The position numbers and the translations under genes were made by a program. 36,173 bases of DNA from Candidatus Aminicenans sakinawicola JGI OTU-1 (GTDB lineage Bacteria; Acidobacteriota; Aminicenantia; Aminicenantales; Aminicenantaceae): contig AWNV01000030.1 in the NCBI GenBank assembly GCA_000493965.1, positions 1 to 36,173 on the forward strand. The letters run 5' to 3'. Below, one piece after another: positions 1-36,173 of the stretch; position 1 is the stretch's first letter, and every line of letters starts with the position of its first letter. The notes below the pieces were generated by a model. It saw only the letters and a list, made by a program, of their open reading frames with translations. It did not search any database and had not been told where the DNA came from.

Positions 1-126
1 GGAAAAATCAAAGTAATTAGCAGATATAATGGAGAATGAATATTGGTATCAGCAATTTTTATGAATAACCCAGGAGGACTTGACGAAAGCAAGTATAACA
101 AGTAACTTTAAGATGGAAAAGTTAAA

Positions 127-477
127 ATGACCAAAAAAACAATATTTTCTATTATTCTGATTGTTCCCCTTATGTTTATTATTTCTGGCTGTGTTTCTTC
201 CATTAACCAAAACCAGCTTAGTTATGGCATTCAGGCCGCTAAAAAAGATTTGTGGAATGAAGCTATCTTCCGCTGGGAAAAATGCTTAAAATCTAATCCA
301 AATTCTGCATCAGCACACAACAACCTGGCTGTGGCTTATGAAAAAAAAGGTCTACTGGATAAAGCAAAAAAAGAATACGAAGCGGCATTAAAAATCAGCC
401 CGGGAAATAAACATATCAAATCAAACTATGAAAATTTTAAAAAAGCCAGAGAGAACACCGATGATGAAAAAAAATAG
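127..477 (+). CDS. Small TPR-repeat lipoprotein (signal peptide plus lipobox, one to two TPR motifs)
   Basis: The N-terminus MTKKTIFSIILIVPLMFIISGC has a hydrophobic core followed by Cys, a lipobox-like ISGC. The motif AHNNLAVAYEKKGLLDKAKKEYEAALKISPGN fits the TPR consensus. A GGAAAAG stretch precedes the ATG. Its 3' end overlaps the next ORF, suggesting an operon. Confidence 0.6.
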   Translation: MTKKTIFSIILIVPLMFIISGCVSSINQNQLSYGIQAAKKDLWNEAIFRWEKCLKSNPNSASAHNNLAVAYEKKGLLDKAKKEYEAALKISPGNKHIKSNYENFKKARENTDDEKK

Positions 478-1120
478 GTTCATTCTTTTAATTATCATTC
501 TGATTCTTTCTTCCTGTACATCAAACGAATACTGGAAAGTAAGAATTGAAGTTTCTCAAAAACCTGCTGTCAATCTCGATAAATTTAAAGAATTTATCAT
601 TACCGACTTCTTTGTAAAAAAAGAAACAAAAAATTTCAACATCAATAATGAACTCAAAGACTATTTTGCTACAGAACTCGGGCAAACACTTGAAAATAAA
701 ATCTCCTCAAAGGAAATTCCTTTAGAGAAAGAAGACGTTTTCAAGGATGAGGATTTCTGGAAAAATCTTTCCGTCGACGCAAAAGAATCCGTTCTTTTTA
801 CGGGAAGCATTCAATACACACAGGAAACCCGCAAGGCCCTTATAAAGAAGCTAAAGAAAGAGCAGGAAAGCCCATTCACATCAGAATCAAAATTCGCTCA
901 AAGAAAATTTTACACTCTTCAGCTTGAGGTTTATCTCATTGACACACAAACAGGAAAAATTGTGTACAAAAGAAATTTCAGAGAAACAAAAGCCTATAAA
1001 AATCCAAACCAGACTGCCTATTTCGCATTCTTTGACCTTGTTAAGAATATCAAGGATAAGCTTTTCGCCCATATGCTCGGTATTAAAAAAATCCAGGAAA
1101 GATATATCATTTCTAACTAA
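461..1120 (+). CDS. Hypothetical lipoprotein
   Basis: The ORF track begins at 428. The internal start MMKKNRFILLIIILILSSC at 461 gives a canonical signal peptide plus a lipobox Cys. No recognisable catalytic motif. It is co-directional with, and 18 nt upstream of, the large OM protein gene. Confidence 0.5.
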   Translation: MMKKNRFILLIIILILSSCTSNEYWKVRIEVSQKPAVNLDKFKEFIITDFFVKKETKNFNINNELKDYFATELGQTLENKISSKEIPLEKEDVFKDEDFWKNLSVDAKESVLFTGSIQYTQETRKALIKKLKKEQESPFTSESKFAQRKFYTLQLEVYLIDTQTGKIVYKRNFRETKAYKNPNQTAYFAFFDLVKNIKDKLFAHMLGIKKIQERYIISN

Positions 1121-1138
1121 ATTAAACGGGGAGAAAAT

Positions 1139-4096
1139 ATGAAAAATTTAATAAAACATATCACATTTTTCCTTCTTTTAGCTGCTTTGGTATCTTCTGG
1201 TTTCTCACAATTCATATATTTCCCTTACTACGGGAAAAATAAAGTCCTTTATACAAAATTTGATTGGGACCACTACGAGACGGATCATTTCGATATTTAC
1301 TATTACTCCAAAGATGACCGAACTCTAAAAAGAATTGCAGAATTAGCCGAAAGCGCATACAAAAGAATAAGCAATGACATTAAGCACGACCTTTCCGCCA
1401 AAGTGCCCTTTCTTTATTATTGCACGACAACTGATTTCCAGCAGACAAATCTTTTTCAGATGCCAGAGGGAGTACTGGGCGCAGCAGAACCCCTCCTTTA
1501 CCGCGTTGCCCTGCACGGAGACATGCCTGATGACGAACTCCAAGACCTTGTAGAACATGAATTGACACATATCTTTGAGTACGACCTGCTCTGGGGAAGT
1601 CCGGGAGGAGTACTTTATTCGGTTTCCCAACCTGCTAGCTGGATTATGGAAGGCTTTTCAGAGTATAATACACATAACTGGTCCTGCTGGTCCTCTTTAA
1701 TCGTACGCGACAGCGTTCTCAACGACAGGATTCCAGAAATAAACAAAATGGGAGAGCTGTCTTCTCAATACCTGCTGCCTCGAGATCCAGCTTACGACTT
1801 TGGTCATGCAATATATGAATTTATTGAGTTCAAATACGGAAAAAATGGAATCCAGTCCTTCTGGCATTCAATGAAGAACTCTTCTCTCGCTGGGAAAACT
1901 TACCCTATAAAAAGAGCCTTCAACAAAGAACACAAAGAGTTTAATTACGAATTCAAAAAATACCTTCGTAACAAATTCAAACCCTTTCTCTTAAGGGAAA
2001 ACCCTGAAGATTACAGCCTTCCCATAGGTCCTGAATTCCCTTTAAACCCATATTACTTTTCCTTCTCTCATGCTCTTTCTCCATCAGGAGATATAGTTGC
2101 CATCCTCACTTATAATGTTAAAGACAGCGACATCGATATTGTTCTTCTTTCAACAAAGGACGGAAGTGTTATCAAGAACATTACAAAGGGCTATACACTT
2201 AAGTACGAGCACATTAAAAGGGAAATCGATCCGTCCAAGGGAAAAGACCTCTCGTGGTCTCCGGATGGAGACATGATTGCTTTCTTCGGCCGGGCAGGGC
2301 AAAAACATTCGCTCTATATTGTAAACGCATTAACAGGAAAAACCTTAAGAACAATTAAGATTCCTTACGACCAGCCCGCATCCCCTTGCTTCTTTCCTGA
2401 GAAAGAAGAGCTTCTTTTTACTGCGTTCCAAAACGGCATTCCAGACATATTCAAAATAAACCTTGAGAACGGCAAAATCCTTAACATGACAGAAGACGAC
2501 GCCTTTGAGAAGGCTCCCAGTATTTCACCTGACGGAAAAGTTGTTGCCTATACAATTCATCTCGATACTTATGACAAACTTTTTCTGTCCCCAACAAACA
2601 ATTTAAAAAATAAGACCCAGCTTACTTTCGGAAGGGCTAACACAATCACTCCTGAGTTCTCTCGAGATTCAGAAAAAATATATTTTTCTGGCGATACTCG
2701 AGGTGCGTTCAATATTTACTCTTTAAACCTGAAAACAGGCGAACTCAAACGCTATACAGATGTCACGACAGGAAACTTTTTTCCTTTTCCTCATCCGAAA
2801 GGTCCCAAAACAATAATATTTTCTTCATTCAACAAGGGGTCATTTCAAGTCTTCAAGAGCGATCTCGAAGGAGAAGTCGAGAAAAACATCTCTTTTGCTG
2901 AAAAATCACCTGATGATGAATTCAAGAAGTTTGAGCCCATAGTGACTTTCGAAATTGACAAGAAAAAGATTCAAGCACATAAAGGCATGGGCAAATTATA
3001 TCTTACAGGCCGACCTCCTGTTGATACTATTATTTCAACAGATGGTTCAATATACGGAGGTTCTGCCCTCTCTTTTTCCGATCTGTTTAGAGATTATACC
3101 TTTTCGCTCACAGCTTACCAGGTAAGAAATTTCCGTTCCTACTATTTCTCCTATCTTAATCAAAAAAACAGACTGCAATACATGGCATCAGCTTTTCAGT
3201 ATACTATCTTTTATTATCCTTCTTATTATTACTTTAATCCTTCTCTTTTCAACTTTCTGTCATACCGCGACGCTATTGCCACAAGAAAAATCTCAGGAAT
3301 AAACGTCAGCGCCTATTATCCTTTCAACCTGTACTACAGAACACAAGCAACCTTATCTTACAATCACTACGAAGAAGATTTTTACGACCCTTACCTCAAT
3401 CAATTTTATGGGGGCGGTGGCTACTCTATGTTCTGGAATGGAAGCATGATTTCAACCTCTCTCTCTCTTACAGGGGAAACCACTCACTTCAAATACTATG
3501 GCCCTGCAGCAGGCAATACTTTCCAATTTGGTGTAACTCAGGGAATTCCAATTTCAAGCAGCTTCCTCCGGAATACAACTGTTCAAGCGGACTACCGGAA
3601 GTACCTCAATATCGGAAGCGATTTCCTCCTGGCTTTTCGTATAAATTGTTTCGTCAGCCGCGGAAAAAATCCATATATCACCTATTTTGGAGGAAACAAC
3701 CAGGTGCGATCAGCTTATTACTATAGTATTGTCGGAAATGAGGGTTGGTATTCAAACCTTGAATTCCGATTCCCTGTCATAAACGCTGCTAATACTATTA
3801 TTGGACAAATTGGACCTGTTCGAGGAACTCTCTTCTTTGATGTTTCCCGTTCAAAACTAAAAGGATACTCCGCTCAATTTGCCTCATATGTTGGAACTGA
3901 TGAATACGGACTTCCTGAATACAGATTCTTTGATGCTCTAGGATCCTACGGTTTCGGTTTCCAATTTTTCTTTTTGGGGCTGCCTTTCCATATAGAATTT
4001 GTAAAGAGGCTGGAATTTCCTGATTTTTCTAACCCTCTCAAGTTTGATACGTTTGGAAAATTTCAGACGAAATTTTGGATTGGTTTCGACTTTTAA
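1139..4096 (+). CDS. Large outer-membrane protein with a zincin-like (Peptidase_MA-like, HEXXH) domain, a TolB/PD40-like beta-propeller and an Omp85/BamA-type C-terminal beta-barrel
   Basis: There is an N-terminal signal peptide (FFLLLAALVSSGFSQ). HELTH lies at nt 1553-1570, with MEGFSEY about 30 residues downstream, matching the HExxH...EGxAEY pattern of MA-clan zincins. Repeated SPSGD/SPDGD/SPDGK/SRDSEK motifs are typical of PD40 propeller blades. The C-terminal roughly 340 aa is rich in Y/G/S/F with alternating hydrophobicity. The stretches EFRFPV...GTLFFDVSRS and GFGFQFFF...KFWIGFDF end in a terminal Phe, which is the Omp85 surface-antigen barrel signature. Confidence 0.75.
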   Translation: MKNLIKHITFFLLLAALVSSGFSQFIYFPYYGKNKVLYTKFDWDHYETDHFDIYYYSKDDRTLKRIAELAESAYKRISNDIKHDLSAKVPFLYYCTTTDFQQTNLFQMPEGVLGAAEPLLYRVALHGDMPDDELQDLVEHELTHIFEYDLLWGSPGGVLYSVSQPASWIMEGFSEYNTHNWSCWSSLIVRDSVLNDRIPEINKMGELSSQYLLPRDPAYDFGHAIYEFIEFKYGKNGIQSFWHSMKNSSLAGKTYPIKRAFNKEHKEFNYEFKKYLRNKFKPFLLRENPEDYSLPIGPEFPLNPYYFSFSHALSPSGDIVAILTYNVKDSDIDIVLLSTKDGSVIKNITKGYTLKYEHIKREIDPSKGKDLSWSPDGDMIAFFGRAGQKHSLYIVNALTGKTLRTIKIPYDQPASPCFFPEKEELLFTAFQNGIPDIFKINLENGKILNMTEDDAFEKAPSISPDGKVVAYTIHLDTYDKLFLSPTNNLKNKTQLTFGRANTITPEFSRDSEKIYFSGDTRGAFNIYSLNLKTGELKRYTDVTTGNFFPFPHPKGPKTIIFSSFNKGSFQVFKSDLEGEVEKNISFAEKSPDDEFKKFEPIVTFEIDKKKIQAHKGMGKLYLTGRPPVDTIISTDGSIYGGSALSFSDLFRDYTFSLTAYQVRNFRSYYFSYLNQKNRLQYMASAFQYTIFYYPSYYYFNPSLFNFLSYRDAIATRKISGINVSAYYPFNLYYRTQATLSYNHYEEDFYDPYLNQFYGGGGYSMFWNGSMISTSLSLTGETTHFKYYGPAAGNTFQFGVTQGIPISSSFLRNTTVQADYRKYLNIGSDFLLAFRINCFVSRGKNPYITYFGGNNQVRSAYYYSIVGNEGWYSNLEFRFPVINAANTIIGQIGPVRGTLFFDVSRSKLKGYSAQFASYVGTDEYGLPEYRFFDALGSYGFGFQFFFLGLPFHIEFVKRLEFPDFSNPLKFDTFGKFQTKFWIGFDF

Positions 4097-4186
4097 AAAA
4101 ATTGATATAAACTTCTTGAAATCCAAAAATGGGAGTGTTATCATACCCGTGCCTCCTCAAAATCGGCAACCAGCAAAACCTTAAGG

Positions 4187-4218
4187 TTTTCCACAGTTGT
4201 GGAAAATTATGTGGAAAT
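4187..4218. promoter_or_regulatory. Cluster of three DnaA-box-like 9-mers, two forming a perfect palindrome, immediately upstream of dnaA
   Basis: TTTTCCACA at 4187-4195 and its exact reverse complement TGTGGAAAA at 4198-4206 are separated by 2 nt. TGTGGAAAT at 4210-4218 is a third, weaker box. The consensus is TTATCCACA, and the first two boxes differ from it at one position each. The position, 14-45 nt upstream of the dnaA ATG, fits dnaA autoregulation or the oriC-proximal box cluster. Confidence 0.55.
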
Positions 4219-4231
4219 CTTAATTATAAAA

Positions 4232-5563
4232 ATGCAACACGAAGATAAATTTAACTATTGGTTACAAATCAAAAATAATATTAAAGATAAAATTGATAAA
4301 AACAGCTATGAAACCTGGCTTGATCCTCCTGTCTATATAGGAAAGGAAGACAATATTATTTACATAAAGGTTCCTAATTCTTATTTTAAAGAGTGGCTGT
4401 CATTTCACTACTCAAAACTAATAGATAAATCCTCTCAAGAATTATTTGGTAAGGTTTATGAAATAAAATATATTTTAGAAGAGACGACATCTTCATTCAT
4501 ACGCCGGCCTCCAGGCGAGAGAAAATCAAAACACGGCTCTTTGTTAAATCCTAATTTAAATCCTAAATATACTTTTGAAAATTTTATTGTCGGCTCATGC
4601 AACCAGTTCGCACATGCGGCTGCAATCGCAGTGTCTAAAAACCCTGCCACATCATATAATCCTCTCTATATTTACGGTGGTGCAGGCCTAGGAAAAACCC
4701 ATCTGATGAACGCTATTGGACATTATATTCTAAACGATATCCGTGGACTAAAAATATTATATATTACAACTGAGAAGTTTATGAATGACCTTATTAATCA
4801 TTTACAATACGGGAAAATCCTTGATTTTCGTCAGAAATACCGGAGCATAGACGTGCTCCTTATAGATGATATCCACTACCTTGCAGGAAGAGAAAGAACA
4901 AAAGAAGAATTCTTCCACACATTCAACCATCTTTACGACAGCCAGAAGCAAATAGTTATATCAAGCGATTGCCCACCTAAAGAGATACCAAACCTCGAAG
5001 AAAGATTTCGTTCCCGTTTTGAATGGGGCTTAATTGCTGACCTAAAGCCTCCAGATATTGAAACGAGGATTGCTATCCTTAAAAAAAAATCAGAGTTAGA
5101 CGGAATCAATCTACCTGAAAGCGTAGCTTTATATATTGCAGATAAAGTTCACTCTAATGTAAGAGAGCTTGAAGGATTCTTGCGACGTGTTATTGCTTAC
5201 GCTTCACTCAAAGGAAAAGAGATAGACCTAGATATTACTAAAGATGCATTGAAAGACTTGTTGGATTCCACATCAAATATTATTACGGTAGAAAAAATTC
5301 AAAATATCATTTGTCATAACTTTAAGATGAATCTATCCCAACTAAAGTCGAAAAATAACTCCCCAAAGGTTGTCTTTCCAAGACAGATCGCTATGTACTT
5401 ATCAAAGGAGCTTACGAAAAGTTCTCTTCCAGAAATAGGAAAAAAATTCGGTGGAAAACATCATACAACTGTAATTCACAGTATTCAAAAAATAGAAAAG
5501 ATGCGAAATGAAAGTCCAGAATTCAACAGAGAAATAAACAAAATAATTGACTATATTCACTAG
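4232..5563 (+). CDS. dnaA: Chromosomal replication initiator protein DnaA
   Basis: The AAA+ Walker A is GGAGLGKTHL. A Walker B / sensor region follows (VLLIDDIHYLAGRERTKEEFFHTFN). The C-terminal DnaA-box-binding helix-turn-helix is KFGGKHHTTVIHSIQKIE. The ORF track starts at a GTG at 4199. The ATG at 4232 (MQHEDKFNYWL...) is preferred because the boxes sit just upstream. Confidence 0.95.
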   Translation: MQHEDKFNYWLQIKNNIKDKIDKNSYETWLDPPVYIGKEDNIIYIKVPNSYFKEWLSFHYSKLIDKSSQELFGKVYEIKYILEETTSSFIRRPPGERKSKHGSLLNPNLNPKYTFENFIVGSCNQFAHAAAIAVSKNPATSYNPLYIYGGAGLGKTHLMNAIGHYILNDIRGLKILYITTEKFMNDLINHLQYGKILDFRQKYRSIDVLLIDDIHYLAGRERTKEEFFHTFNHLYDSQKQIVISSDCPPKEIPNLEERFRSRFEWGLIADLKPPDIETRIAILKKKSELDGINLPESVALYIADKVHSNVRELEGFLRRVIAYASLKGKEIDLDITKDALKDLLDSTSNIITVEKIQNIICHNFKMNLSQLKSKNNSPKVVFPRQIAMYLSKELTKSSLPEIGKKFGGKHHTTVIHSIQKIEKMRNESPEFNREINKIIDYIH

Positions 5564-5674
5564 AAGAATCAATCTATTATGAAATTTTTTCACATTTCAT
5601 TTGCTTTTATAATTATTGTTATTTATTTTTATCTATAATTAGATAATAATAATCTAATATAGAGAGGTGGAAAA
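5564..5674. other. AT-rich dnaA-dnaN intergenic spacer, a candidate DNA-unwinding element or oriC segment
   Basis: This 111-bp spacer is by eye roughly 80-85 percent A+T, with ATAAT/TTATT runs. Only degenerate DnaA boxes are present (TTTTTCACA, TTATCTATA, two mismatches each). In many bacteria oriC or its DUE lies between dnaA and dnaN. Confidence 0.4.
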
Positions 5675-6775
5675 ATGAAATTTATAATTGAAAAAGAAAG
5701 AATCCTTAAGGAGCTACAAATATTTCAAGGAATTCTAGAAAAAAGAAGTACAATGCCTATACTGGCAAATATATTAATTAGTGTATTAGAGGATAGAATT
5801 GAAATAACTGGAACTGACCTGGAGGTAGGAATAAAATGCCATTTTCCAGCCAGGATGTATGAGAAAGGGGTAATTACAATATCAGGTAAGAAGTTATTTG
5901 AAATAGTTAAATCCATTTCAGAGGGGAAAGAAGTTGTTTTTGAAGAGAGCAATGACTTAATGATGAAGATTTCTGCAGGCGACAGTCAATTTAAAGTGCT
6001 GTGCTTGTCCAAAGAAGACTACCCTCCGGTTCCTGAGCCGAAATTTATAAAAAACATTTTTCTCCAAGGCGATAAAGTAAGGGAGATGATAGAAAAGGTA
6101 TATTTTTCAATAACACAGGAACAGAGGTACTATTTAAATGGTGCGCTAATGATGCTTAAGAATGATACTATGGAGTTAGTAAGCACGGATGGGCATAGAC
6201 TTGCTTACACTTCGGTATCTATGGACAATATGAACTTAGAAAGCGAAATAAAAGGAATAGTGTCAAAAAAGACTCTTGGTGAATTAAAAAAATTTGAAGA
6301 TGATTCTATTGAATTTGACCTTGATGAAAATAATTTATTTTTCAGGGTTGGAAACAGAACACTTATTTCAAGAGTGATTGATGGTAAATTTCCAAATTAT
6401 GAAGCTGTTATCCCGAGCGACAATAAAAACATAATGATTGTTTCGAGAGAAGAATTTGCAGATGCGATTAGAAGGGTTTCTCTTTTATCTACAGAGAGAT
6501 CAAGAGGAGTCAAGTTTAATATTGAAAAAGACCAATTAAGACTATTCTCATCTAGTCCTGAAATTGGAGAAGCCAAGGATAAGGTTGATATTGACTACGA
6601 TGGCGAACAAATCGAGGTGGGATTTAACTCTCAGTATCTTCTTGATTTTCTTTCAATTGTAAAATCAGACAAGGTTCGGTTTGAACTAAAGGATGAAAAC
6701 AGCGCTGTATTAATTAAACCAGAAAACAACGAAGAGATAGAATATAAGTATGTGTTAATGCCAATGAAGATTTAA
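5675..6775 (+). CDS. dnaN: DNA polymerase III beta subunit (sliding clamp)
   Basis: The N-terminus MKFIIEKERILKELQIFQGILEKRSTMPILANILI is a classic DnaN start. The length of 366 aa and the three-domain layout fit, and the gene sits directly downstream of dnaA. A GAGAGGTGG RBS is present. Confidence 0.95.
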   Translation: MKFIIEKERILKELQIFQGILEKRSTMPILANILISVLEDRIEITGTDLEVGIKCHFPARMYEKGVITISGKKLFEIVKSISEGKEVVFEESNDLMMKISAGDSQFKVLCLSKEDYPPVPEPKFIKNIFLQGDKVREMIEKVYFSITQEQRYYLNGALMMLKNDTMELVSTDGHRLAYTSVSMDNMNLESEIKGIVSKKTLGELKKFEDDSIEFDLDENNLFFRVGNRTLISRVIDGKFPNYEAVIPSDNKNIMIVSREEFADAIRRVSLLSTERSRGVKFNIEKDQLRLFSSSPEIGEAKDKVDIDYDGEQIEVGFNSQYLLDFLSIVKSDKVRFELKDENSAVLIKPENNEEIEYKYVLMPMKI

Positions 6776-6844
6776 AAGGAAGCCTTTGTTTCAATCTCTA
6801 ATATAAAATTTTCCTAGGTTTATTCAAAATAAGGTAGGGGAATA

Positions 6845-7357
6845 ATGCTGAAAAGAAAAGAAAACAAGAATGGGGGTCTGTCAAAATATACAAACATCCA
6901 GTTAAGTGCACTGGTAATCTTGAGAGTTTTAATTGGGTGGCACTTTCTATATGAAGGAATAACAAAGTTGGTTAATCCCTACTGGTCGGCGGCTGGATAT
7001 CTATCAGAGTCAAAATGGATACTGTCGGGTTTGTTCAGATCTATTTTAACAAGCGAGACCGTTTTAAAGATAGTCGATTTTTTAAATATATGGGGATTGA
7101 TTGCAATAGGAATCGCGTTGATTGCAGGATGTATGACAAAGACTGCTAGTATTTCAGCGATTGTCCTTCTGTTTTTATATTATATGTGTAATCCTCCGTT
7201 TATTGGGTATGAATACACGACTCCTGCAGAAGGAGCCTATTTAATCGTGAATAAGAATTTAATCGAGATGTTTGCCTTGTTTGTTTTAACATTATTCCCT
7301 ACTGGAAAGATTATTGGATTAGATAGGCTAATATCCAGAAAAAAGAGGCCTGAGTGA
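6845..7357 (+). CDS. DoxX-family-like small integral membrane protein
   Basis: There are four predicted TM helices in 170 aa. The first-helix pattern LRVLIGWHFLYEGITK resembles the DoxX N-terminus. Confidence 0.5.
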   Translation: MLKRKENKNGGLSKYTNIQLSALVILRVLIGWHFLYEGITKLVNPYWSAAGYLSESKWILSGLFRSILTSETVLKIVDFLNIWGLIAIGIALIAGCMTKTASISAIVLLFLYYMCNPPFIGYEYTTPAEGAYLIVNKNLIEMFALFVLTLFPTGKIIGLDRLISRKKRPE

Positions 7358-7375
7358 ATTATTTTGAGGCGCTAA

Positions 7376-8983
7376 ATGATTAAAGACATAGATATTAAAA
7401 CTACTGATAAGAAAACAGAAGAAACCGAAAAAAAGGGGATTATTAGGAGAAGAGATATTCTCAAAGGATTGGCTGCTGTACCTGTATTCGGCGCGTTTTT
7501 TTATAGCCTTTACAAAAAGAATTTGCTGGATGATCTAAAAAGGAAGGAAATCCTTAATGAACTAGGAATTATTGGAAAGAGGCCTGCAGTTCTTCCAGAC
7601 AGCACCATGAAAAAACCTGGTGAGTTAATAAGGCTTGGGATAATCGGATTCGGAGGCAGAGGGGAATACCTTGCAAAAGCAGGGGGTTTCGCACACCCTG
7701 ACTGGATAGAAAGAAAGCGAAAAGATGCAAAGAAAAACAGAATGGATAGGGCGCTGGAAAACTTTTTAAATCAGGAAGATTTGAATGTTGAGCTGGCAGG
7801 TGTTTGCGATGTGTTTGATGTTAGGGCGGAACGCGGCATTGCAGCTTCTAAAAATGACACCAGACCCGGAGGCAAAGGCAGGGAATTGAAGGGAGCTAAG
7901 CGGTACCTGCATTATCAGGATTTAATTCAGAGCAGGGACATTGATGCAGTAATCATCGCTACCCCTGATCATTGGCATGCCCAGATGACCGTAGATGCCG
8001 CAAATGCAGGAAAACATGTCTACTGTGAAAAGTGTATAACCCGTACAGAAGAAGAAGTCTACAAGGTAGTTGATGTGATTAAAAAAAGTGGTGTTGTCTT
8101 CCAGCTCGGACATCAGAATCCTCAGCAAGAAACATTTATCAAGGCCAAGGAAATAATTTGTAAGAATATTCTCGGAGCAATCACTCTTGTAGAGACAACA
8201 ACAAACAGAAATTCTCCCAATGGTGCATGGGTTTACGAAATTCACGAGAAGGCAAGTGATCAAACCATTGATTGGGAGCAATTTCAAGGACCTGCTCCTC
8301 ATAAAGTGCCTTTCAGCCTGGAAAGATTTTTCCGGTGGAGGTGTTGGTATGATTATGGAACAGGCCTCTCCGGGGATTTGCTTTCTCATGAATATGATGC
8401 AGTTAATCAGATTTTAGATCTCGGTATTCCAAAATCAGCAACAGCTTCGGGCGGGATTTACTTCTACAAAGATGGTCGTGATGTCCCTGATGTATTCCAG
8501 GTAGTTTTTGAATATCCCTCCAGGAATTTAACAGTTGTATACAGCGCCACGCTTTCAAGCGGACGGGTACGAGGGAGGGTATTCATGGGCCATGATGCTT
8601 CCATGGAAGTCGGGAGCACCCTGACGGTAAATGCTGACAACGAGTCGACGCGGTATAAAGAAAAGATAAAAAATAAAATTATAGACACCTCATTGCCGCT
8701 GTTCTCTTTCCATCCTGGATTAAAAGGAATAGATACTATTACTTCAGCAACAAAAAGGTATTTTACGACGAAAGGATTAATGTACACATATAGAGACGGG
8801 AAGCATATTGATTTGACGCATCTTCATGTAAAAGAGTGGATTGACTGTATCAGAAACGGAAAGAAGCCGAGCTGTGGTATTGATCGCGGTTTTCAGGAAG
8901 GAATAACCTGCCATATGGCGACGAAATCCTTTCTTGAAGGACGCAAAGTAGAATGGGATCCAGTTAAGAGAAAAATAATTTAG
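7376..8983 (+). CDS. Gfo/Idh/MocA-family NAD(P)-dependent oxidoreductase with a twin-arginine (Tat) signal peptide
   Basis: The Tat motif is GIIRRRDILKGLAAVPVFGAFF. The Rossmann N-terminus is LGIIGFGGRG. ATPDHWHA matches the conserved Gfo/Idh/MocA motif. Confidence 0.8.
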   Translation: MIKDIDIKTTDKKTEETEKKGIIRRRDILKGLAAVPVFGAFFYSLYKKNLLDDLKRKEILNELGIIGKRPAVLPDSTMKKPGELIRLGIIGFGGRGEYLAKAGGFAHPDWIERKRKDAKKNRMDRALENFLNQEDLNVELAGVCDVFDVRAERGIAASKNDTRPGGKGRELKGAKRYLHYQDLIQSRDIDAVIIATPDHWHAQMTVDAANAGKHVYCEKCITRTEEEVYKVVDVIKKSGVVFQLGHQNPQQETFIKAKEIICKNILGAITLVETTTNRNSPNGAWVYEIHEKASDQTIDWEQFQGPAPHKVPFSLERFFRWRCWYDYGTGLSGDLLSHEYDAVNQILDLGIPKSATASGGIYFYKDGRDVPDVFQVVFEYPSRNLTVVYSATLSSGRVRGRVFMGHDASMEVGSTLTVNADNESTRYKEKIKNKIIDTSLPLFSFHPGLKGIDTITSATKRYFTTKGLMYTYRDGKHIDLTHLHVKEWIDCIRNGKKPSCGIDRGFQEGITCHMATKSFLEGRKVEWDPVKRKII

Positions 8984-9035
8984 GATAAATGAGGAGGCTT
9001 GTTTTAAAATCAACTCATGGGAGAGAAAGGGAATA

Positions 9036-10310
9036 ATGGCAAGAAAACGCCTGGGGATTGGGATTGTCGGTGCGGGTTTTATTGCAAAAATTCATATTCG
9101 TTCTTGGGTTGGTGTGCGGGATGCGGATATTTTGGGTATAGTTTCCCGCAAAAAAGAGACGGCGCTAGAGACGGCTGCGCTGGCCAGAAAACTCAATGTT
9201 GGGGAAACCAAAGTATATAGTTCGGTAACAGAAATGGCAGCTGATCCTGCTATCGGTGCAATATGGATATGTGCACCGAACTTTACAAGGCTTGAAAACA
9301 TGGAGGAGATAACTGAGGTCCTTGAAAGGGGGAGGGGGGAATTAATCGGAGTCGCTTGTGAAAAGCCGCTTGGCAGAAATGTGATGGAAGCACGGAAAAT
9401 GCTTGAGCTTGCAAAAAAGGCTCAGCTTCTGGACGGATATCTGGAAAACCAAGTTTTTGCTCCTGCCGTTTTAAAAGGAAAAGAAATTATATGGACACGT
9501 GGTGCGGCAATTGCAGGCCGGCCGTATCTGGCAAGGGCGGCTGAAGAACACAGCGGTCCTCATATGCCGTGGTTTTGGGAAGGAGAGCTTCAAGGAGGCG
9601 GTGTCCTTAATGATATGATGTGCCACTCTGTGGAAGGGGCCAGATTTATGTTAACTCCACCCGGAGCTGACAGGAACATTCTTACACCTGTAAAGATAAC
9701 AGCTTTTGCCGCGTGCTTAAAGTGGCAGCGCCCTCATTATGCAAGAATTCTATCTAATAACAGCAATGGTAAAACAGATTATATAAACAGGCCTGCCGAA
9801 GATTTTGCCCGTGCTATAATTGAATACAATGATGAAAGAGGAGAGAAGATTGTTGTTGAAGCTACTACTTCCTGGTGTTTTGTAGGGGCAGGGCTGCGTT
9901 TAAGCATGGAACTTCTGGGCCCAGAGTATTCTCTTTCAATAGACACGTTGGATTCGGGATTGAAAGTGTTTTTCAGCCGGAAAGTACAGGGAAAGCCAGG
10001 AGAAGACCTGGTGGAAAAACAAAATGCTGAAATAGGACTTATGCCAGTAGTAAGTAACGAGGAAAGTGAATACGGATACATCGAGGAAAACCGCCATATG
10101 GTTAACTCCTTTTTAGAAGGCAGTCGGCCTGAAGAAAATTTTAGCGATGGAGTAAATGTAGCAGAACTTCTTATGACAGCTTATATGAGCGCCGAGCAGG
10201 AGAAGACAATATTATTTCCTCCCCCTGGCCTGGATTCATTTATCCCGGCTGTGTCAAGGGGGAGATGGAATCCAAGATCCAACCCACTCCCTGACCCAGC
10301 TATCAAATGA
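9036..10310 (+). CDS. Gfo/Idh/MocA-family oxidoreductase (cytoplasmic paralog)
   Basis: The Rossmann motif LGIGIVGAGFIAKIHI is present. The stretch CEKPLGRNVMEARKMLELAKKA matches the family's EKP motif. No signal peptide is present. Confidence 0.8.
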   Translation: MARKRLGIGIVGAGFIAKIHIRSWVGVRDADILGIVSRKKETALETAALARKLNVGETKVYSSVTEMAADPAIGAIWICAPNFTRLENMEEITEVLERGRGELIGVACEKPLGRNVMEARKMLELAKKAQLLDGYLENQVFAPAVLKGKEIIWTRGAAIAGRPYLARAAEEHSGPHMPWFWEGELQGGGVLNDMMCHSVEGARFMLTPPGADRNILTPVKITAFAACLKWQRPHYARILSNNSNGKTDYINRPAEDFARAIIEYNDERGEKIVVEATTSWCFVGAGLRLSMELLGPEYSLSIDTLDSGLKVFFSRKVQGKPGEDLVEKQNAEIGLMPVVSNEESEYGYIEENRHMVNSFLEGSRPEENFSDGVNVAELLMTAYMSAEQEKTILFPPPGLDSFIPAVSRGRWNPRSNPLPDPAIK

Positions 10311-10335
10311 AGGACAATCCTAAAAGGAGGAAGGC

Positions 10336-11250
10336 ATGAAAAAGAAGGGATATTTACTATTTGTATTGATGGCAGCTTTAATTGTTTCTTGTACAGAAGA
10401 AACTCAAAAACAAGGCATAAAAAATGAGGGGACACAATCAGCGATAAAGGAACAGACTGCCACCGCGGGATATCAACATGTACGAATAAAGAAATTCCCT
10501 TTTGCAGTGCAGTGCTGGACATTCAGAAAGTTTTCATTTTTTGAGACACTGGAAAAAGTAAAAAGCCTCGGCATAAAATACATCCAGGCCTATCCCGGCC
10601 AGGTGCTTAGTAAGGACATGCCCGGAGTTAAATTTAGCCACGACCTTGATGAAGAACAGATATGGATGGTGAAAAAAAGCCTGAAGGAAAAGGGGCTCGA
10701 GATCGTAGGCTATGGAGTTATAGGATTTGAAAACAACGAGGAAAGCATGCACAGGGTTTTTGATTTCGCAAAAACACTGGGCATAAGAACTATTGTGACC
10801 GAACCTGAATATGATGACTATTCTCTTCTTGATCGGATGGCTCGGGAATATAATATAAATATTGCTGTACACAACCATCCTGTGCCTTCAAAATACGCGC
10901 GTCCTGAGACGGTTCTTGAGCATGTAAAAAGCTGTAGTGAGGGCATTGGGTCATGTGCGGATACCGGGCACTGGATGCGTACAGGGGTAAACCCTGTAGA
11001 AGCCGTTAAACTGCTGAAAGGCCGCATATTAGATGTGCATTTAAAAGACTTGAATGAATTCGGGACCAAGGAAGCCTATGATGTTCCTTTTGGGCAGGGA
11101 AAGGCAAATATTCACGATATCCTTGCAGAGCTGACCCTCCAGAATTATGGTGGCTTCCTTTCAATTGAGTATGAAAACGAGAAGGAAATTGATAATCCTT
11201 CACCATCGATAATTAAAGGAATTGAATATATTAAAAGTATTACTGAATAA
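10336..11250 (+). CDS. Xylose-isomerase-like TIM-barrel sugar-phosphate isomerase/epimerase, exported lipoprotein
   Basis: The signal peptide and lipobox are LMAALIVSC. The metal-binding pattern includes AVHNHP, DTGHW and DVHLKDL. A strong AGGAGG RBS is present. Confidence 0.8.
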   Translation: MKKKGYLLFVLMAALIVSCTEETQKQGIKNEGTQSAIKEQTATAGYQHVRIKKFPFAVQCWTFRKFSFFETLEKVKSLGIKYIQAYPGQVLSKDMPGVKFSHDLDEEQIWMVKKSLKEKGLEIVGYGVIGFENNEESMHRVFDFAKTLGIRTIVTEPEYDDYSLLDRMAREYNINIAVHNHPVPSKYARPETVLEHVKSCSEGIGSCADTGHWMRTGVNPVEAVKLLKGRILDVHLKDLNEFGTKEAYDVPFGQGKANIHDILAELTLQNYGGFLSIEYENEKEIDNPSPSIIKGIEYIKSITE

Positions 11251-11308
11251 GATGAATTTGAGGGGATGGAGGAAGCGACATTGACCCAGCTGTCATCAAT
11301 GAATCCTG

Positions 11309-12286
11309 TTATTTTAGGGGCTGGAAGGGATAAGGCTTTCCTATTACCGATGTCCTTCCATTGGAGTCGATAAGGAGAGCTCCGTATTCTGGATATTTTT
11401 CTATGATCATCTCTGGCTTATTACTAACAAAGAGAGCAGTAGAAAGAGCGTCGCAGAGAAGAGTTTCCGGCCCGATTACTGTTACGCTCTGTTTGCCTTT
11501 AGCAGGATATCCAGTGCTGGGGTTAAAAACATGATGGTAACGAGTCCCTTTTTCAATGAAATATCTCTGATAATCTCCTGTTGTTGCTGTCCCAAGGCCA
11601 GAGACAGCAAGTACACATAAGAATCCCCTTTTTCGTGGATGTTTTACTCCGATCTTCCAGGGTTGATTATCCGGGTTTTGCCCCCAGCAAAACAGGTCCC
11701 CCCCAGCATTAATAAAACCTTTAATGATTCCCATTGCGATTAAGGATTTCGAAGCAAGGTCGATGCCGTAGCCCTTTGCAATCCCGCCCCAGTCAAGCTC
11801 CATTCCTGGGAGGAGAACAAGACTGCCATTCTCTTCTTTTATTTTATCCATTCCGATGTGTTTTAATAGAGCCTTTATCTCATTTGAGGGGGGGACATGA
11901 AGGGAACCATTGAAAAAACCCCATGCTTTGGAAAGAGGGGCTACGGTTATGTCGAAACAGCCGCTTGAGTTTTGATAAACATTTAAAGCTCTTTGGAAAA
12001 GTTCAAGAACAGGCTGGGAGGCATAGTCCCTGATTCCTGGTGAAAAATGGCCTTCGATCTCTGAGAATACGCGCTTAATTTCCTGCTCTGCGGATTTAGA
12101 TGCGGTCTCCGAGCAGAATATCTTTATTTCACAGACAGTATCAAAGAAAAGGAAGGTTGAGGTGTGCCATTTTTCTCCTGTCCTACAGCCTGGTATAAGA
12201 AAAAGAAAAAAGAGAATAAGAATGCAAAGTGTTTTTGCGGAGAGCGAGGAAAACGTGAAATGCTGCCCTATCCGATTAACATACAT
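11309..12286 (-). CDS. apbE: FAD:protein FMN transferase (ApbE/Ftp family) lipoprotein
   Basis: The lipobox is FLIPGC. ApbE-family motifs include FDTVCEI, LDWGGIAKGYGIDLA, INAGGDL, GLGTATTGDYQRYF and HHVFNPSTGYP. It lies at the distal end of the rnf operon, whose RnfG and RnfD subunits need covalent FMN. Confidence 0.85.
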   Translation of the reverse strand: MYVNRIGQHFTFSSLSAKTLCILILFFLFLIPGCRTGEKWHTSTFLFFDTVCEIKIFCSETASKSAEQEIKRVFSEIEGHFSPGIRDYASQPVLELFQRALNVYQNSSGCFDITVAPLSKAWGFFNGSLHVPPSNEIKALLKHIGMDKIKEENGSLVLLPGMELDWGGIAKGYGIDLASKSLIAMGIIKGFINAGGDLFCWGQNPDNQPWKIGVKHPRKRGFLCVLAVSGLGTATTGDYQRYFIEKGTRYHHVFNPSTGYPAKGKQSVTVIGPETLLCDALSTALFVSNKPEMIIEKYPEYGALLIDSNGRTSVIGKPYPFQPLK

Positions 12287-12312
12287 TATAGAGTCGATGA
12301 ACGAGTAGTTCT

Positions 12313-13047
12313 TTAGCCAATGACAGTATCAATAGAATGCCTGCCCTGAACTTCCAAGAGGAAGTGGTTTGGCGCACAGATAATGCGTTCCCCAGCAAAG
12401 GATACAGGAGGAGTATAGAGGCAGATTTTATGACTGCAGGAAGACTCGCTAACCCAGACTTTTCTGTCTTTTACAACAACAGTGATTTTCCCTTTTCTAG
12501 CCGAGAAAGATTTCGACTGGTTCTCTTTTAAAGAGGCCGTTTCTATCCTGCGTCCGTCTTTAAAGATTGAAACGGATTCTCCGTAGAAAAACCGCGCCCG
12601 CCTATCCTTCAATGATGCTATAGTTAAGCAGGAAGATGGGCTGCGGTTTTCATTCATTTCTTTCCAAAGGGAGTAAAGTTTTTTTGATCTTATATCCCAG
12701 ATTTCGCCTTTTCTGACCAGAGTAAAAGAAGGTAGAGCATTTTGTCTCAAACAGCTAAAGGAGATAGCGATGTCCGCCATTGCCGGGCTCTGCATATATG
12801 TCCAACCTTTTTGAGAAAGGATCTGTCTAAGTTCTTTCTCTTGGGGGTGAGAGTTAAGCAGCGTAAAATTCCGGCCTGTGAATATGCCGTACTTTTGCAA
12901 TTCCTCCAGGAGGAAAGAGATAAACAGCTGAGGACTGTCTGCAATAAGATATAGTTCACAGTCGCCTTGCGTCGTTTTTGATGCCAGCAAGAGCGGAGCA
13001 AGTAACGGAGTGGCCAGCATTGTTTTAAAAAAACCTCGTCTATCCAT
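12313..13047 (-). CDS. Hypothetical Tat-signal periplasmic protein with a C-terminal Cys-containing beta domain
   Basis: MDRRGFFKTMLATPLLAPLLLA is a twin-arginine motif. The C-terminus SSCSHKICLYTPPVSFAGERIICAPNHFLLEVQG resembles NusG-domain-II-like (DUF1312-type) folds from memory, unverified. It lies between rseC and apbE. Confidence 0.5.
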   Translation of the reverse strand: MDRRGFFKTMLATPLLAPLLLASKTTQGDCELYLIADSPQLFISFLLEELQKYGIFTGRNFTLLNSHPQEKELRQILSQKGWTYMQSPAMADIAISFSCLRQNALPSFTLVRKGEIWDIRSKKLYSLWKEMNENRSPSSCLTIASLKDRRARFFYGESVSIFKDGRRIETASLKENQSKSFSARKGKITVVVKDRKVWVSESSCSHKICLYTPPVSFAGERIICAPNHFLLEVQGRHSIDTVIG

Positions 13048-13048
13048 T

Positions 13049-13480
13049 TTAATCTCCTTTTTTGGCTATATTGCTTATAACTGGATAAAGATGATCCTTG
13101 TTTTTTCTATTGAAATAAAAAAAGAGACCCATTCCTCCCAAAAAAAGACCGAGAAAGAGGCCAAATATGCTCGCATATGATGAAGATGATTTTAACAAAT
13201 ATGACAGAAAACTTCCAGCGCCCATACCAATTAAAGAAGCAGCGAGAAGGACTCCAAAAAGGAGGATCAGGGCTTTGCTGTAATTCGACTCTGGGACTTC
13301 AATCGTGACTTCATCTCCCGGGCGTGCGTTTAAGGGGTTCATAACAGAAAGAATTCCTTTTGATGTGTTTTGTCCGATACACAGGCTCCTGGCAGGGCAG
13401 CGATGGCAGGCCTTAAGACATTCAATTTCTACTTGAGCCATGCCTTCTTTTGTAGATACAACCAAACCGGTATCATTCAT
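13049..13480 (-). CDS. rseC: RseC/MucC-family membrane protein (SoxR-reducing-system-type accessory)
   Basis: The N-terminal soluble domain carries a Cys cluster (ECLKACHRCPARSLC). Two C-terminal TM helices follow. The length of about 140 aa fits. Its placement directly after rnfB matches the rsx-rseC association in enterobacteria. The start is ambiguous: the ORF track M is at 13489 and the next M at 13480. Confidence 0.65.
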   Translation of the reverse strand: MNDTGLVVSTKEGMAQVEIECLKACHRCPARSLCIGQNTSKGILSVMNPLNARPGDEVTIEVPESNYSKALILLFGVLLAASLIGMGAGSFLSYLLKSSSSYASIFGLFLGLFLGGMGLFFYFNRKNKDHLYPVISNIAKKGD

Positions 13481-14276
13481 TTTTCTCATTGAGGCGGCCG
13501 ATAGCTCCTGTTGGGCATTTTTCGACGGCTTGAATATTTTCGGGTTTAATTTTTTTATAATCTATAATTTTAGCAAGATTGTTTTCCATAACTATTGCTT
13601 CGGGACAAGCGCGTACACATATACCGCATGCAATACAGGAATTTTTACATAATTTTCTTGCGGTAGGGCCTCTATCTAAAGAGCGGCAGAAAACGAAGAT
13701 TTTCTGAGAAATTGGATGCAGCTCAATGATATTCTGTGGGCAGGCATCAACACATTTTCCACAAGCTGTGCATTTGTCTTCTATAACAATCGGGAGCCCT
13801 TCTTCTTCCATGTAAATGGCGTCAAACATGCATGCCTGTACGCAGTCTCCAAAGCCCATGCAGCCATAGGAACACTGTTTGTTCCCCCCAATTAAGTGAG
13901 ATGCGTAACAGGTCCTTATACCGAGGTAGTCCCCTCTGTTTTTTGCAGCTTTCCGTGTGCCGCGGCAGTGCACACGCGCAACTTTCTTGATGACTTCACC
14001 GGCTTGGACTCCCAAAATTTCAGCGATCTTGTTTGCCACTTCTTCTCCGCCCACAGGGCAGCCGTTTACAGGGGCGTTTCCTTTAACAACAGCCTCGGCA
14101 AATGCACGGCAGCCGGAGTATCCGCAAGCTCCACAGTTGGCCTGTGGAAGGGCCTCTGATATCTTCGAGACTTTAGGGTCTTCCTCGACTCTGAGTTTTT
14201 TAAAGGCAAGAGCAAGCCCAACGGAAAAAAGAAATCCCAGGCTTGCCATGGTGATAACAGGTATTAAGAAGTCCAT
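13473..14276 (-). CDS. rnfB: Rnf electron-transport complex subunit B
   Basis: There is an N-terminal TM anchor. A Cys cluster CGACGYSGC is present. Two 4Fe-4S ferredoxin motifs (CTACGKCVDACP and CIACGICVRACP) plus additional Cys ligands follow. Confidence 0.9.
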   Translation of the reverse strand: MDFLIPVITMASLGFLFSVGLALAFKKLRVEEDPKVSKISEALPQANCGACGYSGCRAFAEAVVKGNAPVNGCPVGGEEVANKIAEILGVQAGEVIKKVARVHCRGTRKAAKNRGDYLGIRTCYASHLIGGNKQCSYGCMGFGDCVQACMFDAIYMEEEGLPIVIEDKCTACGKCVDACPQNIIELHPISQKIFVFCRSLDRGPTARKLCKNSCIACGICVRACPEAIVMENNLAKIIDYKKIKPENIQAVEKCPTGAIGRLNEKNE

Positions 14277-14278
14277 TT

Positions 14279-14851
14279 TTATATCATTCCTGAGAAACCG
14301 AGAAAAGCCAGGGCCATTATCCCTGCTACGATTAGTGCGATCCCAGCTCCTTTCAAGGGTTCTGGCACATCCGCCAGGTCAAGCTGTTCTCTGATTCCTG
14401 CCATAAGAACAATGGCCAATGTAAAGCCCAGGCCGGAGCCAACCCCGAAGACTACCGCCTTTGCAAAACTATAATTATTCAGAGCAGAAAGAAGAGCAAG
14501 CCCCATGATAGCGCAGTTTGTTGTTATAAGAGGAAGATAGATTCCAAGGGCCTGGTATAGAGGAAGGCTAATCTTTCGGATAAACATTTCGACAAGCTGT
14601 ACGAGAGAAGCGATAACAAGGATAAAAGATACAATCTGAAGGTAGTCAAGGTTATATGGAATAAGAATCCAGTGGTTGATCATCCATGTGAAAACAGCGG
14701 TAATAGTCATGACGAAAGTGACTGCCAACCCCATGGAGACAGCAGAGTCTATTTTTTTACTCACTCCCAGGAAGGGGCATATTCCAAGAAAATAATGGAG
14801 AATATAATTATTAATAAGAACCGCTGAAATGAAGAGAAGAACAAGTTCCAC
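14279..14851 (-). CDS. rnfA: Rnf complex subunit A
   Basis: This 190-aa polytopic membrane protein begins MELVLLFISAVLINNYIL..., typical of RnfA/NqrE. Its position in the operon fits. Confidence 0.9.
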   Translation of the reverse strand: MELVLLFISAVLINNYILHYFLGICPFLGVSKKIDSAVSMGLAVTFVMTITAVFTWMINHWILIPYNLDYLQIVSFILVIASLVQLVEMFIRKISLPLYQALGIYLPLITTNCAIMGLALLSALNNYSFAKAVVFGVGSGLGFTLAIVLMAGIREQLDLADVPEPLKGAGIALIVAGIMALAFLGFSGMI

Positions 14852-15504
14852 TATACTGTCCTCTTTACTGTCTTCTTTTTTGTTTTGCTTTCAATGAAAA
14901 GCGCTAAAGCAAGCAGGATTCCAAGTGTCATAAAGGCTCCGGGAGGAAGCATCATTATTATCCAGGGTTTGAACCAGGCTCCCATGACTTGGTGCCCCAG
15001 GAAAGTCCCTGCCCCCAGGATTTCTCTTATTGAACTTAATATTAGTAGGGCAATAATAAACCCTGTGCTCATACCAAGTGCGTCTATAAGAGAACGGCTC
15101 ACGGAGTTCTTCGAAGAAAATGCCTCCTGACGGCCTAGGATTATGCAGTTAACAACTATTAAAGGAATATAAGGACCAAGGCTTTTGGAAATAGGGGGAA
15201 AAAAGGCCTGCAGGAACCTGTCGGCCATCGTGACAAAAGTAGCGATAATCACGATGTAACAGGCAATGCGAACCTGACTCGGGATAAGTTTTTTTATGCT
15301 AGCTACTACGACAGAACTGAATATCAGCACAAAGCTTGTTGCAAGCCCCATGGCGATACCATTGATGACAGCATTTGAAACTGCAAGTGTAGGGCACAGG
15401 CCTAGAAGCTGGCGAAAGACTGGGTTCTCCTTCCATAAACCTTTAATGTATTCTTGAGCGATGCTTTTAGTTGGCATCTTTTTCCTCGCTTCCGAACTTA
15501 CCAT
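14851..15504 (-). CDS. rnfE: Rnf complex subunit E
   Basis: The RnfE/NqrD N-terminal signature NPVFRQLLGLCPTLAV is present. It is a polytopic membrane protein. The true start may be the second Met (MPTKS...). Confidence 0.9.
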   Translation of the reverse strand: MVSSEARKKMPTKSIAQEYIKGLWKENPVFRQLLGLCPTLAVSNAVINGIAMGLATSFVLIFSSVVVASIKKLIPSQVRIACYIVIIATFVTMADRFLQAFFPPISKSLGPYIPLIVVNCIILGRQEAFSSKNSVSRSLIDALGMSTGFIIALLILSSIREILGAGTFLGHQVMGAWFKPWIIMMLPPGAFMTLGILLALALFIESKTKKKTVKRTV

Positions 15505-16072
15505 CTTTTTTCAAGCTCCTCAGTTGCTCTAAAGAAAGGTTGACGATTTGCAGCACTTTCTCTGAAGAAATTGTTGCACCGGTGATTGTATTGATTTCAG
15601 CTTGAGAGAGTTCTTCAAGGGAGGTCGCTGCGGGCTTGTGCAGGCTGAGCGAGCCGCTGCTGTCCCTGTTTTCCCAGTAAATGAGGAAAGATTCTTTATC
15701 TGTGATTTTAGCCCCAAGGCCAGGAGTTTCCTTCTGTTCAAGAATGGTCAAACAGTTGATTATTGTAAGAGAAGGGTTTATTCCATACATTAATTCGATT
15801 TTATCCTGAAAGCCTGTTCCAGATGTGTAGATAGCATAACCCAGGAGATTTCCGTTGTTGTCTTTTCCTGTATAGATGATGAAATCTTTTTCTTCATACA
15901 ATTTCTGACTGCTGCTTGTCCCCGGAACCACAGAAACGATAGCATCTTCTATTTGCATTTGTTTGTTTTGTGCTATTCGGTCTTTTGTCAGATGTCCGAC
16001 ACTTACAAGAAATCCACCAGAAATGATTCCGACCGAGGTCAGAACTATAATCATTCTGGAGGAAAGGCTCAT
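15467..16072 (-). CDS. rnfG: Rnf complex subunit G (FMN-binding)
   Basis: A single N-terminal TM helix is present. The motif TGATISS is the conserved flavinylation site of RnfG/NqrC, with the Thr acceptor. Confidence 0.85.
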   Translation of the reverse strand: MSLSSRMIIVLTSVGIISGGFLVSVGHLTKDRIAQNKQMQIEDAIVSVVPGTSSSQKLYEEKDFIIYTGKDNNGNLLGYAIYTSGTGFQDKIELMYGINPSLTIINCLTILEQKETPGLGAKITDKESFLIYWENRDSSGSLSLHKPAATSLEELSQAEINTITGATISSEKVLQIVNLSLEQLRSLKKDGKFGSEEKDAN

Positions 16073-17046
16073 TTTTTCCTCCTTTCTCCCAGAATGCGGG
16101 GTCGAGTAGAGCGGTTAAGAAGCGGAACAAAGATATTCATAAAGAGGATAGAAAACATGATGCCCTCGGGGAAGCCGCCAAAAAGCCGTATCAGTCCGAC
16201 AAGGGCACCGATGCCTAAAGCATAAATCCAGGTGCCGAGTTGGGTAACCGGCGATGTGACCATGTCTGTGGCCATAAAGAAAGCACCTATCAGGAGACCT
16301 CCTGCCAGGACGTGAAACAGAGGAGAGGCATATTTGTCCGGGTTGACAAGCCAAAAAACTCCTGTAAAAACAGTTAAAGTACAAATGATTCCCACAGGTA
16401 CACGCCAGTTTATGGCACGCTTGTAGAGGAGAAAGGCAGCTCCAAGCAGAAGAGCAACGGCTGATGTTTCTCCTAAACAACCACCGATGTTTCCCCAGAA
16501 GAGGTCTTTTAGAGGAGTCAAGGAACCCTGGGCAACCGCATCCTGGAATTTTAAATTTCCGAGGGGAGTAGCAAAGGTTGCTGTGTTGAGTTTTAGTGTG
16601 ACAGGAGGAATCCATGTTGTCATAGCGACAGGAAATGCCGTCTGGAGAAAAGCACGGCCAACCAAGGCAGGGTTAAAGATATTATCCCCCAATCCCCCGA
16701 AGACCTGTTTCCCAAGAGCTATTGCCACAACCGCTCCAATAACAGCCAGCTCTAAAGACAAGGATGGAGGAAGAGTCATGGCCAGGAGCAGCCCGGTGAT
16801 TATTGCAGACCCGTCCCAGAGTGAATTCATAGGTTTCTTTCTTACCCAGAGGAAAAGAGCTTCTGTTGCCAAACATGCAGACACACAAAGTGCAAACAGA
16901 ACTAGTGCTCTAAGCCGGAAGAAACAGAAAGATGCAAACGCCGCTGGCATAAGGCTGATGATAACGACATACATGATTTTTGGAACTGAATCTTTATCTT
17001 TAAAGTGAGGTGATGATTGAAGAATAAATGTTTTATTTGTCATCAT
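16069..17046 (-). CDS. rnfD: Rnf complex subunit D
   Basis: This is a polytopic membrane protein. The RnfD/NqrB-type motif ATDMVTSP is present. Its position between rnfC and rnfG fits. Confidence 0.9.
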   Translation of the reverse strand: MMTNKTFILQSSPHFKDKDSVPKIMYVVIISLMPAAFASFCFFRLRALVLFALCVSACLATEALFLWVRKKPMNSLWDGSAIITGLLLAMTLPPSLSLELAVIGAVVAIALGKQVFGGLGDNIFNPALVGRAFLQTAFPVAMTTWIPPVTLKLNTATFATPLGNLKFQDAVAQGSLTPLKDLFWGNIGGCLGETSAVALLLGAAFLLYKRAINWRVPVGIICTLTVFTGVFWLVNPDKYASPLFHVLAGGLLIGAFFMATDMVTSPVTQLGTWIYALGIGALVGLIRLFGGFPEGIMFSILFMNIFVPLLNRSTRPRILGERRKK

Positions 17047-18362
17047 GCACTCTTTTTGCGTTTCATGCTTGTAATTCTATCTTTTCCTAGACGAATCCAG
17101 TGAACCAGCGGAATGTTTGCGGGGCAAGAGTATTGACAGCACCCACATTCTACACAGTCTAAGATACCCCAATTTTCTGCCTCAGGCAAATTGTTGAACT
17201 TGACATATTTCATGAGCTGAGTAGCAACAAGATGCATAGGACAGTGGTCCGCACATCGGCCGCATTGAATGCAGTTGTATTCAAAAGAAGGCTTAGGTTC
17301 TTTCCATGATAAGATCCCCGAAGTCCCTTTGATGACAGGGACATCTGGAGTCCATTGTGTGAGGCCCATCATTGGGCCTCCCATTATCAGGACATTTACA
17401 TCTTCCTCAAACCCGCCGCAAAAATCAATTACGCTTTGAAAGAGACTTCCGATCCGGACGATCAGATTCTTAGGCTCTTTTATGCCTGCTCCGGAGACAG
17501 TGAGGCCTCTCTCATAGAGTGGCTTTCCCTGATTGATGGAATCCCAGATGGCCTTTGCTGTTCCAACGTTCTGGACCACAACCCCAACATCAAAGGGCAG
17601 CCCGCCTTTTGGGACTTCTCGGTTTAGAAGGGAATAAATCAAATTTTTTTCAGCTCCTTGGGGGTATTTTGTCTTGAGGGGAACAGCTTCTGCAGGGAAG
17701 CCATCTGTTTTCTTCTGGAAAAGCTCGAAAGCATCCTGCTTGTTATTTTCGATACCCACTATAATCCGTTTGGCCCCGGTGGCGATGCGGGCGAGTTCTG
17801 CTCCCTTAAGGATATCTTCTGTATATTCAAGCATTAGCCTGTAATCGGCTGTGAGAATAGGCTCGCATTCACAGCCATTTATTATAATTGTGTCAATGGG
17901 CTTATCTTTTGGTGGGGCAAGCTTCACGGCTGTTGGAAAGGCTGCGCCTCCGAGGCCTACTATCCCTGCCTCCCGGACCCTTCTGCAAATCTCATTCGGC
18001 TCCAAAGAGAAAGGATCTTTAACTCCCGTTATTTCGGGAGATAAACGGTCTTCTCCGTCGTTGGCAATAGTGACAGTTAAAACTGGCTTTCCAAGCGGGT
18101 GATTAAAGCCATCTACAGAGAGTACTTTTCCTGATACGCTCGCGTGTACAGATGCGGAAAAAAGTGATTTTGCTTCGCCGATTTTTTGTCCGAGAGATAC
18201 TTCGTCTCCTTTCTTGACTAACGGTTCAGCCGGGCTTCCAAAATGCTGATGGAGGGGAATATAGACTTTTTCAGGGGCAGGCATGGGTTCGAAGGGCTTA
18301 TCTGCTGTAAAGCTTTTGTCCTCGGGAGGATGAGTTCCATGCAGAAAAGTTTTTGATTTCAT
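17043..18362 (-). CDS. rnfC: Rnf complex subunit C (NADH-binding, two 4Fe-4S)
   Basis: GLGGAAFPT is the NADH/FMN-binding loop of RnfC/NuoF-like proteins. C-terminal ferredoxin motifs CIQCGRCADHCP and CVECGCCQYSCP are present. It is the first gene of the operon, and its 4-nt overlap with rnfD indicates translational coupling. Confidence 0.9.
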   Translation of the reverse strand: MKSKTFLHGTHPPEDKSFTADKPFEPMPAPEKVYIPLHQHFGSPAEPLVKKGDEVSLGQKIGEAKSLFSASVHASVSGKVLSVDGFNHPLGKPVLTVTIANDGEDRLSPEITGVKDPFSLEPNEICRRVREAGIVGLGGAAFPTAVKLAPPKDKPIDTIIINGCECEPILTADYRLMLEYTEDILKGAELARIATGAKRIIVGIENNKQDAFELFQKKTDGFPAEAVPLKTKYPQGAEKNLIYSLLNREVPKGGLPFDVGVVVQNVGTAKAIWDSINQGKPLYERGLTVSGAGIKEPKNLIVRIGSLFQSVIDFCGGFEEDVNVLIMGGPMMGLTQWTPDVPVIKGTSGILSWKEPKPSFEYNCIQCGRCADHCPMHLVATQLMKYVKFNNLPEAENWGILDCVECGCCQYSCPANIPLVHWIRLGKDRITSMKRKKSA

Positions 18363-18560
18363 CGTGTGAAGTATAAAAAAATTTAATGCTAAGTTTATTA
18401 ATTATACGGTGGTGTTGTCAACCCCAAAATTAAAAATTAAAGGTCCCTAATCTCTATTTCAAATTAGATTATTAAAATATTATTTTTGCGTTTTGTTCAT
18501 CACTCATGTAAGATAAGGGAAATTATTAGATGAGTTTTGAGACTGAAAAGGGAAGATAAT

Positions 18561-19694
18561 ATGGATATAGAAATCAGAGAAGTAAAAACACACAAGGAAA
18601 TGAAAAAATTTATCTACCTGCCTGAAAAAATTCATGCTGGAAGCGAAAACTGGGTTCATCCTATTTATCAGGATGAATGGAAATACTTTAATCCGGACAA
18701 GAACAAGGCCTTTTCCTTTTGCGAAACAGTTCTGTTGCTTGCCTATAGAGGAAAACATGTTGTTGGCAGGATAATGGGCATTATCAACAACCGGTATAAT
18801 GACAGCCGGAAGGAAAAGACAGCCCGGTTTGGATATTTAGAAACGTGGGAAGACCAGGATGTGGTCCGTTCTCTTCTATGTTATATTGAGGACTGGGCAC
18901 GAAAACAAGGAATGACAAGGGTCATCGGTCCATATGGTTTTACAGACCAGGATCCAGAGGGCTTTTTAATAGAAGGCTTTGAGAATCGTGCAACAATAGC
19001 CACTTATTATAACTTTGAATGGATGCCTGGACTTATAGAAGAACAAGGGTATGTGAAAGACATAGATTATTTTGTATATAAGCTTGAGGTTCCCAAAGTG
19101 ATTCCAGAATTTTACAAGAGGATTTACGAGAGAGTAAAAAGAAATGGGAGTTTCAAGGTTATTGAATTCAGCAAAAAAAAAGAAATCAAGAAGTGGATAA
19201 AACCGGTGCTTCATCTTATGAATGAATGTTATATTGGCAATAATATTTATGGATATGCTGCCCTTGATGAACAGGAAATGGAACAGTTAGCAAAGCGTTA
19301 CATGCCCATCCTGGACCCGAGGTTTTTAAAAGTTGTAACAAAGGATGATGACATTGTAGCCTTTGTCATCGGAATGCCTGACATGACTAAGGGCATTCAA
19401 AAAGCCAGGGGAAAACTTTTTCCTTTAGGGTTGTTTAAAATCCTGAGAGAGGTCAAGAAGACAAAACAGTTGGACTTACTGCTTGGTGCTGTTAAAGAGA
19501 AATACCGTGGACGTGGTATAGATGTGCTTATGGGGGTGAATATGCTTATGTCAGCCAGTGAAGCTGGCCTGGAAGTGATAGATACGCATCATGAGATGGA
19601 AGAGAATGTGAAGGTAAGGGCTGAAATGGAAAAGATGGGAGGGAAAACATATAAGCGCTTCCGTGTTTATGGGAAAAGCCTGCCTACCGAATAA
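18561..19694 (+). CDS. Hypothetical protein, possibly a GNAT-fold acyltransferase-like protein
   Basis: The ORF track starts at a TTG at 18537. The ATG at 18561 has the RBS AAAGGGAAG 6 nt upstream. A weak resemblance to acyl-CoA N-acyltransferase-fold proteins is pattern-level only (...HVVGRIMGIIN... and ...IVAFVIGMPD...). Confidence 0.4.
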   Translation: MDIEIREVKTHKEMKKFIYLPEKIHAGSENWVHPIYQDEWKYFNPDKNKAFSFCETVLLLAYRGKHVVGRIMGIINNRYNDSRKEKTARFGYLETWEDQDVVRSLLCYIEDWARKQGMTRVIGPYGFTDQDPEGFLIEGFENRATIATYYNFEWMPGLIEEQGYVKDIDYFVYKLEVPKVIPEFYKRIYERVKRNGSFKVIEFSKKKEIKKWIKPVLHLMNECYIGNNIYGYAALDEQEMEQLAKRYMPILDPRFLKVVTKDDDIVAFVIGMPDMTKGIQKARGKLFPLGLFKILREVKKTKQLDLLLGAVKEKYRGRGIDVLMGVNMLMSASEAGLEVIDTHHEMEENVKVRAEMEKMGGKTYKRFRVYGKSLPTE

Positions 19695-19849
19695 GAGGGC
19701 CGGCAAATTTGTATTTGTTTCATAATAATATAGGAGTATGAATGTTTGTGTTTGAACTTTTTTTTCTTCTATTATATTATCTTCACGCACTTGCAAACAT
19801 AAGATAACAAGCCATGTGATAATCATTTCTTCAAGCGGGAAGGGCTGTT

Positions 19850-20593
19850 ATGAGAACTAATAATCGAAATTTCGATGAATTAAGGCCGGTAACGATTATA
19901 CCCGACTACATATATTTTGCTGACGGGTCTGCTCTTATAGAAATTGGTAAAACCAGGGTTAGTGCAACGGCCACTATTGAAGAGAAAGTTCCCCTTTTTT
20001 TGAGAGGAAGCAATACGGGATGGATAACAGCCGAATATTCCATGCTTCCTCGTGCCACTAAAAAAAGAACTGTCCGCGAAAGAATACGTGGTCAACTTTC
20101 TGGCCGCACACAGGAAATTCAGCGTCTTATAGGGCGGGCTCTCCGTGCATCAACAGATCTCAGTGTTCTGGGTGAGAGAACAATTATCATTGATTGTGAT
20201 GTACTGCAAGCTGATGGAGGGACACGGTCAGCTTCTGTCACAGCCGGCTGCGTTGCGTTGGCCCTTGCACTGGAAAAAATGATGAGCGAGAATATCATCA
20301 ATGAGATGCCTTTGAGGAATTTGGTAAGTGCGGTCAGCGTAGGCATTGTTGCTGACAATATGCTTCTCGATCTTGATTATAAAGAAGACTCAAATGCAGA
20401 TATTGACATGAATGTAGTTGAAACAGACTCGGGTCAAATTGTAGAGATTCAAGCAACTGCTGAAAAAAATCCATTCTCAAAAAAGCAATTTGATGAATTA
20501 CTCGAGCTTGCCGATAAGGGAATAAAGGAACTTATCCATGTCCAGAAGGCGCTGCTTAAAAAAAAGAGCCTTCTTTTCATGGCTTATGGATAA
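19850..20593 (+). CDS. rph: Ribonuclease PH (tRNA nucleotidyltransferase)
   Basis: DELRPV, DGSALIEIGKTRV and IIIDCDVLQADGGTRSASVTAGCVALALA match the RNase PH family closely. The length of 247 aa fits. Confidence 0.9.
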   Translation: MRTNNRNFDELRPVTIIPDYIYFADGSALIEIGKTRVSATATIEEKVPLFLRGSNTGWITAEYSMLPRATKKRTVRERIRGQLSGRTQEIQRLIGRALRASTDLSVLGERTIIIDCDVLQADGGTRSASVTAGCVALALALEKMMSENIINEMPLRNLVSAVSVGIVADNMLLDLDYKEDSNADIDMNVVETDSGQIVEIQATAEKNPFSKKQFDELLELADKGIKELIHVQKALLKKKSLLFMAYG

Positions 20594-20620
20594 TTTTTTG
20601 TCAGCTAAGGAGAAAATTAT

Positions 20621-21562
20621 ATGAATCGCATATTAGTTACAGGAGGAGCTGGTTTTTTAGGAAGCCATCTATGTGAATCTCTCCTTAAAAAAGGAAAAGA
20701 TGTTATCTGCGTCGATAATTTTTTCTCGGGAAGCAAGGATAATATCCGCCACCTGTTTTCACATCCCTATTTTGAGTTGATCCGTCACGATATTATCCAT
20801 CCGCTCTTTGTGGAAGTTGATAAAATATACCATCTTGCCTGCCCTGCTTCCCCTCATCATTACCAGTATAATGCGATAAAGACAATAAAAACGAATGTTA
20901 TGGGCACCATAAACATGCTCGGCCTCACAAAAAGAATTAAAGCACGTATTCTTCTCACTTCCACTTCTGAAATCTATGGAAGTGCTGAAGTACATCCTCA
21001 ACCAGAAGTTTATTGGGGCAATGTAAACCCGATTGGTATCCGCAGCTGCTATGACGAAGGTAAAAGAGTGGCCGAAACATTGATGATGGATTATCACCGC
21101 CAGAATCGAGTCGACATAAAAATTGTCCGTCTTTTCAACACGTATGGTCCCAGAATGGCCTTAAACGATGGCAGGGTAATCAGCAACTTTATCGTCCAGG
21201 CGTTAAGAGAAGAGCCTCTTACTGTTTATGGGGACGGAAGCCAGTCGCGTTCTTTCTGCTACGTTTCAGACCTCATTAAAGCACTTCAGCTAATGATGGA
21301 AACAGAAGATTTTATTGGCCCGCTTAACCTGGGGAATCCCAAGGAATTCACCATCCTTGAACTGGCAGAAAAAATATTATACCTGACGAAAAGTTCTTCA
21401 AAAATCATTCATAAGCCTCTACCGCCGGATGACCCGGTACGACGCTGCCCTGACATTTCCCTGGCTAAAGAAAAACTAAACTGGGATCCTAAAATTGATC
21501 TGGATGAGGGACTGACAAGAACAATTGACTATTTCAGAGAAAAAATACACATAAATGCTTAA
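20621..21562 (+). CDS. UDP-glucuronate decarboxylase (UDP-xylose synthase), extended SDR family
   Basis: [14 protein letters not shown] is the NAD-binding GxxGxxG. DNFFSG, the YxxxK region and the overall 313-aa layout are typical of UXS/ArnA-decarboxylase-type enzymes. Confidence 0.85.
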
Positions 21563-21670
21563 AGACCTTTAAAAAAATAAAATAAAACTTTATAATACTA
21601 CTTTAAAACTTAGAAAAGTCAGTTTAAATAAACCGCCGCTTTTATTTAAAGGCGAATTGTCAAGGAGGTA

Positions 21671-23080
21671 ATGATGACATTTGTCTCCATTTTAATTTTA
21701 ATCGGAATCATAATTGTTATCCTTGTTTTACTATCGATTCTTATAGCGAAGCAGTATAGAAAAGTAGGGCCCAATGAAGTTCTTATTATATCCGGAGGAA
21801 GAAAAAGATCTGTACTCCAGCCTGACGGAACAAAGCGCAAAATAGGCTATCGCTATCGTTTAGGTGGGGGAACATTCGTCTGGCCATTCTTAGAAACAGT
21901 TGATATTTTACCAATCGACGTTATCAACTTGAGTATTAAGATTCCTGAAGTCCTAACCTATGGCGGAATACTCATTATGGCAGACGCTTCTGCGCAGGTC
22001 AAAATTAACTCGGATGAAAACTCCATACGCCTCGCTGCCGAGCAATTCTTGGGTACAGGGAAAGATGGTATCCGCGACATATCATCAACTATTCTTGAGG
22101 GGAAAACGAGAGCTGTTATTGGCACCATGACTGTTGAGGACATATACAGGGGAAGAGGCGAATTTGCAGACAAGGTGATTAAATCTGTGGAAAATGAATT
22201 CTACCGTATGGGACTGACTCTACTCTCCTTTGCCCTAAAAGAAATAAGCGATACCCAGGGATATCTTGATGCACTTGGCAAACCTCAAATTGCAGTAGCC
22301 AAGCGCGATGCCACTATAGCAGAAGCAGAGACTGAAAAAGAAGCAGTGATTAAATCATCCGCGGCCAGAAAAGAAGGAGAAGTTGCCCGCCTCAACGCCG
22401 ATGCACTCATTGCTAAGGCCCAGTGGGAAAACGAAGCAAAAAAGGCAGAATCTCAAGCCCAGGTAAACCAAAAGAAAGCCAGGGCAGATTTTGCTTATGA
22501 ACTCGAGCGTTCTTGTCTAAATCAAGACATTAAAAGAGAAGAAGCCAAGGTAAAACTTATAGAAAAAGAAGAATCTATTAAGCTTGAAACCCTGGAGATT
22601 ACACGAAGGGAGAAAGAACTCGACTCCAGCGTGATTAAACCTGCAGACGCTCGTAAATACCAGATAAAGGCTGAAGCTGAAGCCGAAGGATTCCGCATCC
22701 AGACTGAGGCCAAGGGAAAATCAGAAGCTCTCATGCTTGAAGCAAAGGCAGAAGCTGAAAAAATTAAACAAAAAGGTCTGGCCGAAGCCGAAATCATGCT
22801 GAGAAAAGCAAATGCATGGGAAAAATACAACCAGGCAGCAATCCTCGAAATCTATCTTAAAAGCCTTCCTGAGCTGGCAAGAGCTGTTTCCGAACCTCTG
22901 TCAAAGGTCGATAAAATCATCCTTGTCGGTGGAGATAAAGGTACAGGAGCAACAAAGATAACCTCTCAGGTAGCAGATATCCTTGCTCAGATGCCCGACG
23001 TAGTTGAATCATTAACAGGAATTGACCTGAAAAAATATTTCAAAGAAAAGCTAACGCCTGAAAAGAAAGAAGAATCTTAA
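21671..23080 (+). CDS. Flotillin-like SPFH/band-7 domain membrane protein
   Basis: An N-terminal TM helix is present. An SPFH domain follows. A long Ala/Glu/Lys-rich coiled-coil with EAEAE repeats is typical of flotillin FloA/YqiK. There is an AGGAGG RBS. Confidence 0.8.
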   Translation: MMTFVSILILIGIIIVILVLLSILIAKQYRKVGPNEVLIISGGRKRSVLQPDGTKRKIGYRYRLGGGTFVWPFLETVDILPIDVINLSIKIPEVLTYGGILIMADASAQVKINSDENSIRLAAEQFLGTGKDGIRDISSTILEGKTRAVIGTMTVEDIYRGRGEFADKVIKSVENEFYRMGLTLLSFALKEISDTQGYLDALGKPQIAVAKRDATIAEAETEKEAVIKSSAARKEGEVARLNADALIAKAQWENEAKKAESQAQVNQKKARADFAYELERSCLNQDIKREEAKVKLIEKEESIKLETLEITRREKELDSSVIKPADARKYQIKAEAEAEGFRIQTEAKGKSEALMLEAKAEAEKIKQKGLAEAEIMLRKANAWEKYNQAAILEIYLKSLPELARAVSEPLSKVDKIILVGGDKGTGATKITSQVADILAQMPDVVESLTGIDLKKYFKEKLTPEKKEES

Positions 23081-23101
23081 TTGTTGGCCGAGAAAGAACA
23101 A

Positions 23102-25453
23102 ATGATAGTATCAGATAAAGCAAATCAAATAGGCGAATCTCCCACTCTAAAGGTAACGGCTAAAGCAAAGGCCATGAAGGCTTCAGGTGTCGATGTTATA
23201 GACCTGAGTGTAGGCGAGCCGGATTTCCCTACACCCGAGAATGTGAAATCAGCCGGGATAAAAGCCATAGAGGAAAACTTTACAAAGTATACCCAGGTTG
23301 ATGGAATCCCACCGTTAAAAGAAGCAATCATAAGCAGGATGAAGCAAGATCTGGGCCTGACATATGAAAAAAATGAACTCATTGTCTCCTCTGGCGCAAA
23401 GAGTGCCCTCTATCATCTTATGCTTGCCCTGGTAAACGAAGGCGATGAAGTCATCATTCCCTCTCCTTACTGGGTTACTTATCCGCATGCTGTTTCGCTT
23501 GCAAAGGGGAAAGCAGTAATCATTCCAACCAAAGAAGAAAACGGCTTTCTGCTTACTCCGGAGCAGTTGGAATCAGCTATCTCTCCTGCAACAAAAGCCG
23601 TTCTTTTGAACAACCCTTCCAACCCCACAGGAGCTGCATATCAAAAACATGACCTTGAAGCTCTTGCAGACATTGTTCTGGAAGAAAATATCTACGTTAT
23701 TGCAGACGAAATATACGAAAAACTTATCTTCGACGACTTTCACTTTGTGAGTTTTGCATCTCTTGGAGAAGACATAAAAAAGAAAATAGTTATTATCAAC
23801 GGGGTTTCAAAGGCCTATTCAATGACCGGATGGCGGATAGGCTATGCGGCAGGCCCTTCAGAAATCATAAGTGCAATGGCCAGGATTCAGAGCCACACGA
23901 CATCCAATGCCTGCTCGATTTCCCAAAAGGCAAGCCTGGAAGCACTCAGCGGACCCCAGTATGAAATTTCAAAAATGGTTTCAGAATTCCAGAGGCGAAG
24001 GAATTACGGCTTGATGAGACTCCAATCTATTCCTAATATTTCCTGTTCTAAGCCAAAAGGAGCTTTCTATCTTTTCCCCAATGTTTCTTCTTGCTACGAA
24101 AAAGAATTCAATAATGTCCTGATCCGCAACTCCTACGGCCTTGCGTATTACTTACTAAAAGAAGCCAAAGTCGCAGTCGTTCCTGGAGATGCTTTTGGCA
24201 ATGATGATTATATCCGCATATCCTATGCAACATCCATGGAAAACCTTGAAAAGGGCATGAACAGAATCATTGAAGCTTTATCCCGCCTGAAGACAGCCAA
24301 AAGGGTCAAGCGTATTCGCTTAAACAATACTCAAACCAGGATAAAAAAATCCGTCCCTATCGATTCCTCTATATCCGTACAGATGAGAGATGCACTTACA
24401 TCTGAAATGGAAACACATATCGGTTATGAGAACTATTTTGAGTGGAATGCAAACATTAACGGAGTCATTGTGCAACTGCGTACAAATGTATCCCACCTGT
24501 ATGATTTCTGGGTTGAGAACTGGTATCCAGCCCAGCTTGAAGCAGACCTGGAACCCCATGGCATTATTTACGCTATAGACGGGATATCAGGGAGAGAACC
24601 GCGCTCTTTTTACAATTCTGAGACTAAAACAGGCATACTTGTTAACACAGATAACTACGGGCCGTTACGCAGCCTCGCTCTCGGTCTTGTTGCGGATGTC
24701 TCTGAAAGGCTTTTCAAGGTTCATACGATACGGGGGATGTCTGCAGACATGGAAGGAGATGGCTTGATTCTTGTCGGACCAAAAGGAACCAAGAAAACCG
24801 AACTGTTTTTATCCCTGCTTCAGGATAAGAGATTCCGTCTGCATGCTAACGACATTGTTTTTGTCCGTTTTTCAGGAGTAACAGCGCTGGCTGATTCTTC
24901 TGAAAGAAAATTTTATATGCCTACAAACACAGTGCAATCCCTTCCCAAATTGGCATCTCTATTTGACAACAGCAAATGTGAAAATGTTATTACACGAAAA
25001 GAAGACTGTCAAAACGATAAGTGCCTGCAGCTCGATGACTGCAGACTCGACAGGGGTTCCCCATTTTGCTACGAGGCAGCAAAAAACTCCTATTCAATGC
25101 TTGACCCCTACTGGATCGAAGGCCCGGCAAAACACGTAAAACGTACGGTTCTCCGGTGGATATTTATCCTTCGCTGTGATACGGTCTCTCCACCTTTTGT
25201 AAAGATGGACCCCGAAGACGCTTTGCGCACTCTTGAGTATGGTGAAAGCATTGGAATCAAGAAAGACATCAGCGCATCCAAAAGCCAACCATATTACAAC
25301 CCGCATCTTCTGGTGACAACTGGAGAGCGAATGGAATTTCAAAAGAATTTCTTCAGGCGCCTTCTCGAAAATATACCCTGCTATTTATTCAACAGCGGAG
25401 CAGCTTCAGCAGAGGATATAAAGCGCATAGTGTCGGGAGAAGATAAGACTTAA
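23102..25453 (+). CDS. Fusion protein: an N-terminal class-I aspartate-type PLP aminotransferase (about 395 aa) joined to a C-terminal degenerate PEPCK/HprK-superfamily P-loop domain (about 385 aa)
   Basis: The N-terminus has LSVGEPDFPTP, NPSNPTG and GVSKAYSMTGWRIGY, where the SKAY lysine is the PLP Schiff-base Lys. The C-terminus has HTIRGMSADMEGDGLILVGPKGTKKTELF, which aligns with E. coli PckA [29 protein letters not shown]. The P-loop Gly is replaced (GPKGTKKT versus GxxxxGKT). LHANDIVFV replaces LIGDDEHGW. The NTGW-equivalent reads YLFNSGAA. It is a single uninterrupted ORF. The ORF track starts at a TTG at 23081, and ATG 23102 is preferred. Confidence 0.75.
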   Translation: MIVSDKANQIGESPTLKVTAKAKAMKASGVDVIDLSVGEPDFPTPENVKSAGIKAIEENFTKYTQVDGIPPLKEAIISRMKQDLGLTYEKNELIVSSGAKSALYHLMLALVNEGDEVIIPSPYWVTYPHAVSLAKGKAVIIPTKEENGFLLTPEQLESAISPATKAVLLNNPSNPTGAAYQKHDLEALADIVLEENIYVIADEIYEKLIFDDFHFVSFASLGEDIKKKIVIINGVSKAYSMTGWRIGYAAGPSEIISAMARIQSHTTSNACSISQKASLEALSGPQYEISKMVSEFQRRRNYGLMRLQSIPNISCSKPKGAFYLFPNVSSCYEKEFNNVLIRNSYGLAYYLLKEAKVAVVPGDAFGNDDYIRISYATSMENLEKGMNRIIEALSRLKTAKRVKRIRLNNTQTRIKKSVPIDSSISVQMRDALTSEMETHIGYENYFEWNANINGVIVQLRTNVSHLYDFWVENWYPAQLEADLEPHGIIYAIDGISGREPRSFYNSETKTGILVNTDNYGPLRSLALGLVADVSERLFKVHTIRGMSADMEGDGLILVGPKGTKKTELFLSLLQDKRFRLHANDIVFVRFSGVTALADSSERKFYMPTNTVQSLPKLASLFDNSKCENVITRKEDCQNDKCLQLDDCRLDRGSPFCYEAAKNSYSMLDPYWIEGPAKHVKRTVLRWIFILRCDTVSPPFVKMDPEDALRTLEYGESIGIKKDISASKSQPYYNPHLLVTTGERMEFQKNFFRRLLENIPCYLFNSGAASAEDIKRIVSGEDKT

Positions 25454-25487
25454 GGCTAAATCCAATATATATTAATGGCATATTGAA

Positions 25488-27317
25488 ATGGACAAAAGCA
25501 TTTATAACCAGGAAGCATATAAAAAATTTTCAGAGGAACTTCAGAGAGTTTTAAAAGGTCCCAATATAAAGACAGTAGATTTAAAATGGCTTGAACCTCG
25601 GGCAAAAGAAACAGGGATTAAAACAAAATACGGGTCTTATGGATGGAGATCAGCCATATCAAGCCGGATCGCTCCCAAAACAGTCTATCTCGGCAGGGAA
25701 GCAGTAAGGCTTACGCGGCCGACTCCAGTTCACGAATCCATAATCGCCAACGCTCCAGAAGAACTGGATAAAGTCCTCCACCTGCTTCGGACGCTTCCTT
25801 TCTATCATATAAGGAGGCAGATGGGAGAAAACGACTCATTCAACCCAATGTGTAATCTCTATGTCTCTGATGCAGACCTTATCAACAGACGGATCGGGCT
25901 CATGTGGGGGACAACCATGTTTAAGCCTGGAAAACGGCCTGGGCCTGAATTTACAATGATCCACATTCCAGAAGAGCATCCTCTCCGTCAGCAAATACTT
26001 GCTATACCGGAATACAGGATCAATATCGCTCTCGGAACAGACTATTTGGGGGAGGATAAAAAAGGATTCCTCCGCCTGGCAATGTGGATGGCCGATGAGC
26101 AGGGGATGATAGGTCTCCATTCAGGAACTAAGATTGTTACGGTCAGAGATGTCAACAATAAACTTAAAACCTACGGCGTTTTTCTTTTCGGATTGACTGC
26201 AACAGGAAAATCCACCTGGTCCTGCCACCAACTCGGACTCGATTATGGAAAAGGAGAAAAAACATTAGTCACTCAAGACGATATATGTTTCCTTAGAAAA
26301 GATGGCTCAGCCTTTGGATCAGAAAACAATTTCTTTGTAAAAACAGATGTCGAACAAGAATACCAGGAAGCAATGTACAATGCCTTAATCGATAAAACCG
26401 CTCTCTTTGAGAACGTCATGATCAAATCCAACGGAAATGTAGATTTTCTGGATGAAAGCCTAACGGCAAACGGAAGAGCCGTTCTTCAGCGCAACAAACT
26501 CAAAGTCAACATAAAAGGCAAAATGGTAGGCATCTTCTCTAAAACCATAAACCTCCCGCCGCTGGAAGAACTGGATGGGATTGTATTTGCCTTTATCACG
26601 CGGAGGAACACCATAATGAACTTTGCCCAGGAACTAACTCCTGAACAGGCAGTTCTTGCATACCTATGGGGGGAAAGCACCCACAGTTTTGCCAGTCAGC
26701 CTCTCAAGGCTGGAGAATCCGTACGTATCGTCGGAACAGATCCTTTCATAGTCGGTTCCAGGGCCAGAAAAGTCAACCGTTTCTACGATATCATAATGAC
26801 TCTTGCCAGCAATTATCCGGGAAAAGTCAAATTCATGCAGTACAACACAGGAGGAATGGGAGAGATCATTGAGACCTCTGAGGAGAACGGAAAAGAGAAA
26901 AAGAGGCTTGTCCGTAAGGTCGCCCGTGTTCCGATCAGCCTCATGTCCCAAATTCAAAGAGGCGACCTGCGCGGAACTAACTCCTATGAAAAAGGAAGAC
27001 TCGGTACAAAAGAAATCAAGCTTGCCGAAGGAAAAAGTCTTGATGAATGGAATGTCAACAAATTCTATTCTGAAGAGCAAATCCAGAATTATATCAAGGA
27101 CCTTGTCGAAGGAAGAAGAAAATTCACAGAAGAAGTATCAGAGGAAGGGCTTCGGAACGAAGTTCTCTATGCTGCAGAGCGCTCCTTCCGTATAGATAAA
27201 AGCACAAAAAAAACGAGTATTTCTGTGCCCGAAATGGGTTCTGCAGGGGAGGAAATATTCTCATACAGGGAATCCAAATCACGACCGCGGCGTGCCGGAT
27301 TCTGGCGGAGCCGTTAA
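25488..27317 (+). CDS. Divergent phosphoenolpyruvate carboxykinase (ATP)-like protein with an intact P-loop and a C-terminal extension
   Basis: FLFGLTATGKST is the kinase-1a motif GxxxxGKS. LTPEQAVLAYLWGES aligns with E. coli LTADQTQYHFLSGFTAK. QYNTGGMGE aligns with NTGWNG. The metal and catalytic segment is altered: TQDDICFLRKDG replaces IGDDEHGWDDDG. The protein is 609 aa against about 540 for PckA. It lies directly downstream of the fusion gene. Confidence 0.7.
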   Translation: MDKSIYNQEAYKKFSEELQRVLKGPNIKTVDLKWLEPRAKETGIKTKYGSYGWRSAISSRIAPKTVYLGREAVRLTRPTPVHESIIANAPEELDKVLHLLRTLPFYHIRRQMGENDSFNPMCNLYVSDADLINRRIGLMWGTTMFKPGKRPGPEFTMIHIPEEHPLRQQILAIPEYRINIALGTDYLGEDKKGFLRLAMWMADEQGMIGLHSGTKIVTVRDVNNKLKTYGVFLFGLTATGKSTWSCHQLGLDYGKGEKTLVTQDDICFLRKDGSAFGSENNFFVKTDVEQEYQEAMYNALIDKTALFENVMIKSNGNVDFLDESLTANGRAVLQRNKLKVNIKGKMVGIFSKTINLPPLEELDGIVFAFITRRNTIMNFAQELTPEQAVLAYLWGESTHSFASQPLKAGESVRIVGTDPFIVGSRARKVNRFYDIIMTLASNYPGKVKFMQYNTGGMGEIIETSEENGKEKKRLVRKVARVPISLMSQIQRGDLRGTNSYEKGRLGTKEIKLAEGKSLDEWNVNKFYSEEQIQNYIKDLVEGRRKFTEEVSEEGLRNEVLYAAERSFRIDKSTKKTSISVPEMGSAGEEIFSYRESKSRPRRAGFWRSR

Positions 27318-27874
27318 CTTAAATCTTCTTCTATTTTCTGGGCTAAGAGATGAAGCAGAATGAGATGTATTTCCTGAATCCGTGGGGTTTCCTCGGAAGG
27401 CACATCAATAAGAAAATCAGGAAGAGAGGCGAGGTTGCCTCCTCCCTCTCCAGTAAAAGCAGCGGTTAGCAATCCTCTCTTTTTAGCTGTTTTAATGGCC
27501 TCAATTATGTTTGGCGAATTTCCACTTGTCGAAAGCCCGATAGCAATATCGCCTTTAGTTCCAAGCGCTTCTATTTGGCGGCTGAATACATAATCGAAAG
27601 AGGAGTCATTGGCGATAGAAGTCAGGGCAGACGTATCTGTTGTCAATGAGATTGCGCAAATTGCAGGCCTGTCTATTAAAAACTTGTTTACAAGTTCTGC
27701 ACAAAAATGCTGTGCCTGGGCTGCGCTCCCACCATTTCCAAAAACAAGAATCTTACGGCCTGCTTTCAAACTTTCACACATTCTATCGGCCAGTCTTTGA
27801 AAAAGATCTCCCTTATTTTTGGAAAATTCCTCCATTATATATGACAGGTTTTTAATTATATTTTGACAGCGCAC
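27314..27874 (-). CDS. gmhA: D-sedoheptulose-7-phosphate isomerase (SIS domain)
   Basis: ILVFGNGGSAAQAQHFCAEL matches GmhA CGNGGSxxDAxHFAAEL. The SIS-domain motif GLSTSGNSPNI is present. The start is uncertain: the ORF track begins at TTG 27892, the GTG at 27874 has an AAGGAG RBS 6 nt upstream, and ATG 27835 is also possible. Its stop overlaps the stop of the convergent PEPCK-like gene. Confidence 0.8.
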   Translation of the reverse strand: MRCQNIIKNLSYIMEEFSKNKGDLFQRLADRMCESLKAGRKILVFGNGGSAAQAQHFCAELVNKFLIDRPAICAISLTTDTSALTSIANDSSFDYVFSRQIEALGTKGDIAIGLSTSGNSPNIIEAIKTAKKRGLLTAAFTGEGGGNLASLPDFLIDVPSEETPRIQEIHLILLHLLAQKIEEDLS

Positions 27875-28002
27875 TTTTTCTCCTTTCTGCAATTATAGCA
27901 TTTTACCATTGTCATTTACTATCCAGAATTATTCAGGAGTTCCCCAAGTTTTTTATCTCGTGTATTCTGCTGGATCAGGGCAGCTGCTTCTATGAAATAA
28001 TT

Positions 28003-28701
28003 TCATTCATTTAGCCCTGACAGGATAGTGGTTTTAACCTTGCTTAGAAGAACAGGGATTGAATCCCGGTCCATTCCTCGAACAGAAACAGGAGGATAGA
28101 AAGCGACTCTGATTTTTCCTCTTTTAATAAAAAAGCTTCCCTTTGGCATTAGCTCGTAAGTGCCTGTTATGGTTACAGGTACAATCGGTGCCCTGCTGTT
28201 AACAGCAAGAAAAAAACCGCCGCGCCTGAACTTCTGGAGCTTCCCGTTCGGGCTCCGTGTTCCTTCCGGGAAAATGAGGAACGAATATCCTTTTTCCTTC
28301 ATAAGTTTTGTGGCCTTTTCTATGCTTTCTTTGCCTCCTCTTTTACCTCTGCGGTCCACGCTTACGAAATTTACGTGCCTCATGACTTGACCAATAACAG
28401 GAATCCTGAAGACTTCTTTTTTCAGGATGACTCTCACTGGTTGGGGAATAAGCATCAGCATTATGGGCCCGTCCAGAATACTCAGGTGGTTGGGCATGAA
28501 AATATAGAATTTTTTCTTGTCTATATTCTCCAGTCCGCAGACTTCAAGACGAACACCCAGTATCTTCTGCCCGAACTTGAGGACTCCCTTGGTTATCCAG
28601 AAAAAGGGCAGTTTCAATCTTAAAAGATATAGGATAATTAAAACAGGAATTACAAGAATAATTATTACGACATAAACAAGAAGAAGAACAATTGTCCTCA
28701 T
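28003..28701 (-). CDS. plsC: 1-acyl-sn-glycerol-3-phosphate acyltransferase
   Basis: The HxxxxD acyltransferase motif is NHLSILD. The FPEGTRS motif is present. An N-terminal TM anchor is present. Confidence 0.85.
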   Translation of the reverse strand: MRTIVLLLVYVVIIILVIPVLIILYLLRLKLPFFWITKGVLKFGQKILGVRLEVCGLENIDKKKFYIFMPNHLSILDGPIMLMLIPQPVRVILKKEVFRIPVIGQVMRHVNFVSVDRRGKRGGKESIEKATKLMKEKGYSFLIFPEGTRSPNGKLQKFRRGGFFLAVNSRAPIVPVTITGTYELMPKGSFFIKRGKIRVAFYPPVSVRGMDRDSIPVLLSKVKTTILSGLNE

Positions 28702-28738
28702 TTTAATGTTCTAGGATTATAGCATAAATATGCGTTAA

Positions 28739-29029
28739 AAAAAGAAAAAGACAAGACCTTGTTTAGTAATTCAAAATGATACAGGAAATAAATTTTCTCT
28801 TCTGACAATCATCGCGGTTATAACCAGTCAAAAGGAAATTGATAAGCAATATCCTACAGATGTTTGGATTGATAAAGGAGAGGGGGGATTAAATTATTCA
28901 AGCATCATTCAATGTGATCAAATAAGAACAATCGATAAGAAGAGAACAATAAAAAAATTTGGCCATTTGGATATTTCAATGATGAAAAAAGTGGACAAAG
29001 CCTTGAAAATTAGTCTGGATTTAAACTAA
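28739..29029 (+). pseudogene. 5'-truncated mazF/pemK-family toxin gene remnant, with no start codon and no adjacent antitoxin
   Basis: Frame-2 translation from 28739 reads KKKKTRPCLVIQNDTGNKFSLLTIIAVITSQKE...YPTDVWIDKGEGGLNYSSIIQCDQIRTIDKKRTIKKFGHLDISMMKKVDKALKISLDLN then a stop. TRPCLVI, AVIT and CDQIRTIDKKR match conserved MazF/PemK blocks (TRPaVVvS, PiTs, CeQIRTiDksRl). An in-frame TAA at 28736 removes the N-terminal 15-20 residues, leaving no ATG/GTG/TTG start. No MazE-like ORF lies upstream, where the plsC start sits on the opposite strand. Confidence 0.5.
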
Positions 29030-29072
29030 TATCCTGAAAAATTTTATATAAAAATAGAACCGTCCCCTTTAT

Positions 29073-29102
29073 AAAAAAAAAGGGCGGCAAAAAATGCCGC
29101 CC
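29073..29102 (-). terminator. Rho-independent terminator downstream of pilA
   Basis: The minus strand reads GGGCGGCA-UUUUU-UGCCGCCC, a perfect 8-bp GC-rich stem, followed by a run of nine U. It lies about 25 nt after the pilA stop. Confidence 0.7.
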
Positions 29103-29129
29103 CTTAAAAATCCTTTAACAAATGCTACA

Positions 29130-29687
29130 TCAAACACCACCAGCTCTTGTTATAGGACCAACAATCCATGCACCGTTCCATGTAGCCAGGTCTTTATTGA
29201 AATCTGCCATGCTGCTTACTATATAAAACCCACTTGTCGGATCAGCTGCAGTGTAGTATGGGCCGGGGCCATCTGCACCATCACGCCCTTTAGAGCCAAC
29301 CACAAAGTCATCTGTCCCTGGTGCTGGAGTTGCAGGAATTCCCCACTTACTTGCTACATTTGCCGCGCAAAAAACATAAAAATCATTTCCCCACTGATCA
29401 TTCACAGGAAGCGACTTGACATAGAATGGACATATGGCAGTATAGAAACTGTCAGCAACAGTGTAAACACCATTCTGAGCGGTTGTGGAAGTTGGGGCGA
29501 CACCGTTGTCGGTGACATAATCCATACATGCCGTTGTGATCGTCATGATGTCCTTCATGGTTCCTTTCTGCTTGGCTTTCTGTAAGGCGGACATTGCGTT
29601 GGGGATGAGAAGTGCTGCAAGAATTCCAATTATGGCTACAACGATGAGCAGTTCGATAAGTGTAAAACCTTTAGATTTTTTAAACAT
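29130..29687 (-). CDS. pilA: Type IV pilin (major pilin-like, class III prepilin signal)
   Basis: MFKKSKG|FTLIELLIVVAIIGILAALLIP has the prepilin peptidase cleavage motif G/FTLIE with Glu at position +5. The protein is 185 aa with Cys residues in the C-terminal domain. A GGAGG RBS sits 8 nt upstream. Confidence 0.85.
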   Translation of the reverse strand: MFKKSKGFTLIELLIVVAIIGILAALLIPNAMSALQKAKQKGTMKDIMTITTACMDYVTDNGVAPTSTTAQNGVYTVADSFYTAICPFYVKSLPVNDQWGNDFYVFCAANVASKWGIPATPAPGTDDFVVGSKGRDGADGPGPYYTAADPTSGFYIVSSMADFNKDLATWNGAWIVGPITRAGGV

Positions 29688-29771
29688 TTAAAACCTCCAA
29701 TTTTTTCCCGGCGATTTTTTCTCTTTCACCGGAAATTTATTTTCATGATTTTTCATGATATCAATATTACA

Positions 29772-29787
29772 GCAATTTCCGTGCCAA
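29772..29787 (-). promoter_or_regulatory. Sigma-54 (RpoN) -24/-12 promoter for pilA
   Basis: The minus strand reads TGGCACG-GAAA-TTGCT. This is a perfect match to the sigma-54 consensus TGGCACG-N4-TTGCW, including spacing. It lies about 85 nt upstream of the pilA ATG, and the sigma-54 activator gene pilR is immediately upstream. Confidence 0.7.
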
Positions 29788-29924
29788 GCATGGCACATTG
29801 TAACATGTTGAATATAAGCAAGTTATATATTTTACGCCCGTGGATTCTTTTAGAAAGTGACATTATTTGTCGTTCTGCTGACAATTATTTGCATTAATGG
29901 AAGAAAACCATATCCCCTGAATTC

Positions 29925-31331
29925 TCAGCGCTCTTTAATTTCTTTCTCTATGTTGTTATCTTCATTAAAAGACTTCAGTCCGTATTTGTCGATCATATAT
30001 CTTAAAGAACGGTAATTTATTCCTAATAGAGAAGAGGTTTCCTTGAGATTTCCGCCGGTGCTCTTGAGAGCATGTCTGATGTAGTTGGAGGAGATCTCGT
30101 CCAGGGTTTTATTCAGGTTAAACTCAGGCTGGGATAGAAAATCTGTCTCTATATGGCTCTTTGGAGAAAGGAGTTCATCCGGAAGACTTCCTTGAGTAAT
30201 GGTTTCTCTTTCTTCGATAACAACAGTTCTTTCGATTACATTTTCCAGCTCCCTGATATTCCCCGGCCAGGGATAAGATTCAAAGACCTTTATCACTTCG
30301 GGAGCAACTCTTTTCTTCCTTTTTTCCATCTTCTGGCAGTATTTCTGGATAAAATGAGACACAAGATAAGGAATATCTTCCTTTCGCTTCCTTAATGGCG
30401 GCATCTCGAGAGAGAGGACATTAAGGCGGTAAAACAGGTCTTCCCGGAATTTTCCTTCTTTTATATTCTTTTTTAAATCCTGATTCGTTGCCGCAATTAT
30501 TCGAACATCCACGGAAATTTCATCCGTTCCTCCCACTCTTCTGATTTTCTTCTCCTGAAGAGCCCTGAGGAGCTTAACTTGTGTCCAGGGAGTCATCTCT
30601 CCGATCTCATCCAAAAATAGAGTCCCGTGGTCTGCTACCTCAAACATTCCTTTCTTATTTGCAATCGCTCCTGTGAAAGAGCCTTTTACATGGCCGAACA
30701 GCTCGCTTTCGAGCAAGCCCTCGGGTAAAGCCCCGCAGTTTATGGTAACAAAAGGTTTTTCCACGCGCAGACTCTTGGAGTGAATGGCGCGTGCTGCTAT
30801 TTCTTTTCCTGTCCCGCTTTCTCCTGTGATAAGAACCGTTGAATCGGTACGTGCTATTCTCTCAATCAGCCCGAATATTTCATTCATTATCCTGCTTTCT
30901 CCAATTATATTCTCGAAACCGAATCTTTCTTTGAGCTGTTCTTTTAGAAGAATATTCTCCTGCTTCAACCTTTTCTTTTCCAGGCCCTGGGCAATGATGA
31001 TTTTCAGCTCTTCTATATCGAAAGGTTTGACAACATAATCTGTTGCCCCTTCTTTAAGCGCTTCTACGGCCTGTCTGATAGTGCCGAAAGCTGTGATCAT
31101 GACAACAGGAACATCAGGTCTTTTTTCCCTGACATGCATTAATATTTCCATTCCGCTTATTTGGGGAAGTTTTATATCAGAAAGAACGATATCAAAGTCT
31201 TCTCTATCGATATATTCAAGAGCTTTGCTGGCTGAAAAGAATGTTTCTACCTGATATCCCTCTTTTTTGAATACGACATTTAAAAGGTCAAGGATGCTCT
31301 TTTCATCGTCTATAATCAGTATTTTTTCCAT
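29925..31331 (-). CDS. pilR: Sigma-54-dependent response regulator (NtrC family, PilR-like)
   Basis: A receiver domain is present (DDE...D54-like DIVLSD, ...KP). The AAA+ sigma-54 activator has Walker A GESGTGKE, the GAFTGA-loop variant GSFTGA and ESELFGH. A C-terminal Fis-type HTH is present. Confidence 0.9.
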   Translation of the reverse strand: MEKILIIDDEKSILDLLNVVFKKEGYQVETFFSASKALEYIDREDFDIVLSDIKLPQISGMEILMHVREKRPDVPVVMITAFGTIRQAVEALKEGATDYVVKPFDIEELKIIIAQGLEKKRLKQENILLKEQLKERFGFENIIGESRIMNEIFGLIERIARTDSTVLITGESGTGKEIAARAIHSKSLRVEKPFVTINCGALPEGLLESELFGHVKGSFTGAIANKKGMFEVADHGTLFLDEIGEMTPWTQVKLLRALQEKKIRRVGGTDEISVDVRIIAATNQDLKKNIKEGKFREDLFYRLNVLSLEMPPLRKRKEDIPYLVSHFIQKYCQKMEKRKKRVAPEVIKVFESYPWPGNIRELENVIERTVVIEERETITQGSLPDELLSPKSHIETDFLSQPEFNLNKTLDEISSNYIRHALKSTGGNLKETSSLLGINYRSLRYMIDKYGLKSFNEDNNIEKEIKER

Positions 31332-31340
31332 TTTTTTTAC

Positions 31341-32618
31341 TTACTCCCTTTTCCTGTCATTGCCTTCCGGTAAAACAATTACAATCTCTGACCCTTTGTT
31401 GGGCGTGGAAAATACATGTATTTTCCCATTGTAATCGTCAACAATACGTCGAACTACTGCCATTCCGATTCCTTTTCCCGTGTCGAAACCAGAATAAAAC
31501 GGCTCAAACATTCTTTCTCTTTCTTCTTTTCCCATGCCCTTTCCCGTATCGGCAAATTTCATCTGGATTCCTTTCTTTTTCCTCCTTGTAAAATCCACTG
31601 TTAACGTCCCGCCATCAGGCATTGCTTTTAGAGCATTTTTTAAAAGATTCCAGAATATTTGTTTGAATTGAGCTTTATTTCCATAATAATTAACTCTTGC
31701 TGTTTTATAATTTCCCTCTATCTGGTAATTTTCATTGATCTCGCCGCTTCTTTTAAGCAGTGTCAATATTTCTTTCAAAACAGAAGGAAGGTCAATCGAA
31801 GCAAAATCTTGCGTTCCAGGAGAAGCTAAATTTAGGAATTGTTCTATGGATTGAGAAATGTTCTCCGATTCTCTGACAACAATGTCCATCAAATGTCTTT
31901 GTTCTCCTGTCAAATCCATCTCATCTCTGAGCACCTGAACAGAGCCTGATATGGCAGCAAGAGGATTTCTTATTTCATGGGCAAGGTTAGCCGATGTTTC
32001 CCCTGCCACGGCAAGATCCTTTTTTATCTCAAGCTCCTTCTGAGCCAGGCGGAGTTCATCTCTTGTTTTTCTCAAATTTCCGGTTAAATGATTTATTAAA
32101 AAGGCCACGATAATAAAAACACCCCATGCAGTAAGAATATTGCTTAACACCGCGCTCAAAGAAAGCTCTTGAGACAGTTCAGGATATAAATATGGAATTA
32201 TTGCATAGTACATCCCGTCGATGAGAAGCCCATAAAATACTGCGGATAAAGCTGCAACAAGATATGTCGTTCGTTTCGAGATAACGACGCTTGCGGCAAT
32301 GATTTCAAATATATACAACGAATAGAATGAACCCTTTATCCCACCCGATATGTATATAAGAGCAGTAATCAGCAGAAGATCGATGAATATCTGTAGATAT
32401 GCCTGAAATGTATAATTTTTTGCCGCATAGAAAAGGATAAAATATACAATGGATAATAAATAAACAAATAGAACCAGATAATAAAGATAATAAAAAGAAT
32501 TAAGATTGAGGAGAACCTCTGTACTGTACTGAATTATAACAGTAGAAACAGCAAGAGAAGTCACAATGATCAAGCGGACAATGATAAACCAAAAAATATC
32601 GTTTTTCTTTGTGTTCAC
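31341..32618 (-). CDS. pilS: Sensor histidine kinase (PilS-like, polytopic membrane N-terminus)
   Basis: About six N-terminal TM helices are present. The H-box is HEIRNPLAAISG. The HATPase_c G-boxes are DTGKGMG and GKGIGMAVV. Confidence 0.8.
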   Translation of the reverse strand: MNTKKNDIFWFIIVRLIIVTSLAVSTVIIQYSTEVLLNLNSFYYLYYLVLFVYLLSIVYFILFYAAKNYTFQAYLQIFIDLLLITALIYISGGIKGSFYSLYIFEIIAASVVISKRTTYLVAALSAVFYGLLIDGMYYAIIPYLYPELSQELSLSAVLSNILTAWGVFIIVAFLINHLTGNLRKTRDELRLAQKELEIKKDLAVAGETSANLAHEIRNPLAAISGSVQVLRDEMDLTGEQRHLMDIVVRESENISQSIEQFLNLASPGTQDFASIDLPSVLKEILTLLKRSGEINENYQIEGNYKTARVNYYGNKAQFKQIFWNLLKNALKAMPDGGTLTVDFTRRKKKGIQMKFADTGKGMGKEERERMFEPFYSGFDTGKGIGMAVVRRIVDDYNGKIHVFSTPNKGSEIVIVLPEGNDRKRE

Positions 32619-32709
32619 AACTTGATTCTCTATTTGAAATATCCGGGTTTCCTTTTACTTGAGATTTACTACCCGATTTAAATACCAGGGCAAATTAGCC
32701 AACGATTCT

Positions 32710-33912
32710 TTACAGCTTTCCGAGAAGGCTGAAAATGGGAAGGTACATGGAAATAATAATCGTCCCGACCATTCCTCCAACAAAAATAAGAAGAACCGGC
32801 TCCATTATTGATAGAAGCGCTGCTGTTGTCGATTCCACTTCGTCGTCATAAAAATCGGCTAACTTTGACAGCATCTCATCAAGAGTTCCCGTGGCTTCTC
32901 CGACACCAACCATCTGGATGAACATGAAAGGGAATTGACCGACCTCACGGAGGGCATCCGTAAGACTCGATCCTTCAGCCACCAGTGTTCGAGACTGCAT
33001 TACATAATTTTCAACAACAACATTACCTGAAGTCGTAGATGTAATCTTAAGGCTTTCCAGCATGGGAACGCCTCCTGAGAGAAGAGTGCTCAATGTCCTT
33101 GTAATCCGGGACAATCCTACTTTCTCCAGTAGTTTTCCAAATAAAGGTATTTTGAGTGTTATTCGGTCAAAAACCTTTCGCCCTTCATTCGTGCGCCTTA
33201 TGTAGCCTAAGAGTAAGAACAGCCCAATAAATCCCAATGCTATAAATAGAATGTATTTCTGTATGAATCCGCTTAAAGCTAATACTCCTGCCGTGAGAGC
33301 GGGAAGCTGAGCCCCGAGTTCAAGATAAATGTTGGCAAAGACAGGAATAACTTTCCACATCATGAAAATCACCACAACGATCGAAAAAAGCACAATAGAT
33401 GTTGGATAGATCATAGCCTGTCTCACTTGAGACCTTAACTTGACAATCTTTTCCAAAAATTCCGCCAACCGCTTCAGCATAATATCAAGAGAACCACTCT
33501 CCTCTCCAGATGCAACTAAATTGCAGTAAAGGTCATCAAAGACTTTTGGAAACTTCCTTTTGGCTTGATTCAGAGTCGAGCCCCCTTCAACATCTTCCCT
33601 GATCTCTTGAATGACATGCTTGAAATATCTGTTTTTAGTTTGTTCGGCCAGGATATTTAAGCTCTGGATCAGAGGAAGTTCAGCATCTATCAACACAGAA
33701 AGCTGTCTGCTGTAGATAGCCAAATCTTTTAGCTTGACTTTCTGCCGTTGAAGAAAGGGGATTTTTAATTCTGCTCTTGTTCTTTTAATGTCCTCGACTA
33801 CGACCTGTTCCCGCTGAAGGCTTTTTGCCAGTCCTTCGGCTGAACGAGCAATACGTTTCCCTTGGACAATATCCCCATAACGGTTTTTCCCTTTCCACTC
33901 ATATAAAGGCAT
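32710..33912 (-). CDS. pilC: Type IV pilus / type II secretion platform protein (GspF/PilC family)
   Basis: The protein is 400 aa with two repeated GspF domains and three TM segments. The conserved LLxxGxPlxxaL blocks are LLSGGVPMLESL. Its position after pilT fits. Confidence 0.9.
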   Translation of the reverse strand: MPLYEWKGKNRYGDIVQGKRIARSAEGLAKSLQREQVVVEDIKRTRAELKIPFLQRQKVKLKDLAIYSRQLSVLIDAELPLIQSLNILAEQTKNRYFKHVIQEIREDVEGGSTLNQAKRKFPKVFDDLYCNLVASGEESGSLDIMLKRLAEFLEKIVKLRSQVRQAMIYPTSIVLFSIVVVIFMMWKVIPVFANIYLELGAQLPALTAGVLALSGFIQKYILFIALGFIGLFLLLGYIRRTNEGRKVFDRITLKIPLFGKLLEKVGLSRITRTLSTLLSGGVPMLESLKITSTTSGNVVVENYVMQSRTLVAEGSSLTDALREVGQFPFMFIQMVGVGEATGTLDEMLSKLADFYDDEVESTTAALLSIMEPVLLIFVGGMVGTIIISMYLPIFSLLGKL

Positions 33913-33928
33913 TTTTTACCCCTTTTTT

Positions 33929-35047
33929 TTATTTTCTCATCTGGCTTGGAGAAAAACTCCTTGATGTCACCTTGAGGCCTTCTTTCCTTTGGATTATATC
34001 GGTTAGTTCTTCCTGCTTTGAACTTATGTTCAAGGCTGTCTCGAGTGTGATTAATTTCTTAAAATAAAGGCTTGCCAGAGATTGATTGAATGTTTGCATT
34101 CCGAATTTTTCCTGTCCCATCTGCATAGATGAATAGATCTGGTGGGTTTTATTTTCCCTGATCAGATTCCTGATTGCAGAATTCGGGATGAGGATCTCCA
34201 TGGCAAGAACCCGGCCTTTACCATCTGCACGAGGCAGAAGAGTCTGGGTTATGACTGCCTCCAAACTCATGGAAAGCATGATTCTCACCTGGGCCTGGTA
34301 CTGGGAGGGGAAGATATCGATAATTCTTGATATTGTCTCAGCAGCAGAGTTTGTATGAAGAGTAGAAAAAGTCAGATGCCCGGTTTCTGCTACACGTAAG
34401 CAGGCTTCTACAGTTTCCAGGTCTCTCATCTCACCGACCAGGACTACATCCGGATCTTCTCTCAAAACTGAGCGGAGGGCGTTGGGATAAGATAGTGTAT
34501 CGACAAAAAGCTCTCTTTGGTTGACTATGGCTTTTTTTGGTGTGATAAAATATTCAATCGGGTCTTCTATAGTAACTATATGAACAGCTCTTTCTTTATT
34601 GATGTGATCTATCATGCAAGCAAGTGTTGTTGATTTTCCACAGCCCGTTGGCCCGGTTATTATTACAAGTCCCCTTGGCAGGAAACAAAGCTTGGCCAGT
34701 CTTTGGGGAATTCCCAGTTGAGAAAAACTCCACATGATAGGAAGGAACCTCCGGAAAGCTGCTGCCACTGCCCCTTTCTGCATAAAAACATTTCCACGAA
34801 ATCGCCCCAAATCCTTAAGCCCAAAAGAAAAGTCAAGTTCGAGTTTTTCTTCAAACTGTCTCTTTTGCCTGTCTGTCAATAGGCTATAGATCAAAGCTTT
34901 AGATTCTGCTGGTGTTAAGGGGGGATGGTCAAGGGAGATAAGTTCTCCATCAATTCTAATCCGAGGAGGTATATGTGTTGTTATGTGAATATCACTGGCA
35001 TCCCTTTCAACAGCAATTTGTAATAATTCTTGAATTGTTATTGCCAT
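33929..35047 (-). CDS. pilT: Twitching-motility retraction ATPase PilT
   Basis: MAITIQELLQIAVERDASDIHI is the PilT N-terminus. Walker A is GPTGCGKST. Asp-box, Walker B and His-box regions are present (VLVGEMRDLET, HLTFSTLHTN). The length is 372 aa. Confidence 0.9.
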   Translation of the reverse strand: MAITIQELLQIAVERDASDIHITTHIPPRIRIDGELISLDHPPLTPAESKALIYSLLTDRQKRQFEEKLELDFSFGLKDLGRFRGNVFMQKGAVAAAFRRFLPIMWSFSQLGIPQRLAKLCFLPRGLVIITGPTGCGKSTTLACMIDHINKERAVHIVTIEDPIEYFITPKKAIVNQRELFVDTLSYPNALRSVLREDPDVVLVGEMRDLETVEACLRVAETGHLTFSTLHTNSAAETISRIIDIFPSQYQAQVRIMLSMSLEAVITQTLLPRADGKGRVLAMEILIPNSAIRNLIRENKTHQIYSSMQMGQEKFGMQTFNQSLASLYFKKLITLETALNISSKQEELTDIIQRKEGLKVTSRSFSPSQMRK

Positions 35048-35049
35048 TT

Positions 35050-36173
35050 TTATACCTCCGTATCTCTAACGCTTACTTTTAAAACTTCTTCAACCGAAGT
35101 TATTCCTTCTGATATCTTAATCAATCCACTCTGGCGCAGTGACATCATTCCCTGCTTCATGGCCATCTTCTTTATCTCCTTGGAATGGGACTTGCTTAAA
35201 ATCATGTCCTTGATATCATCCGTAACTTCCAGAACTTCAAAGAGTCCGGTTCTTCCTTTATAGCCAGTATTATTACATGAGCTGCAGCCTTCTGGTTTAT
35301 ATGCTTTTACCTTCTGAGCTTCTTTAGGTGAATAACCTATGTCAACAAGAGCCTCGGGTGTCAGATTATGCTTGACGCGGCATTTTTTGCATAAACATCT
35401 CACCAGCCTTTGTGCAACGATGAGAGCAACAGAATCAGATATTAAGAAAGGTTCGACATCCATGTTAACTAGCCTGAGAATCGTGCTGGCCGCGTCATTA
35501 GTGTGAACGGTGGAAAAAACCAGGTGGCCTGTCAAGGCAGCCTTTATAGCTATATCCACCGTTTCAAAATCCCTCATCTCACCGACCAGCATAATGTCCG
35601 GGTCCTGACGCAAAAAACTTCTCAATGAACGGGCAAAGCTTAACCCTATGGATTCCTTAATGTTGATTTGATTTATTCCAGGAATATAAAATTCTACAGG
35701 GTCTTCGGCCGTCATGATATTAGTTTCAATTGAATTAAGCGTGGAAACAGCTGAATATAATGTATTTGTTTTTCCACTTCCTGTTGGACCGGTCACGAGA
35801 ATGATTCCCCAAGGCCTTGCAATGGCGCGCTTAAAGACTTTAAGGGGTTCTTTCTCAAACCCAAGCTTTGTAAGGTCTAATTTCAACATCCCTTTGTCAA
35901 GAATACGGACTACAATTTTTTCTCCGAATATTGTTGGAACACTGGAAACCCTCATGTCGACTTCCTTGCGTTCCCCGCTCTCCAGTTTTACCCTCATTTT
36001 AATTCGGCCGTCCTGTGGCAACCTTTTTTCAGCTATATTCATATTCGAAAGTATCTTAACTCTGGATATCACAGGATTTTTAAACTTCATTGCAAGGTTC
36101 ATCATTTCATAGAGAGTGCCGTCAAGCCGGTATCTTACCCTGAAAGCACGCTCATAAGGCTCAAAATGAACAT
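35050..36173 (-). CDS. pilB: Type IV pilus assembly ATPase PilB/GspE (3' portion; the 5' end lies beyond the window)
   Basis: Walker A is GPTGSGKT. RLPQDGR, the tetracysteine motif (CKKC...CSSC) and HLVFSTVHTN are present. The reading frame stays open to the window edge (..FRVRYRLDGTLYEMM..), so the gene is truncated by the window rather than by a stop. A 2-nt gap separates it from pilT. Confidence 0.9.
   Translation of the reverse strand, partial: VHFEPYERAFRVRYRLDGTLYEMMNLAMKFKNPVISRVKILSNMNIAEKRLPQDGRIKMRVKLESGERKEVDMRVSSVPTIFGEKIVVRILDKGMLKLDLTKLGFEKEPLKVFKRAIARPWGIILVTGPTGSGKTNTLYSAVSTLNSIETNIMTAEDPVEFYIPGINQINIKESIGLSFARSLRSFLRQDPDIMLVGEMRDFETVDIAIKAALTGHLVFSTVHTNDAASTILRLVNMDVEPFLISDSVALIVAQRLVRCLCKKCRVKHNLTPEALVDIGYSPKEAQKVKAYKPEGCSSCNNTGYKGRTGLFEVLEVTDDIKDMILSKSHSKEIKKMAMKQGMMSLRQSGLIKISEGITSVEEVLKVSVRDTEV

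Follow-up and report, generated by a model that had tools for sequence, protein, structure and literature searches.

Three closely packed genes on the same strand occupy positions 127 to 4,096 of a 36,173-nucleotide stretch of DNA (the window; AWNV01000030.1:1-36173, assembly GCA_000493965.1) from Candidatus Aminicenans sakinawicola JGI OTU-1. They encode a small TPR lipoprotein, a second lipoprotein (LP2) and a large protein of 985 aa (Table 1). The three ORFs lie where the original prediction had sited them, and all the motifs that it quoted from the large protein were found at their translated positions, as were the SPSGD/SPDGD/SPDGK blades. LP2 has alternative starts at 428, 461 and 464 with a shared end at 1120, and the 218-aa form used here is the choice of the gene callers. 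The TPR gene and LP2 overlap by 14-17 nt. This is the only overlap at the locus: LP2 stops 18 nt upstream of the ATG of the large gene, with a GGGGAG Shine-Dalgarno inside this gap, and, contrary to what had been stated, neither lipoprotein gene runs into the large one. Full-length homologs of the 985-aa protein at 63-72% identity occur in hundreds of Aminicenantes assemblies, its relatives occur in at least 597 species genomes, and the barrel region alone gave 598 representative clusters. The feature is far beyond chance.

Table 1. Genes, domains and motifs of the locus (nt, position in the window; residues, numbering of the 985-aa protein).
Feature	Residues or size	nt	Strand	Basis or remark
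Gene 1, small TPR lipoprotein	116 aa	127..477	+	ORF
Gene 2 (LP2), lipoprotein	218 aa	464..1120	+	MKKNRF start at 464
Gene 3, peptidase-propeller-Omp85 protein	985 aa	1139..4096, stop codon included	+	ORF, homologs, AF2 model
Signal peptide, type I, no Cys	1-23/24	1139..1210	+	sequence; model helix 2-20, then disorder
Gluzincin domain (clan MA, Peptidase_MA_2 / M1- or M9-like)	~40-290	1256..2008	+	conservation, profiles of relatives
HELTH zinc site	H140-E141-x-x-H144	1556-1570	+	translation
Third zinc ligand position	E171	1649-1651	+	
EGFSEY	171-176		+	translation
Tyr aligned with M1 catalytic Tyr	Y219	1793-1795	+	
PD40 β-propeller, six-bladed, TolB-like	~300-585	2036..2893	+	PD40 profile; structure match to TolB
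Linker, short	~586-617	2894..2989	+	DSSP
Omp85-type β-barrel	~618-985	2990..4093	+	structure model, motifs
L6 motif GGNNQVRS	851-858	3689-3712	+	lid-lock R857
NLEFRFPV (β12 E875-x-R877-x-P879)	873-880		+	translation
RGTLFFDVSRS	895-905		+	
β13 FFDVS (in RGTLFFDVSRS)	899-903	3833-3847	+	lid-lock D901
C-terminal β-signal FWIGFDF (in FQTKFWIGFDF)		4073-4093	+	translation

Four parts make up the 985-aa protein: first a signal peptide, then a peptidase-like domain of the gluzincin type, next a TolB-like PD40 propeller with six blades, and last an Omp85-type barrel with about 16 strands. Q24, at the end of the signal peptide, is nearly invariant in alignments of relatives. The AF2 model of the whole protein has a pLDDT of 79.8 and a pTM of 0.76. 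Among the Pfam families expected for this protein, PD40 was recovered, whereas PF01103 and the peptidase models, PF13485 included, gave no match even at E ≤ 1. Because Pfam on the protein itself gave PD40 only, the assignment of the peptidase and of the barrel relied on the structure model and on relatives.

The N-terminal domain carries the two marks of a gluzincin metallopeptidase of clan MA(E), an HExxH motif (H140-E-L-T-H144) and, after a further 26 residues, a Glu as third zinc ligand (E171), and both are invariant in all alignments. In 26 relatives at 28-39% identity, H140, E141, H144, E171, G172 and Y219 are invariant, against a mean column identity of 36%. This difference favors an active enzyme over a decayed one, and the zinc peptidase is probably active. 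PF13485 was matched by 13 of the 26 relatives (best E 5e-12) and Peptidase_M9 by three. When a profile of this domain was compared with PDB sequences, it retrieved the M1 cold-active aminopeptidase 3cia at a marginal E of 9.6e-4, in an alignment pairing HELTH with HELAH, MEG with NEG and Y219 with the Tyr of PYVKG. By this alignment, Y219 matches the catalytic Tyr that M1 aminopeptidases have in PY(V/E)KG, but their spacing is HEXXH-X18-E, whereas it is X26 in the 985-aa protein. The G[FA][AS]E117P segment, located 23 residues ahead of H140 and outside the alignment, recalls the M1 GXMEN exopeptidase motif. The catalytic fold of gluzincins is thermolysin-like. In the model, residues 44-280 form a mixed β/α N-lobe and a helical C-lobe, with pLDDT mostly >85; in structure searches with the whole model, propellers and barrels took up the places of the match lists. 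The invariant zinc residues and the position of Y219 are in agreement with the peptidase domain that had been predicted from the HExxH...E pattern.

The TolB-like blades announced for the middle domain were recovered by the PD40 profile, and TolB is the best match of the propeller by structure as well as by sequence. Weak matches to Tricorn_N/Tricorn_2nd, DPPIV_N and APH-like_N were also obtained. A TolB equivalog was considered and rejected, as the score was 130 bits for a TIGR02800 cut-off of 343, covered the propeller portion only and came without tol-pal neighbors. TolB has an N-terminal α/β domain of its own and a tol-pal operon, whereas the propeller described here lacks both and is fused to other domains. 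A propeller beside a peptidase domain is likewise found in the tricorn protease, DPP-IV, prolyl oligopeptidase and acylaminoacyl peptidase. However, these belong to the serine peptidases and have their propeller ahead of the catalytic domain, whereas in the 985-aa protein the zinc peptidase comes first and the whole protein is predicted to be membrane-anchored.

The propeller-barrel linker of about 35 residues contains neither helices nor a β-α-α-β-β unit, as seen by DSSP on the model, and is too short for a POTRA domain; Pfam found no POTRA match in the 26 relatives. The proposal that peptidase and propeller stand in place of POTRA was thus borne out. According to the model, the C-terminal region is a barrel of the Omp85 superfamily with about 16 strands, and the structures nearest to it are those of the insertases BamA, Sam50 and TamA, TpsB being absent from the best 60. 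The strand count was derived from DSSP and loop parity, with β1 poorly modeled (pLDDT <50 at residues 628-638), and the positions of L6 and β13 agree with 16 strands joined by short turns on the periplasmic side. In the Omp85 lid-lock, the Arg of the L6 motif (V/I)RG(Y/F) pairs with the Asp of the β13 motif (F/G)xDxG (PMC7644211). The corresponding R857 is kept without exception by 60 close and 26 distant relatives, and E875 of β12 is likewise invariant. As its consensus the family has [LIV]RG[FY] in L6 (G in 17/26), where Aminicenantes including our protein have VRS, and FxDxG in β13 (F 22/26, D 23/26, G 23/26), where F899-F-D901-V-S retains the Asp and substitutes the Gly. Among relatives that phmmer connects to the barrel with E values from 1e-28 to 1e-55, P0128 (35.3 bits) and P0174 (44.2 bits) passed the PF01103 cut-off of 24, and P0261 passed that of ShlB (25.2 against 22.7). 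In all, PF01103 was matched by 7 of the 26 relatives and ShlB/FhaC models by 3/26. Altogether, the conserved lid-lock pair and the nearest structures uphold the Omp85-type barrel of the original prediction. BamA, TamA and Sam50 share with it the barrel of about 16 strands, the L6 inside the lumen, the L6 Arg, the β13 Asp, the β12 Glu and the C-terminal aromatic, but they have the canonical VRG(Y/F) and FxDxG, whereas the 985-aa protein has VRS and FFDVS, no POTRA, and an enzyme and a propeller in its place.

The TPR protein presents a signal peptide with a lipobox (IISGC, Cys22), about two TPR units (TPR_2, E 1.4e-10, plus further TPR models in Pfam) and a Lys/Glu-rich tail. The motif GLWxEAx[FY]RW[EK]K is kept across lineages. 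Its best NCBIfam matches are TPR lipoproteins of the PilW/Tgl/GltE type, far under the cut-offs. The lipobox Cys is restricted to Aminicenantes-type loci, and in several other lineages the signal peptide is of the plain Sec type and lacks the Cys. The suggested likeness to BamD found no support: BamD/YfiO models of Pfam and NCBIfam gave no match at E ≤ 1, the protein is not always lipidated, and with 116 aa and about two units it is half the size of BamD, a lipoprotein of ~245 aa with five TPRs. LP2 has an LSSC lipobox (Cys18 of the 218-aa form), conserved in 63/67 loci, and matched no Pfam family. It probably has an α/β fold of the LptE/PelC/FlgT/TolB-N type, with structure matches to LptE, PelC, PqiC, FlgT and CsgG, and is matched better by other lipoproteins than by the TolB N-domain. 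LptE, PelC, PqiC, FlgT and CsgG are outer-membrane lipoproteins that partner barrels or form rings. LP2 appears to resemble LptE, PelC, PqiC and FlgT in fold, but without a sequence-level family match, and it is bigger (~200 aa mature) with extra long strands.

The synteny expected for the three genes was found beyond Aminicenantes too. The TPR gene, LP2 and the large gene are adjacent in 70 of the 84 testable loci across Acidobacteriota, with a spacing of usually 4-21 nt, and relatives whose barrels are 27-40% identical keep this order among unrelated flanking genes. The partner genes are missing from one monophyletic clade only. On the evidence of gene order, the link of the large gene to its two small partners is tight and ancient. 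This conserved three-gene module seems to be unreported.

The architecture of the large protein had been presented as new. This part of the claim did not stand, since Heinz and Lithgow (2014; Front Microbiol 5:370; PMC4104836) had already delimited a 'WD40-like' Omp85 subfamily in which PF07676 (PD40) repeats precede the barrel, with TolB-like and aminopeptidase/collagenase-like regions and without POTRA, the latter being also absent from the noNterm and Metallo subfamilies. Their set was drawn from Bacteroidetes, Myxococcales, Chlorobi, Rhodothermus/Salinibacter, Vibrio and others; Table S3 covers ~100 members, including several paralogs per genome, for which Phyre2 gave a BamA/TamA barrel, a TolB propeller and an M1 aminopeptidase or ColH/ColT collagenase N-terminus (best aminopeptidase hits 1z5h, 4kxd, 4ar1 and 3qnf) (PMC4104836). 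A 2024 paper repeats this description as 'divergent WD40 and peptidase domains'. Our three domain assignments, reached independently, equal those of Table S3, with PD40 repeats of TolB best match before the barrel and a zincin of M1 aminopeptidase/collagenase type at the N-terminus, and from this identical architecture we infer that the 985-aa protein is a member of the subfamily. Since the family has a name but remains uncharacterized, only half of what the original prediction would have taken as a refutation applies: we found in the literature neither a functional study of the subfamily nor experimental data on any member. Heinz and Lithgow treat the propeller solely as a BamB-like scaffold, with the idea of a BamA-BamB fusion (PMC4104836), and their paper does not describe the linked TPR and LP2 genes or the conservation of catalytic residues, both of which were seen here.

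Also, PlpD (type Vd, patatin-POTRA-Omp85) combines an Omp85 barrel with an N-terminal hydrolase, as the 985-aa protein does. PlpD has a POTRA and a patatin lipase which is exported and released, whereas the 985-aa protein has no POTRA, carries a zincin and a propeller, and has partners that point to the periplasm. Type Vd membership was rejected, since neither patatin nor POTRA was matched in Pfam searches. The ability of Omp85 proteins such as PlpD to export their N-terminal enzymes counts against a firm orientation.

We propose, with a probability of about one half, that the module is an outer-membrane-anchored, periplasm-facing zinc metallopeptidase complex, likely acting in envelope quality control or turnover. 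The 985-aa protein would be exported by Sec and its C-terminal barrel would insert in the outer membrane. Because β1 starts from the periplasm in all known Omp85 barrels, peptidase and propeller would both hang there, directly under the barrel. The TPR partner with a plain Sec signal and no Cys in several lineages would be periplasmic by default, which favors a periplasmic working side. In this putative complex, to which gene linkage points, the gluzincin domain would be catalytically competent and the propeller would filter substrates or offer them a place to dock. Propellers filter or dock in peptidases of the tricorn, prolyl-oligopeptidase and DPP-IV type, and that of TolB binds Pal as well as disordered peptides. 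LP2 would be an LptE/PelC-like lipoprotein in the inner leaflet of the outer membrane and, together with the TPR protein, would form the accessory subunits. The task would be to degrade, at the outer membrane, envelope proteins or peptides that are unfolded or mis-assembled, the barrel being an anchor and possibly also a recognition site for clients bearing a β-signal. The periplasmic protease or quality-control role suggested beforehand is retained as plausible. The closest functional analogy is BepA, a soluble periplasmic M48 zinc protease with TPR in the same chain, which docks on BamA for OMP quality control. BepA shares the combination of HExxH metalloprotease, TPR and Omp85 barrel, but in the module described here peptidase and barrel form one covalent chain, and the TPR units lie on a small protein of their own.

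The barrel could alternatively act in a type V-like manner and move its own peptidase-propeller passenger to the surface, PlpD-style, for extracellular degradation of proteins or peptides in nutrition. Drawing on PlpD, Heinz and Lithgow raise self-export as a possibility for Omp85 proteins that bear enzymes (PMC4104836), the superfamily includes translocators, to which the ShlB/FhaC matches add, and numerous relatives of near-identical architecture with several paralogs per genome are common for nutrient-acquisition hydrolases. We nevertheless consider it unlikely, given that types Vb and Vd both have the POTRA that is absent here, that the nearest barrels are insertases rather than TpsB, that many lineages have a TPR partner with an ordinary Sec signal, that LP2 resembles periplasm-facing lipoproteins, and that a passenger of ~590 residues with a six-bladed propeller would be unprecedented. 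The barrel most resembling BamA, TamA and Sam50, the conserved lid-lock residues, which are essential to Omp85 activity, and the accessory lipoproteins typical for BAM would fit an alternative BAM/TAM-like insertase for a dedicated OMP set, with the propeller as a fused BamB-like scaffold (the published fusion idea; PMC4104836), LP2 and the TPR protein as BamD/E-like subunits, and the peptidase-like domain only binding or processing. This appears unlikely in the face of the lack of POTRA domains for taking up substrates, a six-bladed TolB-like propeller where BamB has eight blades, a TPR protein that is not BamD-like, and a whole catalytic set whose invariance would be needless in a mere binding module. 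Insertion and proteolysis could however be coupled, so that an insertase would be in part compatible with the metallopeptidase complex that we prefer.

A less probable option still is a Tol-Pal-like tether, in which the propeller and LP2, whose fold also recalls the TolB N-domain, would bind a Pal-like or peptidoglycan-associated partner and link the outer membrane to the wall, while the zincin would trim peptidoglycan stem peptides or lipoprotein tethers. The low TolB equivalog score, the closer likeness of LP2 to lipoproteins other than the TolB N-domain, the lack of a linked Pal/OmpA-like gene in any locus inspected and the lack of evident peptidoglycan-binding domains all argue against it. 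A more novel reading, though an unlikely one, would be a dedicated 'reverse BAM', in which the lateral gate would capture stalled or damaged β-barrels or β-signal clients and pass them to the propeller and on to the attached zinc peptidase, with the LptE/PelC-like lipoprotein and the TPR adaptor being obligatory. If true, this would be the first Omp85 machine yielding degradation instead of insertion or secretion.

The three-gene cluster put forward in the original prediction, in which a small TPR lipoprotein gene and a second lipoprotein gene (LP2) precede a gene for a 985-aa peptidase-propeller-barrel protein, was confirmed with small corrections, and all the motifs quoted there were found in their places. 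Genes 1 and 2 share 14-17 nt, and the stop of LP2 is separated from the start of gene 3 by 18 nt, a spacer which holds a ribosome-binding site (GGGGAG). A promoter and terminator scan over positions 1-4300 gave sites for the cluster no stronger than those in shuffled sequence.

Positions of the features discussed in the text
Feature	Position	Strand	Remark
Gene 1 (TPR partner)	127-477	+	ORF, 116 aa
Gene 2 (LP2)	428/461/464-1120	+	ORF, 218-230 aa
Gene 3 (large protein)	1139-4096	+	ORF, 985 aa
DnaA-box-like site	4187-4195	+	8/9
DnaA-box-like site	4198-4206	-	8/9
dnaA	4199-5563		directly after gene 3, then dnaN
ORF	18537-19694	+	385 aa
Aminotransferase-domain protein	23081-25453	+	790 aa
PEPCK_ATP-matching protein	25488-27317	+	609 aa
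Pilus-like gene cluster	29925-36105	-

The structural interpretation of the large protein also proved right, as judged from a model, a fold search and the domains of relatives. The Pfam families expected in it were recovered in part: the Pfam scan detected PD40, whereas PF13485 and PF01103 gave no match even at E<=1. The AlphaFold2 model, built with 60 homologs (mean pLDDT 79.8, pTM 0.76), shows in order the signal helix of an exported protein, a mixed alpha/beta domain (residues ~44-280), 24 strands arranged as six groups of four (residues ~306-583), a helix-free linker of ~35 residues and an all-beta domain (residues ~620-981). Comparison of this model with the PDB by Foldseek retrieved TolB (E 2e-11) and the isolated barrel of E. 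coli BamA (6fsu_B, E 2.8e-9; 6qgw_A, TM(target) 0.54), the BamA-barrel matches spanning 390-420 aligned columns with a probability of 1.0. Searches of the PDB by sequence, with the large protein or a 60-sequence profile, returned only TolB and other propellers, and no BamA. The propeller is TolB-like, with a partial match to TIGR02800 (E 1e-37); orthology to TolB was rejected, as the score of 130 bits lies under the cut-off of 343.

The nature of the C-terminal domain was further supported by its relatives. The last 396 residues, used as the query of an exhaustive phmmer search, retrieved 598 representative clusters, of which 238 had E<=1e-10; proteins of 930-1050 aa with 27-40% identity, aligned at their C-termini, are numerous among them. 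When 10 barrel relatives were scanned against Pfam, PD40 was present in all and Peptidase_MA_2 in 8; for the distant relative P0233, the latter match was of 32.6 bits (cut-off 32.4). Two other distant relatives, P0128 (35.3 bits) and P0174 (44.2 bits), passed PF01103 Omp85 (cut-off 24), and another, P0261, passed ShlB. Across a set of 26 diverse members, PD40 was found in 25, Peptidase_MA_2 in 13 (best E 5e-12), Omp85 in 7 (best E 4e-15), and Peptidase_M9 and ShlB in 3 each; POTRA Pfam matches were found in none of the 26.

The Omp85 signature consists of (V/I)RG(Y/F) on loop L6 and (F/G)xDxG on strand beta13; a salt bridge between the Arg and the Asp links the two, sometimes together with a beta12 Glu (PMC7644211). 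The family consensus of the large-protein relatives reads [LIV]RG[FY] and FxDxG. In contrast, the Aminicenantes branch, including the window protein, carries VRS and FFD[IMV][ATS], so that the Arg and Asp of this lid-lock are kept and the glycines are not. In the alignment of the 26 sequences, which are 28-39% identical to the window protein and average 36% identity per column, residues G851, G852, R857, E875, R877 and P879 of the barrel are invariant. Strand beta1 is poorly modelled; the DSSP string of the barrel would fit a 16-strand topology if the short turns are read as periplasmic, which would place GGNNQVRS (residues 851-858) in L6 and RGTLFFDVS (895-903) on beta13.

On the peptidase side, H140, E141, H144, E171, G172 and Y219 are invariant in the same alignment. 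Against PDB sequences, a profile restricted to the N-terminal domain matched M1 aminopeptidases (E 9.6e-4 for 3cia and about 0.5 for aminopeptidase N). HELTH falls on HELAH, W-x-M-EG on WLNEG, which holds the third zinc ligand, while Y219 is aligned with the tyrosine of PY-x-KG. Between H144 and E171 lie 26 residues, a longer gap than the X18 of M1, and the domain was therefore assigned to the gluzincins of clan MA(E) but to no firm family. A motif located 23 residues before H140, G[FA][AS]E117P, recalls the GXMEN motif of M1; falling outside the M1 alignment, it is only a lead.

The architecture of the large protein is not new: it is a named, though unstudied, Omp85 subfamily. When the Omp85/TpsB superfamily was divided into subfamilies, one called 'WD40-like' was defined by PF07676 repeats plus PF01103, its propeller was found closest to TolB, and a BamA-BamB-like fusion was suggested (Heinz and Lithgow, 2014; PMC4104836). 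For about 100 members, Table S3 of that work gives Phyre2 matches to BamA 4k3b or TamA 4c00 and to TolB 2w8b/2ivz (each about 100%), and a 'best aminopeptidase hit' to 1z5h, 4kxd, 3qnf or the collagenases 4ar1/4ar9 (about 99%). A 2024 paper characterises the subfamily by its 'divergent WD40 and peptidase domains'. Full-text literature searches returned no experimental or functional work on the peptidase-propeller-Omp85 architecture, which is thus named and catalogued but uncharacterised. By its architecture, the window protein is an Aminicenantes member of this subfamily. What is usefully new is that the three-gene module is conserved and that the catalytic site is conserved in full.

Conservation of the synteny in related genomes, which had been proposed as a check, was indeed observed. 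On Aminicenantes contigs (large protein 63-100% identical), the order is TPR gene, LP2, large gene, dnaA and dnaN. Relatives at 27-40% barrel identity likewise have a TPR gene (116-210 aa) and an unannotated gene (190-300 aa) with the large gene, in unrelated surroundings (dprA and ribosomal L21/L27; cation efflux and CorC; topA). Among genomes scanned at one per species, a relative was present in at least 597, and the 80 best loci belong to Aminicenantes and other Acidobacteriota. When upstream ORFs were scored with an HMM of LP2 and against the TPR protein, both partners were detected at 70 of the 84 testable loci, mostly at a distance of 4-21 nt to the large gene; a further locus was partial, and neither partner was present at the other 13. 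Neighbour-joining analysis of the large proteins groups these 13 in a single clade (Vicinamibacterales, Luteitalea, Solibacteraceae), and the module occurs on every other branch, including the deepest (loci L007 and L008). This makes the module ancestral in the lineage, with a single loss or relocation. On the contig of P0233 (JGI 3300043331), a single 342-aa TPR-containing gene (1677-2705) lies directly upstream of the large gene (2720-5758), where the other loci have a TPR gene of 116 aa and an LP2 of ~220 aa. The two may be fused in it, and such a TPR-LP2 fusion would speak for their physical interaction.

Other observations were made at these loci. The adjacency to dnaA is kept within Aminicenantes and not in other lineages; in the window, the sign of the GC skew flips at about 4-5 kb, by dnaA, and two inverted DnaA-box-like sites (TTTTCCACA) flank the dnaA start on both sides, the number of such sites across the window (15 versus 9.3 expected) not being above chance. 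Near the module of L008 (9949-12973, +) is encoded another propeller-hydrolase fusion, a protein of >1180 aa that joins Tricorn-type propellers with amidohydrolase domains. Many genome records with close relatives (up to 96% identical), among them those of L009, L011, L015 and L018, are binchicken MAGs that bear the title 'uncultured Eubacteriales bacterium' or 'Clostridia bacterium'; by gene content and by the relatives of their proteins they are Aminicenantes/Acidobacteriota, and these titles are probably placeholders or wrong taxonomy.

A lipobox (IISGC) and about two TPR units (TPR_2, E 1.4e-10) make up the recognisable features of the gene 1 product. In NCBIfam it comes closest to TPR lipoproteins of the PilW/Tgl/GltE type, with scores far under the cut-offs of these models. 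The analogy with BamD was not borne out: no BamD/YfiO model was among its Pfam and NCBIfam matches, and a Cys follows the signal peptide in Aminicenantes-type loci, the signal peptide being a plain one in Vicinamibacteria, Marinacidobacterales, L007 and L008. TPR partners of both signal types share the motif GLWxEAx[FY]RW[EK]K (longer form FGIxxAxxGLWxEAx[FY]RW[EK]K), which identifies a specific family rather than generic TPR proteins. LP2 is a putative LptE/PelC-like lipoprotein matching no family in Pfam or NCBIfam. It has at least 460 unnamed homologs. Its lipobox Cys is invariant, and at 63 of 67 loci a Cys comes after the hydrophobic stretch. In a profile search with divergent LP2 copies, the best 120 matches listed were all from Aminicenantes and bore neither a name nor a Pfam domain.

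Omp85 proteins are universal engines of outer-membrane biogenesis, and several of the subfamilies catalogued so far, the peptidase/propeller one included, lack a known function. As beta1 of Omp85 barrels begins in the periplasm and the TPR partner is often plainly Sec-exported, the N-terminal domains of the large protein would be periplasmic. We propose that the large protein, LP2 and the TPR partner, which are genetically coupled and all exported, may assemble as a complex, with an active peptidase to which the propeller would govern access or docking. Our best guess, to which we give about an even chance, is that the complex degrades, at the outer membrane, envelope proteins or peptides that are unfolded or mis-assembled, a role resembling that of BepA, which works with BAM. 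The same domains could otherwise serve PlpD-like export of the enzyme to the cell surface, form a BAM-like insertase with accessory subunits, or act as a Tol-Pal-like tether. With its peptidase site fully conserved, its lid-lock kept and two specific partners across the entire phylum, a protein type so far only catalogued now offers a hypothesis that can be put to the test. If envelope proteolysis by the complex proves true, it would constitute a new functional class in the Omp85 superfamily and an alternative to quality control of the DegP/BepA type in non-proteobacterial diderms.

Elsewhere in the window, the 385-aa ORF has no Pfam match at E<=1e-5. The class I/II aminotransferase domain of the 790-aa protein spans residues 38-396 only, leaving a C-terminal half of ~390 residues unmatched, and the sole match of the 609-aa protein is a partial PEPCK_ATP (residues 152-348). 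The minus-strand cluster encodes a sigma-54 response regulator, a PilS-like histidine kinase, a T2SSF (PilC-like) protein and a T2SSE ATPase, and resembles a locus for the regulation and assembly of type IV pili.

Follow-up and report, generated by a model that had tools for sequence, protein, structure and literature searches.

Why should an aspartate aminotransferase carry a phosphoenolpyruvate carboxykinase (PEPCK)-like domain in the same polypeptide, and why should the next gene encode a second PEPCK-like protein? The question is raised by a locus on a 36,173-nt contig of Candidatus Aminicenans sakinawicola (the window), in which all features described here lie on the + strand. The open frame of the first gene (ORF A) spans 23081..25453 and gives 790 aa if the first TTG is taken as the start; translation probably begins at the ATG at 23102, which yields 783 aa. 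The analysis showed that ORF A consists of a dimer-type subgroup-Ib aspartate aminotransferase (AspAT), a flexible linker and a "mini-PEPCK" domain (hereafter CTD). That two separate genes were joined by an artefact, in assembly or through a frameshift, is virtually inconceivable. The gene is indeed split into two calls in a few public assemblies (L004, L005), but these calls overlap, as local sequencing errors would give, and a survey of 80 Aminicenantes species genomes from many studies, which ruled the artefact out, found the aminotransferase and the CTD contiguous and in frame in 80/80. Full-length fusion proteins of 781-785 aa were also found in other phyla (P0241, P0242). The single-ORF fusion proposed in the first-pass annotation is thus real, conserved and not unique to one assembly.

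The N-terminal half (23102..24283) has the class I PLP fold and matches PF00155 over aa 38-396 (2.8e-78), with the PLP lysine residing within NGVSKAYSMTGWRIGY (nt 23807-23842), where the SKAY motif noted earlier occupies nt 23807-23818. Its score against the NF004769 aspartate transaminase model (442 bits) is below the equivalog cut-off of 617, and the closest solved structures are AspATs (6f35, 8e-108; 1bkg, 2.7e-88). Stand-alone orthologues of this domain show 57-72% identity. The interdomain linker (LKTAKRVKRIRLNNTQTRIKK..., 24284..24349) coincides with a pLDDT dip to ~70 in the full-length AlphaFold2 monomer model, which has a mean pLDDT of 90.9 but a pTM of only 0.59, and no fixed or confident interface between the aminotransferase and the CTD was seen in it.

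The CTD (24350..25453, 367 aa plus the stop codon) belongs to an unmodelled family. Of the PEPCK fold it comprises roughly two-thirds: some 95 aa at the start, including R65, and some 75 aa at the end have no counterpart. Its score falls short of the Pfam threshold, and NF006821 (1.8e-6) is the sole curated model that it touches. Nevertheless, this match, the hhalign alignment to the ORF B family (E 1.9e-6, 241 columns) and the AlphaFold2 model of the domain (pLDDT 93.1) place its likeness to PEPCK far beyond chance, in agreement with the first-pass description of a PEPCK-like half with changed catalytic positions. The motifs quoted there were both located: the modified Walker A GPKGTKKT (24776..24799) and the kinase-2 segment HANDIVFV (24842-24865), where N-D (24848..24853) replaces PEPCK D268-D269. 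The P-loop is "degenerate" only in part, since the glycine preceding the lysine is replaced (G253K), whereas the Lys and Thr/Ser are kept in 80/80 Aminicenantes species; all 80 loci conform to the pattern G-[PAS]-x-G-[TS]-[KRNQS]-K-[TS]. Further on, an insertion with five cysteines, C-x10-C-x4-C-x4-C-x8-C (24977..25072), replaces the R333 hairpin, and a tyrosine (25091-25093) stands at the R333 position. At least 77/80 Aminicenantes loci share this insertion, a possible metal site, which is missing from the free-standing and Zixibacteria-type members of the family. The domain evolves slowly, under strong purifying selection: distances average 0.37, compared with 0.29 in the aminotransferase and ORF B and 0.54-0.67 in the neighbouring SIS and PlsC genes. 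With the R65 segment missing and with changes at G253, D268 (to N) and R333 (to Y), the CTD of this lineage would no longer carry out phosphoryl transfer, although it might still bind phosphate or a nucleotide through the retained Lys/Thr. Here it is probably a selected, non-catalytic adaptor or sensor.

The CTD forms part of a small, older family of its own, and the CTD and ORF B did not arise by recent tandem duplication. Membership in the HprK group (PF07475), also considered at first pass, was not borne out: the scores against PF07475 and TIGR00679, 11.6 and 17.9 bits, lie far below the respective cut-offs of 33.3 and 240. Free-standing family members keep an intact P-loop, and P0113, P0120, P0245 and the fused P0052 retain GxxGxGK[ST], DD and the H232, K288 and R333 equivalents. 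Fused proteins may be intact as well (Walker A, DD and R333 in P0052; GSGKT in P0242), so that CTDs elsewhere in the family may be catalytic. One distant member bears an intein in the P-loop directly after GKS; inteins typically sit at functionally critical sites. These features would fit a small P-loop enzyme (kinase or carboxykinase) acting on a new substrate, either the aminotransferase product or, in the manner of HprK, a protein, which would make ORF A bifunctional. For ORF A itself we consider this very unlikely, as G253, D268 and R333 are replaced in the lineage of the window, the R65-bearing N-terminal segment is absent, and P-loop position 6 is variably K, R, N, Q or S.

The same residues bear on another reading, namely, that the CTD is an allosteric sensor of a nucleotide, PPi, PEP or oxaloacetate that regulates the fused aminotransferase without any complex with the ORF B product, its ligand being bound through the retained P-loop Lys/Thr and the D269, K288 and Y207 equivalents. 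In favour of such a role, the Walker Lys and Thr/Ser persist although substitutions have removed the catalytic Gly, D268 and R333; across the family, the residues corresponding to Y, R(K212), D and K(288) hardly vary, and purifying selection is strong. On the other hand, other sublineages keep the domain despite having wholly lost both Lys and Thr (GMKRG, GTGGS, GAGLS and, in P0254, GSSENDIA), the structural model offers no confident contact through which the aminotransferase could be regulated, and the linkage of the CTD to a PEPCK and to a flotillin, described below, would be left unexplained. We therefore regard this reading as quite unlikely.

ORF B (25488..27317, 609 aa; PCKL) was identified by PF01293 and hhalign as a divergent, full-length ATP-type PEPCK, as the first-pass annotation had proposed. 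It scores 90.7 bits against PF01293 (GA 26.5), 285.6 bits against the NF006821 subfamily model (cut-off 369) and, far below the threshold, 42 against 590 for the pckA equivalog; the hhalign alignment to E. coli Pck covers 471 columns with a probability of 97.2. Its homologues in public records are named "phosphoenolpyruvate carboxykinase (ATP)". The Walker A GLTATGKST (26190..26216) is intact, and the kinase-2 DD (26277-26282) lies in QDDICF. The "altered DDEH metal segment" pointed out earlier is not a catalytic defect, since D264/D265, corresponding to E. coli D268/D269, are invariant in the family together with Y186, K191/K192, H211, K241/S242, K285 and R330 (E. coli Y207, K212/K213, H232, K254/T255, K288 and R333) and R60, probably the equivalent of R65. 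The roles of these E. coli residues are established by PEPCK crystallography. The alignments thus show that ORF B, as judged from its residues, is a PEP carboxykinase which, though divergent, has kept its catalytic set complete. The C-terminal extension of ~70 aa ascribed to it proved shorter: the protein reaches ~40 aa past the end of E. coli Pck, and internal insertions account for the rest. It ends, after a variable acidic linker, in a conserved basic/aromatic tail KSRPRRAGFWRSR (27276..27314), which is a candidate docking peptide. This tail is found in stand-alone PCKLs adjoining fusions across lineages and is missing from P0254, where the CTD and PCKL are covalently fused.

Upstream of ORF A lies a gene for a FloT-like flotillin (21671..23080, 469 aa) with an N-terminal transmembrane segment, an SPFH/Band_7 domain (PF01145, 3.5e-27) and a Flot domain (PF15975, 6.5e-6); its score against NF058507 FloT is 372 bits, under the cut-off of 700. 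The flotillin stop codon is 21 nt from the likely ATG of ORF A, and 34 nt separate ORF A from ORF B. A consensus scan revealed a promoter-like TTTAAA-17-TATAAT upstream of the flotillin gene (21568..21596), possibly the operon promoter, and no terminator-like site was seen on the + strand from there to 27317. The Aminicenantes unit is best explained as a three-gene operon of flotillin, ORF A and PCKL.

How constant is this arrangement? In all Aminicenantes loci that extend far enough (68/68), the fusion is immediately preceded by the flotillin, and the same holds for 5/5 loci of other lineages with upstream sequence (L005, L087, L088, L093, L094). In L097/L098, where the RNasePH-UXS-AT-SIS-PlsC-pilin synteny is the same but the aminotransferase is stand-alone, flotillin, CTD and PCKL are all absent. 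The comparison showed that gain or loss of the CTD always goes with that of flotillin, and the 68/68 co-occurrence together with the joint loss makes flotillin, which the first-pass annotation had passed over, the most tightly linked partner of the fusion. Adjacency of PCKL, counted at the locus, is looser: PCKL lies immediately 3′ of the fusion in 55/66 Aminicenantes loci and also adjoins it in L005, L087, L088 and L093 (46-54% CTD identity), while in 11/66 Aminicenantes loci and in L094 the fusion has its flotillin but no PCKL next to it, so that a neighbouring PCKL is not strictly needed by the CTD. Near the free-standing CTD relatives L001 and L086, neither PCKL nor flotillin was found; the adjoining gene encodes a protease of the NfeD1b_N/S49 family, whose members act as partners of SPFH proteins.

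All this would suit a CTD whose main task is to couple the aminotransferase to flotillin or target it to the membrane, with PCKL as a pathway neighbour rather than a physical partner. We find this possible but unlikely, because the loss of the CTD and flotillin in L097/L098 extends to PCKL, and because P0254, a natural Rosetta-stone fusion of the CTD (E 2e-55) with PCKL (E 2e-125) recovered on three independent contigs and scoring 416 bits against NF006821 (cut-off 369), has no flotillin found nearby. Moreover, the PCKL tail is missing only where PCKL is fused to the CTD. The distance matrices point the same way: the highest correlation, calculated for 28 species with non-independent distances, is that of the CTD with PCKL (0.85 raw, 0.58 after removal of the neighbour-gene background), against 0.46 with the aminotransferase and 0.05 with flotillin after the same correction. 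The functional link between AspAT and PEPCK suspected at first pass is thus strengthened by adjacency conserved in several lineages and by P0254.

Taken together, the flotillin, the AspAT-mini-PEPCK fusion and, usually, PCKL have the appearance of a hitherto undescribed assembly of enzymes through which aspartate, oxaloacetate and PEP would be connected; a literature search that included flotillin paired with PEP carboxykinase found no paper describing such an assembly or pairing. We consider it an even chance that a flotillin-linked AspAT-PEPCK assembly is held together by the pseudo-PEPCK domain and that oxaloacetate is passed between the enzymes. The CTD would act as an adaptor docking the active PEPCK, through a pseudo-dimer of the paralogous folds and/or the basic tail of PCKL. 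Oxaloacetate made by the aminotransferase would then be handed to PEPCK (Asp → oxaloacetate → PEP + CO2), or the route might run backwards to make aspartate. The flotillin, predicted to be co-transcribed, may position or organise the assembly at the membrane.

Each component has known relatives. Compared with ATP-PEPCKs (E. coli PckA, T. cruzi 1ii2; PF01293, NF006821), ORF B aligns over its full length and keeps the catalytic residues but adds insertions, a linker and the basic tail, whereas the CTD retains only part of the fold, replaces G253, D268 and R333 and acquires the cysteine insert. HPr kinase/phosphorylase (PF07475, TIGR00679) is a much poorer match to the CTD than PEPCK, and its N-terminal domain has no counterpart here. 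NDUEG2 (8j9h), the PEPCK-fold accessory subunit of Euglena gracilis complex I, is eukaryotic and mitochondrial, shows 11% identity and lacks an aminotransferase or flotillin context. The subgroup-Ib AspATs (Thermus thermophilus 1bkg, Sinorhizobium AspAT A/B 6f77/6f35, aspartate/prephenate 5wmh) align end to end with the N-terminal 400 aa of ORF A (about 1e-88 to 1e-108), and their PLP lysine motif and GAK lysine are kept; unlike ORF A, none has a C-terminal PEPCK-like domain. Bacterial flotillins (FloT/FloA or YqiK) are close-coupled in operons with NfeD proteins. Here, the FloT-like gene appears to be close-coupled translationally to a soluble metabolic enzyme fusion instead, and flotillins are not known to take part in soluble central metabolism. 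Finally, AspAT and PEPCK catalyse consecutive reactions in PEPCK-type C4 photosynthesis and in gluconeogenesis from aspartate. In the plant route, for which no paralogous adaptor domain is known to us, the enzymes are separate proteins, whereas in the Aminicenantes locus they are linked genetically and, in the proposed assembly, physically.

The first-pass annotation had described two adjacent ORFs with a set of diagnostic motifs, and both ORFs (on the + strand) and all the motifs were found where it had placed them. ORF A, which joins an aspartate aminotransferase (AT) to a C-terminal "mini-PEPCK" domain (CTD) of about two thirds of the PEPCK fold, lies in an open frame at 23081-25453 (+ strand) and bears SKAY inside NGVSKAYSMTGWRIGY, GPKGTKKT and HANDIVFV. 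Counted from the first TTG, its length is the annotated 790 aa; translation more likely begins at the ATG at 23102, which gives 783 aa and is separated from the stop codon of the preceding flotillin gene by 21 nt. ORF B, a divergent ATP-type PEPCK hereafter called PCKL, starts 34 nt past ORF A (25488-27317, + strand, 609 aa) and bears GLTATGKST and QDDICF. The window, which also carries dnaA-dnaN, is chromosomal and belongs to an Aminicenantes (Acidobacteriota) bacterium; the closest homologues of both proteins come from Aminicenantes MAGs, with identity up to 96-100%. Public records name the homologues of ORF B PEPCK (ATP) and label ORF A merely "pyridoxal phosphate-dependent aminotransferase", which leaves half of the protein unannotated. 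The survey of other genomes showed the AT and the CTD in one frame in 80 of 80 Aminicenantes species loci, and the fusion is also present in other lineages. A frameshift or an assembly join as the origin of the fusion was thus ruled out, the gene being split only in a few assemblies (L004, L005).

As initially read, ORF A begins with a complete class-I PLP aminotransferase, which takes up its N-terminal half: PF00155 was matched over positions 2-361 of its 361 with 264.1 bits against a gathering score of 19.7 (E 2.8e-78). The PLP signatures, NGVSKAYSMTGWRIGY (S-K-x-x-x-M-x-G-x-R, carrying the Schiff-base lysine), NPSNPTG (NPxNPTG) and ADEIYEK (DEIY), occupy the same columns as in the solved aspartate aminotransferase (AspAT) B 6f35. 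The best solved relatives are subgroup Ib AspATs, namely Sinorhizobium AspAT B 6f35 (8e-108), Phormidium 1j32 and Thermus 1bkg (2.7e-88), and the PLP-lysine motif is identical to that of the solved enzymes of this subgroup. By profile scores, the domain is nearest to AspATs, yet outside the NCBIfam aspartate transaminase equivalog clades (NF004769, 442 vs. a cut-off of 617; NF041091, 416.5 vs. 550). This half shares 57-72% identity with stand-alone AspATs of about 400 aa from Aminicenantes, Bacteroidota and Ignavibacteria; it resembles a common housekeeping AspAT to which an extra domain has been added.

The extra domain (aa 424-790 of the TTG frame, + strand) is not recognized by the usual profiles. 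While PF00155 found the AT and PF01293 found ORF B, the CTD gave no significant match to any Pfam family, PF01293 included, and did not reach PF07475. It matched the PEPCK subfamily profile NF006821 only weakly (1.8e-6, 26.8 bits vs. a cut-off of 369), and a PDB sequence search with the CTD as the sole query returned only noise. Nevertheless, the assignment of this half as PEPCK-like was borne out at the level of fold: the profile of the CTD family aligned with that of the ORF B family over 241 columns (hhalign, E 1.9e-6), and the AlphaFold2 model built with 76 homologues had a mean pLDDT of 93.1 and a pTM of 0.91. Taken together, the profile comparison and the model provide strong evidence for a PEPCK fold. 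A relation to HPr kinase/phosphorylase (HprK/P), the alternative initially considered, did not hold up; the matches to PF07475 and TIGR00679 were marginal and below cut-off, and HprK is not the closest fold match. An origin of the CTD by recent tandem duplication of ORF B was also excluded: the likeness between the two is detectable only at the profile level, and the CTD family has free-standing members and other architectures of its own.

The residue roles of PEPCK are taken here from the established structural literature, with the E. coli Pck numbering verified on the sequence. In the window, the CTD retains the equivalents of Y207 (Y), K212 (R), H232 (H), K254 (K), T255 (T), D269 (D) and K288 (K), is altered at G253 (to K), D268 (to N) and R333 (to Y), and lacks the R65 segment, so that the full PEPCK catalytic residue set is incomplete. 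The first-pass annotation had regarded the nucleotide- and metal-binding residues as changed. G253K and D268N are real, but the P-loop pattern in 80 Aminicenantes species, G-[PAS]-x-G-[TS]-[KRNQS]-K-[TS], has the Walker Lys and the Thr/Ser invariant, while the position of the expected Gly drifts. A still-active novel kinase is the reading that the intact motifs of free-standing and some fused relatives would favor; with the catalytic set incomplete here, it seems very unlikely to us. Most simply, the residues point to a non-catalytic derivative in Aminicenantes, which may still bind a phosphate-bearing ligand.

In place of the R333-bearing hairpin, the CTD carries a five-cysteine insertion, C-x10-C-x4-C-x4-C-x8-C (24977-25072, + strand), which may bind Zn or an Fe-S cluster; it is kept in at least 77 of the 80 Aminicenantes species and is missing from the free-standing and Zixibacteria-type members. 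Strong constraint acts on the CTD, with a mean pairwise distance of 0.37, compared to 0.29 for the AT and ORF B and 0.54-0.67 for the neighbors SIS and PlsC. In the AlphaFold2 model of full-length ORF A, both domains are well folded (pLDDT 90.9), yet no confident AT-CTD interdomain geometry was obtained (pTM 0.59). This fits a tethered flexible CTD better than a rigid bifunctional active site. The invariant Walker Lys and Thr/Ser, and the ligand that they may still bind, would also suit a CTD acting as an allosteric sensor of the AT; with such loosely placed domains in the model, we hold this to be quite improbable.

ORF B shows a different state of the same residues. It matches PF01293 in the core alone (profile positions 133-321) with 90.7 bits vs. 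a gathering score of 26.5, NF006821 over nearly its entire length with 285.6 vs. a cut-off of 369, and TIGR00224 with 42 vs. 590; hhalign against E. coli Pck gave a global alignment of 471 columns with a probability of 97.2%. In an alignment of 13 sequences from at least four lineages, R60, Y186, K191/K192, H211, G240-K241-S242, D264/D265, K285, R330 and an NTGG motif are invariant; their E. coli counterparts are R65, Y207, K212/K213, H232, G253-K254-T255, D268/D269, K288, R333 and NTGW, the pairing of R60 with R65 being the least certain since it falls in a low-confidence stretch with a one-residue offset. The intact Walker A noted earlier is present (GLTATGKST). The change of DDEH to DDIC, first read as an altered metal segment, is no catalytic defect: D264/D265 are invariant, and no known ligand is affected. 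With these ligands spared, ORF B has the appearance of a working carboxykinase.

The C-terminal extension attributed to ORF B does exist: a conserved basic tail rich in Arg and Trp, KSRPRRAGFWRSR (27276-27314, + strand), comes after a variable acidic linker. The tail pattern, [KS]RP[RK]R-x2-3-[FW][WR]R-x-[RK], recurs in the stand-alone homologues encoded beside fusions in Aminicenantes and at loci L005, L087, L088 and L093, and the tail may serve in docking or in membrane binding. The stop codon of ORF B overlaps by 4 nt with the 3′ end of the convergent gene for a SIS-domain protein (27314-27892, - strand), and nothing resembling a terminator was detected between these genes.

The CTD family is small, with 337 clusters (50% identity) found at E <= 1e-3 among 1.84 billion representatives and a relative present in 355 of 185,579 GTDB species genomes. 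Its members differ in the state of the P-loop. GxxGxGK[ST], DD and Arg are retained in free-standing relatives of about 360-410 aa from Deltaproteobacteria (P0113, P0120) and Omnitrophota (P0245) and in some fused members such as P0052, and a distant branch of about 555 aa has an intact P-loop; Zixibacteria-type fusions have lost the P-loop Lys/Thr (GMKRG) and retained the Arg. The intact P-loops in free-standing, some fused and distant members suggest that the ancestor was probably an active P-loop enzyme. P0311, one of the distant relatives, carries an intein (PF14890, 1.5e-16, residues about 200-400) directly past the GKS of its Walker A. Two free-standing Deltaproteobacteria relatives with an intact P-loop (L001, 9130-10095; L086, 7533-8495) adjoin an NfeD1b_N/Peptidase_S49 protease; such proteases normally pair with SPFH/stomatin proteins, and neither locus showed an SPFH gene within 8 kb.

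A direct link between the CTD and PCKL was found in P0254, a protein of 899 aa in which the two are covalently fused and which is encoded on three independent contigs (L090, 8001-10700; L091; L092). Its residues 12-321 match the CTD of the window (E 2e-55), and residues 347-884 match ORF B with 40% identity (E 2e-125). The PCKL part passes the cut-off of NF006821 (416 vs. 369), matches PF01293 over the full length and lacks the basic C-terminal tail; the P-loop is wholly missing from the CTD part. The neighboring genes on the contigs (V4R, Roadblock/LC7, TFIIE-like HTH) look archaeal.

Directly upstream of ORF A lies a FloT-like flotillin gene (21671-23080, + strand) with SPFH/Band_7 and Flot domains. 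Its product scores 96 with PF01145 (vs. 23.6), 26.7 with PF15975, just short of the cut-off of 27, and 372 with NF058507 (FloT, vs. 700), which makes it flotillin-like and places it outside the FloT equivalog. A flotillin gene directly precedes the fusion in all 68 Aminicenantes loci with enough sequence, and the pair, with a gap of 17-21 nt, was seen in the window and at L005, L006-L085, L087, L088, L093 and L094. The sole exception among the loci with upstream sequence is the truncated Zixibacteria copy L003 (8003-9577, CP070796.1), where no flotillin gene stands before the fusion. In this copy, the aminotransferase is short of its first ~265 aa, the PLP lysine among them, and the gene may represent a pseudogene, an error of gene calling or a genuine short form; the same chromosome bears a second CTD gene, P0089.

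On the other side of the fusion, an ORF B orthologue follows directly in 55 of 66 Aminicenantes loci, the SIS gene being immediately next in the other 11. In other lineages, the order is flotillin-fusion-PCKL-NDK at L005 (NDK, nucleoside diphosphate kinase) and flotillin-fusion-NDK-PCKL at L087; L088 (Calditrichota) bears both fusion-PCKL-NDK and flotillin-fusion, PCKL is divergent from flotillin-fusion at L093, L094 (CSSED10-310) has flotillin-fusion alone, and at L003 the truncated fusion is followed by NDK. The Calditrichota contig contains two copies of the fusion in inverted orientation (2593-4422 and 10985-12422), one of them shortened, which may reflect a true duplication or an error of assembly. 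NDK stands beside the module at all four other-lineage loci with downstream sequence (L003, 9587-9997; L005, 11149-11559; L087, 2764-3174; L088, 8530-8940) and is not adjacent in the Aminicenantes loci or the window; its adjacency may hint at the nucleotide used by the PEPCK-like enzyme. A reading of the unit as a defence system was dropped, since the PADLOC anti-phage models gave zero matches to the flotillin, ORF A and ORF B.

A natural counterpart of the window is provided by two independent assemblies, L097 and L098, which show exactly its synteny: RNase PH, UXS and AT, then SIS, PlsC, pilins, PilR and PilS. There, the AT is a stand-alone protein of 406 aa, 67% identical (L097, 6001-7221; L098, 2695-3915), and none of flotillin, CTD and PCKL is present. 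This is a presence/absence polymorphism of the whole module, and the joint absence indicates that the three act as one insertable/deletable unit around a resident AspAT. In a mirror-tree analysis of 28 species, with UXS/SIS/PlsC distances regressed out as the background, CTD-PCKL gave the top correlation (0.85 raw, 0.58 corrected), compared to 0.46 for CTD-AT and 0.05 for CTD-flotillin; as the distances are non-independent, coevolution of CTD and PCKL is suggestive only. These data bear on a further reading, by which the CTD serves in flotillin targeting and PCKL is a mere pathway neighbor. The flotillin linkage is what it would predict; given the covalent CTD-PCKL protein and the low CTD-flotillin correlation, we consider it unlikely.

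Elsewhere, the window probably includes the origin of chromosomal replication, with dnaA and dnaN within 4199-6775 and a cumulative GC skew minimum at ~4-5 kb (composition minimum near 5000). It also bears a complete-looking Rnf-type operon (11309-18362, - strand; RnfC, D, G, E, A and B homologues) beside genes for an ApbE flavin transferase and a NusG_II-domain protein, and a type IV pilus/T2SS cluster (29130-36105, - strand) with a pilin, a PilR-type sigma-54 activator, a PilS-type kinase, a PilC-like T2SSF protein and two T2SSE ATPases. Three sizeable ORFs are poorly annotated (428-1120, 1139-4096 and 18537-19694); in Pfam, the 230-aa and 385-aa products had no match and the 985-aa product matched only PD40 beta-propeller repeats. 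Rfam and tRNA scans across the window were empty.

The analysis establishes what the parts are and how they fold, that the fusion is conserved, which residues are kept or changed, how the genes are linked and that a CTD-PCKL fusion exists. On this basis we propose a flotillin-linked AspAT-PEPCK assembly built on a pseudo-PEPCK CTD, for and against which we find the case about evenly balanced. The CTD would act as an adaptor bringing active PCKL to the dimeric AspAT, through paralogue-paralogue pairing and/or the PCKL tail, such that aspartate, oxaloacetate and PEP would be interconverted inside a single assembly. The flux could run in the gluconeogenic direction from amino acids, or in that of PEP carboxylation for aspartate synthesis, and the presumably co-transcribed flotillin would organize the assembly at the membrane. 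The fuller version, in which the operon provides the flotillin with a metabolic client of its own, a metabolon with PCKL held by its basic tail and an SPFH scaffold at the membrane, is more tentative, and we would sooner doubt it than accept it. If true, it would be the first genetically hard-wired tie of a flotillin to central carbon/nitrogen metabolism and a new case in which a pseudoenzyme recruits the active enzyme of which it is a paralogue.

Oxaloacetate is unstable and stands at a major metabolic branch point. If AspAT and PEPCK were hard-wired into one assembly, channelling between nitrogen and carbon metabolism could be tested cleanly in a widespread uncultured phylum. As read from sequence, the unit is a concrete candidate both for a channelled metabolon and for a pseudoenzyme adaptor, and its invariant linkage to a flotillin gene is a rare, unexpected genetic handle on what bacterial flotillins organize. 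Moreover, the CTD family lends itself readily to the study of how an enzyme paralogue turns into an adaptor, as its members range from active-looking free-standing proteins through P-loop-degenerate fusions to a protein fused directly to PEPCK. The first-pass annotation pointed to no described family of this architecture, and we likewise found none: neither the mini-PEPCK family, its fusions to AspAT and PEPCK nor the invariant flotillin linkage appeared in curated profile libraries or full-text literature searches, and the latter gave no account of a PEPCK pseudoenzyme adaptor or a flotillin-PEPCK link. Compared with known systems, the parts are of known kinds (a subgroup Ib AspAT, an ATP-type PEPCK and a FloT-like flotillin); the domain family and the architecture are new and the fold is known, so that the system is not categorically new.
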